Source: a virus
Taxonomy: Duplodnaviria > Caudoviricetes
DNA length: 64,000 nt
Virus record (IMG/VR): IMGVR_UViG_3300027819_000011
Location: 4,706 to 68,705 of that record
Reading direction: 5' to 3' (one strand)
Shown: piece after piece, positions 1 through 64,000 of the stretch
Numbering within the stretch: position 1 is the first letter of the stretch
Layout of the letters: every line of letters starts with the position of its first letter
Program-made: the position numbers and the translations under genes
Notes under the pieces: generated by a model
What the model was told of the DNA's origin: nothing
Databases searched by the model: none
Seen by the model: the letters and a program-made list of their open reading frames with translations, nothing else

Positions 1-957
1 AGCGTAGTTCTCGTAAGAATCACGCATGACCTCGACAAGGTGGTTGTAGTCTGGTTCCCCCCACTTCCCGGGAACATCCCAGTTTCCGAAAATCCCGTGG
101 GGCTTCCTTAATTCGGGGACCCGCACCAGAAGGGCATCACCAGCGTATTCTGTCGGACCCGACCAATTTGCCACAATGGTAGGCACTCCCACGGCCATTG
201 ATTCGATGATCGGGAGGCCCCACCCTTCGGCCCTGCTGCAAGAGACGAAGACATGGGCTGATTGTAGCCGCCTGATATATTGATCTCTCTCTTCAAAATG
301 GATAGGTATGATTCGTGAATCAGCGATCCCATTGGCTTGTAGCCTTTCTTCGGTTGATTTGTAGGTATCAGACGGAAAGAGCGTATCCGCCAACAGGTAG
401 AGACAAACATCTTCATATTTCGGGTGAAGAATATCCGCAGGATAAGAATCAATGTCAAAAGGAAAAGCTTTGAGGAAAGCTTGACAAATTTCCAACGTAG
501 ACTTCCGGGGTTGCCATTGGCCGACGTGGAGAAAGTTGAAATGAAATTCCTTCCTGGTTTCGTCTATGCCGCTGGCCTCTGGTTTAAATATTTCCGGGTC
601 AACGCCCTCATGAACTACCTTTATGAATTCTTCCGGTATGCCTTGGGCAATTCCGCAGGCACGCTCCCACTCCGTTGTTACCCACATTTGGTCGTAAAGA
701 CAAAGCTTGTCCAAAAACTCGACAGGGTATTCCGTTGATTCCCAGACCGTGTAAAGTATTGACGGATATGGCCTACTAACAGTCGTATGCGCTGCCGTCA
801 CGACATCAAGAAGGGAAATATTGACTTCCCCTTCCGCGTTACGGTTGACAGGCACAAGCTTTTCCAGTTCCTTGACAAAGCAAGTCGCGTGTTGCCCGTA
901 TCCAGTGCGTTCGTTAAATGCTGCGAAAAACCCTACGCTTTTATACATCTTACCCAT
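1..957 (-). CDS. GT-B/GT4-family glycosyltransferase (3' end runs off the window; absent from the ORF track)
   Basis: Hand translation from ATG 957 (GGAGG upstream) is open to position 1: MGKMYKSVGFFAAFNERTGYG...YTVWESTEYP...HEGVDPEIF...FLHVGQWQPRKS...FVSCSRAEGWGLPIIESMAVGVPTIV. This includes the GT4 EGxGLPxxE(A/S)M signature. Confidence 0.88.
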   Translation of the reverse strand, partial: MGKMYKSVGFFAAFNERTGYGQHATCFVKELEKLVPVNRNAEGEVNISLLDVVTAAHTTVSRPYPSILYTVWESTEYPVEFLDKLCLYDQMWVTTEWERACGIAQGIPEEFIKVVHEGVDPEIFKPEASGIDETRKEFHFNFLHVGQWQPRKSTLEICQAFLKAFPFDIDSYPADILHPKYEDVCLYLLADTLFPSDTYKSTEERLQANGIADSRIIPIHFEERDQYIRRLQSAHVFVSCSRAEGWGLPIIESMAVGVPTIVANWSGPTEYAGDALLVRVPELRKPHGIFGNWDVPGKWGEPDYNHLVEVMRDSYENYA

Positions 958-1048
958 TTCTCTATTCCCTCCATAGAACCCTCAAGATTAAAACCGGGGA
1001 GGAAGATGAGGGTTTCTTTTTTCGGGCCATTGGTTCCCTATCCCCGGT

Positions 1049-1588
1049 CTATGTATGAACTACCAACTGTGCTCCTGCCGCTAACGTAATGGTGCCCTGC
1101 AAATCCAGGGTGTCATGAACAACGTATTGCTGCCGGTCGCCTACGTTTATGGTCTCGCTGGCAAGTATCTGCCAGAACGGGTAGGCGGCAGAGGACGAAG
1201 AACCGCTACTACCGCTTGTTCCCGATGTGCCCGAGGCACCGGCTGCGCCTGAAACCCCAGAAGAACCGGACGACCCGGAAGAGCCAGAACTACCAGACGT
1301 TCCCGCCGATCCGGTAGAACCGCTCGATCCACTGCTTCCCGAAGTTCCTGAAGTGCCGCTCGATCCACTCGTGCCTGATGTTCCATGAGTTCCCGATGTC
1401 CCAGAAGTAGAGCTACTGCCGCTTGACCCAGAGGTTGAACTTGAACCGCTGCTTCCAGATGTTCCGCTGGAGCCAGGCGTTCCCGTAGTCCCGGATGTTC
1501 CCGCAGAACCGGTAGAACCAGACGTACCCGCAACGGCTCGCGGCCTTGGCGTGATAAGCTCAACTACTTTTCGCGGGGGCCATGCCAT
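1049..1588 (-). CDS. Gly/Ser/Thr low-complexity protein, probably virion-associated
   Basis: About 110 aa of SGTSGSSG-type repeats between short unique termini; lies in the structural operon directly upstream of the GT4 gene. Confidence 0.75.
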   Translation of the reverse strand: MAWPPRKVVELITPRPRAVAGTSGSTGSAGTSGTTGTPGSSGTSGSSGSSSTSGSSGSSSTSGTSGTHGTSGTSGSSGTSGTSGSSGSSGSTGSAGTSGSSGSSGSSGSSGVSGAAGASGTSGTSGSSGSSSSAAYPFWQILASETINVGDRQQYVVHDTLDLQGTITLAAGAQLVVHT

Positions 1589-1597
1589 TCAGACCAC

Positions 1598-1981
1598 CTA
1601 TCTTACGTTCAGTTCCGCAGTAATCCGCGAAGTCCCGCTTGTGCCTATAACGGCAAGAATCTTCATAAATGGAGCAGTAACGGGCGTGAACGAAAGCGCA
1701 CCTTGAGAGCCGTCTGCACCAGAACCGGCAGTTCCGATTGTGCCCTTGTCGCCATTTGTCGGAGCGCGGTAATTGCCAGACGACTTGTCGGAAACCACAT
1801 ATTTGAAATTCGTAGTCGCTGCTGTCCCGGCAAGCCCTGACGCCCCGACTTCATAGGTAAGGGTAAATTCTCCTTTCCGGTTCGCTTCCCTGAGATCAAT
1901 TTGATCTGAGGTATAGGTGCCCCCGGTGCCGGCGGTATCTTTCCATAACGGAATCGTTGTCACATAATTCCTGTAAGCCAT
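1598..1981 (-). CDS. Hypothetical structural-operon protein with GTAG/GTSG motifs
   Basis: 127-aa ORF, GGAGG RBS, co-oriented with the capsid operon. Confidence 0.7.
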   Translation of the reverse strand: MAYRNYVTTIPLWKDTAGTGGTYTSDQIDLREANRKGEFTLTYEVGASGLAGTAATTNFKYVVSDKSSGNYRAPTNGDKGTIGTAGSGADGSQGALSFTPVTAPFMKILAVIGTSGTSRITAELNVR

Positions 1982-2002
1982 AATGCTTTCCTCCCGTTAC
2001 GG

Positions 2003-2224
2003 TTAGAGCCCTGTTGCAAATATCGCGTTTGTGCCCGCCAAAGCTGCCGTGCCCGAACTGGCATAATGCGCGACACTGGTAGTGCCGGCCCGACCTGCCG
2101 ATGTTGCCTTTGAAGCGGTCCCGGAGTTCCCGGCGGTTGTCGCAACTTTGTCCATGTCGCCAACTACAAGAGAGGTGTTATTTTCAAGGTCTTCAATGAG
2201 TTGTTTTATTCTTAAAATCGCCAT
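2003..2224 (-). CDS. Small hypothetical structural-operon protein (A/G/T/S-rich C-terminus)
   Basis: ATG at 2224 preceded by GAAGGAGG; C-terminus TTAGNSGTASKATSAGRAGTT. Confidence 0.65.
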   Translation of the reverse strand: MAILRIKQLIEDLENNTSLVVGDMDKVATTAGNSGTASKATSAGRAGTTSVAHYASSGTAALAGTNAIFATGL

Positions 2225-2281
2225 GTTTTGTTCCTCCTTCAGAGGGGTAAGTGAACTGCTCAACTGGGTTGAAAGTTAAAA

Positions 2282-3052
2282 TCAGCTTCCGAATTCACGA
2301 GGCCGGAAGCGTTGCCGTGTTGCTAAGGTTTTTCTCATTCTTTCCGTGTAGGCATCGGGCAAAGGCCCGAATTGCTGCGTAAACCGCTTCTCAAACACCG
2401 CTGCGAGATTCAGGTTAAGCGTTTTGTCGTTAGGCTTCAGGTAGGCAAGGTGAGCGGCCCAATTTATCAAGCCTTCGTGATACTTCTCCTCGATTTCCGG
2501 CTGGGTTGTGGCCACAAAGGAAATAAGCGGGATGCGGGACACTACCAAGTAGGCGGTAGTCGCAACGGATGGGGCCTGCACAAAAGTTATGGTGTTGGGC
2601 GGCTCGTTAATGAAGAACGTCGGCACCCCGCCCGAACCTGCCGTCCCCACCGTTCCCGAAGTCCCCCACCATCCCGACATCAAGTCATCGAGCTCAGCAT
2701 ACGACACCGGGCCGTTTATCGGGTAGGTCATTGACTTGAACTGCACCCGCTTGACCTGGAGGATCTTGGGAGACAGGAGATAAGTTGCCTTGTCTGCCGT
2801 AATAGGAAGTACACAGAGTTGTCTTTCCCCCTGCGTCCCTGATGTACCCGCCGTCCCTGCACTCGTGGCCGTGCCGGATGTGCCGTAGTCAACAGGGGTA
2901 GTCCAGTCAATAAGAAGGTGTGCCCTGCGGCATGCCTGCACTTCTGCGTAATTCAGGAACCGCATCAGTTCGGCGTCAAGCCACTTGTAGGGCACTTCCA
3001 CATCGTCAAGAACATCATTCCTGAGATAGGCAAGCATATCGGAGCCGAGCAT
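2282..3052 (-). CDS. Head-tail adaptor / tail tubular protein A-like (DUF6682-type)
   Basis: N-terminal 'LRNDVLDD...YKWLDAELMRFLNYAEVQACRR' and C-terminal 'PEIEEKYHEGLINWAAHLAYLK' pattern typical of podovirus adaptors; downstream of the capsid genes. Confidence 0.7.
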   Translation of the reverse strand: MLGSDMLAYLRNDVLDDVEVPYKWLDAELMRFLNYAEVQACRRAHLLIDWTTPVDYGTSGTATSAGTAGTSGTQGERQLCVLPITADKATYLLSPKILQVKRVQFKSMTYPINGPVSYAELDDLMSGWWGTSGTVGTAGSGGVPTFFINEPPNTITFVQAPSVATTAYLVVSRIPLISFVATTQPEIEEKYHEGLINWAAHLAYLKPNDKTLNLNLAAVFEKRFTQQFGPLPDAYTERMRKTLATRQRFRPREFGS

Positions 3053-3063
3053 TTAAGACCTCC

Positions 3064-3456
3064 TTACGGAAAATCCACCCTGGAGTTGACGGAACCCTGC
3101 GCCAATGCGATAGCTTCCGGGGAAGGCATAGAGGCACCTCCTTCTGTCTCGTCTTTGCCGCTGTCCACATCTTCTTGGATCAAAATGTAGTTGATCCGAT
3201 GAATGTCTTTCGTGTAGACCTTGCCATCCTGCCCGGTAATGCTCTCCGTCCTGATTCGGGTGTCAAGCATCTTGCGAACCGGCCGGGGGAGGTCAATCTC
3301 CACACCGGGCTTAGCAAGAAAGGCATAGCCGTTCAGTGAAAAGAACAAGCCCTCCTTGGGAATCTCGCTTGACTCCTGAATGATGATCCTGTCCCTGACA
3401 TGCCCCCTTGGGCTGGTGAAAAACTCTTCGCCTTTGTTCTTCTTCTGGAATGTCAT
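3064..3456 (-). CDS. Conserved hypothetical phage structural-region protein
   Basis: 130-aa ORF with RBS; 'FSLNGYAFLAKPGVEIDLPRPV' resembles proteins that follow N4-type capsid genes. Confidence 0.6.
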   Translation of the reverse strand: MTFQKKNKGEEFFTSPRGHVRDRIIIQESSEIPKEGLFFSLNGYAFLAKPGVEIDLPRPVRKMLDTRIRTESITGQDGKVYTKDIHRINYILIQEDVDSGKDETEGGASMPSPEAIALAQGSVNSRVDFP

Positions 3457-3482
3457 AATTTCCCCTCAAGTTTTATGGGGTA

Positions 3483-3513
3483 GCGGGAAGGAGGCAATGC
3501 ACCTCCTTCCCGC
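3483..3513 (-). terminator. Perfect 12-bp hairpin after the capsid/decoration genes (no U-tract)
   Basis: GCGGGAAGGAGG-caatgca-CCTCCTTCCCGC in the intergenic gap; could be a weak terminator or an mRNA stabiliser. Confidence 0.55.
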
Positions 3514-3521
3514 ACCCAAGT

Positions 3522-4091
3522 TTACTCGCTAAACGGCATATGAAGCAGGTTCTTCATCACCGAAACCGTTCCGCATGTCGCATTGGTGTTCCCGGACAAC
3601 ACGTTGTTCCCGCCAGCCGTACCGCCGCCGAAACGGATGTACTTGCCGGAAGTCGTGTTGTACTCGCAGTACCCTACCGCAACCATCCCATCGGGGCAGT
3701 TGGGAAGCTTGGCCGCCGTTGAAGATGCGCCTTCATTGCCCGCGACGCAAGTTGCCCCGGTCCCGAATTTAGCCGCCACGAGGTATTTTACCCAGGTGTT
3801 AGACGACTGTGTACCTGCGGGAAGGAAGATGTTGTCCTGTGCCGCCATGGTGCCCATCTGGCCGTTAATTGCAAGCGTCACGTCAAAGGCCAGTTTCAGC
3901 CCCGCAGTTCCGCCGGTCCCGATTCCGGCGTTAAAGCTCGTGCCGCCGGTAGTTCCCGAAGTGCCCGCAATTACGCGGTTGGTTATGGACTGAATCGCTC
4001 TCCTGATGGACTCCATCGGGAAGGCGTTGTAAACTTTGTCCGGTGCATCTTCTACGGATACAACCGGGTCATCAAATTTCTTGTAAGCCAT
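3522..4091 (-). CDS. Putative capsid decoration/cement protein
   Basis: 189-aa G/T/A-rich protein immediately after the major capsid gene; the call rests on position. Confidence 0.55.
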   Translation of the reverse strand: MAYKKFDDPVVSVEDAPDKVYNAFPMESIRRAIQSITNRVIAGTSGTTGGTSFNAGIGTGGTAGLKLAFDVTLAINGQMGTMAAQDNIFLPAGTQSSNTWVKYLVAAKFGTGATCVAGNEGASSTAAKLPNCPDGMVAVGYCEYNTTSGKYIRFGGGTAGGNNVLSGNTNATCGTVSVMKNLLHMPFSE

Positions 4092-4177
4092 TGTTAGGTC
4101 CTCCTAAGTTAAAGTGTCGTCCCAGGCTAATGAGTAGAACTGGCACCATGGCTGGGATGGTCACGGCGCGAAAGATT

Positions 4178-5170
4178 TTAGTCAGTACATGCCGCTTCAT
4201 ACACCGCCATCCAAGAATCGTTAAGGATAACAGTACCTTGCAGCGTTTTCCATCCAATCGACCCTCTCTGCCCAAGGGGATCTCCGCCGCGTGGGGTGTT
4301 GGGATTCAACACCATCGGCGTAATGGCGAACTTGCCCTTCAGTGCGATAACGCCATAGGCGTCGCGCCCGAAGTACATTACCGGGTAAACATCGCAGTTC
4401 GTCCCGGCAGTCGTGAGTTTTCCGGTCGTGGTCGCTGATCCGCCATCCTCGTAGGGCGAAAAAATGGTTGAGGTCAGATACCGCACATGCTCGCAGGCGC
4501 CGACTTCGGTTTCCCACTTCGGCATATTGCCGTAATCCACAACTGACGTAAATCCGGTCATGCTGCGGATGTCGGTCTCAAGATCGGTATGGGTCACGCC
4601 GACATAGGCCGGAAGAATGGATTCCTGGTTGAAAGCCGGAGTGGATTTTACGATCTGTGTGATGAACCCGGCCTCCTGCCGTTTGAGCGAACGGACTATT
4701 TTCCGCTGGTCGGCGCGAGAGATCACGGCCACGACAGATGTGCGGCCCGCCACGGAATTACTATAGAAAACATTACTACACGCCTTGAGCACATCATACC
4801 GATTCTTCTCCACGACTTTGGCGGCCTGCTCACCGACGATCCCCATGGATTCATGCTGCACCGCGTCCTCGTGGGTGTCGGCAATAATGTCGGTAATTTC
4901 CACAAAGTCGCCGTCCTGCGCGAGAGTTACGCTAACATCCGTAGAGGTAAGCTTTTTGCCCGGAGGGGTCACGCCTTCGGTAAGGCGCGTTCCGGTAGTT
5001 GCCAGGGCGTTGTACCGCCTGAATTTCATCGACGTTGTTTTGTTGCCGGGAAGGGACTTGCTCTGGCCGAATTTTTCCAAGCACAGATAGGGCATCGCCC
5101 GTTTGAGCAATTCCACGACTACGTAGGCCGCAGTCCTGGGCGAGATGTCTCCATAAACTGTTGCTGCCAT
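4178..5170 (-). CDS. Major capsid protein, N4-gp56 family
   Basis: YGDISPRTAAY...KFGQSKSLPGNKTTSMKFRRY...LTEGVTP...DVYPVMYFGRDAYG...GGDPLGQRGSIGWK are hallmark N4-gp56-type motifs. Confidence 0.93.
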   Translation of the reverse strand: MAATVYGDISPRTAAYVVVELLKRAMPYLCLEKFGQSKSLPGNKTTSMKFRRYNALATTGTRLTEGVTPPGKKLTSTDVSVTLAQDGDFVEITDIIADTHEDAVQHESMGIVGEQAAKVVEKNRYDVLKACSNVFYSNSVAGRTSVVAVISRADQRKIVRSLKRQEAGFITQIVKSTPAFNQESILPAYVGVTHTDLETDIRSMTGFTSVVDYGNMPKWETEVGACEHVRYLTSTIFSPYEDGGSATTTGKLTTAGTNCDVYPVMYFGRDAYGVIALKGKFAITPMVLNPNTPRGGDPLGQRGSIGWKTLQGTVILNDSWMAVYEAACTD

Positions 5171-5172
5171 AA

Positions 5173-6204
5173 TTATTTTCCTCCTGATCTATTAACAGCC
5201 TCTTCAAACGCGCCTTCAAAGTCGTCTGCCACCTGATAGCCGGTAGCGACTGCGCCTCGCCTCGTTGTTACGGTGCTGAGGGCGGCCTTCTTTTCGGCCT
5301 TTTTAGGTGTCATGGTGACGACATTCGACTGCGTTTCCGTTTGCGGGCTGGTTAGGGGTATGTTGTTTTCGCGTTTGTAGTCATTCAGCAAATCTATGAC
5401 TTCATCCGCACTTCCTTTCTGGATGGTATTCAGCAATGCTGGCTGGAGATATTTCGGCTTTGACTCTACCCAGGTCATGAGATCGACATGACCCTCTCCA
5501 CCGTCCGCATAGGTTCGATAGTCAGAATGAGCAGCCTCAATGGCTTCCCAATGAAGGGCTAAATCATCTGCTTCAAGCTTTTTTGTAACGGGGTTAAGTT
5601 CGCCACGGATCGTTGAAATCTCGGCTTTCATTTCAGTCCTGATTTCATCCTTGATCTGGTCAAGTCTTTTCGATAACCGTCCTAACTCAGCTTTTCTCTT
5701 GATACCTTCCGCTTTTGATACAACGTCAAAGGCGTCCTCGTACTGCGCCAAAACTTCCTTGTCCTCTGGGCTAAGGGAGTCGTAGGCATCGGCTGCCTCT
5801 TTGTCTGTAAGTTTCCCTGGTGATGGTTCTGTCTTGGGTTCTGTCTTGGGCTTTTTGGCCTCCTCTACTTGCGACAATAGTTCGCGTTCGCGGGCGTCCC
5901 AGGTTTCCTTGTCTTTCCGGTGAATGCCCTGGAGGGTCTTGTATCGCTGTTCGTATTTCTCCTCTGTCTCGCCCGGCTGTTTTTCTATCGCAGCGGTGGC
6001 AACGGGCTCTTCTTTTGCTTCTGCCGCTTTTGCGGGTTGCGTTTCCGCCTTCACGACCGGGGCTGATTCCTCTGCCGGAATCTTTATTTCTGCATTTATC
6101 CCGGAAACTTCAGCGGCCTCGTTAAACGCTCCCTCGAATTCGTCGTCAAGCGCTTCTCCCGCCGTTCCCAATGTTCCCTCATCATCGGTTTTCGCTGCTG
6201 TCAT
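5173..6204 (-). CDS. Capsid scaffolding protein
   Basis: Acidic, helical/coiled-coil 343-aa protein between portal and capsid genes; strong GGAGG RBS. Confidence 0.8.
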   Translation of the reverse strand: MTAAKTDDEGTLGTAGEALDDEFEGAFNEAAEVSGINAEIKIPAEESAPVVKAETQPAKAAEAKEEPVATAAIEKQPGETEEKYEQRYKTLQGIHRKDKETWDARERELLSQVEEAKKPKTEPKTEPSPGKLTDKEAADAYDSLSPEDKEVLAQYEDAFDVVSKAEGIKRKAELGRLSKRLDQIKDEIRTEMKAEISTIRGELNPVTKKLEADDLALHWEAIEAAHSDYRTYADGGEGHVDLMTWVESKPKYLQPALLNTIQKGSADEVIDLLNDYKRENNIPLTSPQTETQSNVVTMTPKKAEKKAALSTVTTRRGAVATGYQVADDFEGAFEEAVNRSGGK

Positions 6205-6222
6205 GCTGTCCTCCTAAGTAGA

Positions 6223-6301
6223 AATAAAAAAGGCGACCGGAGAAAATTAATTCTCGTGGTCGCCTATGGCTCAGCGTGTAAATTTGAGTTTAGACCGCTA
6301 T
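6223..6301 (-). promoter_or_regulatory. Conserved late leader/attenuator element, copy A (includes an intrinsic terminator)
   Basis: Minus strand ATAGCGGTCTAAACTCA...GAGCCATAGGCGACC-N-ATTAATT-N-GGTCGCCTTTTTTATT; near-identical copy at 39456-39529. Confidence 0.75.
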
Positions 6302-6450
6302 TAAGTTTTCGTTATAAGCGGCTGTATTTTTCTTTTCAATCCTTCCAATGTTTTCAGTATTTCTATAAGCTCATTCCGGCTAAGAGTGACAACTTGGTTC
6401 TCTCCTTTCGCCATTAGAACTACTGTTCTATCTATGCCTTGATTCGCCAT
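6301..6450 (-). CDS. Small hypothetical protein, 49 aa (not in track)
   Basis: MANQGIDRTVVLMAKGENQVVTLSRNELIEILKTLEGLKRKIQPLITKT fills the gap just upstream of leader copy A. Confidence 0.45.
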   Translation of the reverse strand: MANQGIDRTVVLMAKGENQVVTLSRNELIEILKTLEGLKRKIQPLITKT

Positions 6451-6485
6451 GTACGCTTAAATTCCTATAATGTCAAGGGAAATGT

Positions 6486-6719
6486 TCAACTTTGCCTGCT
6501 TGGAGTAGGCAGCCCTTTCTCGATATATTCCTTTACGGTCTTGTACGCATCGATCCGCCCCTTGTTTACCGGGAAATCATCTCTCCCGGCGGTATCATTG
6601 TCAACCCTGACCTCAGCAATCAGGATATCAAGCAGTTGTGAGAAGTTACGGCACGTAGGGTTGTTTTTATTGCTGTTGATTTCGGAAATCAAATCAGCTT
6701 TCTTGGGGTCGAGGTACAT
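6486..6719 (-). CDS. Small conserved portal-adjacent protein
   Basis: 77-aa ORF whose start overlaps the portal stop codon. Confidence 0.65.
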   Translation of the reverse strand: MYLDPKKADLISEINSNKNNPTCRNFSQLLDILIAEVRVDNDTAGRDDFPVNKGRIDAYKTVKEYIEKGLPTPSRQS

Positions 6720-9064
6720 TATTTCTCCTTCTTGGCGACTTTCTTTGGTTTGGGCTCATTTTTGGGCTTGCTGGCTGCCGTTTTCTTGGCCTGCACGCCT
6801 GCCTCTGTCATTTTCTCCTTCAACATCATCCCGTGGGCTGCACTTTGGGCCTTGATTCCCATGTCCTGGGTGACCTTTGCCGTTTCCATGGTCATTTTGG
6901 TCTGGTGAGCAGCGTCTTTTTGCGCCATATCCATCCGGTGAGCTTCAGCCCCTTGCTGCATTTCCGATACCTTTCCCATCATCTCAAGTTCTTTGGCCTT
7001 AACTTCAAGCTCCTGGAGCCTTGGATCTGCCGATTCCGGCTGTTCAATGGGCGTAGCTGCGTCCTTTGCCGCCGCCACGTCTTTTTCCTTCGCCTTTGAC
7101 AGCATAGCCATGGTTTGCGACCGCTTGTAAGCAATCTCCCCCTTCTGCATCTCGACGGCAAGCTGCATTTCCATGGACTGTTGCCGTGCTTCGGTTTCCT
7201 TCTGTACCTGCTCCTCAGTTTTGAGCTTGATAATAATGTCATGGGCCTTCAGCTTTTCCTCCAAGAAGTCACGGCGGGGGATGTATTGCCATTCTTCGGG
7301 CGTTAAGGTCGTGGTCAACTGAGCAAGGGCCTGCATCCTTATTTCCTTCATGACAAGCGAAGACACGCCGCGAGCCTTGCATTGGTAGTCGCCCTTAATG
7401 TCCTGCCGGGGGTTAAATTCCATGTTCCAGGTATAAAGGTCGCGGATAATCTTCTCCGTAAAGGCATCGAAGTTCTTCACCACATCTTTGATGGAAATCG
7501 TTATCATGGACTGCCTGCCCGACGTGGCCTGGGCGGTCTCGTTGTTCGTGGCCTGTCCTATCAGCCATGTCGGAAGCGTAGATTCTATGTCGGCAAAGTT
7601 CTCGAAGCGGTCAATGATGGTCAGAAGTTCCGCAATGTGGGAGTCAAAGTTAAGCGCCCGAAGTGCAGGATACTGAGCATCTACGCCCCTGCCCTCCCTG
7701 AACCATATCTTGCGGGGGTAAATTGAATTGATGTCGGTATCCGGTGTCATGAGTGACCAGTTGCATTCTACCTGCGGGCCGGCAACGCAGGCCGCGTTGT
7801 CCAGCACCATACGGGCACCTGCTCCTATCGAAAGTGCCGAGTGACGGATAATTCGGGCAAGTCCCTCCCCGAAAATCGAAGTCTCGTCCTTCTCGTAATA
7901 GAACACCTTGTACTGATCCAGCGGGGTATCAAACAGAACCGACTTGATTACCTTGTTGCCGAGTACCCAAATACAGGCACCGTATTCAAGCTCCACGTCC
8001 TCAATGTCTACTCCGCAAGCCTGAAGATCGGCGCCATCAACGTAGCCCCAAAACTCCAAGACTTCGTATTTCTTTCCTGAAGGACGGTTTGTCCGTTCCG
8101 CGTTGTTGTCGTCGAACATAGCATCGGCAGAACTTGTCGAGGAAGACGCACGGGCGGTTGAATGCTTGCCGGTTGACGCCTCTATTTCTATGGTTTGGAG
8201 ATCGACTTCCCAGTTCTTCGGCACATAGTTCCCGTTTGGGTAGTCGGATAGGAACTGCGTTATAATGTCGCCGTAAAAGTCGTCACGCTTTATAAGAAGG
8301 CGGAGATCATGTTTCGTCATGGTGTGGCGCTGGTACGAACCTGTCATTTTTTCAATTTCCGTAACCGACATATCGGGATACCAGTCCCATATACGAACGG
8401 CCTCCAGATACGGCACTTCTTCGTCGTCCGTGCGTTCTACGAAGTCCCCTGTTGCCGAATCCGCCTCCCACCGGCGCTTTGTGCGCTTCGAGATAAGCGG
8501 TCCCTTCATAATGCCGGTTCCGTAGTCGAGGCCGGACCGCAGCACCTTCTTGGTTTCTTCCGGGTACTGCATTTCGGTAAGCTGGTCGTCAATTTGCTGC
8601 GACATTTTACCGCAGGCTTTTTCTACGAAATCGTTTATGGCGATATGCACGTCTTCGATAGTCGGCAAGGCGGTTTCGCCGGTTTCCGGGTTCTGCTGTA
8701 TAAGGGACTGGACGATTTCCTTCACGGTTTCACGTGAAACACGTGGTTCCGGGGTCGGGATGATTTCCCAATTCTTGTCGGTTTCCGGGAACAACATCTC
8801 GTGGAGCCTTGACAACACGATGTTCAGTTTGGAGCGGGTAATCTTCGGATAAACCTTGGAATTGTTTGGCTCTATCTTAACATCGGGATCGTAAATGCCC
8901 TTTTTCTGCCTGAGTGATTCCAGCCATTCAAGTTCTTTTGTCCGGCGGTAGGCGTCATAACTGGAAAACTGAGCGCGGAGCCTGAGCCCAAAATTATCCA
9001 TAACGTCTGAATTACGGCGGGGTTCGCTGAATTCCTTCTCTATTTGATCCGCTTGTTCTGGCAT
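6719..9064 (-). CDS. Portal protein
   Basis: 781 aa between TerL and scaffold; 'YGTGIMKGP', 'YYEKDETSIFGEGLARII', 'MVLDNAA' and a coiled-coil C-terminal barrel, as in P22/N4-like podovirus portals. Confidence 0.9.
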   Translation of the reverse strand: MPEQADQIEKEFSEPRRNSDVMDNFGLRLRAQFSSYDAYRRTKELEWLESLRQKKGIYDPDVKIEPNNSKVYPKITRSKLNIVLSRLHEMLFPETDKNWEIIPTPEPRVSRETVKEIVQSLIQQNPETGETALPTIEDVHIAINDFVEKACGKMSQQIDDQLTEMQYPEETKKVLRSGLDYGTGIMKGPLISKRTKRRWEADSATGDFVERTDDEEVPYLEAVRIWDWYPDMSVTEIEKMTGSYQRHTMTKHDLRLLIKRDDFYGDIITQFLSDYPNGNYVPKNWEVDLQTIEIEASTGKHSTARASSSTSSADAMFDDNNAERTNRPSGKKYEVLEFWGYVDGADLQACGVDIEDVELEYGACIWVLGNKVIKSVLFDTPLDQYKVFYYEKDETSIFGEGLARIIRHSALSIGAGARMVLDNAACVAGPQVECNWSLMTPDTDINSIYPRKIWFREGRGVDAQYPALRALNFDSHIAELLTIIDRFENFADIESTLPTWLIGQATNNETAQATSGRQSMITISIKDVVKNFDAFTEKIIRDLYTWNMEFNPRQDIKGDYQCKARGVSSLVMKEIRMQALAQLTTTLTPEEWQYIPRRDFLEEKLKAHDIIIKLKTEEQVQKETEARQQSMEMQLAVEMQKGEIAYKRSQTMAMLSKAKEKDVAAAKDAATPIEQPESADPRLQELEVKAKELEMMGKVSEMQQGAEAHRMDMAQKDAAHQTKMTMETAKVTQDMGIKAQSAAHGMMLKEKMTEAGVQAKKTAASKPKNEPKPKKVAKKEK

Positions 9065-9087
9065 GGTGTCCTCCTGTTAGCGGCCCC

Positions 9088-9408
9088 TCAACCGTTTGTC
9101 CTCTTTACTTCAAAAGACGAAATACACATTCCCTTGAGGCTGGTTTGTAGCAACTTCTTGAACTGCAAAGCAGCGATTGCGGCAAGATCGCCCTTTTTTA
9201 CTTGTGCCTTTAATTTTTTTCTTTCTGCCTTGAAATAAGCATCGGACCGTTTTCTCCATTCGGCATACAGCGACTGGTGGCGCGGGATGTAGTCGCCATG
9301 TGCAACACAAATTACCTCTCCGGGATATCTCGACCAATCCGTTATCTTGCCGAAATCTATTGTTTCATGAAAATCTTCGGTGCTCTTTTCGCTAAATATA
9401 TTTTTCAT
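9088..9408 (-). CDS. Hypothetical protein between TerL and portal
   Basis: ATG 9408 with purine-rich RBS; fills the intergenic gap. Confidence 0.5.
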   Translation of the reverse strand: MKNIFSEKSTEDFHETIDFGKITDWSRYPGEVICVAHGDYIPRHQSLYAEWRKRSDAYFKAERKKLKAQVKKGDLAAIAALQFKKLLQTSLKGMCISSFEVKRTNG

Positions 9409-9418
9409 CACACTTCCC

Positions 9419-11731
9419 CTAATATCCTGTAATCCCGACACTTGGCCGGTACTCCATCTTCTTGAATTGTGCCATGAAGCTCTTGTATCGTTTGTCCGAT
9501 TCTTCTTTTGCTCCTATATACATAGCAAGATATTGCAATGAATCGGCAATATGAGAACTAAAATTTTTTTCAGGAGCGGCCTTGTATTCTTCTGTAATTT
9601 TGCTTTTTAAATCTTTTTCGTAATGATAGCCGCCGTTCATAGCTCTTCTTAAATGTTTACACTGAGGGGATAGTACAAACCCCGGTTCTCCCTTCCAGTT
9701 TTTATTGAGAAATTTATCTACGGCATCAAGTCTTGCAACCATATTATTTGTATGTGCAGGCACTATATCGCTTAATCCAATTTCCTGACTATGTAAAATA
9801 TCAAAACACGTATCTTCGCTTGTCGGATTGCGGTTCGTTCCCGACATGTCTCCAAAACCAACGACCCTCATACCATAATATTTTGCTCTTAACCTCGGAA
9901 GAACTTGATTTTCTACAAACGGTCTAAACAAAGAACCCTCAGAAACTATTTCATCAATAATTCGCAATTGCCCCAGGGGAGTAATTTGTCCGATAGAAAC
10001 AGCCGGAGTCAACCCAAAATCCCAGCCCGTTATTAAATCCAATCCTTTTTCTGGTTCCAATATATGGGGCGCAACATGATAACCATCGCTGAAATTGCCA
10101 AAAACAGGTCTCCCCATCAAAGTAAAACCATATTGCCCATGTATATATACCCTGACATACATGGCATCTTTGCCCTTGGCCAGGTCGTTATAATAATTCT
10201 TTGCAAGATGTTTTGTGTTTTCGGCGTGAACAGAGAGCCCAGATGGCTGCTTAAATCCCTTCCAGTTATCGGGCTTTATAATTTCATTCATCTGATAAAT
10301 ATAGCTTCCTTCCTCTGGCGGATTAGTATCCATTATTATTCCTGCCCAGGTTGCCCATCCATCGCGCTCTGAAGGGTAACGATTTATACGGCCATCCATC
10401 GCCACTATGATTGCCTTGGGAATTTCACGTGCCTCGTTAAACCATGACCCCGTAAGTTCAAGTGAAAGAAGGTTTGATACCTGGTCTGGACGGTCGAGAG
10501 CACGAAACATAACTTCAATATGAACGCCGGGGAACTTGGTGATAAAATATGTATGATCTGTAACGCGATATTCCCCAAAAATAGAGGGAGGAAACCAGTC
10601 ATGGAAAGTTTTTATCGTCGTGTCTTTTAGCTGCCCGTATGAGTTTCTCACAACCGCCCACCTGGTACGCCTTATACCATCAGGAGACGGTGTCTGCTCA
10701 TGCGCCCTACGGATGATTTCCATGACCATGGCGCTCGATTTCCCAGAGTTGTGGTGGATCGTCCCGTCAGCCGTTACATAATTATTTGTATCCCCTACCT
10801 GCATATCCCAATAAATTTCCTTGACAGAAAGCCTGGTAACGGATAGAACAGTCCTATCGGATAGGGAGGGAGGTAAATATGAATGAAAAAACTGATAAAG
10901 TAATTTCTTTATATGATGGGAAACTTTCGTCTGTAGAGGTTGCCGCAATGGTCGGATTCTCGCCGCGACACGTGAGGAAGATAGCGAAAAAGTACAATCT
11001 TGATCGCTTGCATTGTGGTGCACAACCTCATGATAAGAACCACCAATTTGTTTCGGGTAGGCGTATTGACCCAGATGGATATGTCCTGGTAACGTGTCCG
11101 TCAGATCATCCATACGCACGCCAAAGAACAAACCGAATGGTGAAGCTAATATATGAGCATAGGCTGGCTGTGGAGCACAAGATCGGACGATATTTGCTTC
11201 CCGAAGAAGTTGTTGACCATATCGACACGCTAACCTTGCATAACGCACCAGATAATTTAAGATTCTTTTCTGGAAACGGAGAACACCTTCACGAAACGAT
11301 ACAGGGAATTCCGAAAAAAATCTCCCTGAGCGGGAAGCAGAATATCCGCCTAAAATATCACCAGCCCGAAGGGTGGAAACGAGTTGATATTTATTATCAG
11401 CGCAGAAAACGCGGTGATGTCCGGCTGCGTCAAATTCTCCTTGCGGCGTCACGACTCGGTATAGATAGTCCATACCTTTTGGGAACGACTTACTGGCTAA
11501 AGAAAGCTGGAATTTTCCCACTGACTGATTCCACGATAGAACGCGCATTGGCTGAGTTATATCAGCGATGGGAAGCGGACCTCGCTCAGTAAGAACCAAG
11601 GTGCTCCCGGCAATACACCCAAATGGTCCTTGTACGCAGCGCATCCTCGTATTATCCAAGGCAAACTTCCGCAAAGTCGGCGCATCCGAATAATCGTACA
11701 AAACCTGAAATGCCTTCTTTGCTTCCGCCAT
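9419..11731 (-). CDS. terL: Terminase large subunit precursor interrupted by an intein (770 aa; about 480 aa after splicing)
   Basis: Split Walker A VQGPFG|SGKS, 'RWAVVRN', Walker B 'WFNEAREI', 'MDTNPP', nuclease 'GWDFGLTPA' and 'SHIADSLQY'. Confidence 0.95.
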   Translation of the reverse strand: MAEAKKAFQVLYDYSDAPTLRKFALDNTRMRCVQGPFGCIAGSTLVLTERGPLPIADITQPMRVLSWNQSVGKFQLSLASKSFPKGMDYLYRVVTPQGEFDAAGHHRVFCADNKYQLVSTLRAGDILGGYSASRSGRFFSEFPVSFREGVLRFQKRILNYLVRYARLACRYGQQLLREANIVRSCAPQPAYAHILASPFGLFFGVRMDDLTDTLPGHIHLGQYAYPKQIGGSYHEVVHHNASDQDCTFSLSSSRVAARIRPLRQPLQTKVSHHIKKLLYQFFHSYLPPSLSDRTVLSVTRLSVKEIYWDMQVGDTNNYVTADGTIHHNSGKSSAMVMEIIRRAHEQTPSPDGIRRTRWAVVRNSYGQLKDTTIKTFHDWFPPSIFGEYRVTDHTYFITKFPGVHIEVMFRALDRPDQVSNLLSLELTGSWFNEAREIPKAIIVAMDGRINRYPSERDGWATWAGIIMDTNPPEEGSYIYQMNEIIKPDNWKGFKQPSGLSVHAENTKHLAKNYYNDLAKGKDAMYVRVYIHGQYGFTLMGRPVFGNFSDGYHVAPHILEPEKGLDLITGWDFGLTPAVSIGQITPLGQLRIIDEIVSEGSLFRPFVENQVLPRLRAKYYGMRVVGFGDMSGTNRNPTSEDTCFDILHSQEIGLSDIVPAHTNNMVARLDAVDKFLNKNWKGEPGFVLSPQCKHLRRAMNGGYHYEKDLKSKITEEYKAAPEKNFSSHIADSLQYLAMYIGAKEESDKRYKSFMAQFKKMEYRPSVGITGY
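10821..10849 (+). promoter_or_regulatory. Sigma70-like promoter antisense within the intein, upstream of the HNH ORF
   Basis: TTGACA(10821-26)-17 bp-TAGAAC(10844-49), then GGAGGT RBS (10869-74) and ATG 10879. Confidence 0.6.
10879..11592 (+). CDS. HNH homing endonuclease encoded antisense, wholly inside the intein
   Basis: N-terminal HTH (LSSVEVAAMVGFSPRHVRKIAKK), 'GRRIDPDGYVLV', HNH_3-type 'YEHRLAVEHKIGRYLLPEEVVDHIDTLTLHNAPDNLRFF'; strong RBS. Confidence 0.88.
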   Translation: MNEKTDKVISLYDGKLSSVEVAAMVGFSPRHVRKIAKKYNLDRLHCGAQPHDKNHQFVSGRRIDPDGYVLVTCPSDHPYARQRTNRMVKLIYEHRLAVEHKIGRYLLPEEVVDHIDTLTLHNAPDNLRFFSGNGEHLHETIQGIPKKISLSGKQNIRLKYHQPEGWKRVDIYYQRRKRGDVRLRQILLAASRLGIDSPYLLGTTYWLKKAGIFPLTDSTIERALAELYQRWEADLAQ

Positions 11732-12415
11732 CTATTCCGCCATATTGCAAAACTCGACGCTTGTAAGTTTCGTCTGCCTTGACAACCAATTCCGCAGGCC
11801 GTCTGGCCGTCTGGCCTGGTACTCAAGCCGGTGGTTAAGGTGAATCTCAATCCCCATGTAGTCCACACGGGGCAAAACCGTGCAGGGGTACAGGACTTCA
11901 TATTCCATGCCCTCCACATCCATCTTGAGAAACCGGCACCTGTCTATCCCGTAAAGGTCAAATATTTCGTCAAGCCGCTTGACCGATATGGGCTGACGGT
12001 AATGGTGATCCGGGTTGAATTCGCATAGAGACGTTGAGCCTCCGGAGTGGTCTTTCGATACATTCACAGTAGCCGTCATCTCCCCCGGCTTGCCAACTCC
12101 GATATTGTAGCACGATATGTTTTCGCAGGCGTTCAGGCCGACGTTGTGCATGAGCTGCGTAAAAGTGCGCGGCACCGGCTCCAGGGCGATAACTCTGGCC
12201 TGCGGAAACAGCTTGGCCATCAAGATGCTGAACATGCCCTCGTTGGCGCCGATATCCAGGATAACGTCGCCTTTGCGAAACTCGATATTTTCCTTCAGCA
12301 CGCAGTAGTTGTCCCCGAACACCTCTTTAATTAAGTCCTGCGCGTCGATGCTGGGGTGAAAATAAAAGTCGTGGTCCCTGAACCGGTGAACAATGATGTC
12401 CTCAACCTCTCCCAT
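11732..12415 (-). CDS. FkbM-family SAM-dependent methyltransferase
   Basis: 'VILDIGANEGMFS', 'VIALEPVP', 'FLKMDVEGMEYEVL' FkbM motifs. Confidence 0.9.
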   Translation of the reverse strand: MGEVEDIIVHRFRDHDFYFHPSIDAQDLIKEVFGDNYCVLKENIEFRKGDVILDIGANEGMFSILMAKLFPQARVIALEPVPRTFTQLMHNVGLNACENISCYNIGVGKPGEMTATVNVSKDHSGGSTSLCEFNPDHHYRQPISVKRLDEIFDLYGIDRCRFLKMDVEGMEYEVLYPCTVLPRVDYMGIEIHLNHRLEYQARRPDGLRNWLSRQTKLTSVEFCNMAE

Positions 12416-12426
12416 ATCGTCTCCCT

Positions 12427-13098
12427 CTAAACGGATTCCGCTACCCTCATTAACTGTTCCGGCGTGTCGTTTCTCCCCGCCGCCTGTGCTTCCGTGTTGC
12501 CCTCATAAGCCCCGCTGTCCGGGTCAATGGCGTTCCTGATCTGCTTCATGTCGATGGTCTTGTCCTCGCCTTCACATGGGAAAAACTTCTTCTCGTCTTC
12601 CAGGCCCTTCAAAACCACGAAGAAATTCTGTGTCTGAGGACCGCCTCCAGGGCCTTCCCCCGACTTCCTGATGCTTGCCGCCACGAGGCTGGTTTCCACC
12701 TTCACCAACTCTTTCACCATAGACTTGAATTCGGCATCGGACTTCATGAGTTCAAGCAGGCGGGAACGGCCTTTCTTGCCGTTTGGACCAATGGAAAAAC
12801 GATAGGCATGCCGTAGGTCTTGAAGCATCTGGTAGGCGAGTTTAACGTCACCGTCGGGTTCTTCTGTCTTGGGTTTTGCTGCTTGGGTTGCTGCCTTTTC
12901 CGGCTTCGGGTTGTCGGGGCCGTGTTCGGCTGCCTTGTTAGCCGCGGCCAACCTTTTAGCGGCTCTTGCCGCCTGCGCTTTTTTCAGATTTACCAGGCGT
13001 TTCTCTTTCCAGGTCAAGTCCTTCTGGATTTTCTCCGGGTTGAAGTTGTCGGTGATTTCGGCGTCCTTGTAGGGACGGCCTCCGAGACGGGTGGTCAT
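12427..13098 (-). CDS. Putative terminase small subunit
   Basis: Basic N-terminus, helical core, two genes upstream of TerL; positional inference only. Confidence 0.45.
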   Translation of the reverse strand: MTTRLGGRPYKDAEITDNFNPEKIQKDLTWKEKRLVNLKKAQAARAAKRLAAANKAAEHGPDNPKPEKAATQAAKPKTEEPDGDVKLAYQMLQDLRHAYRFSIGPNGKKGRSRLLELMKSDAEFKSMVKELVKVETSLVAASIRKSGEGPGGGPQTQNFFVVLKGLEDEKKFFPCEGEDKTIDMKQIRNAIDPDSGAYEGNTEAQAAGRNDTPEQLMRVAESV

Positions 13099-13331
13099 AG
13101 GCGACTCTCGCCCAGGGGGGTGAAGTCAACAATTATGAAATCTCCCTCGGCAGGCACCCACCGGGGATCGTCTGCAACGGGGGCTTCCGCCTCGCTCTTT
13201 CTAATTTCCATCTCGCCGTACATTACGAGCGCGCCCTTTCCATTTTTCCGGGTAAAATATGCCCGATAACCTTCCGGCGCCGGATACACAAAAGCGGTCT
13301 CGCCGAAGTTGATCTTGCTATCTGGTTCCAT
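13095..13331 (-). CDS. Hypothetical protein
   Basis: 78-aa ORF, GAGG RBS, 4-nt overlap with the next gene. Confidence 0.55.
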   Translation of the reverse strand: MEPDSKINFGETAFVYPAPEGYRAYFTRKNGKGALVMYGEMEIRKSEAEAPVADDPRWVPAEGDFIIVDFTPLGESRL

Positions 13332-13378
13332 ACAACCTCATCCTCTCGCCTTCCCGGGTGACTTTAACCATGCCCATA

Positions 13379-13735
13379 CTAAACTAATTTCCGGCCACTG
13401 CTTACATCCGCCGCAATTTTAACGCCGGGGACAAAGGTAAGGGCCTCCGCCAAAGAATAGGTGCCGTCGATATTGCGCTGCTGGGTAGTAACCTGTACGA
13501 TGCAGCCGTGTGGAGTCTGGCATGCTTTTGTGCTTTTCATCCATCCCTCGGCCTGGCTCGACGCCTTACAGAGCAGTTGGAACATATCTCCATTACCGAC
13601 AACCACAATGTCCTTGACATTTTTCTTGGCTCCGGATACATCTGAATTATGGAGAGTCTTTGGTTTGAATTCCGAAACGTTCCCATGACCCCTTAAGTCC
13701 CTTACCTCAAAAGCCTCTGTACTTTTCTTTGTCAT
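13379..13735 (-). CDS. Conserved hypothetical phage protein
   Basis: 'EGWMKSTKA...GCIVQVTTQQ...AEALTFVPGV' is a recurrent phage motif; GGAGG RBS. Confidence 0.7.
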   Translation of the reverse strand: MTKKSTEAFEVRDLRGHGNVSEFKPKTLHNSDVSGAKKNVKDIVVVGNGDMFQLLCKASSQAEGWMKSTKACQTPHGCIVQVTTQQRNIDGTYSLAEALTFVPGVKIAADVSSGRKLV

Positions 13736-13750
13736 TTGTTCTCCCTCCCT

Positions 13751-14185
13751 TTAAGTTCTTTCAGATAATGGACGCATTCGCTCTCCGTCCCACGTCACCT
13801 TGACGCCCCTCTTTTCAACCCTTGTCGCCTTCCTCGCAGGCCCACGCTGGACATAAGTCTTTGGTTTTGGGTCTATCCAGTTGGACTTGTCCAGCAAAAA
13901 GTAAACGTTCTTTTCTCCCCTTGTGCGGCTGACATGAATTATACGAAAGGCTTCAAGGGTCTTTATCCCCCCGATAACCCTTCGCTTCGTTATCCCCATC
14001 TTATCAGCCATAAGCTGCTCAGAAGGAAAACACGACTGATCCCTACTGGAATGACGGCACAAGACCATATAGACAAGTGTGGCAGATTGACCGCATTTCT
14101 TCGCCCATCCATTCAGATAGGCATCGTCAACCATGAAAAACTTCTCCCGAAGGTCTCTTACCTCAAATTCCTCGTTTTTCTGCAT
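13751..14185 (-). CDS. Winged-HTH DNA-binding protein (HTH_36 / replication-initiator N-terminal type)
   Basis: 'FFMVDD...ATLVYMVLCRH...CFPSEQLMADKMGITKRRVIGGIKTLE...IIHV'; first sizeable gene of the packaging operon. Confidence 0.75.
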   Translation of the reverse strand: MQKNEEFEVRDLREKFFMVDDAYLNGWAKKCGQSATLVYMVLCRHSSRDQSCFPSEQLMADKMGITKRRVIGGIKTLEAFRIIHVSRTRGEKNVYFLLDKSNWIDPKPKTYVQRGPARKATRVEKRGVKVTWDGERMRPLSERT

Positions 14186-14920
14186 ACTTACTCCTAACCA
14201 GTGTCTCTAATCGTACCAGTACCGCCAGAGCACCACGAAGGGTATCTACTTAACAGCCTTTTCAAGGGAATGATAAAACCTGAACTCTCTTTGACGGAAA
14301 CCAGCATCACGATCTCCTTACGATAGACAGCTTCTATAGCAGATATTCCGGTTTGTCAAGATATTTTTGGGTGACACCCTTTTTAGCAAGGAGGAATGAA
14401 AGCGGGTTATCCCCTACCCTCTTGGGAAGGGACTACTTTTGGAAGGGAGGGTTAGTAGCGCAGGTAGTAGGGGGATAGAAACTTCTGGCCCCGGCTGACA
14501 CAACAACCGGGTCATGGGGGAGGGGTCTGGGTAAGCATTCTTTTTCTGGGGGCTGGAATCGTGCTACGCTTCACGTCCTGATAATGACGGGGATAATGTT
14601 ACGATTCCCCTCCACTTCGCCAATTACTACATATATTCAGGTAGTTACCAGGTGGCACAAAGTTTACAGTTGGTTTACAGAAGCACTGTTATCAGACCTT
14701 GTCTCGTGGCTGGGTGTATGGAAACCACATAAAGTGGAGGACAATGCCAGTTTTGAGGGGCACAGTGGAGGGGATCAGAAAGCCGCAGGTATGACAAATC
14801 ATCATACCGGAGTAAGTAGATAGGGTTAGTGGTACATTCTGCGTCCTCTCTTTACCCTTATCCCCTTGTTTCCATTTCCTTACTTACTTGGTAGTCAAAG
14901 CCATACACCTTTCATTGCTA

Positions 14921-14956
14921 ACCTTGCAAAATGCAAGGTCTGGATACTTTGTATCC
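14921..14956. repeat. Two adjacent inverted repeats in the non-coding control region
   Basis: ACCTTGCA-aaa-TGCAAGGT (14921-39) and GGATAC-ttt-GTATCC (14942-56). Confidence 0.6.
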
Positions 14957-15166
14957 ACTTCTCTATATGAACGCACATCGTCATAGATCGTTCCGATAGC
15001 TCTCATTCAATCTATCAATGTCTCACGTCCTGGGGATAGCGTGGTACCGGGGTGATTGCATGGCCTACGCTTGCCCGTTATGCGGGCGCTCGGCTCGGCG
15101 GTATTCTGATTAGTTGACATAACTATGCCTTAAAATATCAGTATTGTGCCTATACCATTTCGAGCT

Positions 15167-15266
15167 GTGCGATAACTGCACAAAGCGTGCGATACGTGCA
15201 CTACCTAATTGATAGGTAATTCAGGCAATTACGCCATTTCTCTTAAAATCCGTGCGATACCTGCAC
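15167..15266. repeat. Three copies of the 15-bp palindrome GTGC-GATANNT-GCAC
   Basis: 15167-81 GTGCGATAACTGCAC; 15187-201 GTGCGATACGTGCAC; 15252-66 GTGCGATACCTGCAC. Confidence 0.8.
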
Positions 15267-15582
15267 GATAAATAGGGGTGAAACCGTGCGGATTGCCTGC
15301 CATGCCATACCCCTGAAAATAATTAAAAATATATTACTTAGCGATATTGCATAGTTACGGCTTATTCTCCATTATTATGATAATATGGCATGAATACCGC
15401 ATACATCAATAATCGAAAACAGCAACACAGGCACCTTGAAAACAGAATATAGACCGCCAGAACATACGGAAAAGGGAAGCAGAGTGCGCCAGACGCCTTC
15501 AGGGACCGCCGGGAATGGGAGAGCGGGAAACTGACTAACAGGTAGTACGCTGCCCTTATCATAGACTTTATGGGAGGGTATT

Positions 15583-15777
15583 ATGAAAAGCACGATTTAC
15601 ACTATCAGAGAACTTAGTAACATGATCGCAAAAAACGTAAAGTGCCCAATTTGCCATAAATATACGCCAACCTTACGAAATGAATGCGGTATATCAGTCT
15701 CGGAGGCCGGAGCACGATTGCTTGAAACAGGAATTTGCCCTGATCATGGGGTACAAACAAAATATTCAGTTCTTTAA
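15583..15777 (+). CDS. Small early protein with a CxxC-containing Zn motif
   Basis: GGGAGG RBS; 'KCPICHK...ICPDHG'. Confidence 0.6.
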   Translation: MKSTIYTIRELSNMIAKNVKCPICHKYTPTLRNECGISVSEAGARLLETGICPDHGVQTKYSVL

Positions 15778-15864
15778 CCATCATAAGGGTAGCGCAATGC
15801 CTGTTAGTCGAAATACCTGATAGGTAGTACCGCCTGCCCGTACCAACTGTATGGGGAGGTGACT

Positions 15865-16068
15865 ATGTTACGAATAAATACCATGACGATACTAAAAACG
15901 CGCAACATTATCCGTAGGCATTACGGCATTAAGGGCGCTCAAGAAATTAGTGCAAAGGAAGTACAGGCAGAGCTTGAAAACATGAACAGGCGTAAAACGG
16001 CAGGGACGCTTGATGATTTTTATGAATTGCTTTATCACAAGTGCGAACAGGCTATTGAAAATATGTAA
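15865..16068 (+). CDS. Small early hypothetical protein
   Basis: GGAGGT RBS before ATG 15865. Confidence 0.55.
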   Translation: MLRINTMTILKTRNIIRRHYGIKGAQEISAKEVQAELENMNRRKTAGTLDDFYELLYHKCEQAIENM

Positions 16069-16244
16069 CGCTTACGGGCAGACGATAGTGCCTATCAGGG
16101 CAAATAAAATGAAGGTGAGACATGGAAGCAACAATATTTTGGATGTACATGATAATTTTCGTCGGTTTGGCATGGGGACTATACCGCGCCACGAGGTAAT
16201 AACCACTAACGGGTCCGCACCCTACGCGGAGAAAAGAGGAGAAC

Positions 16245-16427
16245 GTGAAACTGAGCGACGTAAAACGACTCATGCCGGTATATTACCGCCGTGCCAATGG
16301 CGATACCGTACCGGCTACAGTCTACCGGATCGGCATGAGCAAGGTATGGATTTACGGGAATTTCACCGACGGAAATTATCACCGATGGGTGAAACCAGAA
16401 AACCTTGAACCTCAAACACAGGACTAA
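16245..16427 (+). CDS. Small early hypothetical protein
   Basis: GAGGAG RBS before GTG; 60 aa. Confidence 0.5.
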   Translation: MKLSDVKRLMPVYYRRANGDTVPATVYRIGMSKVWIYGNFTDGNYHRWVKPENLEPQTQD

Positions 16428-16621
16428 CCAACCGGGGCGACCCAGAAAGAAGGTGAGCACATGAAACCAGAAAATTGCATCAATGATTGTCCGGGTTGCG
16501 GCATGACGTTTGCGCCGGATGTGGTACTCTGCCCGTTAAATGTTTTTGACGGCTGGGAGGTTGGGCGGGAGCTGGAGCCTTGGGAGTGGGAAATCCTAAA
16601 GAGCCGAAGGGAGGGGAAAGC

Positions 16622-16885
16622 ATGAGAGGCGTGGAAGAAATGACAAGGGTTGAAGGCATACAAATCATAGGGGAACTCCTTGAGCAAGCGGCAAAGCTTG
16701 CGCCGAAATATCCCCCGTTGACGACCTATAAAATCACCTACGGAAACGGAATGACGACCGTTACCAGCATGGCGGCGGGCATTACCCTTGATGAGGCACG
16801 GGCATATTATATCGGGCAGTGGTTTGATCTCGGGATTAACGACCGGGAGGACATGCAGCAGGCGGTGGACGTGGAGGAGATATGA
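16622..16885 (+). CDS. Conserved early phage protein
   Basis: 'TSMAAGITLDEARAYYIGQWFDLG...DM' pattern seen in phage early genes; ATG 16622 after GAGGG. Confidence 0.6.
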   Translation: MRGVEEMTRVEGIQIIGELLEQAAKLAPKYPPLTTYKITYGNGMTTVTSMAAGITLDEARAYYIGQWFDLGINDREDMQQAVDVEEI

Positions 16886-17217
16886 GAGACGAGGCACGGG
16901 ACAAAAGACTGGCAATAGCGGTAAATATCTTGCAGCAATTAGGAGGGAGTCGGTTTAAGACAATGACAGGAGCTAAGAATTTCTTGGCAGGTGACGATTA
17001 TCTGAGCTTTAAATTGCCTTCCCGCCTTGCCAAAAACGGCATAAATTATGTAAAGATAACCCTTACGGAAATGGATGTTTACATTGTCTTTTTCGGCAAG
17101 ATCATCAAACGGAAAACCGGCTGGCAATGTGACGAGGTCGCGGTATGGACGGACGTTTACAATGACGGACTTCAGCGGGCCTTCGCAAAAGAAACGGGAC
17201 TCGACACTCACCTTTAA
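16882..17217 (+). CDS. Conserved phage/plasmid early hypothetical protein
   Basis: 'ILQQLGGSRFKTMTGAKNF...LSFKLP...NGINYVKITL...DVY...LQRAFAKETGL' is a widespread mobile-element family; function not recalled. Confidence 0.75.
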   Translation: MRDEARDKRLAIAVNILQQLGGSRFKTMTGAKNFLAGDDYLSFKLPSRLAKNGINYVKITLTEMDVYIVFFGKIIKRKTGWQCDEVAVWTDVYNDGLQRAFAKETGLDTHL

Positions 17218-17242
17218 CCGCCCACGGGCAGGAAGGAACGCC

Positions 17243-17419
17243 ATGACGAACGACGAACATCGATGGTTTGAACAGGGCCGAGATTACTAGATACACTACC
17301 AGAAAAATAACGGCTATGCCTTCCGGCCAAACGAGGAAGGGCTTAAAAAGCTATCCAGGAACATTGACATCAATATCCCTTGGCTGAAAAAGTGCATCAA
17401 CATTTTTCTGGAAGCATAA
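17243..17419 (+). pseudogene. 58-codon early ORF interrupted by an in-frame TAG at codon 16
   Basis: MTNDEHRWFEQGRDY*IHYQKNNGYAFRPNEEGLKKLSRNIDINIPWLKKCINIFLEA; RBS GGAAGGA; TAG at 17288-90. Confidence 0.55.
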
Positions 17420-17455
17420 CCCACAAACAATATTTGTAAGTTAAGGAGGATTGAC

Positions 17456-17734
17456 ATGGAGACGAAATACACAAAAACACCGTGGAGTTGTAAAACGACT
17501 CCGGGTAGTGACCACACATTATGCACAGTTTTTAGTGTCCCTGCTGGCAAGGGGGTTGCGCGGCATGTTGTACCGGAAGATGCTGCCTTCATCGTCCGCA
17601 CCTGCAATAGCCACGAGGCGCTTTTGGAGGCGTGTAAAATAGCCCTGGACAAAATGGAGGACTACGCCCCTAAAATGTGGGGGGAAGAAATCGCCCGGAT
17701 AAAGGCCGCCATTGCGGCAGAAGGAGGTGAATGA
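17456..17734 (+). CDS. Early hypothetical protein
   Basis: GGAGG RBS; 'YTKTPW...EDAAFIVRTCNSHEALLEACK' is a common phage motif. Confidence 0.7.
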   Translation: METKYTKTPWSCKTTPGSDHTLCTVFSVPAGKGVARHVVPEDAAFIVRTCNSHEALLEACKIALDKMEDYAPKMWGEEIARIKAAIAAEGGE

Positions 17735-18027
17735 TGGAAGTGAAATATACGACAGACGGGAAATCACGGCATGAAACGATAATGAACGGCGGGACCACCC
17801 GCGTAAGAGACGATGCAATAAAGCTGGAGGATCTCAAGCGGCTATACGAGGAGCGCGGCAACGTGATAGCGGGCCTCATGGAGTCGCCCTTGCTTGACCT
17901 GGCGACTTGTGCCATGCTGATAGAGCAAGCGCCCAACAGCGACGCCCTGGATGAGCTACGCGGCCATATCCTGCTGGCTTGCGACGATATCAAGGCGTTA
18001 AGGGCTATATTAGAGGTGAAAGCATGA
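17731..18027 (+). CDS. Early hypothetical protein
   Basis: GGAGGT RBS; 4-nt overlap with the upstream gene. Confidence 0.6.
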   Translation: MMEVKYTTDGKSRHETIMNGGTTRVRDDAIKLEDLKRLYEERGNVIAGLMESPLLDLATCAMLIEQAPNSDALDELRGHILLACDDIKALRAILEVKA

Positions 18028-18209
18028 CAGAAACAACAAGGAGGTTAATTGTATCCAGCAAGTCGGATATCATAATCCTGAAAGCCTGCGCGGCGTTACC
18101 GGGAATTAGCGCAGGTTTTAAAAAGCAGATATGGCTTCGCATCGACCTGGCCATTGATGCAGTTGGAGCGGCAGAACGAGAGGAGGCCACCCATGCGGAC
18201 CCCAAATAA
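18024..18209 (+). CDS. Early hypothetical protein
   Basis: ATG 18024 after GAGGT, overlapping the upstream stop codon. Confidence 0.5.
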   Translation: MTETTRRLIVSSKSDIIILKACAALPGISAGFKKQIWLRIDLAIDAVGAAEREEATHADPK

Positions 18210-18354
18210 CCCCACGATCCGAAAGATAGTCCGGCACGAAAACCGGATAGCGGCAAGGGAGGTCATCAGGCTGCTGGTAGTTTTGGCGGCCTGCACGATT
18301 ATCATTTATTTGGTTTAACGGCCTTAAGGCCATAACGAAGGGAGGAAGGAGATT

Positions 18355-18756
18355 ATGACAACAGAAGCAGCAGAAAGACTTTATCAGGCGCAACACTTGT
18401 TTGAGATGCAGGGGAAGCGGATAGTTATCCACAATCCTCAGAACAAACCCATAGATGAGCTGCCCGTAATTTATGGGTTTAATAACGGCGGCTCATCTGG
18501 ATGGTACAGCGCCGTCTTGATGGCGGAAGATGGGACTTGTCTGGGAGATCACGCCTGCTCAGCAGAGTGCTATATGCCTTATGATCTCGGGATCCTGGAA
18601 GGTACACGCCCAGATAGACACGAAACTTTCCGGGAACATTACCCGGACGGCTACCAGATGGAGTTCGTTTCTTTTGAGGCGGCTAAAACACACGAGAAAC
18701 TTCAAGCGGCCTTTAAGCTGAACGAAGCTCAGGCAAAAGCGGCAGAAGCCCCCTAA
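18355..18756 (+). CDS. Conserved early phage protein
   Basis: 'LPVIYGFNNGG...AVLMAEDGTCLGDHACS...MPYDLG' recurrent motif; GGAGG RBS. Confidence 0.75.
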   Translation: MTTEAAERLYQAQHLFEMQGKRIVIHNPQNKPIDELPVIYGFNNGGSSGWYSAVLMAEDGTCLGDHACSAECYMPYDLGILEGTRPDRHETFREHYPDGYQMEFVSFEAAKTHEKLQAAFKLNEAQAKAAEAP

Positions 18757-18787
18757 CCTCCCCCTGACGGGAGAAAGGAGAAGTGAG

Positions 18788-18961
18788 ATGGGAATAAAAT
18801 GCACTTGCGGCAGGTTTGTAGAACCAACAAAAACGGCTATAGATTCCGGTGTTTGTGGCTATTGCTCAGGACAGGCCAAAAAAGAAACACCCGAATGTTT
18901 CGACGGATCACCATGCACCCGGCCTGACAATAACTGCAATAAATGCGAATGGATGAACTAA
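18788..18961 (+). CDS. Cys-rich 57-aa protein (not in track)
   Basis: MGIKCTCGRF...VCGYCSG...ECFDGSPCTRPDNNCNKCEWMN, AAGGAG RBS. Confidence 0.5.
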   Translation: MGIKCTCGRFVEPTKTAIDSGVCGYCSGQAKKETPECFDGSPCTRPDNNCNKCEWMN

Positions 18962-18985
18962 CCCGTAGCAGCTCCTAAGCGGACA

Positions 18986-19017
18986 GAGCGGGGGAGTAAA
19001 TAACTGCTCCCTCGCTC
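18986..19017. terminator. 13-bp hairpin at the convergence of plus-strand early and minus-strand middle genes
   Basis: GAGCGGGGGAGTA-aataac-TGCTCCCTCGCTC. Confidence 0.65.
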
Positions 19018-19031
19018 CTTCCCTCCCATCA

Positions 19032-19268
19032 TCATATCCCGGTATCCGGCGGCACTGGTTCGAGATTATCCTCAAAATACTTCCTTGCAACATACCACCG
19101 ATCTTCATGATTCTTCGGGTTACGGGCTATCATGCCCATGTCTGTAGGGGGATCGTCGGTAGCTGATACACTAACCCCGGTCAAGTCCTCCCCCAGAACA
19201 TAGGGCCTCATTTCCGAAAGTCCCTTCCTGCGATATTTTTTAAAATCTTCCATATTCCCTCCCATCAT
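19032..19268 (-). CDS. Conserved hypothetical phage protein
   Basis: 'KKYRRKGLSEMRPYV...GMIARNPKNHEDRWYVARKYFEDN' recurrent motif. Confidence 0.7.
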   Translation of the reverse strand: MMGGNMEDFKKYRRKGLSEMRPYVLGEDLTGVSVSATDDPPTDMGMIARNPKNHEDRWYVARKYFEDNLEPVPPDTGI

Positions 19269-19272
19269 CTGG

Positions 19273-19638
19273 TTAAAGCTCGCACCTATCGAGCATACTC
19301 CTAAGCACTTGTGCCGTTTCCTCTAAGACATGGATTGAAGTTTCTATATGCGCGGCCACCGGGACAAGCTGCTCCGGCCTCTCTGCTTTTTTCGCTGCCT
19401 GCTCTGCCTGCGGGACAGGTTCCCTTAAAACTCCCATAAAACGGGCGGCTGCCTGCCTTGCCAAGTCACCAATCACTTGTGATAAATCATGCAGTTGAGC
19501 CAGCTTGCTTTCCACCATGCCCCCCGGCGCGGCCTCTTGAACTAACGGCGGTTTCGGGCATTTTCCGCTATATCCGTGAAATAAAAACATTTCCTCGCCT
19601 TCTGGCATTGGTTCACCGCATAGACTGCATTTTGTCAT
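19273..19638 (-). CDS. Hypothetical protein with N-terminal Zn finger and coiled coil
   Basis: 'MTKCSLCG...HGYSGKCP'; GGAGG RBS. Confidence 0.6.
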   Translation of the reverse strand: MTKCSLCGEPMPEGEEMFLFHGYSGKCPKPPLVQEAAPGGMVESKLAQLHDLSQVIGDLARQAAARFMGVLREPVPQAEQAAKKAERPEQLVPVAAHIETSIHVLEETAQVLRSMLDRCEL

Positions 19639-19674
19639 ACTTCCTTCCTCCTGTTGTGCCTCTCGGCTTAAAAG

Positions 19675-20529
19675 TTAAAGACCTGCTGCCTGTTGTTTCA
19701 TTTTTCTGCCTACTAACGCCGGATGAATCCATTTGTTTTGAAAATGTACCCATCCATCTTTTGCCTGGCGGTGCATTTCTTTATCGTAAAGCATGGCTTC
19801 AGGCATGATGTGTAAAGATATTACCTGCTTAAGCCGCCTCTCGGCATCTTCCATTGTGTCTTTTGGGTAGCCAACAAGAACATACGCCCGGCATGTATGG
19901 CCTACTCCCGGCCCTACAAGGCGGTGCTTCTGTAATATCGTGGCGGCGTTTACAAGCGGCTCCCAGTCAGATGGTTCGTCATAAGCAAAAGCATAGGTTT
20001 GGGGCCTTAGACGTTTTAGCCATTCTGCGTGCCATTCTGTAAACTTAGCGGCCTCAAGACCGCCCGTAAACATGGCCCCGTAAAACATTGCTTTTGTCCT
20101 TTGCTTTTCCAGCATTTTAAAAACAGCTTCTTGGTGTTCTTTAGAACAAGCTAACAGGTTATTATCTAAGACGTTATATCCTTCTTTTACTTCCAGTTCT
20201 CTTATCGCCCGTCCCTCCCTGCGCCATGCGTCACAAAACCAGCAATTATTAGGGCACCCGCGTGAAGTAATTACATAGCCTTTCTTGAGGTATAATCCGG
20301 GGATGAACTCGCCGCCTATATCATCATAAGCGGGGCCGCCAATCCGTGTAGACGCGACGGCTTTCCATTGCTCAGCCAACCACTCAGCCCGTGGCTTATC
20401 TTCCTTAAACGTAACCGATACATGCACTTCGTCGGCTTCGTCAAAGAAATACGGCGTACAGTTTATGCGGACATTTTCATCGTCGGGAGTGGCTTTGGTT
20501 TTTCTTGGAAAAACTCTAATAATCTTCAT
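19675..20529 (-). CDS. Phage radical SAM protein
   Basis: 'ITSRGCPNNCWFC' CxxxCxxC, 'VLDNNLLA', 'AYVLVGYP'. Confidence 0.85.
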   Translation of the reverse strand: MKIIRVFPRKTKATPDDENVRINCTPYFFDEADEVHVSVTFKEDKPRAEWLAEQWKAVASTRIGGPAYDDIGGEFIPGLYLKKGYVITSRGCPNNCWFCDAWRREGRAIRELEVKEGYNVLDNNLLACSKEHQEAVFKMLEKQRTKAMFYGAMFTGGLEAAKFTEWHAEWLKRLRPQTYAFAYDEPSDWEPLVNAATILQKHRLVGPGVGHTCRAYVLVGYPKDTMEDAERRLKQVISLHIMPEAMLYDKEMHRQAKDGWVHFQNKWIHPALVGRKMKQQAAGL

Positions 20530-20544
20530 GCTATCCCCTCATGC

Positions 20545-20721
20545 TCAAACCGCATACGACCTCTCATTGCTCTCAGCGCAATTCTCACACAGCCTGTTAA
20601 ACCGGCCAGTTGATAGAAACGCCTTCCCGCACTTGAGGCACTTCCTGACCAGCTCGAAGGGCTCCTTGACCTTCCCCTTGGTCTGGGGGTCGGGAGGGTT
20701 GCGGTTGCGTCTGGCTACCAT
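20545..20721 (-). CDS. Small Zn-finger protein, 58 aa (not in track)
   Basis: 'RKCLKCGKAFLSTGRFNRLCENC'; GAGGT RBS. Confidence 0.6.
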   Translation of the reverse strand: MVARRNRNPPDPQTKGKVKEPFELVRKCLKCGKAFLSTGRFNRLCENCAESNERSYAV

Positions 20722-21041
20722 TCCGTGATTACCTCAATGTTATCATACCCCATCATCGATAATTTATCGGCAATATACCGCCGTAAATCCGAAGCGTCTG
20801 GGGATGCCTCCTCGATATAGACCCGGTGCGTCTCATTCCCATCTTGGTCTTGGGCATGTTCGGCCATAATGCAGCTCAGGTCTGCCCAATTTACGGCGCC
20901 GTCAATCAAGCTCCGGTCCTTAATTGCCATTTCACAGGCTTTGTTGGCTGCTGCTTTTAACTCTTTAAGATCGTACACGTTTCCTCCTTCCTCTTCCTCC
21001 CCTTCTGCCACCCTCCCCGCCATCAAACCTGCCAATCCCAC
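20715..21041 (-). CDS. Hypothetical protein
   Basis: Acidic ORF in the co-oriented block; the true start is probably downstream of the track start. Confidence 0.55.
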   Translation of the reverse strand: MGLAGLMAGRVAEGEEEEGGNVYDLKELKAAANKACEMAIKDRSLIDGAVNWADLSCIMAEHAQDQDGNETHRVYIEEASPDASDLRRYIADKLSMMGYDNIEVITEW

Positions 21042-21232
21042 CTGATCTTGCTTTTCCGCCGGAAAGCATCGTCAATGGTCCTTGGTTCTCGTCCCTGCAA
21101 CCTTGCAAGATCGTGTTCCATTTCAATCCACCTGACCCGCCACCTAAGCACTTCTCTGCTTTTCCATAGCATCCCCACGCCAAAAAAGCCGATAGCTGCC
21201 AAAATCACTACCAAAATCATCATTGCTTCCAT
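21023..21232 (-). CDS. Small membrane-anchored protein
   Basis: Hydrophobic N-terminus; GGAGG RBS. Confidence 0.55.
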   Translation of the reverse strand: MEAMMILVVILAAIGFFGVGMLWKSREVLRWRVRWIEMEHDLARLQGREPRTIDDAFRRKSKIRWDWQV

Positions 21233-21492
21233 GATTTCCTCCTTTTCCCCTTAGTCCACCCTCCCCGCCAAGTCTCAGCGGTAGGGCCACCTCTACATTC
21301 TTTGACATAATTCGCCGGCATGAAGTATCTCCTACAGCCGTACACATGGCAAAGCTCCCGCACGTAGGACCTCGACAGGCCCAGGCACACGGCCATAAAC
21401 CTCATCGAATAGCCTAACTTTGCGTAGCCTATGAAGATTTCTCGCAGGCTTTCGTCGTGATCGGCCTTGATTTTGGATAGCAGGGGGGTCAT
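21220..21492 (-). CDS. HTH-containing protein
   Basis: 'LGYSMRFMAVCLGLSRSYVRELC' helix-turn-helix pattern. Confidence 0.55.
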   Translation of the reverse strand: MTPLLSKIKADHDESLREIFIGYAKLGYSMRFMAVCLGLSRSYVRELCHVYGCRRYFMPANYVKECRGGPTAETWRGGWTKGKRRKSWKQ

Positions 21493-21504
21493 GGGTGCTC
21501 CTCT

Positions 21505-21723
21505 CTAACAGTGAATGACTACGGTTCTCTTAGCCAATCCATTGTAACATTCCCGCCCTCCCTCGTCGATGTAATCCGGGCATTTTATCTCCCCTTTATC
21601 CAGCAAAAAAACACCGGTTGGCCAACCAGCGACCTCCCATTCCGAATTATCATGCGCAGACACCCCTACCTGTAACCCTTGGGGCATCTTTTTCAGCAAA
21701 GAAATTAGTTTCCTAACTGTCAT
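21505..21723 (-). CDS. Hypothetical protein
   Basis: 'MTVRKLISLLKKMPQGLQV' is a common phage N-terminus. Confidence 0.6.
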   Translation of the reverse strand: MTVRKLISLLKKMPQGLQVGVSAHDNSEWEVAGWPTGVFLLDKGEIKCPDYIDEGGRECYNGLAKRTVVIHC

Positions 21724-21886
21724 GGCTTTACCCTCGTGCAGCGGGAGGGAACGCTATCGCAGCGTTGCCATTCCGTACACCACTTCCCCGCATGACCGGC
21801 TAACCAAACGAATACCCGTTCATGGGGATCTTTATGCTCACACTTTACTTTGCAATCTGCCTTACTACAAACCACCTTTTTCTCGG

Positions 21887-22069
21887 TCATTTGGCTTCCC
21901 CATTCTTCAACTCAACCAGTGTATTGACTACCCGGATGAGTTCGTTGAGCTTGTCTTTTATGGGATCGGAAGGATATTCCATCCATGCCATTAGTAATTC
22001 CGGCAATTCCTCCACCTTCTCCAATCCCTCGCAAACCGGCTTACCGCTTATCAATTCACTTGTTGGCAT
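21887..22069 (-). CDS. Hypothetical protein
   Basis: AAGGAG RBS, 60 aa. Confidence 0.5.
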   Translation of the reverse strand: MPTSELISGKPVCEGLEKVEELPELLMAWMEYPSDPIKDKLNELIRVVNTLVELKNGEAK

Positions 22070-22081
22070 TTTGTTCTCCTT

Positions 22082-22342
22082 TCAGAAAAACGGTTTTTCT
22101 TCCCACTTCCCCGCCTTGATAAACTCTATTGTGGCTTGGAGGGTCTTTATGGCCTCCTCGGGACTGTTGCCCAGTTCAACGGACACCGGGAGCCGCTTTG
22201 TCTTATCCTTCCCGATTTCCAGCTCACCCCACTTCTGATAAACCTTGTCCTTGTACTCCCTGGCAGCTATTAGGCTGATCTTGCCCCTGTAGTTGCTGAT
22301 CTCGAATCCGCTTTGATACTTACTGTCTGTTTCGATGAACAT
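22082..22342 (-). CDS. Hypothetical protein (possible ssDNA-binding beta protein)
   Basis: 86 aa ending in an acidic/aromatic tail (WEEKPFF); upstream of the primase-helicase block; weak inference. Confidence 0.45.
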   Translation of the reverse strand: MFIETDSKYQSGFEISNYRGKISLIAAREYKDKVYQKWGELEIGKDKTKRLPVSVELGNSPEEAIKTLQATIEFIKAGKWEEKPFF

Positions 22343-22554
22343 TTACCCCTCCTTTTTCCCTGTGTATCTCCTGATAAACACCTCTTTGTCAAAATAACAT
22401 TCTGCCCCGGCATATGCCGCCCTGATTACAAAAACAGCATACGATATGAAAAACGTAGGTATGCCAAACACGATGAACATTGGAACGTCAATCCAGTAGT
22501 GTACTTTTTTCATTTCTCCTCCCTTCCCCTCTGTTTTTGCCATTCCGGGTCGAG

Positions 22555-22929
22555 CTATTTCCTTGACAACCCCTTACACCGGTTGATTATTTCCTCTATG
22601 GTTTCAAGAGGATTGCTGTCATTGACGATGATAGATTGTTTCGTTTCTTTTACGGCCTGTGTAAGATAGGTCGTCCCTTTGTGCTGGCTTATAGATAAAA
22701 CTGTAATTGCCTCACAGTGTTCGCACCAGAAGTAAACCTTAAGCCCGTCCCGGCGACTGCTCGGATTCCCAGAAAGGTTCCTGTCGGTCTTTACTTGCCG
22801 ATAAGTTACCGTAACGTGCAGGCCGTCCACGGCATCTTCTCCCCGGTCAAATATCTCTATCCGGTCATGGTGTAAATTCGGCTCACCGCACCCTGAACAC
22901 TTTAATTCTTCTTCCATTTTATCCTCCAT
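22555..22929 (-). CDS. Zn-binding hypothetical protein
   Basis: 'LKCSGCG...NLHH...NPSSRRDGLKVYFWCEHC' recurrent phage motif. Confidence 0.65.
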   Translation of the reverse strand: MEDKMEEELKCSGCGEPNLHHDRIEIFDRGEDAVDGLHVTVTYRQVKTDRNLSGNPSSRRDGLKVYFWCEHCEAITVLSISQHKGTTYLTQAVKETKQSIIVNDSNPLETIEEIINRCKGLSRK

Positions 22930-24595
22930 CTGAAAAAGTCTTGGTCGCCTCGTTAAAGGTCATATTGACACTTCCCTCTATCCCAAATTCCCGGTTCTTT
23001 TTAATGAATAGCTTCATGTCTGCTGGAAATAATACCTTTTTTGCCTTTAATGCCTCTTTCTTCTTTTCGCTTACCCGAAACAAAACAATCACGTTATGGC
23101 AAAGGTCTGTAATATGCGACGATCCCTTAACATCAACCTTCCCGGTTTCATCGTCATCTGATTCGGTTTTCCGGGGATGGGCTACAAGGTGAATATGGCT
23201 ATCGAATTTCTGAACAAAGCCGCAAAGCCTGGATACGAAATCCTGTTGCTGTCGGTATTCGTCTGAGTCTTTAAATTTCACTTTCATAAGGCTGTCGACG
23301 ATAAAGTGCTTTACCCCGTACCTTCGGGCAGCATATTCAAAATCATTCAACAACTTTTCCGGGTCTATAATCGCGGTAACATTGAGGATGTATACCTTTT
23401 CCGACATCCATTTTAGAGTGCTTTGTATCTTGTCGGGGGAAGGTGCGTTATTTTGCTGGTATTGAATTATGGCCCACCGTAAATATCTTTCAGGCGGCAT
23501 TTCTCCTGAATAAATACAAGAGGCTATGCTATGCTTTGCCAGCTCGATGAAAACCTGGTTTAAAATCGTTGACTTGCCAGACCCGTTACGGCCGGACCAT
23601 ACTGTTACTTCCCCAGGGCGCCACCCCTTTAGAATCGCGTTCAGTTCTTCCCAGGGAGTAGGAATGCCAAATAAGCCAGTTCCTTGCTTGAATAAGTTTT
23701 GCACCCTCTCGTGGAAAAACATGGGCGCAACAAGCGTTTCAGGGCTAAAATCGGCAGCCTTGGCAAAACATTCCTGAACCGTTCCCTTTGGCACCGCTTT
23801 AGTCAGACATTCATTCGCATCTTTGTAGGGGAAAATAACATTTTGGCATCGCCATTCACCTAACCTGACGGCTAAATCACGGGCTCCTTTTTGTCCTGCG
23901 GCATCATTGTCAAAGCACAGGTAAATCAATGAAAATGTTTCCAGATATTCCCATTCCGTATCGACCCATCCCATCCCTTGCGCTCCGTTTGGCACCGAAG
24001 TGGCGTCAATTCCGTATTGGTAAAGAGCAGCGGCATCATATTCACCCTCGCATATTGTCAGCTTATCGTCATAAATATTGTCTCGGTTAAACAGAATTGC
24101 CTCTGCGTCCTTTTCGACCCGCATTTTCTTCTTGTCAGTAATAGAGCGATATTTCACATTAATTAGCTCGCCGTTGCGATAATACGGAATCATAACGGTA
24201 TCGTCGTTCTCTGCCCCAAACCTAAAATGTTCAATGGTTTCACTATTAAAGCCCCTACGTTTTAAATACTCAACTATTTTGTCCGTAGGACTTTTTACAA
24301 TCGTCTTCGGTTTCACGTAGGTCTTTTCTTTTCTGTTGATGAAAGTGTCTTTCTTATGTAAATATATCGGCTTATCCCCAAGATGAACCTGAAACTCGGA
24401 AAAGTTTCCCGTCCTCCCGCAATGATTTAACCGGAGACAATTCCAGCTACCGTCGATCAAGCTTATACCGAATTTTTTTTCTTTGTCGTCGCAAAACACA
24501 CAGTTGAATATTGCCGTATCCCCCCGGCGCTTGTATTGGATTCCTTTGTTGTGGAGGTATTCAGTTACAGTCATTGCTTTACCCTTACGCCCCAT
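22919..24595 (-). CDS. Primase-helicase (T7 gp4/Twinkle-like)
   Basis: Zn finger CVFC...CLRLNHC; TOPRIM 'ICEGEYDA', 'CFDNDAAG', 'KDANECL'; SF4 helicase 'WSGRNGSGKST', 'IVDSL', 'HLVAHPRK', 'DVKGSSHITD', 'KNREFG'. Confidence 0.93.
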   Translation of the reverse strand: MGRKGKAMTVTEYLHNKGIQYKRRGDTAIFNCVFCDDKEKKFGISLIDGSWNCLRLNHCGRTGNFSEFQVHLGDKPIYLHKKDTFINRKEKTYVKPKTIVKSPTDKIVEYLKRRGFNSETIEHFRFGAENDDTVMIPYYRNGELINVKYRSITDKKKMRVEKDAEAILFNRDNIYDDKLTICEGEYDAAALYQYGIDATSVPNGAQGMGWVDTEWEYLETFSLIYLCFDNDAAGQKGARDLAVRLGEWRCQNVIFPYKDANECLTKAVPKGTVQECFAKAADFSPETLVAPMFFHERVQNLFKQGTGLFGIPTPWEELNAILKGWRPGEVTVWSGRNGSGKSTILNQVFIELAKHSIASCIYSGEMPPERYLRWAIIQYQQNNAPSPDKIQSTLKWMSEKVYILNVTAIIDPEKLLNDFEYAARRYGVKHFIVDSLMKVKFKDSDEYRQQQDFVSRLCGFVQKFDSHIHLVAHPRKTESDDDETGKVDVKGSSHITDLCHNVIVLFRVSEKKKEALKAKKVLFPADMKLFIKKNREFGIEGSVNMTFNEATKTFSDGG

Positions 24596-25233
24596 TCTGC
24601 ATCAACGGTTGCCTGCGGATTTTCTGCTATGGCTCGTTGTACCGGCCACCCCAAAAGGGTGTGATAATGGGAGTTATATTTTTTTCCTTTTGACATGACA
24701 TACTGATCGAGAATTTCTATCGCCTTTTGTACGGTCGCTTCCCCGTATCGTTCGATGAGTTTGTCAAATTCGTTTTTGGTCAGCATAATAGCGTCGCCAT
24801 ATCTTTCCTTTCCCTTCCCTTCCTTTCCCTTCCCTTCCATGATACTATCTATACGCGCGAGGTCCGGTGTTTCACCGTCTTTTAACGGTTGAATAACGGA
24901 TAAATCACCGTTACATGGCGGAATTTCTGATTCCTTCTCGGTGTGATGTACCCGTTGATGCTTTTCAAACGTTGAAACCTGAATAAATTTAACGCCTTTC
25001 ACAGAGTAGCGCACAATAAAGCCGTTTTTTGCTAAAACATCCAATTCCCCATTGACATCGTATTTTTCATAGGGAAGCACCTGGACCTTGATTTTCTGGG
25101 GTTTGTCTTCCAGCCTTCCGGCCTTGTCTGCGAGGCACCAAAGACCGATAAAAAGAAGGCGGGTAAGGGGATGAAGTTGTGCCAGTTGATCGTTAAGGAA
25201 AAACTCTGGTTTAATAGTGCGTATCCGGGCCAT
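24571..25233 (-). CDS. Replication initiator / replisome organiser
   Basis: 'MARIRTIKPEFF...RLLFIGLWCLADKAGRL' N-terminus typical of phage replisome organisers; overlaps the primase-helicase start. Confidence 0.8.
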   Translation of the reverse strand: MARIRTIKPEFFLNDQLAQLHPLTRLLFIGLWCLADKAGRLEDKPQKIKVQVLPYEKYDVNGELDVLAKNGFIVRYSVKGVKFIQVSTFEKHQRVHHTEKESEIPPCNGDLSVIQPLKDGETPDLARIDSIMEGKGKEGKGKERYGDAIMLTKNEFDKLIERYGEATVQKAIEILDQYVMSKGKKYNSHYHTLLGWPVQRAIAENPQATVDAEWGVRVKQ

Positions 25234-25251
25234 GATTACCCCTCATAAACA

Positions 25252-25328
25252 CCCAAGAAAAGACCCCATATTGTCGATAGGCGGGAGCGGAACATCCTAC
25301 CTAAGCAGATACGGGGCCTTTCTTGGGC
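25252..25328 (-). promoter_or_regulatory. Long 20-bp RNA stem in the leader of the replication initiator
   Basis: Minus strand CCCAAGAAAAGGCCCCGTAT ... ATATGGGGTCTTTTCTTGGG; the two mismatches are G-U wobbles only on the minus strand; ends just before the RBS. Confidence 0.6.
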
Positions 25329-25385
25329 TATTAAATTGTGATTGATTGTCCGTCATGGAGTTCCGCTCCCTTTCTTGCCTACACC

Positions 25386-25589
25386 CTACGCCCCAATTTT
25401 CCCGGTGTCAAGGGGAATTATGCCTTTCTCAATAGCCTCTGCCAGTCCTTCTTGCCACGCTTCAATTGCGTCGTTGGTCGGTGGCGGGTTATTCCAATAC
25501 TTCTTCTGGCAAACCTGGCACTTACACATGGCGCCGCCGAAGACCCCCGGCGGGGCTTTCTGGTTTATGTGCATAGTATTTAAGTACAT
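25386..25589 (-). CDS. Hypothetical protein
   Basis: 67 aa with a CxCxxC motif. Confidence 0.45.
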   Translation of the reverse strand: MYLNTMHINQKAPPGVFGGAMCKCQVCQKKYWNNPPPTNDAIEAWQEGLAEAIEKGIIPLDTGKIGA

Positions 25590-25725
25590 TTCTTGTCCTT
25601 ATCCTCCCCCAATTCCCAAAAATGCTCATCAACGATCTTGACATATTCCGGCGGCATGTCTTGCTGGTTATCCCGCAGCCAGTCGGCAAAGTCCTCAAGA
25701 GATTGCCAGCCGTTTTCATCCATCG

Positions 25726-26109
25726 CTATCCTCCCGCGATAATTCGCGGCACACTCACCGCTATCCCTCTTAAAATCTCAATCGCCCCCGTCCGCGCCCA
25801 CACCTTTGTAGCTCGCACGTCCCATATATGGCTATCGTTTACATGGAAAGCATCAAGTAACGCCTTAAGTAAATTATCGACATCGGGCTTTGATAGGTGC
25901 GGCGTGCCGATCATCCTCATCATTTTCCTACCGCTCCACGAGCCCGGCATTGGGAGGTAGAAGATAACGTGGTCGCCGGGGTCAACAACGGCCCTGGCCG
26001 CCCTGCACTCGTCACAAAACGCACGGTACTGCATGACGCAGGGGCGCTGCTTCCATCGATCGGATTTCGTCATCCTTGGTTCTGGGGTTGGGGTTATTTT
26101 GTAGATCAT
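25726..26109 (-). CDS. rusA: RusA-like Holliday junction resolvase
   Basis: 'PEPRMT', 'HLSKPDVDNLLKALLDAF...DSHIWD'; probable start ATG 26109. Confidence 0.85.
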   Translation of the reverse strand: MIYKITPTPEPRMTKSDRWKQRPCVMQYRAFCDECRAARAVVDPGDHVIFYLPMPGSWSGRKMMRMIGTPHLSKPDVDNLLKALLDAFHVNDSHIWDVRATKVWARTGAIEILRGIAVSVPRIIAGG

Positions 26110-26831
26110 TATTCCGCCACCTTTATGGCCTGCTCCTTCGCCGCCTCCGCAACGCCCCGCGCCCAGGTGCATCCGTTACACGGTTCGTCGCCTATAGCGT
26201 TACGGATACGGGTGAGGGCGGTCTCCATCTCCATGTTCCGGTCGTGCTGAGCGGCCAGGAGCTTGGCGCCAAGGGCCACCTTTTCGCTCAACTTGTTATG
26301 GTCGTCCACGCAGATTTTACTTGAGGCCATCCAGGACCTTACTTTCATTTCGTCTTCATTTTGCAGGATGACGATTTTATGCTTCAGTTCGGCAATCAAT
26401 TTCCGAGAATCAGGATAGCCGCAAACCCCACAGGCCGATGATTCGGCCCCTGTATGGCCGCAGGGGTTGAAAAGCTTCAGTCTTTCTTCAAGCAATATTT
26501 TTTCTGCCCCCAAGTCATGTATAACCGCCACCGATTCTTTAAAGTTCTTTTTCAGCTCGGCCTTTAGCTCGGCGATCTCCCTCCTTAAGTCATCGGCACG
26601 ATGTTCAAGGCCAGAATACCTATCTTCCCACTGGGCTCCACAATCAGGCGTATGCCCCCATTTATTGTCGGGGTCGCAACATGCCCGGTCTTTATAATAG
26701 GCAATTTCCTTGTCCTTCTCGGCTATGGCGGCAAGGTGGTCAGGCACAGCTAAAAAGCCTCCATTCACACATACCCCCCATTCACGTTTCCCGTTGATCC
26801 ACCGAAAATCAAACGTCTGTATTTCGCTCAT
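26109..26831 (-). CDS. Coiled-coil protein with Cys/His Zn motifs
   Basis: 240 aa with heptad stretches, 'NPCGH...CGVCG' and 'PCNGC'. Confidence 0.6.
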   Translation of the reverse strand: MSEIQTFDFRWINGKREWGVCVNGGFLAVPDHLAAIAEKDKEIAYYKDRACCDPDNKWGHTPDCGAQWEDRYSGLEHRADDLRREIAELKAELKKNFKESVAVIHDLGAEKILLEERLKLFNPCGHTGAESSACGVCGYPDSRKLIAELKHKIVILQNEDEMKVRSWMASSKICVDDHNKLSEKVALGAKLLAAQHDRNMEMETALTRIRNAIGDEPCNGCTWARGVAEAAKEQAIKVAE

Positions 26832-27019
26832 GGCCTAACCTCTCTGTTTTCAATCTCCCGCCATAGCCGTACAGACTCACAGACGAAACCAATCAGCGCG
26901 TTATCAGGATTTGGTTTTTGTTGTTCTTCTTCAAGTAAAAATTTAGCCCTCAGGAGGTATTGGCCGCCTGTTAGTGTCATGTGGTTGCCGGAAACTAAAC
27001 TATCGCATACGTCGCTCAT
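26828..27019 (-). CDS. Hypothetical protein
   Basis: AAGGTG RBS; 4-nt overlap with the next gene. Confidence 0.5.
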   Translation of the reverse strand: MSDVCDSLVSGNHMTLTGGQYLLRAKFLLEEEQQKPNPDNALIGFVCESVRLWREIENREVRP

Positions 27020-27112
27020 GGTTTCACCTTCTATTTTTCTTCCGGCTGGCCTTAGAAATCTTGCTTCTCGCCCTGTTTTTCCTCTTTATCTTTGCGCTTT
27101 CTTTTAAATCTT

Positions 27113-27361
27113 TCATTCTCCCTCCCCAAAAAGATCGCCGCCCTTACGGTCATTATTGCCTGTCTCCTGATCAATCTTTGTTCGGGCTAATTTTACGGCG
27201 GCCAAGAAAGGACTTTTAAATTTATCGCTACTGACGAGCAGCGCATTGAGATTTACCCATCTTGCCGCATGGTAGCCAAACATCCAGAATTTATACCCGC
27301 TCAACGCCTCCCATGCCTTGCTTTCCGCTATCCCCATTTCGTGTATGATCTTGTCTTTCAC
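27113..27361 (-). CDS. Conserved hypothetical phage protein
   Basis: 'AESKAWEALSGYKFWMFGYHAARWVNLN' recurrent motif. Confidence 0.7.
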   Translation of the reverse strand: MKDKIIHEMGIAESKAWEALSGYKFWMFGYHAARWVNLNALLVSSDKFKSPFLAAVKLARTKIDQETGNNDRKGGDLFGEGE

Positions 27362-27560
27362 CGCTCCTCCCCGAAAAGCTCTGGCTGCCGCTCGGCCTCA
27401 GCCTTCTTCTTTGCCGCCTTCTCCTGCTTCTTACTCAGGCCGGTTACATGCGGTTCAAGGCAGGTTCCTATTCGGCGGTCGTTGACTTGGTTGTAATTTT
27501 ACCGCAATGGTCGCACCATTTTGTCACGGATACGGTGTTTCTTTGGTAGTGTTGGGCCAT
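27358..27560 (-). pseudogene. Frameshifted small Zn-ribbon gene
   Basis: MAQHYQRNTVSVTKWCDHCGKIT continues in the -1 frame as QVNDRRIGTCLEPH...ELFGEER*; break near 27490-27495. Confidence 0.5.
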
Positions 27561-27575
27561 GCCTTGAGCCTTCCT

Positions 27576-28292
27576 TTACCCGATGATGGTCGCGTCCGGC
27601 AATGCGTTTGCCAAAAACTCCTTGATAGACAAGATCGCCTCAATCTGCCACTGCTTGCCGTCTGCCTCGAATAGAGCGCACACCGGCGCCTGGTCCTTCG
27701 TGCGCTTAATCCTGAAGACGAATGAGCTTGCAGGCTGCGCGATCTCCCGGAAGGTACGGAAGGGGCGGAGCGTTACAGGGTTCGGAAGCGCGACCTGTGC
27801 GACCATGGAAATCCCCTGCCTTGCGGTGACTTCCTGCGTGACGCCATCATCCTTAGTGATTACGCTCGTTTCATCCTTCAGGTTCCCGACGATCTTAAGG
27901 AGTTGCGCCGTGGCCTCGTCCTGCACGAACATGGCCTGCAACGCGATGATGAAATTTTCCACATCATAGTATTGCCCGAAAGAGAAAACGGGCTGCGTAT
28001 GACGGGCGTGAAGATACTCGCTGCGCTCCATGAAACCGGACACATTGAGCGGGGAAATCAAGGAAACCGTGTCATGCCCCTCGATGTAAATCATGCCGTG
28101 AAAGACCGCGCCGGAGAAGTCTTTCTTCGCGTTCAGGTAATCAACGAGCCCGGTGAGCGTGTTTATTGTCAGGGCTTTAGGGATAGGCGCGTGTACAGGG
28201 CAGAGCCCCTTGTCGAAGTAAGGACGACCGTCCACATCGAAACGCTCCGCTTTTCTCATGCCAACAATATACTCAAGTGCTTTCTGGATCAT
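27576..28292 (-). CDS. Conserved phage protein (DDG...PFRTF family)
   Basis: 'TLTGLVDYL', 'FIIALQAMF', 'DDGVTQ', 'LRPFRTFREIAQPASSFVFR', 'ALFEADG..W'. Confidence 0.8.
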   Translation of the reverse strand: MIQKALEYIVGMRKAERFDVDGRPYFDKGLCPVHAPIPKALTINTLTGLVDYLNAKKDFSGAVFHGMIYIEGHDTVSLISPLNVSGFMERSEYLHARHTQPVFSFGQYYDVENFIIALQAMFVQDEATAQLLKIVGNLKDETSVITKDDGVTQEVTARQGISMVAQVALPNPVTLRPFRTFREIAQPASSFVFRIKRTKDQAPVCALFEADGKQWQIEAILSIKEFLANALPDATIIG

Positions 28293-28295
28293 GGC

Positions 28296-28667
28296 TTACT
28301 CCTTCCCGGCGAGCTTATAAACCTTGTCGCCGTCATGCTGTTGAGGTTTAGGTTCCGCAAAAAGGTCTTGTTGCCGCGATACCGCTTCTGTCGCATGTCC
28401 TCTGCCGGTCCGGTCCCGTCCCATAAAGAGATTCCCGGCGAAGGGTTTAACGGGCGACAGCCCGGAAATGACGCTCACGGTGTACTTTCCAACATTCCGG
28501 TCATCGTCAGGCTGAAGTGACAGCTTGAGTGTGACCGTCCGCACCTTTTTGGCGTCCGTGTTTGGGTCTTGAATATTGTCCAAGACCTCCTGAAGGGCAA
28601 GATCAAAACGCTCAATCGCTGCCCCCTCCTTGAGATTCGCAATGCTGATTCTTTCTTCGTTTTCCAT
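28296..28667 (-). CDS. Conserved partner of the above (often annotated 'replication terminator protein')
   Basis: 'GAAIERFDLALQEVLDNIQDPNTDAKKVRTVTLKL' motif. Confidence 0.75.
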   Translation of the reverse strand: MENEERISIANLKEGAAIERFDLALQEVLDNIQDPNTDAKKVRTVTLKLSLQPDDDRNVGKYTVSVISGLSPVKPFAGNLFMGRDRTGRGHATEAVSRQQDLFAEPKPQQHDGDKVYKLAGKE

Positions 28668-28680
28668 AATTCCTCCCTCG

Positions 28681-29598
28681 TTATTTATTTAGGCTGTCTA
28701 TGTGCATGATCTTTCGTTGCCAATACTTCCCGGCGGCCACGGAAAAAGCCTTCTTCTCAACCCATTTGCCCGTGATGAACCAGTCTCCCACTAAGACCTT
28801 ATCTTTCTCTGAAAGCTTATCTTTCAAGGTGCGGTCAAGGGCTTCGTAGTCCTTCGCATATGGCTTTAGCCGTTCATACTCCGCGAGTAGAGAGGCAAGC
28901 TCCTCATCATCCAATACCGTGGCTTCCTTCCCTACGTGAAGAACGGGGCATATATGGACATAGCCGCACTTGTCGCACATATCAGCCTCGTATTCAGGAG
29001 GCTCCGGGAGCGTCTTTTCCGCCACATGCTTATTGATTGCTTCGGCCCGCTTTAAAAGTGTCTCTCCGAGCGTGTAGTCAAGATTCATCCATATTTCCTT
29101 GTACTGCCCGTTGCTCTTGTTCTTAAACAGAAACACGCCCCGCTCCTTGTTGTCCATGAGAAGGTAAAGGGTAAGCTGCGCCGGGTACTTGCGAAGGTAA
29201 AGATATTTCCCTTTCGTCAGGTCTTCTATGGCGTTGATCTTGTCAAACATATACGGGGAGCAAGATTTGACTTCGGCAGGAGGGGCCTCGCCGTCAAGCA
29301 GAATCTTGCAGTCAACCGAGCCCGTAATCTGGTATTCCGGCCATGAGAAAGGCCGCTGCTGCTCAATGATTGTAAAGCCTGCCTCTCGAAGCTCCTGCAT
29401 TGCCAAGTCTTCAACGGCATTGCCCATCCCAAAAATTAATTGTACCCGCGCATCGTGAAGGGTGCGTTCTTGCCACCGGGTTCGTTGGTATACATGATAC
29501 AAAAGGCATGGATGACCGAGCTCGCTTGCCCTATTGGAATTCACGGGATACTGTTTTATTTTGGCCTCTTGTGCGGCCATTATCTTTTCGATTATCAT
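28681..29598 (-). CDS. Cas4-like / PD-(D/E)XK recombination exonuclease
   Basis: 'RASELGHPC', 'GNAVE', 'ITGSVD', 'EVKS', 'QLTLYL', C-terminal 'CDKCGYVHIC' Fe-S ligands. Confidence 0.85.
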   Translation of the reverse strand: MIIEKIMAAQEAKIKQYPVNSNRASELGHPCLLYHVYQRTRWQERTLHDARVQLIFGMGNAVEDLAMQELREAGFTIIEQQRPFSWPEYQITGSVDCKILLDGEAPPAEVKSCSPYMFDKINAIEDLTKGKYLYLRKYPAQLTLYLLMDNKERGVFLFKNKSNGQYKEIWMNLDYTLGETLLKRAEAINKHVAEKTLPEPPEYEADMCDKCGYVHICPVLHVGKEATVLDDEELASLLAEYERLKPYAKDYEALDRTLKDKLSEKDKVLVGDWFITGKWVEKKAFSVAAGKYWQRKIMHIDSLNK

Positions 29599-30485
29599 CC
29601 TTCGGCCCCTGGTTCACGCTCCCCCGGTTCCGGCACGCAGTGGACAAGGGTTTTAAGGTCAAGACCATACTTGCTTTCCTCGTAGGTGATGGTCGCCATA
29701 ACGCCGGCCTCCATCGCTTCCTTTGCCAGCTTCGCCAGCGATTCGGAAAACGTCTTGTATTCCTTCTTGTCGGCGGTAATAACGGTAAAGAGCGGACTTT
29801 TCATCAAGGTGCCGTCCTTTTTCTTCGTCGTCTGCCGGACATCTGCAACGGTACAGGTTACGCTTTGAGCGCCTTCTGTTTTTATGTCGTCTTTCTTCTT
29901 GCCCTTGTCTTTGTAGTCTACCTTTGTAACCTGTTCTTGGCTGATGTCAGCAAACTCTTTCAAATCAGCCCACGTCAAGCTACGAATGCCCAGGAGCCGC
30001 GTTATGCCATTGCCTATGCAGTTGGTATAGGCTGCCTTCTTAACGTCGCCCTTGTCGATCTCAGAGGGAGGTAGTTCCTTTTTCTTCCCTTTACCGTTCT
30101 CGTCTTTTTCTGAGTAATCGTACCGCTTGAAAAAAGGGTCTTTGCTTGAGCGGGTACCGATAACGGTTATCGAGGCTCCGGCAAGGGAAAACTCTCCCTG
30201 GTAGGTATATTGAAAATGGCCGCCTTCTAAAACATCCATGACCGGCTCCCCAACACGCCATGATACGCCGAAGATACGGCCTACCTTTTCCGATCCACTG
30301 ACCTGAAGGTAAGGATTGCCGTTCTGGTCCGCCCAATCGCGGGCGTTCGTGGCCTTCAATGCCACCTTCTTGATCTTCACAACGGCATCCATTCGCCGCT
30401 CTGCCTGCTCAGCAATGGCAATCAGCGTTTCACTTGCCAATGCAGGCACCATTGTCTCTTGTTCTACTTTTTCGTTTTCATTCAT
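29595..30485 (-). CDS. Putative single-strand annealing recombinase
   Basis: Paired with the exonuclease; 'NPYLQVSGSEKV', 'GTRSSKDPFF', 'DVKKAAYTNC', OB-like C-terminus. Confidence 0.6.
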   Translation of the reverse strand: MNENEKVEQETMVPALASETLIAIAEQAERRMDAVVKIKKVALKATNARDWADQNGNPYLQVSGSEKVGRIFGVSWRVGEPVMDVLEGGHFQYTYQGEFSLAGASITVIGTRSSKDPFFKRYDYSEKDENGKGKKKELPPSEIDKGDVKKAAYTNCIGNGITRLLGIRSLTWADLKEFADISQEQVTKVDYKDKGKKKDDIKTEGAQSVTCTVADVRQTTKKKDGTLMKSPLFTVITADKKEYKTFSESLAKLAKEAMEAGVMATITYEESKYGLDLKTLVHCVPEPGEREPGAEG

Positions 30486-30872
30486 CCTTCTTCTCCCCCT
30501 TCCGCTTCCGAATCTTAACTAAATGATACTCTGGCAAGTACCGCTCAACCAACCATTCAATGATTGCCTTTTTCATCGCTTTCCCCTTTCCCCTTAATTT
30601 TTTCCATCGGCCTCTTGCTGCCGCAGTCACACTCGCACTTATGGGCATACAGGGCTCCGCAGTTTGGGCAACGGTAGTTTAGGCCCTTGTGTAGTTTCAT
30701 CATAGCATCCCCAGTGCTTCTTCGGCCTGCTCAAATAAAGCAGCCTCACTATCATTATGGATACGATTTGCCTTCTGGTATGTCCTCAGTGCTTCGATGA
30801 TGTAAGGAATGGCTGTATCGTTTATTTCTTGCGTGCCTACGCAATCCCCAACTTCATTGTAATTAGTGATTA

Positions 30873-31082
30873 TCATTCTCTCACCCCCTCTAAATACTCA
30901 TCCACCTCTTTCCGCTTCCATGCCATTTCAGGACGGCGGCGGTCAACCTGGTGGATATGATCTCCCGCTATCCCTTGCGCTATTATTCGTCCATCCGGCA
31001 TCCTGTAAAGCGGCCTGTGGCAAATATAGCAGGCGGTTTGTTCGGGTTGTTCCTCGCTCATGTATGACGGCTGGTTAGGCAT
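30873..31082 (-). CDS. Hypothetical protein
   Basis: 69 aa with a CxxC motif. Confidence 0.45.
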   Translation of the reverse strand: MPNQPSYMSEEQPEQTACYICHRPLYRMPDGRIIAQGIAGDHIHQVDRRRPEMAWKRKEVDEYLEGVRE

Positions 31083-31302
31083 GGCTATTCCTTTCCTCTC
31101 TCTTTAAAAAAGTTGCCGGGATGCGGATTATCTATATTCTCGGCTATGCACGATAGAGATTGCCGGAGGAAATCACTTCCACAGCTATGGCATTGCATTT
31201 CTCCGTCATCACCATATATATTTCCAGGACCATCCAATTCACATCCGTGGTCAAGCCATAACTGCTGCCGTAATCGCCTTTCTGTGTCTGTCATACATCC
31301 TC

Positions 31303-31617
31303 CTATTTCTTCATCCCGTCCAGGAAGGCGGCGAGGGCGTTGAGATCGTCTGGTAGTACATGAGTGCACCCACATCGACCATCTGTTCTCTCAATATCTT
31401 TTGCGGCTACGGCGTTGGACAGTAGGTTCCCTATCGCCGCCTTCATGGCAAGGTTCTCTTTCCGCAAGTTGTCTATCTCCGCCAGTCGCTTCGTATTCAA
31501 CTCCGCCAGCTTCATGTCATAATTCTTGGCGTAGTCAGCCTTCATCGGGCAGTACTCGCACTCGGCTTGCAGGCTGGCAATTTTCTTTTCTAAGTTGTCT
31601 ATGGTCTCGTGGCTCAT
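31303..31617 (-). CDS. Coiled-coil hypothetical protein
   Basis: 104 aa; 4-nt overlap with the upstream ORF. Confidence 0.55.
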   Translation of the reverse strand: MSHETIDNLEKKIASLQAECEYCPMKADYAKNYDMKLAELNTKRLAEIDNLRKENLAMKAAIGNLLSNAVAAKDIERTDGRCGCTHVLPDDLNALAAFLDGMKK

Positions 31618-31823
31618 GGCGTTACCTTTCCCGAAATCTCATCTATGGCGTCCTGCAACACTTGCCGTGCTGTCGGAATGTCCAGAATCACAATCCATGC
31701 GCTTTCTCCCCACTCCCAATGATAGCGGGACATGCCGCAGAGATCGCAAACCTCAATTTGCCCGCCATCCGGCCAGTCTTCAAAATGACTTTTCCCGTGT
31801 AGGCAGTTGCGTTCTGGCATCAT
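31614..31823 (-). CDS. Small Cys/His protein
   Basis: 'NCLHG...VCDLCG'; GGAGGG RBS. Confidence 0.5.
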   Translation of the reverse strand: MMPERNCLHGKSHFEDWPDGGQIEVCDLCGMSRYHWEWGESAWIVILDIPTARQVLQDAIDEISGKVTP

Positions 31824-32161
31824 TTCCCCTCCCTCTCCCTGAAGAAGCTCAGGGCGGCGTCTCGTAATTTGCCGGTGGTGTCGGTGATGGGAACATAAAT
31901 ATCTTTGAATTTTATTTTCGGCTTGTAATGGCTAAACAAATAAGTCAGGAATTCCCAATAATCAGGACGTTTCCACATCTCCCGCAGCAACAGGACTATG
32001 CCATCGGGGGCGGTGAAATTAGGATTGTCGTTAATTATTGTCTTTCCTTCGGCATATTCCACGTCTTGCTTCTGCCACGGTATCTTCAAGTACCCCGCCA
32101 ACTCTTCGTTCGGGTCCATCATCTCCCCCATGAGCAGATAAAAGTTACAAACTGCTGCCAC
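31820..32161 (-). CDS. Hypothetical protein
   Basis: Co-oriented ORF; the true start is probably MDPNE. Confidence 0.5.
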   Translation of the reverse strand: MAAVCNFYLLMGEMMDPNEELAGYLKIPWQKQDVEYAEGKTIINDNPNFTAPDGIVLLLREMWKRPDYWEFLTYLFSHYKPKIKFKDIYVPITDTTGKLRDAALSFFREREGK

Positions 32162-32294
32162 CGCGTAGGCTTTACAAGCACCGGCTTCCGCTTCTTGCCA
32201 TTCTTTCCTACTGGCATCCAGAACGCCACCTTAGACCACGAACCGCCAAACAATCCGCTATCCCATCTTTCCAGTGTCACTAAGTAGTTTGCCA

Positions 32295-32519
32295 TTATAA
32301 CCCCCTCTTGTAATCCCTCTTCGCGTCCCGGTACTGTTGACGAAGGCCGATGTTCTTGATGATCCCACGGTTGACTTTTACCGCCTTAAATTCTTTCGTC
32401 TTCTCGTCAAAACGCTTAAACACTTTTTCAACCGTCTCGCTTACATACCGCCGCTTCTGCTGCAACGATTGCTCCCCGTAAACTTCCCGCCTGATTCGCT
32501 TTGCTACTGTGCCGCGCAT
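32295..32519 (-). CDS. Basic hypothetical protein
   Basis: 'MRGTVAKRIRREVYG' basic protein with AAGGAG RBS. Confidence 0.6.
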   Translation of the reverse strand: MRGTVAKRIRREVYGEQSLQQKRRYVSETVEKVFKRFDEKTKEFKAVKVNRGIIKNIGLRQQYRDAKRDYKRGL

Positions 32520-32914
32520 GGGGGCTCCTTGCTTGCTTCAGGCAACGGATAAATCTGCACAGACGGGGCTCCGTACCCATAAGAAACTGTAACCTTGCCA
32601 TCGTAAAAACTCATGCTTGTTTTCCAGGGAGCATTGTGCAGGGATATACCCGCTTCTTCCATTGCTTCGCCGAGAAGCCTGTCGGGGCCGTAGTCAACGC
32701 TAAGCCAGGGAGTTCCGTTTTCTTTCAGCTTTTTGCTAAGCGCGGCCTTAAAAACTTCTTGTTGCTCGCTTGCTACCGGCTTCACAAGTAACATTCCCAA
32801 CATCATTCCAATGCCACCTGCGGGAGAATCGTCGCCATTGTCCATCTTGGGCCGAGCTACTTTATCAGCCCACCAATTAACCGCCGCTTGAATCTGTCCA
32901 TCCGTTAGTTCCAT
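32504..32914 (-). CDS. Conserved hypothetical phage protein
   Basis: 'AAVNWWAD...LSVDYGPDRLLGEA...PWKTSM' recurrent motif. Confidence 0.75.
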   Translation of the reverse strand: MELTDGQIQAAVNWWADKVARPKMDNGDDSPAGGIGMMLGMLLVKPVASEQQEVFKAALSKKLKENGTPWLSVDYGPDRLLGEAMEEAGISLHNAPWKTSMSFYDGKVTVSYGYGAPSVQIYPLPEASKEPPCAAQ

Positions 32915-33057
32915 ACTTCCCTCCCATCATTTTAAAAGCCGCCCACCGCCAGGTCGCTCATGTCCATCCTGTATTACTCCTGCACACCGCGAGCATATAC
33001 AGCATATTCATGCCCTCGCTGAGCAAGCGGCTGATTGTTAGGCCAGGCATTGGTATG

Positions 33058-33122
33058 CAACAGGGCAGGGAATCGAACCCTACGAATCCGGTAGCCTTCC
33101 GGCCATCCAATTTCTCCCTGTC
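33058..33122 (-). tRNA. Atypical tRNA-like element lacking a normal D-arm
   Basis: Acceptor GACAGGG/CCCTGTT, T-arm TAGGG-TTCGATT-CCCTG, 4-bp CCGG/CCGG arm with non-canonical loop AAGGCTA; 65 nt. Confidence 0.35.
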
Positions 33123-33165
33123 AGGCTACCACGCCACTGGCCTATCTTAAGTCAAAGATCATAAG

Positions 33166-33250
33166 CGGAGAGTGAGGGATTTGAACCCCCGGACCTTTCG
33201 GCCCACGGTTTTCAGGACCGTTGGCATAAGCCATGCTCGCCCAACTCTCC
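33166..33250 (-). tRNA. tRNA-Ser(UGA)
   Basis: GGAGAGT/ACTCTCC acceptor, G73, D-arm GGCG/TGCC, anticodon arm ACGGT-CCTGAAA-ACCGT (C at position 33), long variable arm GGGCC-GAAA-GGTCC, T-arm GGGGG-TTCAAAT-CCCTC; CCA not encoded. Confidence 0.9.
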
Positions 33251-33257
33251 AATAAAG

Positions 33258-33336
33258 GGGAGAATGCCGGGCTCGAACCGGCATTTCAGTCTATGTTGCG
33301 GTGCACCCTGCGTGGTTCCATTCCACTAATTCTCCC
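33258..33336 (-). tRNA. tRNA-like element with intact acceptor, D and T arms but an aberrant anticodon arm
   Basis: (G)GGAGAAT/ATTCTCC(C) with a possible G-1:C73 pair, D-arm GTGG-AATGGAA-CCAC, T-arm GCCGG-TTCGAGC-CCGGC; the anticodon region does not form a 5-bp/7-nt arm. Confidence 0.5.
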
Positions 33337-33578
33337 GTACCGCTTGCCCAACACTCCAACCTACGCATAGGATGAAGTGGCTTACCTGCCTATTCCAGCC
33401 GTGCTCACTCCAGCTAAGTGGGTGGCAGACCTGATATGCGGCAGGTGCTGCTTGAGGCACCAGAAACACCCGCAGAAGATCGTGCGGCTCGACCGGGAAG
33501 GCTCCGCCCTCCTGCGGGGTTCTGGCTTAATTTCAATGTGTGTGTTTTCAAAGGCACGATCCTTTCAAGTTGGATGTC

Positions 33579-33606
33579 ATTATACACGAATTTAAAACTG
33601 TGTCAA
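33579..33606 (-). promoter_or_regulatory. Consensus sigma70 promoter for the tRNA cluster and middle genes
   Basis: TTGACA-16 bp-TATAAT on the minus strand. Confidence 0.8.
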
Positions 33607-33622
33607 GCCTAAAATGAAAAAT

Positions 33623-34450
33623 TTATCTCGCTAATAAGTGCCATGCGTCTAAATATTGGTAATATTTAGATTTACTATGACGAATAAAATTTCTATGAGC
33701 TCTCCACGAATGCTCGCTTTTTTCTGGAATATATAGATGCCGGCTTTTAGGAAAAATATTTCGAGGAATAATAAATATTTTATTTATAGGAACTGCGTGA
33801 CAGATAATAAAATCAACATTATCTTGAGATGCCCGCAATGTAAAATGGTATAATGGCGTTATCTGCTTCGGCGATGTTATTGCGGCTATATGGGCAGACT
33901 TGGCTTCTACTTGGTAGTCATTAATAATCAAATCAATATTCCACGTAGGCGATAATTTTACTTCGTAATTAAGCGAAACACATTTATTAAATATTAACTC
34001 CTCTGTCAACGCCCCTTTGTAAAGACGGGAGCCTTTGGAATAAGTTTTAACCTTATATCTCGGATCATATTTAAGTATTCTTCTTCTTTCTTTTGCCTCC
34101 GTGCGGATAACAGTTTTTATTCTGAAATCATTAGAATAGTCATGGCCATATATCAACTTAAATATTTGTCGGATACGCTCCCTCGAAAGCCCATGCTTAT
34201 TTCCTATTTCTTGTAATGTAACGGCAATGTTTTGCCGGAGTTTTTCCATATCGGCAAGAAAGAGTTCGCCATATTTAGACGCCCAATCAGTACGGCGAGG
34301 CAGATTAAAAATTTTGGGGTATTCATGAAGCTGGCCGGCCAAATAGACTTGATGGTAGCATTTCCCCCCGAGCCGCCTTTGTAAGCATTTTATCGGTTCA
34401 TTTTTGCATCTTATACATAGGGTGGTAGTGGAGTTTTTTTCTGTTGGCAT
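33623..34450 (-). CDS. HTH plus PD-(D/E)XK endonuclease, putative free-standing homing endonuclease
   Basis: Sigma-region-4-like HTH 'TLQEIGNKHGLSRERIRQI'; C-terminal 'EELIF...WNIDLIIND...EAKSA...DFIICH'; likely start ATG 34450 with AAGGAG RBS; visibly AT-richer than its flanks. Confidence 0.7.
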   Translation of the reverse strand: MPTEKNSTTTLCIRCKNEPIKCLQRRLGGKCYHQVYLAGQLHEYPKIFNLPRRTDWASKYGELFLADMEKLRQNIAVTLQEIGNKHGLSRERIRQIFKLIYGHDYSNDFRIKTVIRTEAKERRRILKYDPRYKVKTYSKGSRLYKGALTEELIFNKCVSLNYEVKLSPTWNIDLIINDYQVEAKSAHIAAITSPKQITPLYHFTLRASQDNVDFIICHAVPINKIFIIPRNIFPKSRHLYIPEKSEHSWRAHRNFIRHSKSKYYQYLDAWHLLAR

Positions 34451-34555
34451 GATACGCTCCTTCACAGCGTTATTTTTCATCAGGCTGGCCCAGGGGTGAA
34501 GGCCCTGAGCCACTTGCCGAGGCCGGACCTGATGAAGATCAATCAAAGCAGCCTA

Positions 34556-34584
34556 CTTATACTCTCAGTTAAAAAGGATTGCAA
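34556..34584 (-). promoter_or_regulatory. Sigma70-like promoter for the endonuclease gene
   Basis: TTGCAA-17 bp-TATAAG on the minus strand. Confidence 0.55.
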
Positions 34585-34718
34585 GAATTATTTTTAGGCA
34601 GGCAGAGCCTTGTTAAACTACCTAAGTAACCGGTCTCGTTTTATTCTAAGTTCGGTTATTTCCCGCTCTAATTTCCACTTCCTTTCAAGAAGGGCGAGCA
34701 TTTCTTTGAGTGTTTCAC

Positions 34719-34982
34719 TCATATCGTCTCTACCGTCCTTCCTTCATCGTTCATTAGGTAAATGGGAGTTGAGGCAATTATCTCTGTAGCCTCAGTCATA
34801 TTTTTTGTGAAGAACGACAACCCTATCCACGTCCCAGCAGCGGCATCGCCGGGGGGAGCGTACTTCAATACGCTTGACGACATCGCCATTTTGTCTAAAT
34901 CTTCCTTTATCTCTCGATATTCAACATGGTCTACTTCGCCGAATATCACCCATGAAGCGTTACTCTTAAATTTAATTATCAT
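34719..34982 (-). CDS. Conserved hypothetical protein
   Basis: Ends 'IYLMNDEGRTVETI', a recurrent motif; first gene after the 35028-35055 promoter. Confidence 0.7.
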   Translation of the reverse strand: MIIKFKSNASWVIFGEVDHVEYREIKEDLDKMAMSSSVLKYAPPGDAAAGTWIGLSFFTKNMTEATEIIASTPIYLMNDEGRTVETI

Positions 34983-35027
34983 CTTTCTACCTACCTTTCT
35001 TTTTGGCTATCTGCCTGCCTGAAATCC

Positions 35028-35055
35028 ATTATACCGAAAAATAGGGTAATGTCAA
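35028..35055 (-). promoter_or_regulatory. Consensus sigma70 promoter
   Basis: TTGACA-16 bp-TATAAT on the minus strand. Confidence 0.8.
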
Positions 35056-35059
35056 TAGG

Positions 35060-35105
35060 AAAAGGGACGCACCGATCCGGGGAGAAAAGAAGGCCGGCAC
35101 GCCCC
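35060..35105 (-). terminator. Probable terminator at the end of the lysis block
   Basis: Minus strand GGGGCGTGCCG...CGGTGCGTCCC followed by TTTT (11 bp, three G-U pairs, large loop). Confidence 0.5.
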
Positions 35106-35171
35106 CGGGGGTTATCATGCTCGCCGGTTATGGACTATGTAGAGGCATGTTTTGCATAGCCCAGGGGTTAC

Positions 35172-35597
35172 TTAAAAAAACAATGATTCTGCCTTTCTTC
35201 TTGCAACAAGACCGGGTAATTTTCTTCCACCGCCATAGACCCATCTTAAAAGCTCCTTCACGACTTCCGGCCAATCCCGCTGGTTAATTCGCCTTCGCAA
35301 TGTTGAGGTTTGAAGGCGCCCTGTCCCAAGGTTAAAGACAAAATCTATGATAGCCCCGAACTTCTCTTTGTTTTCGGTGAGAAGGATGGGACAATATTTC
35401 GCCGTCCCTAAAAGTGCCGTGATTAAATCCTGCTTCAAAAGAGCTTCCCCTTGAGCCTTATCAATAGGTGGAGTGTCTTTTTTACACAGATGCCCAAAAC
35501 CAATAGTGTAAAAACCCGCAGGACATATGTAAGGTTTCGATGAAAAGCCCTCAAAGGTTTTTGCCAGGGATACGGCATTGTCGGGAACCTCACTCAT
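35172..35597 (-). CDS. Endolysin, GH24 lysozyme
   Basis: 'KTFEGFSSKPYICPAGFYTIGFGH', 'AIIDFVFNLG', 'RWVYGGGRKLPGLVARRKAE'. Confidence 0.95.
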   Translation of the reverse strand: MSEVPDNAVSLAKTFEGFSSKPYICPAGFYTIGFGHLCKKDTPPIDKAQGEALLKQDLITALLGTAKYCPILLTENKEKFGAIIDFVFNLGTGRLQTSTLRRRINQRDWPEVVKELLRWVYGGGRKLPGLVARRKAESLFF

Positions 35598-36070
35598 TTT
35601 CTACCCTTCTCCAAAACTCTACCGACAAACCAGAAATCTACAATGAAAGCGACAAGGGCCTTTTCCTCGGGGCCAAAGGATGCTTTAATCGCCTCCAATA
35701 CAGGAGTACCGCCCTGAATCATTAAGTAAAAGCTGGCAATAATCACGCCGGGGTAAAGCAGGACTACCCACTGAAACGTTATAAGGGGTCGCATAAGCTT
35801 AGAGAATCCGTCAATCCACTTAATACCCGAAGGTGTGTCTTGTCCCTTTATCGCCTCTTTGAGCGCGTCCAATGCCCCTGTATTCCAGTCAGCATTCCCT
35901 TGGGCCGAGATTTCCTCTATTCGTTGGTCGCCTTTAAGCTTTTGGAACTCAATAGCCTTATCCTGCATGGAAAGTTCGTGCTTACGCTCGTTTTTCGCAT
36001 CAAGATACTTGAAAAGCTCTGGTGCAAGCCTTATTACGCCGCCGAAGATCCCGCTTAATACCGTCCACAT
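35594..36070 (-). CDS. Putative holin
   Basis: 'GVIRLAPELFKYLDAKNERKHEL', 'LMRPLIT', 'FWFVGR'; 2-3 hydrophobic segments; overlaps the lysozyme start. Confidence 0.7.
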   Translation of the reverse strand: MWTVLSGIFGGVIRLAPELFKYLDAKNERKHELSMQDKAIEFQKLKGDQRIEEISAQGNADWNTGALDALKEAIKGQDTPSGIKWIDGFSKLMRPLITFQWVVLLYPGVIIASFYLMIQGGTPVLEAIKASFGPEEKALVAFIVDFWFVGRVLEKGRK

Positions 36071-36157
36071 AACAACCTCCTTTTACCTCGTCCTCCACAA
36101 TTCGACTATCAACACAATAACCATAACTACCATGACGACGATAGGGATGAGCTCCAT

Positions 36158-36583
36158 TTACCTCCACTTCACATTAGGAAACATAACCCCAAGAAAGAGT
36201 ATGGCAAGGATGGTAACAACTGCCCCAACTGTCATAGTCTTGACCTTCCCCCAATCAATACCCTTCTTGGTGCTTTCAAGTTCGGCGGCGATGGTGGCAG
36301 CTTCCACACCTTTTTTGTAAGCCATTTCTTCCTTCGCCTTCGATAGCTGATCGGCGCATAGAGACTTGTGATTTTCATACTCCTTAATGAAAGAATCGAA
36401 TCGTGCATCAAGTCGTGTAAACCCTGCCTGAATCCCGTCAATCAACTTATTCATGGTGATAAGTATCTGGTTATCAGATGTATGGCTCCTTGTCTGAGAC
36501 ATTACATCTACGAGACTTTTAATGGCGGTGATTAACTCTGCTTCCACTGGCCCAACCTCCTCTGCTATTGTATTAACTTCCAT
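36158..36583 (-). CDS. Membrane-anchored coiled-coil protein (lysis accessory candidate)
   Basis: Coiled coil plus one C-terminal transmembrane segment, upstream of the holin. Confidence 0.55.
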   Translation of the reverse strand: MEVNTIAEEVGPVEAELITAIKSLVDVMSQTRSHTSDNQILITMNKLIDGIQAGFTRLDARFDSFIKEYENHKSLCADQLSKAKEEMAYKKGVEAATIAAELESTKKGIDWGKVKTMTVGAVVTILAILFLGVMFPNVKWR

Positions 36584-36810
36584 ACTATATACCCATACAC
36601 GCCCATGATAATCTCAACCAAGACGGCGAAGATTAGGCCCTTAAAAACGTCCATCAGTGCCCTTTGTATCGTTCTCAAGTCTCCATTTACGGAAAAGATC
36701 GGCCATACCTTCAACGGCTTTCATGTGCCGCTCAATTTGCTCGTCGGTTATTTTAAGTCCCTTGTCTAACACCTTCCAGGAAACGTCATTCATGGGGTTG
36801 CTGTCTTTCA

Positions 36811-37180
36811 TCAGAATTCCACGCCCCAACCTACACCCAAGTTATGCCCCACCACCAACAACTTTATCCCCCCAAAACTATACTGCCAATAAGGGCGGTA
36901 TTTCTGGGGGAGCAAATCTGTTACCAGGATATGCAGCCCTGAAGTAAAGACCGTCACGCCAAATAAGCCAAGGTCGCTTATCTCGTCACCAAAGATCGGA
37001 TTGGCCTCGTGGATGCCCTTGTTCTGGCTTCTAAAGACGACCGTAGTTCCGAAGTCGGCTACGTTCATGCCGATAGCGAATAGCTCCCGTTTCACCGTCT
37101 CCGTCTGTCCATTTCTCCCCCGCCACACACTGCCCAGCGTAGAACAGGAGGAGGATGGGGAGGAGGGTTAGGGGTTTCAT
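36811..37180 (-). pseudogene. Frameshifted membrane/secreted protein gene
   Basis: ATG 37180 (ATGA overlap with the upstream stop) gives the signal peptide MKPLTLLPILLLFYAGQCVAGEKWTDGD; the body RELFAIGMNVADFGTT...EANPIFG is in the +1 frame. Confidence 0.5.
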
Positions 37181-37464
37181 GGCTTTACCGCCAATTTCAC
37201 CGTTAACGCCACTTCTTCAACTTTAGCCCTAAGCGCAACCTTTTCGTCAAGAGCAGACTGAGCCGTAGTTACAGCCTGTTGCAACTTCGTAATTTCTTCA
37301 TCAAGCTTTTCAAGCCTATACATTTCAGATTTTGGCTGAAAGGCAGGCTGCCACTTCTGGACTATTGCCAACTCTTCGGGTGAAATATCTTCGATCATCG
37401 ACACTTTTACTTTGCCAATTTCTTCTTCCTTGTTGTCCGGTGTTACTGCTTCAAATGTTGCCAT
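37177..37464 (-). CDS. Hypothetical coiled-coil protein (possible fibre chaperone)
   Basis: GGAGG RBS; directly after the tail fibre gene. Confidence 0.55.
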   Translation of the reverse strand: MATFEAVTPDNKEEEIGKVKVSMIEDISPEELAIVQKWQPAFQPKSEMYRLEKLDEEITKLQQAVTTAQSALDEKVALRAKVEEVALTVKLAVKP

Positions 37465-37474
37465 CTTTATCCTC

Positions 37475-39436
37475 CTATCCTCTGTCTACCCACATTTTAA
37501 TATAGTCGGGAACTACAAATCTTTGGATTGCCCCACCCGCCAAATTCTGAACCATGAAGTAAGGTGCCAAGGCAATTCCTGCCTGTACCGTCCCGGTGAT
37601 ATTACCTGCCGCTACTTCTGTATCGTTAATCCAAACACGAGGTTGCTCTGTATCAGTCAAGTCAATCTTAATTTTGATAAAAGTATCACTGACAATTACC
37701 ACCCCCATATCATCATAATCAACTGCCGCCCCGTTATCCACAGAAGCAGCCACTATCTGTGTAGCTCCGAAAGTGTGACCATTATCCGAGTTAATTCCTA
37801 CAAGAAAAGCATCGTTTGGAAACGCACCATTCACGTCGGCAAAGGCGGCAGAAGCAAAGCCTACATAGAACCCTGTCGTTTCCTTAGTATCTATTTTGAT
37901 TCGGGCTTCAAGGATGGGATTCTGTGTGACATTAACATTTGTCAGACCTAATATCGTTACGCTGTCATTATCAGCATTGGCGCACATCGCCTTTACTGTT
38001 CCGCCAGTTCCGCCTAAATAGGTAACATTGCCGGCGGCATAATTTGTACCTGCTGTAGTCCAGAAGTCGGCATTAAGTGAAGATTCAAGTTGTACCCCAG
38101 CAGCTTCATCATCGAAATCATCGCACCAATAATAAACCCTGGAATTGATCGCTCCGTTGACATCATGAGTATAGATTGGCGCTATCGTCCAGATGCCGAC
38201 GTTGCCGTTCGATTTTATCGTTACCCTGTCATTCATTCCACCACTAGTTAGTCTGGTTCTGAAAACCAATGACCCATCATAATTACCGCTAGTAGCATTT
38301 TCCCTTACCGTTCCAATCTCTCCCATAATCGTATAATCAGTTGCGGTATATTTAGCACCAAATCCAATTGCCCCACCAATGCCACTTGCCAAAGCACCCG
38401 TGTTATACGACATCATATTCGCGCAAATGTTGCTTCCTTCTGCCAATCCAGCACCAGCAACATGCAACTTTACCTCAGGTTCCGTCCCGATGCCGACGTT
38501 GCCATCAACGGTGCGATGAAAGAGAATGGAGCCGTCAGAGGTGAGGATAACGGTTGTGCTGCCGTTAGCGGCGGTGAACTCAATAACCGTACCGCTCGAA
38601 CCGGAAACCCGTTGAGGACTTTGGATGCTGGTAATGGCTGAAGAAGCTGCCCATGTCGTAGTCTGGTCAAGGGTGACTTGGAGGCTACCGAGGAGCTTGG
38701 TTACGTAGCGGGTTTGAGCGTTAGAGATGATGGTGGAGCCGATGCGACACAGGTTATAATCGGCGGCTTGGGTAAACGTCGCTGTTAGAGATGCAGCGGA
38801 TATTGTACCAGAAAACGAACTGACAGCAGCCGGGGGCGCAGGATTTGTACCGAGCAAGATTGGCAGGCTCGTGCAGTTCTGTAGATCGCCTGAGCTGGGG
38901 GTGCCGAGGGCACCGTTACTGCCGACCGTGCCGCAAACAGAAGCAGTGGTTGCAAAGGCCGCTGTTCCTGCCTGGCCGGATGTGGTTGCGTAAGATGAAG
39001 TTCCAGATTGTCCAGCGGTAGTTGCCGATGATGCTGATCCTGAATTTCCGGCAGAAGATGCATATGAAGAACTCCCGGCATTCGCCGCCGTAGTGGCCGA
39101 CCCCGCCGATCCCGATTCTCCCGCCGATGTAGCCTTAACCGATGTCCCTGATTGCCCTGATGATGTGGCGTAATAAGCTGTCCCGGCATTTCCAGAAGAA
39201 CTTGCAAAGGCCGCACTGCCCGCATTAGCTGCCGTTGTAGATGAACCGGAACTTCCAGAATTCCCCGATGAAGTCGCATAAAATGCAGTTCCCGAAGTCC
39301 CAAGGCCGCGTTCAATGCCATCAGTGCCTTTTGCGTAAACCTCATGGTCTGTTTTGGCATAGACTACGATATTCCCGGTAGAGGGCGTGGCGGGTGCGGT
39401 TCCTTCTGTCAGTGATATTTTGGCGGCATCGGGCAT
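37475..39436 (-). CDS. Tail fibre / receptor-binding protein
   Basis: N-terminal A/S/G/T repeats (ATSSGNSG, TTAGQSG), 'GNVGIGT' and 'GNVGIWT' fibre repeats, C-terminal beta-sandwich; start ATG 39436 with GGAGG. Confidence 0.75.
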   Translation of the reverse strand: MPDAAKISLTEGTAPATPSTGNIVVYAKTDHEVYAKGTDGIERGLGTSGTAFYATSSGNSGSSGSSTTAANAGSAAFASSSGNAGTAYYATSSGQSGTSVKATSAGESGSAGSATTAANAGSSSYASSAGNSGSASSATTAGQSGTSSYATTSGQAGTAAFATTASVCGTVGSNGALGTPSSGDLQNCTSLPILLGTNPAPPAAVSSFSGTISAASLTATFTQAADYNLCRIGSTIISNAQTRYVTKLLGSLQVTLDQTTTWAASSAITSIQSPQRVSGSSGTVIEFTAANGSTTVILTSDGSILFHRTVDGNVGIGTEPEVKLHVAGAGLAEGSNICANMMSYNTGALASGIGGAIGFGAKYTATDYTIMGEIGTVRENATSGNYDGSLVFRTRLTSGGMNDRVTIKSNGNVGIWTIAPIYTHDVNGAINSRVYYWCDDFDDEAAGVQLESSLNADFWTTAGTNYAAGNVTYLGGTGGTVKAMCANADNDSVTILGLTNVNVTQNPILEARIKIDTKETTGFYVGFASAAFADVNGAFPNDAFLVGINSDNGHTFGATQIVAASVDNGAAVDYDDMGVVIVSDTFIKIKIDLTDTEQPRVWINDTEVAAGNITGTVQAGIALAPYFMVQNLAGGAIQRFVVPDYIKMWVDRG

Positions 39437-39455
39437 AATTCCCTCCTGAAATGAC

Positions 39456-39529
39456 AATAAAAAAGGCAACCAAGGAAATTAATCCGAGGTTGCCTTTGGC
39501 TCGTATAAAAACTGAGTTTAGACCACTAT
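39456..39529 (-). promoter_or_regulatory. Conserved late leader/attenuator element, copy B
   Basis: Minus strand ATAGTGGTCTAAACTCA...GAGCCAAAGGCAACC-N-ATTAATT-N-GGTTGCCTTTTTTATT. Confidence 0.75.
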
Positions 39530-39584
39530 CAAATTTTAATTGAACATGGGTCTTTAACCGCTTGCTATCACAAGAGAAAGTTGG

Positions 39585-39640
39585 TGTCAAGAAAATAATT
39601 GAGAAAAGGGCTTGACATTACATCTAACTTCGGTTATCCT
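39585..39640. promoter_or_regulatory. Back-to-back divergent promoters
   Basis: Plus strand TTGACA(39612-17)-17 bp-TATCCT(39635-40); minus strand TTGACA at 39590-39585 with a weaker -10. Confidence 0.65.
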
Positions 39641-39666
39641 CTTAACCACATGGAGAATAGAAATCT

Positions 39667-39801
39667 ATGGATTTACTTGTCAAGAAATTTCCTGATGATG
39701 TAGTTTTTAAGTTAAAAATCAAGGCGTTAAGGATGAGAACAAGCCTTCGGGATTTAATCATCAAGCTGCTTTCCAAGGAGGCTGATAAGGATGACAGCTA
39801 A
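39667..39801 (+). CDS. Ribbon-helix-helix (Arc/FitA-like) DNA-binding protein, 44 aa (not in track)
   Basis: MDLLVKKFPDDVVFKLKIKALRMRTSLRDLIIKLLSKEADKDDS; GGAG RBS; overlaps the start of the next gene. Confidence 0.65.
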   Translation: MDLLVKKFPDDVVFKLKIKALRMRTSLRDLIIKLLSKEADKDDS

Positions 39802-40753
39802 AATCTCCCCCCGAATCACCCTTGAGAATCGGACGCCACTACAGGATGTTATTCCGCTTTCTACGCCTTATCTGGTGTTCCTCGACCCGTCAGATATCTG
39901 TAACGCTCATTGCCAGTGGTGTCCAACCGGAAGCGGAGAAATCAAGAAATATCGCAAACAACAGCTTATGGACTTCGATCTTTACCGGAAGATTATTGAT
40001 GATCTTGCGGCCATGCCGGAGCAGATAAAAACCTTAAGGCTCTACTGCTGGGGCGAACCGCTCATGAACCTCCGATTCCCCGAGATGGTGCGATACGCCA
40101 AGAATACAGGGAGGTTTGGGCAGGTGGATACGACAAGCAACGGCATGCTGCTTAACCCAAGGTTGTCGCAAGAAATAATAACGGCTGGCTTGGACAAAAT
40201 ATTTATCAGCGTGCCGACTGAATACACACGGGAGTATCTTGGGGAAATTGCTTATTTCCACGGATTTGCTTACGGGGCAGGAACGTGCAACGTCCATGTC
40301 AAGATCATAGGAGACAACCTTTCCGAGACCCAAAAACAGCGATTTTATGAAGACTTTGAGGACTTTTCCGATTCCATAAACATCGAATATCTTTCCCCCT
40401 GTTGGCCCGGCTATGAATCTGGGAAGGTAGGTGAAAAAGGGATTTATGGGCAGGAATTGCCGGCCAAGGTGCCTAATACCTGCCCGTACATATTCTACTC
40501 CATGGCCATCAATTCCGATGGGAAAGTTAGCCTGTGTTTTCTGGATTGGAAGAAAGAAATGGTAATGGGTGATCTCAAGAGGGAAAGCTTTAAAGATATT
40601 TGGAACGGGTGGTGGGTTAAAAATATCCGAAGATTTCAGCTATCAGGGCTTAGGGCGTGCCTGTGTCCCTGCAAAGATTGCCAACAGCTCCGCTACGGTA
40701 TGGCAGATAACATCGACGACTACGCGGAAGAAATATTGAAGAGGCTGGAATAA
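39791..40753 (+). CDS. Radical SAM protein with SPASM/twitch domain
   Basis: 'DPSDICNAHCQWCP', 'WGEPLMN', 'TTSNGMLL', SPASM 'TCPYIFYSMAINSDGKVSLCFLDW...GDL...CPCKDC'. Confidence 0.9.
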   Translation: MTAKISPRITLENRTPLQDVIPLSTPYLVFLDPSDICNAHCQWCPTGSGEIKKYRKQQLMDFDLYRKIIDDLAAMPEQIKTLRLYCWGEPLMNLRFPEMVRYAKNTGRFGQVDTTSNGMLLNPRLSQEIITAGLDKIFISVPTEYTREYLGEIAYFHGFAYGAGTCNVHVKIIGDNLSETQKQRFYEDFEDFSDSINIEYLSPCWPGYESGKVGEKGIYGQELPAKVPNTCPYIFYSMAINSDGKVSLCFLDWKKEMVMGDLKRESFKDIWNGWWVKNIRRFQLSGLRACLCPCKDCQQLRYGMADNIDDYAEEILKRLE

Positions 40754-40968
40754 TGCGGACGGGTTACGGTTGTTCGGGGACACACGACACGACCTATCGG
40801 GCGGTAATCTGGCATGATGGAACATGGAACACGGACGAACTCCGGCGGCTCGCCGCCGGTGAACTATTGGACCGCAACTGCAAGCGTTACGGCATGTGCG
40901 CTGGGTGTCGCACGGTCATCCGCCTCGACAAACCATTTTTCGGTTCACTGCATTCGTGCGATGAATAG
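40753..40968 (+). CDS. Small Cys-containing protein (possible SPASM remnant)
   Basis: 71 aa, 'GMCAGC'; start overlaps the upstream stop. Confidence 0.4.
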   Translation: MRTGYGCSGTHDTTYRAVIWHDGTWNTDELRRLAAGELLDRNCKRYGMCAGCRTVIRLDKPFFGSLHSCDE

Positions 40969-40989
40969 ACTGAGCGATTAGGGAAAATT

Positions 40990-41991
40990 ATGACCGAACC
41001 CATAACCCCATCCCGCCCCATAGTCCTCTACGGCAAAGGCCCTCTGGGAATGCTGACCAAGGAGATATTTGATAAGCATATGATTCCCGTAGCTGCCCAC
41101 ATAGACCGTAACGATTTTACCCGTGGGACGCCGAGCAAGGCCGAAAAAGAGTTAAAGAAAGAGGCGGTCGTGATTGTCTGCATAGCAAGCGAACCGTACA
41201 ATCCCATACGGCTAATGTTGCGTTCAAAAGGATGGGGGGCTGAAGGCAAGATAAGGCGCATTTATGATGTCTTCGAGCAACACCCTGAACTTGGCATAAC
41301 ATCGGGATGGAAGATAGGGAAATTAAGCCACGAAGACAGGAGCGGGATAGCAAGGATGCTGCCCAAGTTTGCCGACAACACTTCTAATCGCCACTGGGTT
41401 CATTTTACGACATGGCATAGGGGCAGGGGAGATATGGCACTAAACAACATGGAGCACAGAGAATGCCTACCCTCAACGCTTGCCGATATAGAGGCGAGGC
41501 GGCATGTCTTTCTTTGCAAAGACGAGCCTATGGGCAGCGTAAGCATTCATGCCGAGGGCTATGAACTTGACACGATTCTTGTCAACATGCCCCTTTTCCA
41601 AAAGCATAGGCCGAAGATAGATGCAGCCTGCTATCATACGAGAGATGGACTGTGGAAGATCGAGAAGGCTTTAATGGATGGCCTGCCCAACTACAGGTGG
41701 ACGTTCAGGGTGCATGCGTACCAGGGGCAGGGGGCCTATGTCTACGGAGTGCCGACCGAGAAAATAGAAATGGCCGAAACTTTACATGCCAGTTTTAAAA
41801 GTCCTGATTTTCATGGGATTACTTTGTGCCATAGGGACAAGAAATGGCGGGCAGATGTTTATGTTGATAGGAAAAAATATTATGGTGGTATCCACAAGAC
41901 CCCTGAACTGGCTGCACGGGCGTATGATGGGCTTGCGGTAAAGCTTCTTGGGGACAAGGCGTGGCTTAATTTTCCGAAGGAGGACAAGTGA
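40990..41991 (+). CDS. Degenerate FkbM-like protein fused to a C-terminal AP2 DNA-binding domain
   Basis: Rossmann-like start 'IVLYGKG'; FkbM tail 'IHAEGYELDTIL...HRPKIDAACYH...LWKI...YRWTFRVH' but no DIGA motif; AP2 'FHGITLCHRDKKWRADV...YGGIHKTPELAARAYD...LLGDKAWLNFP'. Confidence 0.7.
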   Translation: MTEPITPSRPIVLYGKGPLGMLTKEIFDKHMIPVAAHIDRNDFTRGTPSKAEKELKKEAVVIVCIASEPYNPIRLMLRSKGWGAEGKIRRIYDVFEQHPELGITSGWKIGKLSHEDRSGIARMLPKFADNTSNRHWVHFTTWHRGRGDMALNNMEHRECLPSTLADIEARRHVFLCKDEPMGSVSIHAEGYELDTILVNMPLFQKHRPKIDAACYHTRDGLWKIEKALMDGLPNYRWTFRVHAYQGQGAYVYGVPTEKIEMAETLHASFKSPDFHGITLCHRDKKWRADVYVDRKKYYGGIHKTPELAARAYDGLAVKLLGDKAWLNFPKEDK

Positions 41992-42956
41992 ATATTCTTT
42001 CTGTGGTGCCGCATTTAGGAGGGGGATTAGGAAAAGTAGTTCTCGCTCTTGCTGAAAGGTGCCCCGGCAAACATACCATTGCTTTACTGGAAACACCGCA
42101 GCGATCATTTCTAAAGCCTGCCACTGTGGATATATGGGCAGGTAAGTACGTGAAAGCGTTGATGGAAGATGCCGATATTGTCTTGATCCATTATTACGAC
42201 CACCCTGCCATCGCTAAACTGCTTTCCGAAGCACTCCCGCCGTGTCGCTTGGTTTTTTGGACGCACAAGCATTATTCGATTCCTCAGCGAGAGAAAGAAT
42301 ATCCCGATAAATTTTTCTATACATCACCCGTGCAAGGAACTGATTACCCGTATATTTGGTCATGTTATGACATGTCGCGCTTCTTTGAGATCAAGCCGAA
42401 GGTGCACGACGGTTTTAACGTGGGGTATGTGGGGACGGTTTCGTATAAGAAGATTCATCCTGAATGGCTGCCAATGTGCAGGGAAATCAGGAAAGCTATC
42501 CCGGAAGCAAGGTTCACCTTTGTAGGAGAAAACCTGACTGCCGTACAGGACGCGCCGGGCATAACCTTCACCGGTCACGTTGACGATGTTGCACCATACC
42601 TTGCGGAGATGGACATATTTTTCTATCCCTTGAGGCCGGACCATTACGGAACTGCGGAGCAGGTATTGGGGGAGAGTATGGCTGCGGGGGTACCGCCCGT
42701 GGTTATGAATAACCAAGCAGAATGCACCATTTTAGGCGATGAAGAAATTATGAACGGGTTTGTGGCCAGTAGTGAAGAAGATTGCGTAAACTGCGTTACC
42801 TATTTGTACAATGATCCAGTATATAGAGGAAGCGTTAGTCGCCATACCCGCGAACGTGCCCGCGAACTCTACAACATCGACGCCATGATAAGTCAGTGGA
42901 ATATAGTTTTTCAAGAGCTGATGAAGCAACCGAAGAAGGAGAGGGTAGGAATATGA
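41988..42956 (+). CDS. GT4-family glycosyltransferase
   Basis: 'HLGGGLG', 'FNVGYVGT', 'FTGHVDDVAPYLAEMDIFFYP', 'EQVLGESMAAGVPPV'. Confidence 0.88.
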   Translation: MNILSVVPHLGGGLGKVVLALAERCPGKHTIALLETPQRSFLKPATVDIWAGKYVKALMEDADIVLIHYYDHPAIAKLLSEALPPCRLVFWTHKHYSIPQREKEYPDKFFYTSPVQGTDYPYIWSCYDMSRFFEIKPKVHDGFNVGYVGTVSYKKIHPEWLPMCREIRKAIPEARFTFVGENLTAVQDAPGITFTGHVDDVAPYLAEMDIFFYPLRPDHYGTAEQVLGESMAAGVPPVVMNNQAECTILGDEEIMNGFVASSEEDCVNCVTYLYNDPVYRGSVSRHTRERARELYNIDAMISQWNIVFQELMKQPKKERVGI

Positions 42957-43061
42957 ATGATTACGAGATAGGCGCAGCCGCTGTTATTCTATCATTTATC
43001 GCTTTAGCCGTGGTTTTGCATTTTATGGGAGTGCCTTGGTAATGGGAGAAAGGAAGGAGAT

Positions 43062-43271
43062 ATGAGAAAATACCGCATCAAGGAAATAACAAGCAGTCAT
43101 ACCGGGAAACGTATATTCATCCCGCAACATAGTTTTTTGTTTTTCTTCTGGCTGCCCTGGGAAAGAACAGAATGGAGCGATTGGGATTTTCCGACCTTGG
43201 CGGAAGCCGAAGATTTCATAAGGGAAGTACAACAGCCAACGGTTCCCCCGAGAATATATGAGGCGAAATGA
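43062..43271 (+). CDS. Small hypothetical phage protein
   Basis: 'MRKYRIKE...FIPQ...WLPW' common phage motif; AAGGAG RBS. Confidence 0.6.
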   Translation: MRKYRIKEITSSHTGKRIFIPQHSFLFFFWLPWERTEWSDWDFPTLAEAEDFIREVQQPTVPPRIYEAK

Positions 43272-43459
43272 ATTTTAGAGACACGCCCGAATATCAAAAG
43301 CTCTTTCAATATGCCATGCTTTACGGTAAGGCGGCCTGCGGGATTAAAGAGCGAAAATGGTATAATCCGTTGCGGTGGGTAAAGGGGAAATATTACGAAA
43401 AGGTTATTTCGCCGCTTGAGTTTTACAAGAAAGGGGGAAGGCCCTTCCGTGGCAACTAA
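43268..43459 (+). CDS. Small hypothetical protein
   Basis: 4-nt overlap with the upstream gene. Confidence 0.5.
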   Translation: MNFRDTPEYQKLFQYAMLYGKAACGIKERKWYNPLRWVKGKYYEKVISPLEFYKKGGRPFRGN

Positions 43460-43700
43460 AGACATAACCGATAAGCAGGTGTGCGAGGCTTATGCCGAAG
43501 CCGCGAGACAACGTGGGCTTGATTGGATATATCACCGTTATGAATGGCCTTATGAAATTCTGGAAAGAGCAACAGGGCAACCAGAAAAGGTTTGCTACCG
43601 GGCGATGGAAAGAGCGGAGAGCAGGGGATACATAGAGTATGGTGTTTCATTGCGGACAGGGTGGCTCACGGAAAAAGGGAAGGAATTAATGAATGGATAG
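43449..43700 (+). CDS. Conserved winged-helix-like phage protein
   Basis: 'ATKDITDKQVCEAY...PEKVCYRAMERA...GYIEYGVSLRTGWLTEKG' recurrent motif; GTG start. Confidence 0.65.
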   Translation: MATKDITDKQVCEAYAEAARQRGLDWIYHRYEWPYEILERATGQPEKVCYRAMERAESRGYIEYGVSLRTGWLTEKGKELMNG

Positions 43701-45180
43701 GCCCAATGTCCTCCTGATAGCCCTACCCTACGTAGTGCGCCATATCGACTCGACACGGCCCAAGATAAGGAGCTTTCTCGCTACACCGTATGGCTTGCTT
43801 TCTATCGCTACGTATTGCCGTGATTTGGCAAATATCCAGATAATTGACTGCGACACCCTGCCGGATCACCGGAAGGCTATCCAGGAAGCTCTTGAGAATT
43901 TCCGGCCCGATATTGTCGGCTTTTCGATGAACTACGACAACTCCTATCCGCACCTTGAAGAACTGGCCGGGATGGTTAAAGACTATGATCCCAATATTTT
44001 GGTAGTCCTGGGCGGATCTGCGGCGAGCTATTCATATGAGGAAATTATTCATGAGCAGGAAGATGTGGATGCTATCTGCTTTGGCGAGGGGGAATTACCG
44101 TTTGCCGAGTTATTAAAGGGATATAGCACCGGGCACGCACGCTGGATTAATAATTTGCGAACGGTAGGCTCGGCATGGGTTCTTCGGGATACGATAAGTG
44201 GATCCCCTCCGCTTCCTTCTTATATCCAAGACCTCGACCAAGTTATTGACACAGACTATTCCTTTGTTGACCCGAAAGCATACGAGATGCAAGAGGCTTT
44301 TTCCCCGTATGCCCGGTCTAACCGGAAGAGCTTTTTTCTCATGACTTCGCGCGGGTGTCCCTTTGGCTGCCGATTCTGTTCCAACTCGGCACTCCATGGA
44401 AAGAAGGTCCGGCAGGCAAGCGTCGGGAGCATCGTTGCCCACGTCCGGCGCCTTGTTGAAGAATACGGCATGGAGACCCTTATTATCTACGATGACTGTT
44501 TGCTCTACCATAAGACGCGGGCAAAGGAGATATTTAGGCGGTTGGCACAATTCAGCATCCGAATCGAGATGCCAAACGGCGTGAATGTCGCCTTTGTGGA
44601 TGAAGAGATAGCCGAGCTTATGGCGAAGGCGGGGGTAGATACCGTCTACCTCGCTATCGAATCGGGGAGCGAATACGTGTTGAAAGAATTGATCCATAAG
44701 CCGCTCAAGCTTCGTATGGTTAAGCCAGCGGTGGAGGCACTACAGAAGCACGGCCTTTTCTGCCATGCCTTTATAGTCTTGGGCATGCCCGGCGAGACCG
44801 ATGAGCACCGCAGAGAGACAGAACGTTTCCTTTTGGATGTAGGCGTAAACTGGGCCGGGATAAATCTCGCCACTCCCGTGAGAGGAAGCCAACTCTATGC
44901 CGATTGCATCAAGAACGGTTGGATACAGAAACAGAAGATAAGCGACATTGTGGACAAGAAGTATGTCATCAATTATCCCGGCCAAGACCCAGGCGAAGTC
45001 GAGCGGCAAGCTTACGAGATGAACTTGAATATAAATTTCCACCATAACCAGGATATGAGAAACGGAAATTATGAACGGGCCGCTGCATGCTTTCGGCAAG
45101 TCATGCAGAGGTATGGCGGCCATGAACTTGCTAAGAAGTATTTGGCGATTTGCGAAGGGAAGACGAGGGATAATGGATAG
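43693..45180 (+). CDS. B12-binding radical SAM protein (class B methyltransferase-like)
   Basis: 'PYGLLSIA', 'PDIVGFS', 'VVLGGSAA', 'GEGE', 'TSRGCPFGCRFC', 'YDDCL', 'AIESGS', 'IVLGMPGET'. Confidence 0.92.
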   Translation: MDRPNVLLIALPYVVRHIDSTRPKIRSFLATPYGLLSIATYCRDLANIQIIDCDTLPDHRKAIQEALENFRPDIVGFSMNYDNSYPHLEELAGMVKDYDPNILVVLGGSAASYSYEEIIHEQEDVDAICFGEGELPFAELLKGYSTGHARWINNLRTVGSAWVLRDTISGSPPLPSYIQDLDQVIDTDYSFVDPKAYEMQEAFSPYARSNRKSFFLMTSRGCPFGCRFCSNSALHGKKVRQASVGSIVAHVRRLVEEYGMETLIIYDDCLLYHKTRAKEIFRRLAQFSIRIEMPNGVNVAFVDEEIAELMAKAGVDTVYLAIESGSEYVLKELIHKPLKLRMVKPAVEALQKHGLFCHAFIVLGMPGETDEHRRETERFLLDVGVNWAGINLATPVRGSQLYADCIKNGWIQKQKISDIVDKKYVINYPGQDPGEVERQAYEMNLNINFHHNQDMRNGNYERAAACFRQVMQRYGGHELAKKYLAICEGKTRDNG

Positions 45181-45529
45181 GTCAGGATTTCGGTCTTCTT
45201 TTAAAGACAAGAAAGGGAGGTTTATTCGGGAAGGCGATATTCTTATAAAGCGATTCGATACGGTAAAACACGACAACCCATATGGGAAGAAAGTCGCATA
45301 TGACGGCATGGGGAACGAGCGCATAGTCCCTGACCAAGGGAAAGAATGGAAAGAATCGGCATGGATCAAATACCAAATAAAATGGATAGGTGATTGTTTG
45401 ATAGCCGAGAAAATAGCTGATTCAGGGAATTTAGATTACCCGCCAAGCGCTTTTGAATATTTAAACAACGCCTTTCGTGGCAGAGAATACGAGATTTGCG
45501 AAGAGCATGAAATACAACATAAAGACTAA
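45173..45529 (+). CDS. YopX-like protein
   Basis: 'FKDKKGRFIREGDIL' motif; ATG 45173 overlaps the upstream stop. Confidence 0.55.
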   Translation: MDRSGFRSSFKDKKGRFIREGDILIKRFDTVKHDNPYGKKVAYDGMGNERIVPDQGKEWKESAWIKYQIKWIGDCLIAEKIADSGNLDYPPSAFEYLNNAFRGREYEICEEHEIQHKD

Positions 45530-45779
45530 TATTTTTCAAGATGGCAAACGAAGGGAGGATGAGGGGATGAAAATAATAACTGTGTTATACCCGATATGGA
45601 TTGGGATTGCCGTAAATATCGTAATGTCACTTATAAATCTTTCCTTAATCGGGCATTATGGGTCTATTGCATCGGCTTACATGAAGCACAGTGGGAAAAT
45701 CTTATTCCTTTTATGGACAATTTTGTTATCATTGACTGCCTATAATGGCGGCGTCAGTTATCTATTTTAAGGAGCAAAC

Positions 45780-46538
45780 ATGAATCCGACTGAAGAATAC
45801 ATAGCCGCCCGAGACAAACAAGTGCGGCAGAACATAGCTGAATTGAATAACCCGAACTATGGGTATGATGACCGGCAAACAAATGCTGGCAGAATTGCGG
45901 ATTTTACAGAGTATCTTGTTAAGACGAACTACACGAAGAATTTCACGTGGGCGGGCATACCAATAATCCAATATGCAACTGACCTTATGGTTATGCAGGA
46001 AATAATTTGGCAGGTGAGGCCCGAATGGATAATCGAATGCGGCTTGGCCTTCGGCGGCATGACAGCTTTTTACGCCACCATGCTTGATTTTATGGGCCAT
46101 GGATATGTCCTGGGGATTGATATAGACATAAGAGAGCATACCAGAAAAGCGTTGCTTCATCCCCGAATTGCCCTTAAACAATCTTCAAGCATTGACGAGG
46201 GATTAATAAAAACCGTGCGTGAATTAGTTCAGGGGACTACGGTTCTCGTCGCGCTCGATTCCTGTCATTCACACATCCACGTCCTGAAAGAGCTTGAACT
46301 TTACGCCCCGCTGGTATCGGTGGGGAGCTACATCGTTGTCTTTGACACCGCTATTGAGTTTTATCATCACTTGGATAAAGCACAAGACCGGCCATGGGGC
46401 AACGGTAACAGCCCCTATACGGCAGTTCAAGCCTTCCTCAAAACCGAGATGGGGCAGAACTTTGTTGTCGATAGGGAAGTTGAGATGAGGGCGCTTATTA
46501 CGGCGGCGCCAGGAGGTTTCCTTCAGAGGATTAAATGA
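45780..46538 (+). CDS. CmcI / cephalosporin-hydroxylase-family sugar O-methyltransferase
   Basis: 'FTWAGIPIIQYATDL...QEIIWQVRPEWIIECGLAFGG', 'VLGIDID', 'LDSCHSHIHVLKELELYAPLVSVGSYIVVFDT', 'PGGFLQRIK'. Confidence 0.92.
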   Translation: MNPTEEYIAARDKQVRQNIAELNNPNYGYDDRQTNAGRIADFTEYLVKTNYTKNFTWAGIPIIQYATDLMVMQEIIWQVRPEWIIECGLAFGGMTAFYATMLDFMGHGYVLGIDIDIREHTRKALLHPRIALKQSSSIDEGLIKTVRELVQGTTVLVALDSCHSHIHVLKELELYAPLVSVGSYIVVFDTAIEFYHHLDKAQDRPWGNGNSPYTAVQAFLKTEMGQNFVVDREVEMRALITAAPGGFLQRIK

Positions 46539-46673
46539 TGTTCAGAAAAATAGATGCTTTCATGAAGCAACATGGATTTCTCGAAGGATGGCATGAGCCT
46601 TTGATTCAGGTGTTAATTGCTTTTTTAGTAGCGTTATCTGTTATCATTTCAAGGTAAGGAAGGAGGATAAAAT

Positions 46674-47450
46674 ATGCAGGTTTGCATATTGGCTGGCGGC
46701 ACAGGCACGAGGCTGAAAGAGCAAACTGAATTCATTCCGAAGCCCATGATTCCCATAGGCCAATATCCTATGGCCGTACACATCATGAAAATTTACGCCC
46801 ATTATGGCTTTAAGAATTTCATCATGGCCCTCGGATATAAGCAGGAATTCATCAAGGGTTACTTCGCCCATTTTGACTATATTAATAGTGACATCACAAT
46901 CCTCCCTTATTCTGTTTTTGGGAATAAAATAGTTTGCTCTACGGCGGAAAACGATTGGTCAATTACTCTATCCGATACCGGCCCCAATACCCTCAAAGGC
47001 GGCAGGCTAAAACGTATCGAGAAGTACGTAAAGGGCGATACTTTTATGATGACTTATGGCGACGCCGTCGCTGATATAGACCTGAACGCACTGCTTGCCT
47101 TCCATCAGGCTCATGGCAGGATAGCGACCGTTACCGGCATACATCCTACCTCCAAGTTCGGCGAGTTAAAGCATGACGACAGGGGGCAGGTAACGAGCTA
47201 CACCGAGAAGGCCCAAGATGATGGATGCTTGACGAATGGGGGGTTCTTTGTGTTTAACCGGAAGATATTCGACTATCTTGATGAGGACTGTGATCTTGAA
47301 ATAGGACCATTAGAAAGACTGGTTGAACAGGGGGAACTTTTTGTGTATCAGCATAAGGGGTGGTGGGGATGTATGGATACGCCCCGTGAGCTTGGGGTGC
47401 TTCAGGAATTATGGGATACGGATGCTGCACCGTGGAGAGTATGGGAATGA
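46674..47450 (+). CDS. rfbF: Glucose-1-phosphate cytidylyltransferase
   Basis: 'ILAGGTGTRLKEQTEFIPKPMIPIG', 'DTGPNTLKGGRLKRI', 'TYGDAVADID', 'GWWGCMDTPRE...LW...APWRVW'. Confidence 0.95.
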   Translation: MQVCILAGGTGTRLKEQTEFIPKPMIPIGQYPMAVHIMKIYAHYGFKNFIMALGYKQEFIKGYFAHFDYINSDITILPYSVFGNKIVCSTAENDWSITLSDTGPNTLKGGRLKRIEKYVKGDTFMMTYGDAVADIDLNALLAFHQAHGRIATVTGIHPTSKFGELKHDDRGQVTSYTEKAQDDGCLTNGGFFVFNRKIFDYLDEDCDLEIGPLERLVEQGELFVYQHKGWWGCMDTPRELGVLQELWDTDAAPWRVWE

Positions 47451-47680
47451 AATACAGCGTTGAGGAAATTGATGAGATGCGGGAGTCCGTAGCTTCAATG
47501 TTGCAGAGAAAAAGAATTCCTTATTCCAATATCGAAGAAAGATTACGAACCTACATGCTTAACGGAACCACGCCCGACGAATTATTGGTTGCTGCTTCTC
47601 CTAAAGAAACACAGGAATACTTAAAAAGTCATCCAGAAGAAATAGCAAATTTTATTCAAATGCAGAGAAAGGTGTGGTAG
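47447..47680 (+). CDS. Hypothetical protein
   Basis: ATGA overlap with the rfbF stop. Confidence 0.5.
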   Translation: MKYSVEEIDEMRESVASMLQRKRIPYSNIEERLRTYMLNGTTPDELLVAASPKETQEYLKSHPEEIANFIQMQRKVW

Positions 47681-47682
47681 GA

Positions 47683-48015
47683 ATGAAAACCTTTGTTGCT
47701 GATCATGGTTGGATGTGCCGGATAGAAAGAGCGAAAGCGGGAATGAAGAAACGATACCTAATTTTTTGCTGTACCCCTTACTGTCTTCACCGAGAAATGA
47801 GAGCTTTCTTGAACAACCATGAAAAAGTTACAATACGCCATGCAGGTCGGATAATAATTGATGGAAATTCGGAACATTGGTTTATTCAAGACGGGAACAA
47901 AAATAAAGAAAAGTTCTATGGAATGCTGCTAACCGATTATAGAACGTGCGGAAACTATACGCTTGACGATACGCTTGCTTCTATCTTGGAAAGCCATAAA
48001 GGAAGGATGGAATGA
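47683..48015 (+). CDS. Hypothetical protein
   Basis: Fills the gap before rfbG; its stop overlaps the rfbG start. Confidence 0.5.
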   Translation: MKTFVADHGWMCRIERAKAGMKKRYLIFCCTPYCLHREMRAFLNNHEKVTIRHAGRIIIDGNSEHWFIQDGNKNKEKFYGMLLTDYRTCGNYTLDDTLASILESHKGRME

Positions 48016-49049
48016 TGTTCAATGACATCTACAGAGGTAAGCGCGTTTTACTCACTGGCCACACAGGATATAAAGCAAGCTGGTTGGCTCTTTGGTTACA
48101 TCGCATGGGAGCTACTGTGTTAGGGATAAGTCACCCCCCAAGGCCATTCCCGACGCATTATGAGATCATCAATTTAACCGATATTATGGAAGCTGACATT
48201 CATAACGACATAGCTTGTGTGCAGGAAATTAAAAGCCTAAAGCCAGACATAATCTTCCATTTAGCTGCACGGGCAATAGTGGCACGAACCTTCAAGGAGC
48301 CTGAAGATACGTTTAGGTATACGATTATGGGGGCAGTTCACATGCTCGAACTTTGCCGTCAATGCCCAAGTATCCAGGGCATAGTAATGGCCACGAGTGA
48401 CAAAGTATATCAGAATAACGAATGGGATTACGCCTACAGGGAAATAGACACGTTGGGCGGTGATGATCCATACTCTACCTCGAAGGTGTGCGTAGAGCAT
48501 ATCGTTGACTGTTACCGGAAAAGTTTTGATATGAATATTGCCGTGGGCAGGTGCGGAAACGTAGTAGGGGGAGGTGACTTTTCTGAGAAGCGATTGATCC
48601 CTGATATTGCGAAGGCTACAGCGAAAGGAGAACCAGTTATTATTCACACGCCCAATGCGACACGCCCATTCCAACATACGCTGGACGCACTCCAGGGATA
48701 CTTGCTTTTAGGGAAGGCCATCCTTGAGGGACAAGATGTAAATAAATGTTGGAACTTCGGTCCCACGGATGAAATGACCGTCCTGCAAGTCCTGGAAACA
48801 GCCAAAGAAGTATGGCCTAAAATAACATGGGAGGTGGATAATGTGCCTACCCATAAGTTTATGGTCTACCTTCTCAAAATCGACTCAACGGAATCCCGCA
48901 AGCTATTGGGGTGGCAGTCCGTGTGGAACATGGCCCACGCCGTCCGGATGGCTGTCCTTTGGTACAAGGTATGGTACGAGACCGGCCACGTTTTGAGCAA
49001 CGAGGACATCCGGGATTACGAATCTTCATGGGAGGAAGCGATATGTTAG
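48012..49049 (+). CDS. rfbG: CDP-glucose 4,6-dehydratase
   Basis: 'VLLTGHTGYKASWL', 'PDIIFHLAA', 'TSDKVYQN', 'LGGDDPYSTSK', 'RCGNVVGGGD', 'RPFQHTLD', 'WNFGP'. Confidence 0.95.
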   Translation: MMFNDIYRGKRVLLTGHTGYKASWLALWLHRMGATVLGISHPPRPFPTHYEIINLTDIMEADIHNDIACVQEIKSLKPDIIFHLAARAIVARTFKEPEDTFRYTIMGAVHMLELCRQCPSIQGIVMATSDKVYQNNEWDYAYREIDTLGGDDPYSTSKVCVEHIVDCYRKSFDMNIAVGRCGNVVGGGDFSEKRLIPDIAKATAKGEPVIIHTPNATRPFQHTLDALQGYLLLGKAILEGQDVNKCWNFGPTDEMTVLQVLETAKEVWPKITWEVDNVPTHKFMVYLLKIDSTESRKLLGWQSVWNMAHAVRMAVLWYKVWYETGHVLSNEDIRDYESSWEEAIC

Positions 49050-49267
49050 ATAGAGCTAAGATTGTGGAAATAGAGGCGGCGCATGGCGAAGAGTTCCCGT
49101 ATTTTGGAGAAGATCAGCAAGGCATAGTATACTTTGCCAGAAAAATAGAGGCGGAAGTGATCCAAAGAATCGCGGGCGTCCTCAATAGCGGAGAAGACCC
49201 CGCTGCGATAGTCAGATCTCTTAAAGAACTTCTTGCTACTGAAGGCGATATGACGGGGGATTACTAA
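49043..49267 (+). CDS. Hypothetical protein
   Basis: ATG 49043 after GGAGG, overlapping the rfbG stop. Confidence 0.45.
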   Translation: MLDRAKIVEIEAAHGEEFPYFGEDQQGIVYFARKIEAEVIQRIAGVLNSGEDPAAIVRSLKELLATEGDMTGDY

Positions 49268-50508
49268 TGCCTAACTGCAATTTCTGTAAGACCGAGCTCA
49301 CCCATGTCTTCTGTGACCTCGGGTTCAATCCACCGTCTAATTCCTTTCTCTCCAAGAATCAATTAGAGGAACCCGAGGTCTATTATCCGCTAAAAGCCTA
49401 CGTCTGCGAGAAGTGTTGGTTAGTCCAGGTGCCGGAATCCAAGAAGGCCAGCGAGATATTCAAGGAGGAGTACGTTTATTATTCTTCTGAGTCTCCGGCG
49501 AATGTGGCCCATGCGAAAGAATTAGCCGATGCGCTTTGCGGAAGATTCAACCCGTATGCCGTCCTTGAGATTGGAAGTAACGATGGATATATGCTTCAAT
49601 GGTTTCAGAGAAGGGGATGCTTCGTGCAGGGGGTAGAACCAGCCCTGGGACCGGCAACTGCTGCGGAACTTAACCAAATAGCGACACACTCAGTTTTTTT
49701 CAATAGCAAATATGCAGAAACTTCCCGCCAATATGACCTTATCGTGTCCATCAACACCCTCGCCCATCAGCCTGATATTAACGATTTTGTAGAGGGCATC
49801 AAAATAGCCCTTAAGCCGGGAGGGGTGACAGTACATGAGTTCCCCTGGCTGCTAAAGACCATTGAAGGCTTGCAATTTGACCAGATTTACCAGGAGCATT
49901 ACAATTACTTTTCACTGAAAACGATCTGCAAGATATTTGAAGCGCATGGCTTGGCTGTTTTTGATGTTGACGAAATTCCTGAACACGGGGGAAGCCTTCG
50001 GATATATGCACAGCATATTGGCGGACCACACATGGAGCCTCTATACGTACATGATTGGTTAGGTAGTTTTTGTTATGTATTAGAGGAAGCAGAAAAACTT
50101 TCTGGCATGAATGCTCTTCCCTACTACCAGTCCTTCCAACCCAAGATCGAGAAAATCCGCGCCGACTTCATGAACTTTCTGTACGATCCGCCGCCGCCTT
50201 ATTGTTTTTTGCCTGCCAAAATCTGTGCCTATGGTGCAGCGGCCAAGGCTTCGACGTTTCTTAACTTCTGCAAAGTCACCCCCGACCTAATCCACTTTGT
50301 AGTTGATAGAAGTCCCCACAAGATAGGCAAATATCTTCCTGGCAGCCATATCAAAGCAGTACCTGAAGACGAAATCAGGAAATGGAAACCAGACTATATC
50401 GTGATCTTGGCATGGAATCTTAGGGAGGAAATCATCAAGCAGCTCGAATACACGAAGGAATGGGGGTGTCGCTTTGTAACTGCCATTCCAGAATTGGAGG
50501 TAATATGA
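49267..50508 (+). CDS. NDP-hexose C-methyltransferase (Zn-binding, Methyltransf_13/14 architecture)
   Basis: 'CNFCK...DLGFNPPSNSF...YPLKAYVCEKCWLVQ', 'EIGSNDGYML', 'NTLAHQPD', 'FDQIYQEHYNYFS', 'HGGSLR', 'AYGAAAKAST', 'LAWN'. Confidence 0.93.
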   Translation: MPNCNFCKTELTHVFCDLGFNPPSNSFLSKNQLEEPEVYYPLKAYVCEKCWLVQVPESKKASEIFKEEYVYYSSESPANVAHAKELADALCGRFNPYAVLEIGSNDGYMLQWFQRRGCFVQGVEPALGPATAAELNQIATHSVFFNSKYAETSRQYDLIVSINTLAHQPDINDFVEGIKIALKPGGVTVHEFPWLLKTIEGLQFDQIYQEHYNYFSLKTICKIFEAHGLAVFDVDEIPEHGGSLRIYAQHIGGPHMEPLYVHDWLGSFCYVLEEAEKLSGMNALPYYQSFQPKIEKIRADFMNFLYDPPPPYCFLPAKICAYGAAAKASTFLNFCKVTPDLIHFVVDRSPHKIGKYLPGSHIKAVPEDEIRKWKPDYIVILAWNLREEIIKQLEYTKEWGCRFVTAIPELEVI

Positions 50509-50906
50509 GCGAAGACAAAACCAAGACCGACCGTTACCAAATCAGTACCGATGAACTCGAATCCCGCATGCAGAAGAAGGCGAAGGAACACGACACCCCA
50601 TGCCAACAGGCCGTTGCCATTCTCGAAGCCGCCCTTGAGATGGTGATGAAGAAATTAGGGGTAGATGTCGAGGGCGATATACCGGCGCAACAGGAGGCGT
50701 TAGGTATTGTAATCACGGAGGAAACCAGAAACGAAATGGCCGGACTGCAAGGTTTCTTTATCTTCGTTCAGAAGGACGGCGATCTTGTGCCTCATTCATG
50801 GGTAGGTGCGGCACGGCTGAACCATCTTGGCGAGTGTCTGTGCGACGTGCAGTTCTTCCTGGAAGAAAGGCTTGAAGAAGTAGGGGGCATAAAGCTAATT
50901 CAATGA
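50505..50906 (+). CDS. Hypothetical protein
   Basis: ATG 50505 after GGAGGT, coupled to both neighbours. Confidence 0.6.
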   Translation: MSEDKTKTDRYQISTDELESRMQKKAKEHDTPCQQAVAILEAALEMVMKKLGVDVEGDIPAQQEALGIVITEETRNEMAGLQGFFIFVQKDGDLVPHSWVGAARLNHLGECLCDVQFFLEERLEEVGGIKLIQ

Positions 50907-52132
50907 AATTCCTCCTCGTAGTCAAATCGAAAGCCATAGAATGCTTGGGTCCCATGTATATCAGCGCCGTTGCAAAGCGGGCTGGGCATGAGTGCCATAT
51001 CGTTGATTTGCCGAGCGCCTATGACTTCGCCTTGAAGTGGCGCCCGAATCTTGTTGGATACAGTGTTTTAACGGGCGATCAAGCCAAGTTTAAGGATTTA
51101 AATGCTCGGATTAGAGAGCAAATACCCATAGCTTCTTTATTCGGCGGCAGCCATGCTACCTTCTTCCCCGACGACTTCCCAGAAGATGCCGTGGCTTTGG
51201 GAGAGAGCGAACAGGACATTGCCGATCTTCTTAAATCTTCAGAGAGGTATTCCGACCTTGATTCGTTGCCTTGGCCTGACCGGTCAGATTTTCCAAACAT
51301 GTCTATCAGAGATTTCATCGCTTCTCGCGGATGTGCGTCATCCTGTAGCTATTGCTTCAACGCAACCTGGAACCGAATGTTCCCCGATATAGCGAAAGTT
51401 CGCACCCGCTCAGCCAAAGACGTTGTTGCCGAAGTCGAATCAGTCAAGCCCCAATTCGCATACTTTCAAGATTCGTGTTTCGGCACTAACATGAAATGGA
51501 TGCGTGAATTCTCCGACCTGTACGCTAAGCAAGTCAATGCCCCTTACCATTGCCATCTCAGGCCCTCTCAGGTCAACGAAGAGCGCGTCCTATTGCTCCG
51601 TGACTCTAACTGTGTAAGTGTCAAGTGTGCCTTAGAAACGGGCTCTGACAGGCTCAGGAAGCTTATTAACCGGGGGCATACGAACAATGAGGATGCCATA
51701 ACAGCCTCTATGTGGCTACGAAAATGGGATATAAAACTGATACTCCAGAATATCCTTGGGCTCCCGAGCGCAACTATTGAGGACGACCTATGCACCCTCG
51801 AAGTCAATATCCGCTGCCGTCCCGCCTATGCATGGTGTTCCATCTTCCAGCCGTACCCTTCAACGCCGCTTGCTGATTACTGCGAAAAACAAGGTATTTA
51901 TACGGGAGGCTACTCTGAAATAGGTGACAACTTTTTTGATAAGAGCGTACTGAATATCTCGGATGAGCATAAGGAGCAAATTGCTGTGCTTCAGAGGATA
52001 TTTGCGTTCGCGGTTGAAATGCAGGTTATGCCGAAGATTAAGGACTTGACATGGGAGGCTATGCCGAAGTTCATCCACAATGTGATGAGGAAAGTCGGCG
52101 ATAAAAGGATGTTCCCAGGAGGGATATTATGA
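50903..52132 (+). CDS. B12-binding radical SAM protein
   Basis: 'LGPMYISA', 'VGYSVLT', 'GGSHATFFP', 'ASRGCASSCSYC', 'FQDSCF', 'ALETGS', 'NILGLP'. Confidence 0.9.
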   Translation: MKFLLVVKSKAIECLGPMYISAVAKRAGHECHIVDLPSAYDFALKWRPNLVGYSVLTGDQAKFKDLNARIREQIPIASLFGGSHATFFPDDFPEDAVALGESEQDIADLLKSSERYSDLDSLPWPDRSDFPNMSIRDFIASRGCASSCSYCFNATWNRMFPDIAKVRTRSAKDVVAEVESVKPQFAYFQDSCFGTNMKWMREFSDLYAKQVNAPYHCHLRPSQVNEERVLLLRDSNCVSVKCALETGSDRLRKLINRGHTNNEDAITASMWLRKWDIKLILQNILGLPSATIEDDLCTLEVNIRCRPAYAWCSIFQPYPSTPLADYCEKQGIYTGGYSEIGDNFFDKSVLNISDEHKEQIAVLQRIFAFAVEMQVMPKIKDLTWEAMPKFIHNVMRKVGDKRMFPGGIL

Positions 52133-52545
52133 CAGTTTTATGTAAAATATTAGGGCATAATTTTAAATATGACACGGTTTCTGGTATTAATCCACGCATC
52201 ATGAAAAGAATTCACCGTTCAGTCAAGATTTGTTCACGAGGAGATTTTCGGGAAATAACAGATACCGTTATCGGCGATTACGATATTAAAGAAGGCCGCG
52301 TATATCGTGGAAGCGGTGGCCCATGTTCTGATTGCATCCATAGATCTGATTGCACTGCATATAGAATGAAACCTCCGAACGCCTCATATGCTTATTGCCC
52401 TGTTAAAAATTTTTCCCCATTGCCCGAAGTAAAAAAATTTTGGGATTCTGTCTATCAAGACGGACAAACAACAAGCGACTATGAAAGTGAATTTGAAATG
52501 GCTGTGAAAGTAAAAAATTCTGCCGATATATTATTTGCAGAGTAA
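52129..52545 (+). CDS. Cys-rich hypothetical protein
   Basis: 'LCKILGHNF...CSRG...PCSDCIHRSDC...YCP'; last gene of the plus-strand cluster. Confidence 0.5.
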   Translation: MTVLCKILGHNFKYDTVSGINPRIMKRIHRSVKICSRGDFREITDTVIGDYDIKEGRVYRGSGGPCSDCIHRSDCTAYRMKPPNASYAYCPVKNFSPLPEVKKFWDSVYQDGQTTSDYESEFEMAVKVKNSADILFAE

Positions 52546-52594
52546 GTAGAAGCTATGCGTAAAAAAGGTGATTCCCGGATGTTCCCCGGTATAG

Positions 52595-55500
52595 TTATTT
52601 AGGTTTTTTCTTATCGTAACTTACAGAACTGATCCCGACCGCATCTGCTATCACGCCTGCTACCCGGTCAGCCGAAGCATTGTCTTTTAACTCAATAGCC
52701 TGCTGAACCATGATGGGCGTCCCTGCTTGGTAAATAGCCTTCCCTGGAGTAAACTTCTCTCCCTTGAAGTTGCGTCCTCTCAGCCAATCCCTGACGATGC
52801 TCGCCGGCGGGTTCGTCTTGTTAGCAAGAAAATCGATCAGGGCATCGAAGCGCGTTCGCTTCCCAAATCCTTGCTCGTACTTTGTTACCTTCCCGGTTGT
52901 GGAGCTTTTTGTTTCTCCGGTTACTATCCTGGAAGCCAAAGTAATGATTGATCCAGCACCCCCCGTGAAGTCAAACCGGGTATCTCCTGCCTTTATCTTC
53001 CCAAAATCGGGGCTACGGGGGTCGGTTTCGGCGCTTCCCGGCTTAAGGGCATTAGCAATCGCCATAAGCGTAGCGGTTTCGACCACTATCTTGAGAAGAT
53101 TTTTACCGGCCTCTTTTTGGGCAAAGGAAGTCAAACGATTATCTTTGAACGAAAGGCTATGGGCCGTCAAAACATCCCAGTTGCCTTTCAGCATTTTCGG
53201 TGCCCACAGGACCATCTTAACGACACCGCCTTCCCCGCGCTGCCCGGTTTTTCCCCTGGCCGTCAGGGAATTTATCATCCTGCCAAGGCTTTCGATTTCT
53301 GCCTTCTTCCCCATGTCAACGCCATTGGCCTTAGCGCGTTCAGCAAGCAGGTCATAAAGTCCGGTTCGCATTCGTAGTCCGCTTCCGGTAAAAGCGTATT
53401 CACTGGCCCTGAAGACCCTGCCTACACCGGGGATTCTTTCAGGCAACGACGTTGGAAATTGTTCTTCCGTTTTAGCAATTATCCCCGCCCGCTGGTATTC
53501 CCCGTTGAAAAAATTAGGCCGTGAGTAAATGTCGGCCATAAGCGCGTCGTGGGCGTTCTTGCCGCCAAGAGTTCGGTAGAAATCAATAAAAGACATCTTC
53601 GCTGCTGGTAGCCATCGGGTCGGGTGTGTCATTAAGGTATGAAGCCCTTGCCGCCCCAAGAAAGAATTATCAAGGGTCGCTACCATCGCAACCGAATTAT
53701 CGGCAATGGTGCTGAGCGTATCCTTGACAAGGTCAACAACCGCTCCCGCCTTACTTTCGCCCCATGTCGTCTTGAACTCCTGGCCGCGCCGTTTGAGTAG
53801 CGTCTTAATGGGATCATTCGCGCCTTTTAGTCCATTGACGTAGTTCTCGTAAGCCACCCTTGCCGCCCCATAGGCAAACCTATCGCCCCCCTGCTCCATG
53901 GCAGCCTTTGCGTCCAAAGCTACCCTGGAAAGCTCAACAAGGTTCGTGGCCTCGTCGGGCGTGATGGTATGAGACGCTTGCGCTGCGGCATTGTAATTCT
54001 CCTTCGCCTGATCGCGCTTGGCTTTCAGTATCTGGGCCTCCGGGTCAAGAAGAACTGATCGTTTCTCTTTTACGGAAAAGTCTCTGTTATCAAGCTTTTC
54101 ACGGAGCTTCTTTTCCTCATTTCGTAGTCGGGTCTTCAGGCTTTGCGTCGCTATCTGTTCGGCGGTTTTCTTGGGGTTCGCCAAATCACGGAGTTCTTTA
54201 AGTTGATCCCGCAGTCCTTCGCGCTCTGCTCGTAATTTGCTCAGTTCTTCCGATTGAAGCTCTGGCCGTTTCTTAGTCATTGGCGACAAGTCTTTTTCTG
54301 CAATCTTCCTGGTATATTCAGCAATGGATTTGTTGACAGCCTTAATAGCCATTTCGGTTCGCTGTGCATCGGTCATCTGGGGCTTGCCAAATATCCCATC
54401 AAATTCCTTCTTCAACTCATCACGTCGGGCCTTTAGCTTATTGGCTTCAGCATCATAGACAATACCAGTTTTGTCCTTGACGATCTTTTGCCGGGAAGCA
54501 ATCTGGGACTCAAGGTCGGCGATATCGTTCGTCAGCCGGGTCTTTATGGCGTCAAGGGATGATTTCAGTTGGGTTTCCTTATCAACGGTTTGTATGCCAA
54601 ATTTCTTCTTTGCATCGTTTACCAGCTTGATAAGGCGACGTTCTTCGTCGCTTGGGGTGCGTCTCTCAACCCCTGTCTTTTCCGCCGTCCCCTTGGCCTG
54701 TAAATCTTCAAGCTTCGCTACCTGCTGCATCTGGCCCTTAAGGTCGCGGAGCGTGGCGTCAAGTTCTTCCTTGCTGAGCAGCTTGTACTTGCCATACCCC
54801 GAGATAGCATCCATCGTTTCGCGGCGGGTAATGTCCGGCATGGCTTTTTTAAGGACATCGTGAACGGCATCTACAAGTTTCTCCCTGTCCTTTATGCCCA
54901 TCTCAACAAACTGTTTTGCCAATGCCTGTACCTGGCGGCCTATGTCGGGAAAGTCCTTCCCGTCTGCTACCGATTTGGAAATCTTGCCGGCAAGGATTTC
55001 AACATCCTTACTATCGACAATCGCCTTGCCTTGTTCCCATAATTGCTTTAGGTGGGGCTTCACGAAGTCGCCAAAGTCTTCAACCATCCTGGCGGACCAT
55101 TCGCCAAATACTCTGGCGCCTGCCTCAAAATGGTAAGCTCCTATACGGGTCAGGTCGGCGGCTATGGTAGGATCAAGCCCGACATTAAATTGGCCGATCA
55201 GCTTTTTTCTCAGTTCGGCCTTTACCCGCTCGTATTCCGTTTGCGTGACGATCTTGTTTTTTGAACCATATGCCGTTTTTGGTTCAGGCGGTTTCTTCGG
55301 CTGTGTCTTTTCCGGTTTCAGCAAATTATCAATGGCCGCTTGTTTTTCGGCCTCTACCTTCTTGGCCTCAAAGTCGGCAAGGTTTTTCTGTGCGGTCGTA
55401 AGCTCCTGGTTCAGCCTTTCAATCTCGGCGGCTTGCTTGCCTATGTCCTCCGCTCTCTTGCCGGCCTTCTTGGCTGTCTCCGTCCTTACCTTCGCAATAT

Positions 55501-57178
55501 CCTGCATGTCGGCAACGGGGTCAAGCATCTGCCGTGAATCGGCTGCCTTAATTGCTTGCCCGTATTCGCTGAGTTTTCGGGGAACGGTAGATTCAGTGGC
55601 AAGCTTTCTGAGGGTCTCAACATCGCCCTCTCGTAATGCCCTGATTTTGACGGCCTCGTACATCGTGGCTTCCCGGATGCCTTTAGGCGGAAGTTCTTCG
55701 CCCATCGCCATCCGCTTAGCTGACCCATAGTCAAAGTCCATAACCTGCTGAGCGGCTTCGGCCTGTTCTTTCATGCTCATGGTCTTGTAATCCACAAGGT
55801 CGCCAAAATCTTCGGTAAGCTTTGCCTCGATAGCGGCGGATTCGGCGCGGATTGCGAGTTTGCTTTCTTTGCCTTCGGGAATGGTTTCGGGCGTGCCAAC
55901 TTCAGGCTTTAAACCCTTCGTTGCAGGAGTGGCTTCGATTACTTCTGGTCTGGCTGCGCCTATTTTTGCTTCTGTCACTGGCCTTACTTGTTTAGGAGAA
56001 AATGCTATATAAGAATCAGACGGGACTCCATCGATATTAGATTCAAACATATTTTCATAGACCACACCATCGTACCCCGCCTTTTGGATAGCTTCTCGGA
56101 TAGCATTGTCTGGCGCCGATAGAGGTAATTTGCTGCCTATCTTTTCATTTACCATCTTCACTACTTCCGCGCCCTGCCACGCCCCAAGGTCATCAAGTCT
56201 CAACGGGTTTTTTATATCTACCTCTGCTGCTATTATTCGTTTAGGCGGAGTCTCCCCAAATATATTGCCAGCCGCTTCTTTGTCACCCAGATGAATTCCC
56301 ATTTGGCCGCGTGAATATTGCAAAGAATTATCGAATGTCGTGAAATCTTCATTTGTTCCATGCCACAACGTTTTAACGTCCGGTGCTTTTATCGGTTCTG
56401 CGGCAAGAGCTTTTTCCGGCAACACCTCAGCCTTTCCCTCTATCTCCACGGACGGGATTGGTTCGACCGGGGCTGATTCCGGGGTAATCTTTTCCGATTC
56501 AATCCCCAGAGGGTCATATTTCGGTTTTGCCTCAAGCCTTGCCAGTTCTTCCGGGGCAGTTGGCTTGGCGGAAACCTTTTCTTGTGCTTTAGGAGTTACG
56601 TTGACCGGCAGTGTCGGCACTTCGGCGGAAGGTGTGTAGGCCATAGAGGATTCCAGCCGTTTGGCTGTGACAGCTTTCAGGGCATCGGTTACAAGGCCTT
56701 TTGTCGCTTTTGCTGCCCCGCCAATACCCCCCATTCCTGCGACCTGTCCCGCAATATCCGCGATCGGCACAGAAATGTTGCTTCCTACATCACGCCCCTC
56801 AATAACATCGGTAGCTTTCTGTAGGTCGCCCGTCGAAACAAGCTCCGCGATCCCTGCCAACCCCTTACCAGCCTTAACAAATGGCCACGAAATCAAATGT
56901 CCGACTTTTTCGGCGGCTTCACGTTGTCTGTCGGTGGTCAGGATATTTGACGGAACGCCCGATATTCCTTCAATCGTTTTATTGGCCTCTGTTAAGTCCC
57001 CGGTAGTTATTAAACGAGAGAGGCCACCAACTCCGGCAACCGGCATCGCTGCAAAACCGCCAATTACAGCGGCAGAAGCCCTGGCGGTATCTTCAACTCC
57101 CCATGACGATTCTTCTATCCCCAGAGGATCATATTTGCTTGCGGGAGCGGCTTGCTCTATACCTAACGGATCGTACAT
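52595..57178 (-). CDS. Large internal virion/ejection protein with an ART-like (ART-PolyVal type) domain
   Basis: 1527 aa, long coiled coils; residues ~270-395 'LWHGTNEDFTTFD...GIHLG...AEVDIKNPL...GYDGVVYEN...SYIAFSPKQV' match the polyvalent-protein ADP-ribosyltransferase pattern. Confidence 0.75.
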   Translation of the reverse strand: MYDPLGIEQAAPASKYDPLGIEESSWGVEDTARASAAVIGGFAAMPVAGVGGLSRLITTGDLTEANKTIEGISGVPSNILTTDRQREAAEKVGHLISWPFVKAGKGLAGIAELVSTGDLQKATDVIEGRDVGSNISVPIADIAGQVAGMGGIGGAAKATKGLVTDALKAVTAKRLESSMAYTPSAEVPTLPVNVTPKAQEKVSAKPTAPEELARLEAKPKYDPLGIESEKITPESAPVEPIPSVEIEGKAEVLPEKALAAEPIKAPDVKTLWHGTNEDFTTFDNSLQYSRGQMGIHLGDKEAAGNIFGETPPKRIIAAEVDIKNPLRLDDLGAWQGAEVVKMVNEKIGSKLPLSAPDNAIREAIQKAGYDGVVYENMFESNIDGVPSDSYIAFSPKQVRPVTEAKIGAARPEVIEATPATKGLKPEVGTPETIPEGKESKLAIRAESAAIEAKLTEDFGDLVDYKTMSMKEQAEAAQQVMDFDYGSAKRMAMGEELPPKGIREATMYEAVKIRALREGDVETLRKLATESTVPRKLSEYGQAIKAADSRQMLDPVADMQDIAKVRTETAKKAGKRAEDIGKQAAEIERLNQELTTAQKNLADFEAKKVEAEKQAAIDNLLKPEKTQPKKPPEPKTAYGSKNKIVTQTEYERVKAELRKKLIGQFNVGLDPTIAADLTRIGAYHFEAGARVFGEWSARMVEDFGDFVKPHLKQLWEQGKAIVDSKDVEILAGKISKSVADGKDFPDIGRQVQALAKQFVEMGIKDREKLVDAVHDVLKKAMPDITRRETMDAISGYGKYKLLSKEELDATLRDLKGQMQQVAKLEDLQAKGTAEKTGVERRTPSDEERRLIKLVNDAKKKFGIQTVDKETQLKSSLDAIKTRLTNDIADLESQIASRQKIVKDKTGIVYDAEANKLKARRDELKKEFDGIFGKPQMTDAQRTEMAIKAVNKSIAEYTRKIAEKDLSPMTKKRPELQSEELSKLRAEREGLRDQLKELRDLANPKKTAEQIATQSLKTRLRNEEKKLREKLDNRDFSVKEKRSVLLDPEAQILKAKRDQAKENYNAAAQASHTITPDEATNLVELSRVALDAKAAMEQGGDRFAYGAARVAYENYVNGLKGANDPIKTLLKRRGQEFKTTWGESKAGAVVDLVKDTLSTIADNSVAMVATLDNSFLGRQGLHTLMTHPTRWLPAAKMSFIDFYRTLGGKNAHDALMADIYSRPNFFNGEYQRAGIIAKTEEQFPTSLPERIPGVGRVFRASEYAFTGSGLRMRTGLYDLLAERAKANGVDMGKKAEIESLGRMINSLTARGKTGQRGEGGVVKMVLWAPKMLKGNWDVLTAHSLSFKDNRLTSFAQKEAGKNLLKIVVETATLMAIANALKPGSAETDPRSPDFGKIKAGDTRFDFTGGAGSIITLASRIVTGETKSSTTGKVTKYEQGFGKRTRFDALIDFLANKTNPPASIVRDWLRGRNFKGEKFTPGKAIYQAGTPIMVQQAIELKDNASADRVAGVIADAVGISSVSYDKKKPK

Positions 57179-58408
57179 TTACAGTTTCCCTAATTCCTTC
57201 GCTTTCTTGATGTAAGCGTCTGCGTCTGCTGGAGACCTGCCATTCTTTATCAGGTCGGCACGAAGAGCCGTTTCCTTTGCCGGAGATGCAACCGCCTGGG
57301 GTGTTGGGCCTCCTGCCCCAGCACTCCATTTAACATCTTCCGGCTTTAGTGCCCCATCGCGCACCATGTTCTGCGTTGCCACTGCTTTTTCGCGTTCCGT
57401 CGTGAATGCTTCAATATTGGCTCTCAGGTTATTGGCCGAAGTTTCCTTGCCGTCAACTCCATCGACTTTTGCAAGTTCTTTTTTGAAGGCCGCTATTTTC
57501 TTGTCATAGTTATCGTAAATATACCGCGATATTTCGTTGACTTTATCTTTAACCTTCTTTTCTTGAGCCTTCTCTGGCGTATTTCTTTCTGCCGCCCTTG
57601 TAGCCGCCGCCCGTTCCCTCGAAGCCCGGTCCATCGCCCCTTCTGACGCCCTGGCCTTTCTGTCTGCTTCGGCCCGTTCACCCCTCTGGGCTTCAACCGC
57701 AGCAGCTTTATCGGTAGCCGCATCTTCTTTCAACAATTCCACCTGAACTTCCTTCGGCGTTTTGCCGGTCAGGGAAGGAACCGGCTGCCCATTCTTTTTG
57801 TTTACCCATTCCCATGACCCGGCTTTGTCATTCCACACAGGGACCGCCTCAAAATCTTCCTCAAGCTTATACATTTTTTCAAGATAGTTCTTCTTCTCGG
57901 TCAACTGAACGGCTATAGGGTCTTCCGGCTTAATCGTTTTAAGCTGCCTGTTAATGTCTTCGAGGTTTAACAAAGCCCGCTGCTTCATCATTTCCGGCGT
58001 ACTGCTTAGCTCCCTCACTTTGGCAAGGTCGCCTTTTTTGATAGTTCTGGTTGTCGGATCGAGGTAGCCACCCTTTACGGCGATTTCTTCGGCTAAGGTT
58101 GTGCCAATCTTGTCGGCCTCCCTGAACGGGGTCATTACTTCATCGAACTTCAGAGGCGTGTTGTAATCTTTCAGGGCTTGCAGTTCTATGCCAGCCTTTT
58201 CACCCGCCGTCTTGCCTAAGCCTACCTGCTGCCTTAAGGCTTCCTCCTTTAACGGCATCAACGACTCTTCCTGTTTAAACCGTTCCTCAGCCATCTCGTC
58301 AGACCGCTTCTGCCGCATAAGTCCATAAAGCTGGCCTGCATTCTGAATGCCCTGCTGTATGCCCTGCAATCCCGCCGCTATTGGATGTACTGTGCTTAAA
58401 TCTGCCAT
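57179..58408 (-). CDS. Internal virion/ejection protein
   Basis: Charged, helical 409-aa protein with a QG-rich N-terminus, between the pilot-like and the large ejection protein. Confidence 0.6.
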   Translation of the reverse strand: MADLSTVHPIAAGLQGIQQGIQNAGQLYGLMRQKRSDEMAEERFKQEESLMPLKEEALRQQVGLGKTAGEKAGIELQALKDYNTPLKFDEVMTPFREADKIGTTLAEEIAVKGGYLDPTTRTIKKGDLAKVRELSSTPEMMKQRALLNLEDINRQLKTIKPEDPIAVQLTEKKNYLEKMYKLEEDFEAVPVWNDKAGSWEWVNKKNGQPVPSLTGKTPKEVQVELLKEDAATDKAAAVEAQRGERAEADRKARASEGAMDRASRERAAATRAAERNTPEKAQEKKVKDKVNEISRYIYDNYDKKIAAFKKELAKVDGVDGKETSANNLRANIEAFTTEREKAVATQNMVRDGALKPEDVKWSAGAGGPTPQAVASPAKETALRADLIKNGRSPADADAYIKKAKELGKL

Positions 58409-58424
58409 GGAATTATTAACCTCC

Positions 58425-59396
58425 TTAAAACCAACCGCTGATCAACCCAGCGACTCCGCCGATAACCGCCCCTGGAGGGCCACCGATTGCGAACCCAGCA
58501 CCGGCACCCACCGCAGCGCTGCCAAACATATCAGCGGATTTCTCATTCTTTATAAGCCCTAATGATAAATTCTTCCCTATGGTTTCTGTGGGGTTGCTGA
58601 AACCCCCAATATTTTTGCCAATCAGGTTTGTCAAGCCCGGCGCTGCAAAACCAGCCGCCGCAGGGCCAGCAAGGGAGGACAATCCTACCCCGGCAGCCGG
58701 AAGTTCCACGGCTTCGGCTCCGCCTACAAGTGTGGGGTCTAAAAGCGTGCCAACCGTTGATGCTTCGGCGCCGCCTACCGCACCTGGCAAAGCCGTAGAG
58801 GATGCCAAGGAGGTTTCTGCGGCTGCGGGGATAGCTGCCGTCGCTAACCCTGTTTCACCCGCCTGCGTCAGAACCGGGGCCGCACCGCCTATTTCAGTTG
58901 CGGTAGAAGCAAGGGCGGGGTTGGCAGTAAAGGGCGCTGCCCCGCCGCTAACCAGTCCTTTCCCCATACCCGCAGCGGTATTTGTTACCCCTGCTCCAGC
59001 GCCCGCAGGCGATGTCCCCCCGAATAACCCTCCAAAGAAGGGTGTTCCCTTTTCCATAGTCAATGCCCTGATCCCGGCTCCATAAAGACCAGCATTTATG
59101 GTTTCGCTCGCAAGGCTGTTTTTTCTCAGCTTATCTGCCGTATCCATTTTATTAATTTGGTCAATATCAAATTCTCTTTTAAGTTCTTCAAATTTTGATT
59201 GTTCAAGCCCGAATCGCTGTTGTTCCTGAACGCGCCTTCCCATGGCGTCAAGCTCGCTTTGGATAATCTGATCCAGCGTAGCAGGAGATGGAGTGCGGCC
59301 CGTAGTCGCCTGCGACTGGTTAAGGTAGCTCCTGAATCTACGGTTCCCCGCAATATTTGGAGTCGCGGTTATTGTTCCTAATCCTGCTGTAGCCAT
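58425..59396 (-). CDS. DNA pilot/injection protein-like
   Basis: Gly/Ala-rich with a C-terminal 'GAGAGFAIGGPPGAVIGGVAGLISG' hydrophobic hairpin. Confidence 0.6.
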   Translation of the reverse strand: MATAGLGTITATPNIAGNRRFRSYLNQSQATTGRTPSPATLDQIIQSELDAMGRRVQEQQRFGLEQSKFEELKREFDIDQINKMDTADKLRKNSLASETINAGLYGAGIRALTMEKGTPFFGGLFGGTSPAGAGAGVTNTAAGMGKGLVSGGAAPFTANPALASTATEIGGAAPVLTQAGETGLATAAIPAAAETSLASSTALPGAVGGAEASTVGTLLDPTLVGGAEAVELPAAGVGLSSLAGPAAAGFAAPGLTNLIGKNIGGFSNPTETIGKNLSLGLIKNEKSADMFGSAAVGAGAGFAIGGPPGAVIGGVAGLISGWF

Positions 59397-59405
59397 ATGG
59401 CCTCC

Positions 59406-62129
59406 TTATTTGAGCTTATCCCGCTGTTTCTTGTAATACGCCGAAACGTACAGCGGTTCCCAGGGCTTTGATTCTCCGTTCCATACCTTATCTAACCTAA
59501 ATCCGTGAAAAACGCCAGAAGTCGAGTAAATATCCTTAACCTGATTGGCATATCGGCGAGTAGGGTCTGCGTCGGAAAGCGTGTATGTCCCTGCCGTGCC
59601 GCCGTCGATCATGTGCCTGAGCGTAATAGTGCTGTTGGTTCCCTTCGCTACCGCTATGGTGTTGACGCGGGATATAGAAGTCACGGCCAGCGGATCTTGC
59701 GGCACAGGCAGTTGGTCGCCGAACTGAACAGCAGAGGTCCCGTCAGATCCGTTGAAGGTCAAGCCGAACTCCAGCCGGTGCATGAAACCGTTATCGGTAA
59801 ATCCATAGGCATAGTGGTTGCCATCGGTATCCGTCACGGAAATTCCCAACTGAAGGCGATTCCCCGTACCGGGATCAATCTCGAACCACCTCCATTCCCG
59901 GAAAGACAATACGTAATGCTTATCAAGATCGGTATTGGAATTCGATGCCCACAGCCAGTGGTATTCGTTAAGCTGGTGATCCATGAATCCGGTTTCGTAG
60001 GCTATCATTGCAAGATTTACATGGACAGGCTTTGTCTGATCGAACACATCTCTAATGTCGCCGGATACCTCCAACGGCGTATGACTATCCGAAATATAGA
60101 TTCCGTTATTCCCCCTCCAGACCCCAATAAGCTTGGTTTGGCTGGTGTTCTTATCAAAGGCCACGGAAGCAGTTTTGAGCGTAAGCGGTGCAGGGCAGCC
60201 GATATAGGGGGATATGCGGAACCGCTCCCATATGGTGCCGGTGGCTTCCTCTATCCATGACAGTAGCCACGTCTCAGCGGCCTTGAATACAAGGCAAAAG
60301 TTAAAAATGTTTGCTGAATTTTGGGCATAGATAGGAATCCCGCAGGTAAGCGCCCTGTCGTCCCCAAATTCAATTTCAAAGGCGTCAATGCCGTTGAAAA
60401 CATCAGGGGCGTTCTTTGCCGAGACAAGGAGGCTGTTTTTCTTCTCGTAATTGTTGCAGCCCAACATGAGCCGATCATTGGTATGGACGGCGAAGGAATA
60501 GCCCGTGATCTTTTTTGTAGCTGATATTCCCGCTACATAATAGAGCCTTACATCGCTGGAAAACGTGCCGCTGAAGTGGACTTTGTAGTAATACAGTGGC
60601 ATGCCATTGTTGATCGATCTCTTGACTTCTCCGGCAAGGTTTGAATTCCACCATGACATTACGCCAGGCTGCCCAAAACTTGTTGCTGTAGTCGCGGGGG
60701 TATCGGTTCCGTCTTCCCCGTAGGCCGTAACCTCTGTGTATTGCTTGCCATCCCAATAGGAAATAATTCTTGCCACGCCAACAGTCGTGTTGACATGACC
60801 CGCAGGAAGGGCAAAAAAGAGCCCCGTTTGCTTTTCGGTAAAACCTACTTCAATCCAATCGTTATAAGCGAACAAATCGGAAAGCGTAACATAAGAACTT
60901 GAATCTGCATCTGACTCCACATAAAAATCTTCGCGCACGTTCAGCGTGTAGTCGGTATATGTCCCCGAAAAATACCGATAAAACGAAGCTATCTGCCGAT
61001 ACGTGCCGTCCCATAGATCGTAAAGATTCTGGAAGGGCGCGTTGGTTGTACATTGCGACAACTTTGTGGTCGTTACCAGATTCCCAAACCTGAAATGGTA
61101 GAAATAAAGTAGCCTTCCTTCAAGGTAACGCAGCTTCGCGGTATCAACGGTTGAGGCAAAAGTAATGGTTCCGGTCTGGGCCAGCGTAGCCCCGCCCGAC
61201 GCTGTGTTGTCGGCTATGGTCATAAGTTGTTCTGTCTGGCCGTCCCAATACAGTCCCGATGCGGTCCCGGCAGAGGTATTGGCTGAATTGACGTAAAGCT
61301 TAATACCTTGAAGCGGGCGAACTGAACCGATTTGTAGATTGCATGTCCCGTCCGTTCCAAGAGACAGCGTAACAAGGTTTTCCGCGTCCGTATTGGAATT
61401 AACCATCCTGTTGGTGTAGTCGAAGGCAAAGGTAGAGGCCGTACCTCCCATCCCACCGTTGCCTACCGTGCCGTTCTGGATGAAGGCCCCTACCGGCATT
61501 TCGTTGCCGCCCCAGAGACAGGTGTCTATGCCGTTGCAATACGAGACCTGCCCATTGGGGGCATCTGACCATTGCGCCCGTCTCTGTGTGCCTCCCGTGC
61601 CTGCGGTCGAGTCCGTCCACAGCGCGGAAGAAAACACGCCCGATGTCCCCGCCGTGGCGTTCGTTCCGGTAAATGGTATGGCAAAGTCAGAGAAAAACAC
61701 CGTCGAACAAGTTCCGGTTGTTCCGTATGCCTGAACAAGGATATGGGTTTCGGAAGGTTGCGATTTGCGGAAGTGATAGGCAGAACGGGGGAACGAGGTG
61801 CCGTTAAGGGCGGTCGTGTTAATCCGCGTCATCCCCCTTACGCTTTCAATCCCGTCCTCAATGGGACGCATATTCAACAGAGTAGAAAAGTTCTTTCCGA
61901 TGCGCGTAGGATCGGAAGACAGCTTCCACCTGCCGTCGAGAGGGATTACGTACTTGTTATCCTCCTGGTTGTCGGCAACCGCAATGTCGTCTGACAGCAC
62001 ATCGTCGGGGACGTTGAGCAGTTTGGGAGGTTCGTCTTGCGCGAGCGGGATGGCTTCAGTCAACTCAGCCCTTATCGCTGCAAACTTTGCTGGCTGTGCA
62101 ACATCCTTCCCGATTGTTTTATTCGCCAT
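59406..62129 (-). CDS. Tail nozzle / tubular protein B-like (P22 gp10-type)
   Basis: 907 aa beta-rich, propeller-like repeats; located between adaptor and ejection genes. Confidence 0.65.
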   Translation of the reverse strand: MANKTIGKDVAQPAKFAAIRAELTEAIPLAQDEPPKLLNVPDDVLSDDIAVADNQEDNKYVIPLDGRWKLSSDPTRIGKNFSTLLNMRPIEDGIESVRGMTRINTTALNGTSFPRSAYHFRKSQPSETHILVQAYGTTGTCSTVFFSDFAIPFTGTNATAGTSGVFSSALWTDSTAGTGGTQRRAQWSDAPNGQVSYCNGIDTCLWGGNEMPVGAFIQNGTVGNGGMGGTASTFAFDYTNRMVNSNTDAENLVTLSLGTDGTCNLQIGSVRPLQGIKLYVNSANTSAGTASGLYWDGQTEQLMTIADNTASGGATLAQTGTITFASTVDTAKLRYLEGRLLYFYHFRFGNLVTTTKLSQCTTNAPFQNLYDLWDGTYRQIASFYRYFSGTYTDYTLNVREDFYVESDADSSSYVTLSDLFAYNDWIEVGFTEKQTGLFFALPAGHVNTTVGVARIISYWDGKQYTEVTAYGEDGTDTPATTATSFGQPGVMSWWNSNLAGEVKRSINNGMPLYYYKVHFSGTFSSDVRLYYVAGISATKKITGYSFAVHTNDRLMLGCNNYEKKNSLLVSAKNAPDVFNGIDAFEIEFGDDRALTCGIPIYAQNSANIFNFCLVFKAAETWLLSWIEEATGTIWERFRISPYIGCPAPLTLKTASVAFDKNTSQTKLIGVWRGNNGIYISDSHTPLEVSGDIRDVFDQTKPVHVNLAMIAYETGFMDHQLNEYHWLWASNSNTDLDKHYVLSFREWRWFEIDPGTGNRLQLGISVTDTDGNHYAYGFTDNGFMHRLEFGLTFNGSDGTSAVQFGDQLPVPQDPLAVTSISRVNTIAVAKGTNSTITLRHMIDGGTAGTYTLSDADPTRRYANQVKDIYSTSGVFHGFRLDKVWNGESKPWEPLYVSAYYKKQRDKLK

Positions 62130-62139
62130 GCCTTAGACC

Positions 62140-63384
62140 TCATTCGTATCGCAAATCGTTCGTTCCGTCGGGCACATTCTGAAGCTGGTCTTGCATCAGA
62201 TAGGCAAGTTCGTTCCGGTAAATGGTGTACAGCATCTTCGCCACGTCCATCTTGTTGTCCTGAATAAAAGCCTGCTGTAAAGCCTTATAGATAATCAACG
62301 GCTGGAAGGCAGGCGGTATCTGCGGGATCTCGGTATCGACGCTCATCTCGGCTGTCGGAAAATCCTCGATGTACAGCTTGAGGGCGTTTGCGTAGGTCGC
62401 AGCCGGCAAGGGCTCTATGCCGATATTTGATCCAAATTCATACCAGTATTGCGGTTCAGCTCCGTCAAACTTTACATGGTTGACCTGAACCGGAAGAATT
62501 TTCCTCAGATAGTAGGCATTTCCGGAAACCGGGGTGTATTCAACTGCCGCGCACTTATAGCCGCTAAAGGCAACTGTCCTGGTGGCATTCGTAACCGTTG
62601 CGGTGTCGATATGCCGGATACAACCCGAAAGAGCCGCTATGTCGCGCTGAGCATGATTGATATACAGCTTCAGTTGGGCGTCGGTGAAGAAAGAGGTTGT
62701 GACTTCATCCAGGAGCGTCCTGACGTAGCTTACCATGGCTTCGAGGGTGTAGGGGTGCTGGTCGAGCGTAAGCAGCTCTATCGTGCCGGAAAGCTGATCG
62801 GTGCCTGCCGTAGAGTGCCCCCAGCTTGAAATGCCGTAGAGATAGCGGAAATCGGTCTTGGCATCAAGGGTGTTGGTGATGACCTCTACCAGTTCCGTCA
62901 TAGCGGCATTGGAGTAAATATAGCAGTAAAGCGTTCCGTAGGTTCCTACCGATTCATCCCGGCAAATCCGCACCCAATACTTTGTACTCAAGGCCAGGGC
63001 CGCCGTGCCCGCTGCCGCCACTATATCGGTTCCGTCGCCTTCCAATATCTGAAGCTTGCCGCTGCCGCCCTGAGTTGCCGCCGTACCGTGCCACATGGCT
63101 CCCAGAATCAACGATGTGCCTGCTTGGACATGAGCGCCTATGGCCTTCGTAATGTCGTTAGCCAGTGCCCACAGGAAGGTTTGCGGGACGGTGTTGTTAA
63201 GCGACACGGTGAACTGGAAAGTATGCTCGAAGTCGCCGGAGAAGAAATCCGCCGTCATGTCCTTGTAGATGAAATTCGTCCCCTTCGTCACAAGGTTGGT
63301 GGCTACGATTGACCCGGCAACGGCATTGGTCGCTCCCGTTCCGCAAGTGGCTGTATATCCGGTATAGTCCTGACGGGTTGACAT
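62140..63384 (-). CDS. Adaptor-like protein with an N-terminal beta-sandwich (lectin-like) domain
   Basis: C-terminal 'TLEAMVSYVRTLLDE...FTDAQLKLYINHAQRDIA...PQIPPAFQPLII' adaptor domain. Confidence 0.6.
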   Translation of the reverse strand: MSTRQDYTGYTATCGTGATNAVAGSIVATNLVTKGTNFIYKDMTADFFSGDFEHTFQFTVSLNNTVPQTFLWALANDITKAIGAHVQAGTSLILGAMWHGTAATQGGSGKLQILEGDGTDIVAAAGTAALALSTKYWVRICRDESVGTYGTLYCYIYSNAAMTELVEVITNTLDAKTDFRYLYGISSWGHSTAGTDQLSGTIELLTLDQHPYTLEAMVSYVRTLLDEVTTSFFTDAQLKLYINHAQRDIAALSGCIRHIDTATVTNATRTVAFSGYKCAAVEYTPVSGNAYYLRKILPVQVNHVKFDGAEPQYWYEFGSNIGIEPLPAATYANALKLYIEDFPTAEMSVDTEIPQIPPAFQPLIIYKALQQAFIQDNKMDVAKMLYTIYRNELAYLMQDQLQNVPDGTNDLRYE

Positions 63385-63386
63385 TT

Positions 63387-64000
63387 TTATCCCCCTGCCT
63401 GCTGGTTAGGTTGCTGAACTGCTACGGTGTCCGGGACTCTGATTTCCTGCTCGTAATCCTTGCGCCTCATCCGGTGAATGTCGATAAGGTTCTGCGCCTC
63501 GGCAATGTATTCCTGATAATGGTTCCCCGCCGTCCGGTATCGCCGGACTTTCAAAAAGGCTTGAGACAATGCCTTGGGGAGAATAAGTGGATGGAATTCA
63601 GCGGGAATAAGCGGCTCGTCTGTGGTGTCCGACATGAGGTAATCCGGCCATTGCGAGATATGGACGTTCAGGATGTAGGTAGTCGCCCCCGGCTTGGGTT
63701 CCAGGATAATATCAGTCCCCCACTGGAAATAATACTGAGGCGCGGCACCGTTTAACGGGATATGCCCCAACATCTTCGGGGTGATTCCTTGTAATCCGAC
63801 GCGGTTGCCTGAACCCGGTTGATATTCCACGGCATTGACCTTGTAGCCCACAAAGGGCACTACGCGGGAACTTGCCGTTGTCGTAATCAGGACTTCGGTT
63901 TCGTAACATCCCGTCAGAATCGCGGCATGTCGTTGCCCATCGTTGAGAAACCGTTTGATTTCGGCGTCTGTCCATTTTAGGGCGGTAGGTTCTCCCAGGA
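63387..64000 (-). CDS. Adaptor-like protein (5' end beyond the window)
   Basis: Frame is open to the window edge: LGEPTALKWTDAEIKRFLNDGQRHAA...PLIPAEFHPLILPKA; paralogous to the 62140 C-terminus. Confidence 0.65.
   Translation of the reverse strand, partial: LGEPTALKWTDAEIKRFLNDGQRHAAILTGCYETEVLITTTASSRVVPFVGYKVNAVEYQPGSGNRVGLQGITPKMLGHIPLNGAAPQYYFQWGTDIILEPKPGATTYILNVHISQWPDYLMSDTTDEPLIPAEFHPLILPKALSQAFLKVRRYRTAGNHYQEYIAEAQNLIDIHRMRRKDYEQEIRVPDTVAVQQPNQQAGG

Follow-up and report, generated by a model that had tools for sequence, protein, structure and literature searches.

The locus analysed here raises the question of whether an uncultured groundwater phage modifies its own particle, as a glycosyltransferase gene lies among structural genes and the same short Gly-Thr/Ser loop returns in virion proteins otherwise unrelated to each other. 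The window (the whole 64,000-nt stretch, positions 4,706 to 68,705 of IMGVR_UViG_3300027819_000011) was compared with relatives of the phage, and the best explanation seems to be virion glycosylation at (G-T-x)n tracts, by which the phage would coat its own particle with sugar, a reading drawn from sequence to which a probability of roughly 0.55 is given.

G-T-x-G-T loops in virion proteins

An initial annotation had pointed to recurrent G-T/S-x-G-T/S loops, largely missing from portal, TerL, replication and sugar enzymes, and all the loops that it quoted were found in the genes named. Of 107 ORFs, 8 contain the pattern G[TS]xG[TS], with 53 copies in all, every one of them in structural modules; the remaining 99 have zero copies, among them portal, TerL and the capsid protein as well as the replication and sugar genes. 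The expected enrichment over shuffled controls was also obtained: leaving out the repeat protein described below, 25 copies are observed against 2.5 expected genome-wide (the highest of 1000 shuffles reaching 10), and the stricter GT.GT is found 18 times against 0.73, while patterns with altered spacing or residues, used as controls, reach 0-9 copies. The loci concerned are listed here, with motif counts given as observed against the mean of 5000 shuffles for each protein.

1049..1588, minus strand: 179-aa proline-poor collagen-like protein, with about 37 Gly-X-Y triplets and a C-terminal domain of about 45 aa (Pfam Collagen, E 5e-16; motif 28 against 1.4)
1598..1981, minus strand: 127-aa protein of the virion module, G-T-x-G-T loops at aa 18-24, 80-88 and 113-118 (motif 4 against 0.11)
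2003..2263, minus strand: 86-aa small protein rich in T/S/G/A
2282..3052, minus strand: SU10-type head-tail adaptor, 256 aa (PF24175, E 1e-16; motif 6 against 0.03)
2828..2884, minus strand: inserted loop 1 of the adaptor, aa 57-75
2624..2665, minus strand: inserted loop 2 of the adaptor, aa 130-143
3522..4091, minus strand: 189-aa protein encoded directly after the capsid protein, by position a putative decoration protein; loops at aa 42-51 and 57-64 (motif 2 against 0.09, p=0.004)
5173..6204: scaffold with one motif (weak)
37475..39469, minus strand: 664-aa fibre-like protein (motif 6 against 0.54)
59406..62129, minus strand: 907-aa tail protein, nozzle-like by position (motif 5 against 0.22)
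62140..63384: ORF with one motif (weak)

The original list of loop carriers is thus upheld for most genes, but the 86-aa protein lacks the strict motif and the last ORF adds just a single weak copy. The names decoration protein, tail fibre and nozzle are position-based guesses, since no family match supports them.

Regarding the arrangement of residues, Gly stands at every third position and Thr directly after Gly at 87 of 98 and 81 of 98 family sites, with Ala as frequent as Ser at the third position of the loop triplets. The motif is thus built of collagen-type Gly-X-Y triplets in which X is Thr, 2-5 of them making up a short loop. Their codons differ between copies, indicating constraint at the protein level and ruling out a DNA-level repeat as the origin of the loops.

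The adaptor matches PF24175 with 62 bits (cutoff 27), its residues 4-235 covering model positions 4-182, so that about 50 residues are insertions. Both inserted loops were said to have no counterpart in the adaptor paralogues, and indeed three paralogues lack the two of them; sister lineages, like the paralogues, possess plain short turns at these sites. The core W-G-T-[SA]-G-T of loop 2 is conserved among relatives, in which the loop length differs by up to 120 aa, and homologues of the 127-aa protein in relatives also retain such loops. In an AF2 model of the adaptor, built from an 8-sequence alignment (pLDDT 55), both loops are low-confidence coil, too poor to judge exposure.

The collagen-like repeat protein

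The protein of 1049..1588 had been described by its SGTSGSSG repeats, which are confirmed, its nature being that of a proline-poor collagen-like (Gly-X-Y)n protein. It matches PF01391 with 58.6 bits (cutoff 27.2) and a few Gly-to-Ser interruptions, and tail-fibre and collagen-like families in PHROG. Its triplets are nearly all GSS and GTS, Pro accounts for 3.4% of the residues, and the Pro-rich or charge-rich X/Y positions that stabilise triple helices are absent from them. This protein is most likely the main acceptor. No terminator-like site was found between its gene and that of the transferase, compatible with the co-transcription formerly proposed for the two genes but not proving it.

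A three-domain glycosyltransferase

The gene at 1-957 had been taken for a GT4 gene; a GT4 domain is present, but it is just the first third of a larger enzyme cut by the window, with the following organisation.

1..957, minus strand: first 319 codons of a 962-aa glycosyltransferase, whole gene at genome 2774-5662 (L002:2777-5662, minus strand)
aa ~1-345: GT4 domain (Pfam PF00534/PF20706)
aa ~370-580: putative GT-A domain with a glycogenin-like fold
aa 627-943: TibC/Aah-like BAHT domain, protein O-glycosyltransferase type (TIGR04414, E 2.4e-48; TibC, PDB 4RAP, E 2e-31)

The GT-B C-terminal domain of GT4 (PF00534 / PF13692) is recognised at aa 207-274 with 43.2 bits against a cutoff of 26.4. 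The putative GT-A domain in the middle has no sequence-family match in Pfam; its fold was assigned from an AF2 model of aa 340-640 (pLDDT 91), for which Foldseek gives glycogenin, Kre2p and others with probability 1.00 and E~1e-5, but TM-scores of just 0.34-0.41. In a 40-sequence alignment, D487 and E489 of this domain, candidates for an acidic metal-binding motif, are invariant, and D491 nearly so.

The BAHT domain covers positions 41-373 of the 374 of TIGR04414 and scores 165 bits, under the curated cutoff of 200, which is passed by homologues from Microcystis phage Mel-JY01 (317 bits), LR756501 (305) and LR756504 (224). Its residues D683, T798, K802 and W867 align to Asp-110 (the catalytic base), Thr-226, Lys-230 and Trp-305 of TibC, T798 and K802 being β-phosphate ligands by alignment, and these four are also present in three unrelated phage versions. 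The four-Cys finger of TibC (Cys-339, 342, 358 and 370) has its counterpart in C900, C904, C919 and C927, a predicted iron site. At least 90% conservation in 109 homologues was observed for D683, T798, K802, W867, C900, C919 and C927, and all nine sites, including C904, are invariant in the 40-sequence alignment. Thr-848 takes the place of TibC Arg-286, the reader of adenine N1, and is conserved to 90% or more within the family; distant phage versions align with uncertainty in this loop. Together with the score below the cutoff, this Thr suggests a donor other than that of TibC, and perhaps other rules for the acceptor.

TibC is a dodecameric ring with a β-hairpin thumb that transfers heptose from ADP-heptose to Ser of an autotransporter β-helix. 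The Ser residues that it modifies lie in loops of a folded, repetitive protein whose gene adjoins its own (PMC4358343). BAHT is the one bacterial family known for cytoplasmic O-glycosylation of folded-protein loops. As in the TibC-TibA and Aah-AIDA-I systems of E. coli (4RAP/4RB4; PMC4358343), the phage has a homologous domain with the catalytic Asp, the β-phosphate ligands, Trp-305 and the four-Cys cluster, and its gene adjoins a repetitive Ser/Thr/Gly-rich candidate substrate, for which many sites per molecule would be expected. Unlike those systems, there is no autotransporter in the phage setting, the BAHT domain is fused to two more transferase domains, Asn replaces Pro-300 as Thr does Arg-286, and the first Cys pair is spaced CX3C where TibC has CX2C. 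Moreover, collagen-like triplets and short loops of unrelated proteins are the candidate acceptors here, and the residue conserved in them is Thr; since TibC modifies Ser (PMC4358343), this speaks against the glycosylation reading. A literature search for TibC-type enzymes in phages retrieved nothing relevant.

Sugar and other modification genes

Further genes could take part in the modification.

39791..52545, plus strand: sugar-nucleotide and tailoring cluster (Pfam)
11732..12415, minus strand: FkbM-family methyltransferase, upstream of TerL (PF05050, E 3.5e-19)

The cluster encodes a radical SAM/SPASM enzyme, a second GT4 (41988-42956), two B12 radical SAM enzymes, a CmcI-type O-methyltransferase, a nucleotidyltransferase, an NDP-hexose 4,6-dehydratase and a C-methyltransferase, and is the likely source of the donor sugar or sugars. 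Its homologues are present in the transferase-bearing genomes G003 and G013 and absent from the transferase-less G006, G007 and G008. The FkbM methyltransferase is likewise co-distributed with the transferase-bearing clade, and may form part of the glycosylation system. A "Rosetta stone" argument for FkbM was discarded, as the Mel-JY01 homologue is annotated "methyltransferase FkbM", yet Pfam finds no FkbM domain in it. Besides these genes, a 1527-aa protein of the phage carries an ADP-ribosyltransferase domain.

Distribution among relatives

The phage belongs to a family of ~69-kb podophages, with 377 capsid relatives in IMG/VR. Among distinct homologues, at least one motif is present in 44 of 46 for the adaptor and in 55 of 57 for the post-capsid protein, and the enzyme is encoded in all nine long records of the loop-bearing clade, always within the structural module, though its site varies, following the repeat gene or lying between TerL and portal. 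In sister lineages (capsid identity 47-55%), there are 0-0.8 motifs per 1000 aa, and no repeat protein, enzyme or sugar-cluster genes were found, two complete genomes included. Loops, repeat protein, enzyme and sugar genes are equally absent from the complete genome G006, more distant and found only via a 30% adaptor match. The same applies to the cultured phages AP1 and 8P, whose adaptors have no loops, whose genomes lack the enzyme, the repeat protein and the sugar genes, and which possess 2 and 0 motifs in ~8000 aa.

The co-occurrence anticipated by the initial annotation is therefore seen, as one clade has the loops together with the repeat protein, the transferase and the deoxysugar genes, and its sisters lack all of them. 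Since the loops are found only in lineages encoding the three-part enzyme, they are probably sugar-attachment tags; this co-distribution amounts, however, to about one gain within the family, being weak as statistics. The sole loop-less clade member, L089, is a 21-kb fragment whose adaptor has no loops; it is basal in the capsid tree, which does not separate a position sister to the enzyme-bearing phages from one nested among them, and adaptor and capsid protein searches gave no longer relative. The adaptor of subclade L017/L085 is without the two main-clade loops and has G-T-rich loops at two other positions, indicating, together with the length variation of loop 2, that loops were gained more than once, at insertion-tolerant sites. 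L008/L030 possess loops and no obvious repeat protein in the region seen.

Beyond the family, a (G-T/S-S)n protein is paired with a GT4...BAHT gene in Mel-JY01 and in a 735-kb phage. The other proteins of Mel-JY01 show no loop enrichment within the 28 kb examined, nor is it evident in the neighbouring proteins of the 735-kb phage. Hence, as seen in Mel-JY01, the enzyme can exist with the fibre as its only partner.

Alternative explanations

These pairings favour an explanation in which the enzyme glycosylates just the long collagen-like protein, the short loops being structural, serving in fibre docking or as short triple-helix or polyglycine-II-like anchors on capsid, neck and tail. It would also account for the triplets shared by loops and fibre and for the co-distribution of the loops with the fibre gene. 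Nevertheless, a stable triple helix needs more than the 2-5 collagen triplets that the loops hold, their carriers differ in symmetry (the adaptor family is dodecameric, other carriers are small proteins or a tail protein), L008/L030 have them and no obvious repeat protein in the region covered, and their positions vary by subclade, which suits a tag better than a fixed docking geometry. This explanation is considered unlikely.

It is rather improbable that the loops are ordinary flexible, insertion-tolerant low-complexity linkers that co-occur with the enzyme from shared ancestry alone, even if they lie at length-variable sites, are predicted as low-confidence coil and are co-distributed as a single event. 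Against this stands the strictness of the pattern, in which Gly recurs with a period of three and is followed by Thr at 83-89% of the sites, a regularity retained at 50-60% overall identity and with differing codons; similarly composed control patterns are rare, G-T-rich loops appear at new positions in the second subclade, and sister lineages and paralogues manage with plain short turns at the same sites. A non-virion substrate of the transferase (host envelope/LPS, a host protein or phage DNA), with loops carrying another modification or none, seems quite improbable. GT4 and GT9-like enzymes do often act on lipids or polysaccharides, and the phage also has the FkbM methyltransferase and the ADP-ribosyltransferase domain, but the gene is invariably inside the structural module, adjoins repeat proteins in unrelated phages too, and protein O-glycosylation is the only activity known for BAHT enzymes (PMC4358343).

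Proposed mechanism and relation to known systems

Virion glycosylation is thus preferred, and the shared modification tag first proposed gains from the comparative result and from the BAHT domain, with the amendment that the enzyme is not a plain GT4 and that the co-distribution counts as about one gain. In the proposed scheme, a late-expressed enzyme of 962 aa would unite three glycosyltransferase domains, its TibC/Aah-like C-terminal domain most likely adding the first sugar to Ser/Thr of (Gly-Thr/Ser-x)n tracts in folded or assembling virion proteins. The enzyme's other two domains, GT-A and GT4, would then extend the glycan, as would the second GT4 of the sugar cluster, with donors that may include a methylated deoxysugar made by the 13-kb pathway of the phage itself. 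The collagen-like (G-S/T-S)n protein of the adjacent gene would be the principal acceptor, and short tract copies with the core G-T-x-G-T would act as portable acceptor tags in loops of the adaptor, post-capsid protein, small virion proteins, fibre and tail protein, giving many unrelated surface proteins the same coat. We infer the modified residue, the priming domain, the sugars used and the role of the coat, the last plausibly being shielding, stability or adhesion.

In its widest form, the proposal is tentative and held at somewhat less than even odds: a (Gly-Thr-x)2-5 tag insertable in any exposed loop would be read by a BAHT-like enzyme without ADP specificity, and the fused transferases would add a glycan with phage-made methylated deoxysugar, coating capsid, neck, tail and fibres in a whole groundwater/freshwater podophage family, with the same logic in cyanophages and megaphages.

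To our knowledge, experiments have demonstrated glycosylated phage particles in only a few actinobacteriophages. Freeman et al. reportedly described mycobacteriophage virion O-glycosylation in 2023 (Cell Host Microbe), and we know of no collagen-like sequon or BAHT domain in that system. As in mycobacteriophages, glycosyltransferases are encoded among structural genes, where they are thought or shown to decorate capsid and tail proteins; the host groups differ, and the likeness is drawn without comparing enzyme families. Mycobacteriophage virion glycosylation is also mentioned in passages of PMC11256854 and PMC12363180. A further parallel is seen in Gly-X-Thr collagen-like repeats on the surface of a dormant particle, as in BclA-type spore glycoproteins, although the BclA triplets are Pro-rich (GPT), the enzyme families are others and the setting is cellular instead of viral. 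BclA-type glycans are partly methylated deoxysugars. In Bacillus/Clostridioides, such collagen-like proteins are O-glycosylated at Thr by dedicated transferases, as BclA3 with SgtA (PMC7157674). The new element in the phage is the short loops in globular virion proteins.

If the glycosylation reading is correct, a large uncultured phage family, along with unrelated cyanophages and megaphages, would modify their own virions with an adhesin-type protein glycosylase through a simple transplantable sequon, and the BAHT family would reach beyond autotransporters. It would also explain proline-free Gly-Ser/Thr "collagen-like" phage fibres, bear on phage evasion of adsorption traps, immune recognition and degradation, and offer a genetically encodable pair of tag and enzyme for site-directed O-glycosylation in bacteria.

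Contig ends and environmental records

The contig ends overlap by 126 nt, so that an ORF read in frame across the plainly joined ends contains ~42 duplicated residues. A scan of genome contigs gave no host clue, returning only three mis-binned phage contigs in MAGs. In a sequencing-run look-up, two groundwater metagenome runs, which may be the source of this sequence, contained its DNA, and no RNA run was listed for it.

Genome organization and the structural module

The source record measures 68,705 bp, with the window covering bases 4706-68705, and its final 126 nt (window 63875-64000) are a copy of genome bases 7-132. Because of this terminal repetition the genome is circularly closed, and the record is a closed, complete or circularly permuted genome of about 68.6 kb, listed in IMG/VR as linear and 70% complete despite its overlapping ends. 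Two groundwater metagenome runs contain this DNA and are its possible source. The structural genes form a single long module on the minus strand, having the following order:

First part (-): TerL (with intein), portal, scaffold, capsid protein, 189-aa protein, 130-aa protein, SU10-type adaptor
Middle (-), after the SU10-type adaptor: 86-aa protein, 127-aa protein, 179-aa repeat protein, transferase, small protein
End (-): SPRY-adaptor fusion, two adaptor paralogues, 907-aa protein, two further proteins, 1527-aa protein

The SPRY-adaptor fusion (genome 891-2378, minus strand, outside the window) has 495 residues with a SPRY domain, a further domain and an SU10-type adaptor domain, being one of four adaptor-fold proteins together with 2282-3052, 62140-63384 and the gene from window 63387 onward, which spans the circular join. 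Lying between this fusion and the next adaptor paralogue, on the opposite strand to both, is an ORF (genome 142-915, plus strand, outside the window) whose Cys-rich product of 257 aa has an HNH-like motif and is probably a homing endonuclease of the free-standing type. The 1527-aa protein that ends the module (window 52595-57178, minus strand) carries an ART-PolyVal ADP-ribosyltransferase domain at residues 269-403 (E 4e-10) and is possibly an ejected internal protein.

Distribution and composition of the loops

When the motif G[TS]xG[TS] was counted in each of the 107 ORFs called on the circularised genome, it was restricted to eight, every one lying in structural modules, in agreement with the concentration in structural proteins proposed by the initial annotation:

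1049-1588: repeat protein, 28 motifs
1598-1981: 127-aa protein, 4 motifs
2282-3052: adaptor, 6 motifs
3522-4091: 189-aa protein, 2 motifs
5173-6204: scaffold, 1 motif
37475-39469: 664-aa fibre-like protein, 6 motifs
59406-62129: 907-aa tail protein, 5 motifs
62140-63384: ORF with 1 motif

By per-protein shuffles these counts reach p<=0.004, except in the two single-motif ORFs (scaffold and 62140-63384). The suggested enrichment over shuffled controls is also seen outside the repeat protein, as the other 106 proteins sum to 25 motifs against 2.5 expected (sd 1.6, maximum 10 in 1000 shuffles), and to 18 against 0.73 for the stricter GT.GT. The exact pentapeptide GTSGT occurs six times, and control patterns that kept these residues but changed their spacing, or that used different residue classes, gave counts of 0-9. 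Gly and Thr codons vary from copy to copy, hence the constraint acts on the protein. The earlier list of loop-bearing proteins holds apart from two points: the 86-aa protein (2003-2263) is alike in composition and lacks the strict motif, and the proteins called 'decoration', 'tail fibre' and 'nozzle' do carry loops under names that are positional, since searches against Pfam and PHROG gave no match for them.

The 179-aa repeat protein has matches to Pfam Collagen (E 5e-16) and to PHROGs of collagen-like phage tail fibres, being made of Gly-X-Y triplets, nearly all GSS or GTS, with 3% Pro. In a tally of 98 sites, taken from this phage together with seven relatives, the short loops have Gly at every third residue, Thr after the first Gly in 87 sites and after the second in 81, and mostly Ala (25) or Ser (25) at the third position, with the periodicity reaching one triplet further on either side. 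This periodicity, together with Thr following Gly, identifies the loops at sequence level as runs of two to five collagen-type triplets with Thr at X.

The transferase and the sugar cluster

The initial annotation described a GT4 gene at 1-957, and the GT4 domain is indeed there; however, it is not the whole gene, as the window cuts the ORF of a 962-aa protein (genome 2774-5662, minus strand), predicted from its sequence to be a fusion of three transferases:

Residues ~1-345: GT4 domain
Residues 340-640: middle domain, modelled from a 40-sequence alignment (pLDDT 91)
Residues 627-942: bacterial autotransporter heptosyltransferase (BAHT) domain, TIGR04414, E 2.4e-48, 165 bits (below the curated cutoff of 200 bits)

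In Foldseek the middle-domain model matches GT-A fold transferases (glycogenin, Kre2p/Mnt1p, GlcNAc-T I and others) at E ~1e-5 and probability 1.00, with TM-scores of only 0.34-0.41. Within the alignment D487 and E489 are invariant and D491 nearly so, and they may form the metal-binding motif of the domain.

TIGR04414 is named for Aah/TibC 'autotransporter strand-loop-strand O-heptosyltransferase', and residues 640-943 align to TibC (PDB 4RAP) with E 2e-31. Considering the residue roles described for TibC (PMC4358343), D683 stands in the place of Asp-110, the catalytic base, T798 and K802 in those of Thr-226 and Lys-230, which bind the beta-phosphate, and W867 in that of Trp-305, while the four Cys of the phage enzyme are C900, C904, C919 and C927, the first pair being CX3C and not CX2C as in TibC. 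D683, T798, K802, W867, C900, C919 and C927 are kept in at least 90% of 109 aligned homologues, and all nine compared residues, C904 among them, are invariant in the 40-sequence alignment; the BAHT part thus looks catalytically intact. Its nucleotide pocket, however, is predicted to be unlike that of TibC, in which Arg-286 contacts adenine N1 and accounts for ADP specificity (PMC4358343): the phage enzyme has Thr-848 at this position, conserved in the family, and Asn-862 in place of Pro-300.

A sugar cluster on the plus strand (39791-52545) encodes a nucleotidyltransferase, an NDP-hexose 4,6-dehydratase, a sugar C-methyltransferase, a CmcI-type O-methyltransferase, two B12 radical SAM enzymes, a radical SAM/SPASM enzyme and a second GT4. 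In metagenomes the fused transferase makes up at least 390 protein clusters, many on contigs of 65-76 kb.

Conservation among relatives

About 120 loci were gathered using the adaptor, the transferase and a capsid alignment as queries, the capsid protein alone having 377 relatives in IMG/VR. In the loop-bearing clade of this podophage family, defined by capsid identity of at least 62%, gene order is kept, and at least one motif (mean three) is present in 44 of 46 distinct full-length adaptor homologues and in 55 of 57 homologues of the 189-aa protein. The core W-G-T-[SA]-G-T of adaptor loop 2 is retained at 53-64% overall identity, with varying loop length; the loop has 14 residues in this phage, and in L009 (4874-5998) and L060 (5222-6343), two relatives' loci, it is enlarged by a domain of about 120 aa, so the site tolerates whole-domain insertions. 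In many members the small virion proteins are followed by large repeat proteins, 270-970 aa long and holding as many as 158 motifs.

The transferase gene is present in all nine long clade records (this phage, G002-G005 and G012-G015) and wherever a contig extends far enough, following the repeat gene in most and lying between TerL and portal in L062, L063 and L076. In L063 it matches as separate pieces, possibly two genes. In the sister lineages, at 47-55% capsid identity, neither repeat protein nor transferase was found at the locus, and motifs fall to 0-0.8 per 1000 aa. Likewise, the transferase was found in none of seven whole records outside the clade, three being 100% complete by CheckV. 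Comparing five whole genomes with that of this phage, loops, transferase and sugar genes are present together or scarce and absent together, as had been anticipated.

Co-distribution in whole genomes (motifs per 1000 aa, repeat proteins excluded)
G000 (this phage): transferase present; 1.22; the sugar cluster itself
G003: transferase present; 0.77; several sugar-cluster homologues
G013: transferase present; 0.94; several sugar-cluster homologues
G007: transferase absent; 0.11; no sugar-cluster homologues
G008: transferase absent; 0.16; no sugar-cluster homologues
G006 (one of the three complete enzyme-less genomes, a more distant relative reached only via a 30% adaptor match): transferase absent; 0.05; no sugar-cluster homologues

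The cultured Acidovorax phage AP1 and Pseudomonas phage 8P, whose adaptors are 27-28% identical and lack both loops, have two and zero motifs, respectively, in about 8000 structural residues, and both are absent from the phage records matching the transferase.

Proposed glycosylation of virion proteins and its alternatives

On the best-supported reading, virion proteins would be glycosylated at (G-T/S-x)n tracts by the three-domain enzyme. That the repeat protein is its substrate has a probability of roughly 0.7, and the odds that the short loops are additional substrates are roughly even. Phage enzymes are known to glycosylate the virions of mycobacteriophages. Passages of PMC11256854 and PMC12363180 mention this modification, and collagen-like surface proteins of Bacillus and Clostridioides spores are glycosylated on Thr (PMC7157674). 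BAHT enzymes are cytoplasmic and act on loops of folded repeat proteins encoded beside them, TibC modifying Ser of TibA in N-S-G-G and T-S-A-A contexts (PMC4358343), which are compatible with the T-S-G of GTSGT without being evidence for it. The fit to TibC is nevertheless not straightforward, as TibC did not modify Thr (PMC4358343) whereas Thr is the conserved residue of the phage loops, Ala and Ser are equally frequent at their third position, and the nucleotide pockets differ. A literature search for a TibC-type enzyme in phage found no paper.

Kinship alone could produce the family-level co-distribution. In the capsid tree the enzyme-bearing phages are two groups, forming an unresolved trichotomy with the loop-less L089 above the outgroup, and L089 is a 21-kb fragment not covering the TerL-portal region (adaptor without loops, one motif in 3280 aa, no transferase); the co-distribution thus counts as a single gain, with or without one loss. 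Two observations go beyond kinship. In the divergent enzyme-bearing subclade L017 and L085 (adaptor 31% identical), both main-clade loops are absent from the adaptor and G-T-rich ones stand at two different positions, so loops were inserted repeatedly in the enzyme-bearing lineage; L089, AP1, 8P and the three adaptor paralogues of this phage have short plain turns at all these sites. The other is that unrelated phages likewise combine a (G-T/S-S)n protein with a GT4...BAHT gene. Microcystis phage Mel-JY01 (PP395634), which is T4-like, encodes a collagen-like protein with about 470 residues of (GTS/GSS)n type (~770-2160, plus strand), 2.6 kb upstream of a 1226-aa GT4-BAHT protein (TIGR04414, 317 bits); within the 28 kb examined, its other proteins show no loop enrichment. 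Phage LR756501 (735 kb) has a 699-aa repeat protein next to, and divergent from, two transferase genes, one matching TIGR04414 with 305 bits, and the stand-alone BAHT gene of LR756504 has no repeat-protein neighbour within 20 kb.

Regarding annotation, PP395634 places a Pro/Val/Glu-rich 'hypothetical protein' on the opposite strand (739-2298) instead of the repeat gene, and names its 1226-aa protein 'methyltransferase FkbM'; Pfam shows no FkbM domain in the latter, a GT4...TibC-like fusion. The family contigs L016, L017 and L018 were binned into MAGs named Nitrosotalea, Deltaproteobacteria and Dehalococcoidia, almost certainly binning artefacts, as one contig is 68 kb, and thus without host information. 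The capsid gene, uninterrupted in this phage, is broken after codon 35 in L009 (1026-1969) by an insert of about 0.95 kb with an ORF of about 300 aa; such an insert, perhaps an intron or intein that encodes a homing endonuclease, is present in many relatives, also in L016, L084, L087, L088, L090-L095 and L097.

Follow-up and report, generated by a model that had tools for sequence, protein, structure and literature searches.

A 64,000-nt stretch of a Caudoviricetes genome (IMG/VR record IMGVR_UViG_3300027819_000011, positions 4,706 to 68,705; called the window below) contains a terminase large subunit (TerL) gene whose Walker A codons are separated by an insertion, and this insertion also reads as a gene on the opposite strand. 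What kind of element is this, and are both of its strands under selection as coding sequence? Our analyses point to a two-strand homing element located in the terminase P-loop codons, made up of a splicing intein and of an antisense HTH-HNH endonuclease of the I-HmuI type. We assign this reading a probability of about 0.85.

An intein splits the Walker A motif of the terminase

The TerL precursor is encoded on the minus strand by an ORF of 770 codons (positions 9419-11731 in the ORF list), composed of a 38-residue N-extein (11618-11731), a 290-residue intein (10748-11617; TerL residues 39-328) and a 442-residue C-extein. The N-extein terminates with GPFG, the first half of the Walker A motif, which the intein splits as GPFG|SGKS. 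In close TerL relatives devoid of intein, GPFG runs directly into SGKSS. Annotated phage terminase large subunits share 35-40% identity with the C-extein, in matches that begin at residue 328/329, at the +1 Ser. The match of the window TerL to the terminase large subunit family phrog_979 is weak (E = 2.3e-4).

Alignment and AlphaFold2 modelling indicate a class-1 intein that starts with Cys1, ends with IHHN and is followed by Ser+1. The length, the terminal residues and the split of the motif had already been read from the DNA in the first-pass annotation, and we found all of them at the positions that it gave. An alignment of 53 inteins shows no variation at the N-terminal nucleophile Cys1 or at H68 (block B), D271 (block F), H288, H289 or N290, and the invariant columns are concentrated in residues 1-68. 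The +1 residue, Ser in the window, is Ser, Thr or Cys in the relatives. Block B reads AGHH (GEFxAAGHH) rather than TxxH, with an invariant His and an Ala at the Thr position; the latter is tolerated variation. The Pfam Intein_splicing model matched the intein frame with an E-value of 1.2e-4 and 22.3 bits, below its curated cut-off of 35.8 bits, because a long filler splits the domain. No Pfam nuclease model matched this frame, in agreement with the earlier remark that it carries no endonuclease motif.

The AlphaFold2 model shows two well-predicted lobes. The N-terminal splicing lobe (residues 1-95, with blocks A and B; 11333-11617, minus strand), delimited from pLDDT values and invariant columns, is all-beta and has pLDDT means of 90-98 in ten-residue blocks over residues 1-90. 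The C-terminal lobe (residues 250-290, with blocks F and G; 10748-10870, minus strand), delimited from pLDDT, dN/dS and column conservation, has block means of 91-97 over residues 251-290. They are separated by a stop-free filler (residues ~96-249; 10871-11332, minus strand), defined by pLDDT, dN/dS and stop counts, in which residues 143-246 have pLDDT values below 50. The two lobes superpose on those of mini-inteins (Ssp DnaB, Npu DnaB and the Mtu RecA splicing domain) with target-normalised TM scores of 0.84-0.87 (3ifj, TM 0.87 and rmsd 1.9; 4o1r, TM 0.84), and with Foldseek E-values between 1.7e-7 and 1e-5. Unlike mini-inteins, the window intein has an unstructured linker of ~150 residues, which exists only because the opposite strand is a gene.

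The sub-threshold Pfam score (22.3 bits against 35.8) would also suit an insert that is not removed by protein splicing, with a TerL that is non-functional or produced from an internal start and a frame that is open incidentally. We consider this extremely improbable. The catalytic intein residues are invariant without exception, the modelled HINT fold reaches TM scores of 0.84-0.87 to solved mini-inteins, the last 22 intein codons have a dN/dS of 0.007, and selection holds the frame open in about 155 independent loci among the matches listed. Moreover, the insert splits an essential P-loop, and an internal start would therefore yield a protein devoid of GPFG. Sequence and structural model support the assignment of the window intein to the splicing-competent type, with a class-1 HINT domain.

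The opposite strand codes for a putative HTH-HNH endonuclease

The plus strand harbours a 237-codon gene (10879-11592), antisense to the intein, that codes for a probable HTH-HNH homing endonuclease. The first-pass annotation had proposed this gene, and profile searches and structure prediction both bear it out. Its product matches phrog_10730 ('HNH endonuclease') over its full length with an E-value of 1.7e-52, and Pfam HNH_3 with 25.7 bits, above the 24.8-bit cut-off. The AlphaFold2 model has a pLDDT of 83. At the N terminus (residues 1-41; 10879-11001, plus strand), sub-threshold Pfam matches to HTH_29, HTH_23 and HTH_28 coincide with a three-helix domain resembling the GcrA DNA-binding domain and the HTHs of Lrp and resolvases (Z scores of 5-6). 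The nuclease core of the beta-beta-alpha-metal type follows (residues 47-142; 11017-11304, plus strand), as predicted from Pfam, alignment and structure. D113, H114, H121, N122, N126, N133 and H136 are invariant in 27 HNH sequences, and all are present in the window protein.

The best structural match of the core is I-HmuI (1u3e), with a Z score of 7.3, an rmsd of 3.7 over 82 residues and 22% identity; the Foldseek probability for this pair is 0.99, with an E-value of only 0.09. The whole-chain model has no Foldseek match at E ≤ 1e-3. I-HmuI is the HNH homing endonuclease of the group I intron of Bacillus phage SPO1. Both proteins are modular, with a nuclease associated with helical DNA-binding modules, but I-HmuI is encoded on the sense strand and has a C-terminal HTH, whereas the window protein has an N-terminal HTH and an additional, family-specific C-terminal helical domain.

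This last domain, defined by AlphaFold2 and profile searches (residues 169-237; 11383-11589, plus strand), is encoded opposite the intein N-lobe. It is predicted with high confidence (pLDDT means of 88-97 in ten-residue blocks over residues 171-237), and its structural matches are generic helical ones only. Separate Pfam searches with the C-domain and with the intein N-lobe gave no matches. A profile of the C-domain found only 44 representatives among 1.84 billion proteins. In every full-length match (220-303 residues), the domain is C-terminal, and the remaining matches are shorter pieces. The nine matches that we read are all HTH-HNH proteins of the same design. Judging from these profile searches, the C-terminal helical domain is confined to this HNH family. 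The family as a whole contains 552 proteins at E ≤ 1e-5. There is also a free-standing relative of the HTH-HNH core, and other proteins are related to the HNH core alone.

Promoter and ribosome-binding site embedded in the intein

The first-pass annotation described the endonuclease gene as a self-contained cassette equipped with a promoter and a ribosome-binding site of its own. The window contains both elements, and their position is conserved in the family. The predicted sigma-70-type promoter (10821-10849, plus strand) consists of a -35 hexamer TTGACA (10821-10826), a 17-nt spacer and a -10 hexamer TAGAAC (10844-10849). It is embedded in coding DNA immediately upstream of intein block F, and the upstream part of the C-lobe sequence also serves as HNH promoter and 5'UTR. 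The Shine-Dalgarno sequence, GGAGGGAGGT (10865-10874, plus strand), includes GGAGGT (10869-10874), 5 nt before the ATG at 10879.

In the family, the promoter consensus is cTTGACa-N17-TAnnAT at a fixed position, and 47% of the representatives have at least 10 of the 12 consensus positions, versus 1.3% of control windows. Conservation across the six positions of the -10 element (0.69, 0.95, 0.33, 0.44, 0.98 and 0.93) follows the sigma-70 pattern. Inside the hexamers, the third positions of the intein codons are conserved and the first positions are variable. A GGAGG-like motif directly precedes the HNH start in nearly all loci, and the 5'UTR holds a conserved block, TCGGATAnGGAGG.

The coordinates of the window promoter and its conservation in the family hold, but its -10 element is weak and atypical at position 6, with a C found in only 3 of 55 relatives where 51 have a T. 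A consensus promoter scan of the window did not call the TAGAAC site, because the -10 element lacks this T, and the window HNH copy may therefore be poorly expressed. One might go further and view the window HNH gene as a weakly expressed or decaying copy in a family that is active as a whole, with an intein that splices and inefficient homing. Besides the -10 element, three nearly invariant HNH positions are changed (Y31H, G51H and G117T), the nearest relative is only 66% identical, and deletion derivatives show that decay occurs in the family. We nevertheless find this unlikely, since the ORF is full length, with no frameshift or stop and with every invariant catalytic residue present, and since the -35 hexamer is a perfect TTGACA, the spacer is 17 nt long and the ribosome-binding site is strong.

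Selection acts on both strands

The two-strand reading implies that the ~714 nt noted earlier as open in both directions are not a chance ORF or an artefact of codon bias. Synonymous shuffles that preserved the HNH protein sequence and codon usage exclude these explanations. The window intein frame remained open in only 0.05% of the trials, with 7.4 stops expected, and there are 9 and 11 stops in the two remaining antisense frames. Likewise, the intein frame is devoid of stops in all 55 non-redundant copies, versus 7.2 stops expected, with a probability of an open frame of ~7e-4 per copy. The double opening thus goes beyond chance.

We determined dN/dS for each strand, a check suggested with the first-pass annotation. 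In the middle region of the intein, the HNH frame has a dN/dS of 0.14, and the intein frame an apparent value of 2.7. Over HNH codons 1-150, diversity is 0.45-0.71 at third positions versus 0.12-0.41 at second positions, and the amino-acid identity of the intein frame in the middle is ~0.2. By these measures, only the HNH frame is selected in the middle of the intein, and the intein frame is devoid of protein-level selection there. The suggestion that these ~150 residues are antisense filler fits both this pattern and the low pLDDT of residues 143-246. The last 22 intein codons, with their dN/dS of 0.007, behave as normal coding sequence.

The situation is different at the other end of the intein. 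HNH codons about 150-237 are antisense to intein residues about 97-9, in the N-terminal splicing lobe. As the first-pass annotation had it, the last ~80 HNH codons overlap this domain. Our data show that both frames are constrained there. Over HNH codons 181-225, diversity is 0.16-0.28 at all three codon positions, and amino-acid identity is 0.62-0.74 in both frames. In the N-lobe overlap, the dS of the HNH frame drops from 0.745 to 0.217 and the dN of the intein frame from 0.278 to 0.087. From diversity, identity and dN/dS, we delimit a stretch (11333-11592, both strands) with a predicted folded and selected domain on each strand. On these substitution patterns, the DNA shared by the HNH C-domain and the intein N-lobe is truly dual-coding. 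As a natural example of dual coding on opposite strands it is unusually clean, with selection that can be measured for each strand, and a promoter is embedded in coding DNA as well.

The element is conserved and probably mobile among phage terminases

Related loci were retrieved through HNH similarity alone, without ascertainment on the TerL frame. In 80 IMG/VR loci, Pseudoalteromonas phage PHS3, Pectobacterium phage Ymer and the window, the HNH gene is located fully inside an open antisense TerL ORF, with the same boundaries (G|C...HHN|S/T) and an identical relative frame. The layout is the same in 75 further, more divergent loci among the matches listed. Thus, in ~155 phage contigs among the matches listed, the HNH gene is always inside an open TerL Walker-A intein, in one relative frame. 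Both ORFs, the promoter and the ribosome-binding site are conserved in the homologous inteins. At least 329 stretches with confirmed HNH relatives are present in IMG/VR. A scan of viral contigs with the window HNH as a single protein returned nothing, and an alignment-based scan recovered the loci. A scan of prokaryotic genomes gave five matches, all in MAG contigs, with no sign of prophage carriage in isolates and no host information.

The distribution of the element is patchy. The closest extein to that of the window (78% identity) has no intein, and in the closest TerL relatives the Walker A site lacks both the intein and the HNH ORF. Conversely, the intein is common to TerL families whose exteins no longer align. 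The extein tree requires at least eight gains or losses, of which at least four are forced by well-supported branches. One TerL relative contains a deletion derivative, a 146-residue mini-intein that has lost the nuclease and left the TerL frame intact; on its antisense strand, a remnant of the HNH C-domain can still be read. Separately, the 25% extein identity between the window and locus L003 was considered as a case of horizontal transfer and rejected; L003-type TerLs have ~1125 residues, with probably a second insertion in the compared stretch. A dN of 0.50 for the C-extein, obtained by comparing sequences without gaps, was discarded.

These data also bear on whether the HNH protein acts with the terminase as an accessory packaging nuclease, like the terminase-adjacent HNH proteins of cos phages, rather than as a homing enzyme. 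Its location within the terminase gene would be consistent with such a role, and HNH genes adjoining terminase genes are common in phages according to the abstract of PMC3592412. However, this HNH is present only with the intein, both being absent from the Walker A site of the closest TerL relatives, and the mini-intein derivative dropped the nuclease while keeping an intact TerL frame. In addition, the cassette moves between unrelated TerL families, and an HTH, an I-HmuI-like core and an extra domain make up the architecture of site-specific homing nucleases. We therefore regard the packaging role as very unlikely and infer a homing endonuclease from the patchy distribution and the transfer between TerL families.

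The double coding has consequences for annotation. Gene callers permit coding on one strand only, and TerL is therefore truncated or the nuclease missed: the TerL of PHS3 is annotated as a 391-residue fragment, and the 754-residue ORF of Ymer bears the label 'hypothetical protein', the HNH gene being absent from the annotation. TerL is a standard marker in phage taxonomy.

A proposed two-strand homing mechanism

In the mechanism that we propose for the two-strand element, the minus strand would provide the splicing activity: the N-lobe (residues 1-95) and the C-lobe (residues 250-290) would come together in the fold and splice out of the TerL precursor, so that GPFG is joined to SGKS and the Walker A motif becomes functional again. 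The stop-free linker of ~150 residues that separates the lobes would be unstructured and serve no purpose at the protein level. From the plus strand, a free-standing HTH-HNH protein would be transcribed from the internal sigma-70-type promoter and translated from its own GGAGG site. In a mixed infection, this nuclease would nick or cut intein-less terL at or near the P-loop codons, and repair from the intein-bearing allele would copy the whole cassette. The intein would thus render the insertion harmless, and the nuclease would render it mobile. We infer splicing, transcription and its timing, and the nuclease target, this last only from the logic of homing. It is plausible from the gene arrangement that the nuclease is expressed early and independently of TerL, and also that convergent transcription damps TerL expression. 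With cultured carriers available, splicing, expression timing and homing can all be tested.

Origin of the overlap

How did a nuclease domain come to be encoded opposite a splicing lobe? The HINT lobe belongs to an ancient fold. We lean, by a small measure, towards a birth of the HNH C-domain (~169-237) by antisense overprinting, with the ORF extended stepwise over the HINT N-lobe, because the HINT fold is ancient and the helical domain is found only in this HNH family. The position of the HNH stop varies and falls opposite intein residues 59-83, 28-48 or 2-23; with overprinting, these forms would be living intermediates. If so, ~200-260 nt would encode two folded, selected domains on opposite strands, and the family would offer a dated, family-wide case of de novo domain birth antisense to a functional domain, in a selfish element. 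Such an example would have cultured carriers (Ymer and PHS3), open to bench tests.

More generally, the family supports the view that the splicing domain came first and the nuclease invaded later. Every stage can still be seen, from HNH relatives that stand alone, through a short antisense HNH gene that stays within the classical insertion site and longer versions reaching into the splicing lobe, to partial deletions, a mini-intein and sites with no insertion.

Comparison with known systems

The first-pass annotation regarded the architecture as rare. This view was overstated, as antisense intein nucleases have already been published and the HNH family is common (552 proteins; at least 329 IMG/VR stretches). 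Antisense LAGLIDADG genes in the Synechocystis DnaX and Chloroflexus SpoVR-like inteins are attributed to Gorbalenya 1998 and Gogarten 2002 in bioRxiv 10.1101/2025.01.02.630785, and the same preprint describes antisense LAGLIDADG and VSR-like nucleases in actinophage inteins, including those of TerL. The window has the hallmarks of such inteins, i.e. an antisense ORF in an open intein frame, an unfolded middle and a nuclease match, and the two systems also share an intein competent for splicing, in whose in-frame middle no fold is recognisable, a location in phage TerL, a patchy distribution suggesting ongoing invasion and a proposed origin from a free-standing nuclease gene that invaded an intein. 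The layout, though rare, is thus not of a new kind, since it is already known for LAGLIDADG and VSR-like nucleases; the HNH version is what is new. The window nuclease matches HNH_3 and neither of the two antisense types described, and the preprint lists HNH only as an in-frame type. Unlike the actinophage cases, the carriers here are phages of Gram-negative bacteria and environmental phages. Also in contrast with the published antisense inteins, the overlap of the HNH gene with the N-terminal splicing lobe extends over ~85 codons with selection on both frames, and we document a promoter and a ribosome-binding site whose positions are conserved.

Two other arrangements are related. In fractured genes, as presented in Dassa et al. 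2009 (PMC2677866), an intein and a separately expressed free-standing nuclease likewise form one mobile unit, but in that case the intein and its host gene are divided into two genes and splicing occurs in trans, whereas here the intein frame is continuous. The methylase insertion of ShiLan (PMC11855218) resembles the window in that a phage gene carries an in-frame insertion in which a different frame conceals an HNH gene. That insertion has no splicing domains, and its HNH gene is on the same strand in another frame; in contrast, the insertion described here is a bona fide intein, and its HNH gene is antisense.

An intein in TerL with an HNH gene on its opposite strand

The insertion in the terminase large subunit (TerL) gene is best explained, from sequence comparisons and structure predictions, as a composite homing element made up of a predicted intein and an antisense HNH gene. 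The TerL precursor ORF (9419..11731, minus strand) is 770 aa long. Its C-terminal 442 residues share 35-40% identity with annotated terminase large subunits of phages, in matches that begin at residue 328 or 329. The intein corresponds to residues 39-328 (11617..10748, minus strand); it starts with Cys, ends with His-His-Asn followed by Ser and sits between GPFG and SGKS, the two halves of the Walker A motif. In Pfam searches its frame gave a single match, Intein_splicing, below the curated cut-off, and matched no nuclease model. Residues C1, H68 (block B), D271 (block F), H288, H289 and N290 are invariant among the aligned inteins. In a structure model built with a 53-sequence alignment, block means of pLDDT are 90-98 for residues 1-90 and 91-97 for residues 251-290, and pLDDT is below 50 for residues 143-246. 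The best structural matches are mini-inteins; TM-scores are 0.87 with the Mtu RecA splicing domain 3ifj (rmsd 1.9) and 0.84 with Npu DnaB 4o1r.

The HNH ORF (10879..11592, plus strand; 237 aa) scores above the curated cut-off for Pfam HNH_3, has weak matches to several HTH models and aligns over its full length with PHROG 10730, 'HNH endonuclease' (E 1.7e-52). Its model (mean pLDDT 83) comprises three modules: an N-terminal three-helix HTH (residues 1-41), a nuclease core (residues 47-142) whose nearest structure is the homing endonuclease I-HmuI (Z 7.3), and a confidently modelled helical C-terminal domain (residues 169-237; ten-residue block means of 88-97 for 171-237) with structure matches of a generic helical kind only. 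The catalytic residues D113, H114, N122, N126, N133 and H136 are invariant; the window protein departs from its family at three nearly invariant positions. Some family members of 299-331 aa carry a duplicated HTH module before the HNH core (P0123, P0145 and locus L166:2704-3696 (+)). Every element described in the first-pass annotation, from the intein ends, the Walker A split and the lack of an in-frame endonuclease motif to the antisense HTH-HNH ORF, was found to be correct.

Conservation of the layout

The same layout occurs in two groups of cultured phages, represented by Pseudoalteromonas phage PHS3 and by the Pectobacterium phage Ymer group with Dickeya phage Setonix. PHS3 is annotated with a truncated TerL plus a separate HNH gene; in Ymer a 754-aa ORF is called 'hypothetical protein' and the HNH gene is uncalled. 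In both, one uninterrupted TerL ORF spans the strand opposite the HNH ORF. A large protein database contains 552 HNH homologues at E <= 1e-5, and an alignment-based scan of IMG/VR yielded 80 loci (50-66% identity), selected by HNH similarity alone. In all 80, the HNH ORF lies entirely within an ORF of 550-1127 aa that is open on the other strand and has G|C...HHN|S/T boundaries at the Walker A site, and the relative frame is the same: HNH codon position 1 faces intein position 1, 2 faces 3 and 3 faces 2. Using distant family members as queries, we obtained at least 329 confirmed stretches, and layout and frame were again identical in 75 of the 75 kept loci that could be analysed.

We shuffled the synonymous codons of each HNH ORF, holding protein and codon usage constant. 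The shuffles had a mean of 7.2 stops in the intein frame, which was open in only 0.07% of trials. In contrast to the expected 7.2, no intein-frame stop is found in any of the 55 non-redundant copies, whereas the other two antisense frames have about nine stops each. This indicates active maintenance of an open TerL frame over the whole nuclease gene.

Selection on each strand

Codon diversity was determined for 55 representatives with <90% nucleotide identity, and dN/dS for 56 pairs at 78-96% identity. Over HNH codons 1-150, opposite intein residues ~247-97, diversity in the HNH frame is 0.45-0.71 at position 3 and 0.12-0.41 at position 2, amino-acid identity is 0.40-0.81 and dN/dS is 0.14 (dS 0.745). 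In contrast, the intein frame has an amino-acid identity of 0.19-0.47 and an apparent dN/dS of 2.7. The middle of the intein is therefore under protein-level selection in the HNH frame only; read in its own frame it is filler, as had been proposed from the sequence, and its sole constraint is the absence of stops.

Over HNH codons 181-225 (intein residues ~67-22), diversity is 0.16-0.28 at all three HNH positions, and amino-acid identity is 0.62-0.74 in the HNH frame and 0.64-0.72 in the intein frame. Over codons 166-230, dS in the HNH frame drops 3.4-fold, to 0.217, and dN in the intein frame 3.2-fold, to 0.087. This N-lobe stretch is truly dual-coding, the constraint on each strand suppressing synonymous change on the other; the suggested overlap of the HNH end with the splicing domain is thus borne out. 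The last 22 intein codons (10748-10813), which face no HNH ORF, are ordinary coding sequence under very strong constraint (dN/dS 0.007, dS saturated).

We profiled the HNH C-terminal domain against 1.84 billion representative proteins and obtained only 44 matches. In every full-length one (220-303 aa) the match is at the C-terminus, and the remainder are shorter pieces; the nine sequences inspected are all HTH-HNH proteins of the same design. The HNH stop lies at intein residue 59-83 in divergent members with short nucleases (166-186 aa) that do not extend beyond the classical insertion site, at residue 28-48 in other divergent members and at residue 2-23 in the long forms, including that of the window. 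The HINT fold of the N-lobe is ancient and widespread, whereas the helical domain encoded by the same DNA is narrower in distribution and hence most likely the younger. The helical domain was most likely created as the nuclease ORF extended over the splicing lobe.

Predicted promoter and ribosome-binding site

Upstream of the HNH gene, on the plus strand, are a -35 hexamer TTGACA (10821-10826), a 17-nt spacer and a -10 hexamer TAGAAC (10844-10849); a ribosome-binding site, GGAGGGAGGT, ends 5 nt before the ATG. Nearly all loci have a GGAGG-like motif directly before the start codon. In an alignment from the intein C-terminal boundary to the HNH start, the -35 consensus is cTTGACa (column conservation 0.80, 0.98, 0.87, 0.84, 0.78, 0.85 and 0.53) and the -10 consensus, 17 nt downstream, is TAnnAT (0.69, 0.95, 0.33, 0.44, 0.98 and 0.93), the information pattern expected of sigma-70 promoters. 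At least 10 of the 12 consensus positions are matched by 47% of representatives, as against only 1.3% of control windows of equal length taken from the plus strand where the other strand encodes the TerL C-extein. Third positions of intein codons are conserved, and first positions variable, both in the hexamers and in the short 5'UTR (GGnCCnnTCGGATAnGGAGG). This reverses the coding signature, and constraint thus acts at the nucleotide level. The proposed promoter and ribosome-binding site are therefore both present in the window and conserved in position among relatives. The C at position 6 of the window -10 hexamer, shared by three of the 55 copies, explains why a consensus scanner does not call this promoter. 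With this variant and the three HNH substitutions, the window copy may be less active than most.

Within the intein filler, and hence within the TerL ORF, the minus strand (11322-11337) carries a terminator-like hairpin and T-run; shuffled sequences contain a mean of 1.9 such sites, so that a single one in 2 kb is no more than chance would give.

Evidence of mobility

The intein is common to different TerL families. Between the window and Ymer the intein aligns and the exteins do not; with PHS3 the joined match continues into the C-extein at 27% identity. Junction contexts include GPFG|SGKSS, GPVG|SGKSV, GPVG|STKTT, AGFG|TGKSQ, GGAG|SGKSH and GGNR|...SGKT. Of the TerL relatives with 62-77% identity to the window C-extein, 27 read through the P-loop and five carry the intein; the most similar extein (78%) is devoid of it. 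In a tree of 104 extein sequences, intein presence and absence require at least eight changes, four of them forced by well-supported branches. With the N-lobe as query, inteins of 288-300 aa were returned, together with shorter ones (222, 211 and 146 aa). In the 146-aa intein, at locus L247, the middle is gone and the two lobes are retained. What is left of the HNH C-terminal domain can still be read without interruption on its antisense strand, which identifies this intein as a recent deletion derivative; the closest relative of its TerL (76%) has no intein. One free-standing protein, from podovirus MW202481, is related to the HTH-HNH core, and other free-standing proteins, from Mycobacterium, Streptomyces and Bacillus phages, are related to the HNH core only. 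Invasion, maintenance, degeneration and loss are thus all apparent, as would be expected if this is a homing element.

Across the genomes of 185,579 prokaryote species, the cassette was matched only in metagenome-assembled contigs with conflicting taxonomic labels (L242-L245: actinobacterium, Thermoplasmata, Marinobacter, Phycisphaerae), probably phage contigs binned into MAGs.

Other insertions and neighbouring genes

In a TerL 70% identical to the window C-extein (L084:1360-2313 (+)), exactly this P-loop site is occupied by another insertion, of ~318 aa and unrelated to the window intein. The inserted stretch lies between GPFG and SGKSS, starts with PLSHDT and ends with ...FITGN. It has no antisense HNH gene and no Pfam match, and may be a class-3-like intein or one with an in-frame nuclease. 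The G|S junction of the P-loop seems to be a hot spot at which several inteins insert. Many relatives of this TerL have further large in-frame insertions elsewhere, in ORFs of 800-1160 aa (L003, L027, L060, L116, L120, L123 and L125-L128), where matches to the window C-extein break at about residues 247, 259, 287 and 403, and L078 has a second intein-like end (...ALVHN|C) near residue 1067. Some terminase genes thus appear to contain two or three inteins.

The position directly upstream of TerL is usually that of the small terminase subunit gene. In the window, it is taken by an FkbM-family methyltransferase gene (11732-12415, minus strand; Pfam Methyltransf_21, E 3.5e-19) that abuts the TerL start codon. 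The ORF that follows upstream (12427-13098) gave no Pfam match; it could code for the small subunit.

Comparison with known systems

Antisense LAGLIDADG genes in inteins are credited to Gorbalenya 1998 and Gogarten 2002 in bioRxiv 10.1101/2025.01.02.630785. That study reports antisense LAGLIDADG and VSR-like nucleases, and also out-of-frame nucleases of the endonuclease VII type, in actinophage inteins, including those of TerL. It was the only report found in a full-text literature search for antisense homing endonucleases and HNH in inteins, and the description paper of the Ymer phages does not mention inteins. As antisense nuclease ORFs in inteins are already published, the general arrangement of the window element is known, and the variant is new. 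The anatomy proposed in the first-pass annotation is thus supported by conservation, selection and predicted folds, but its claim of rarity was overstated. Its further proposals, that the nuclease may be expressed early and that convergent transcription might damp TerL, are plausible. The composite should interest intein and overlapping-gene specialists. In contrast to the published antisense-nuclease inteins, the window element is distinct in nuclease type and host range, in its real overlap with the splicing lobe and in its documented conserved promoter.
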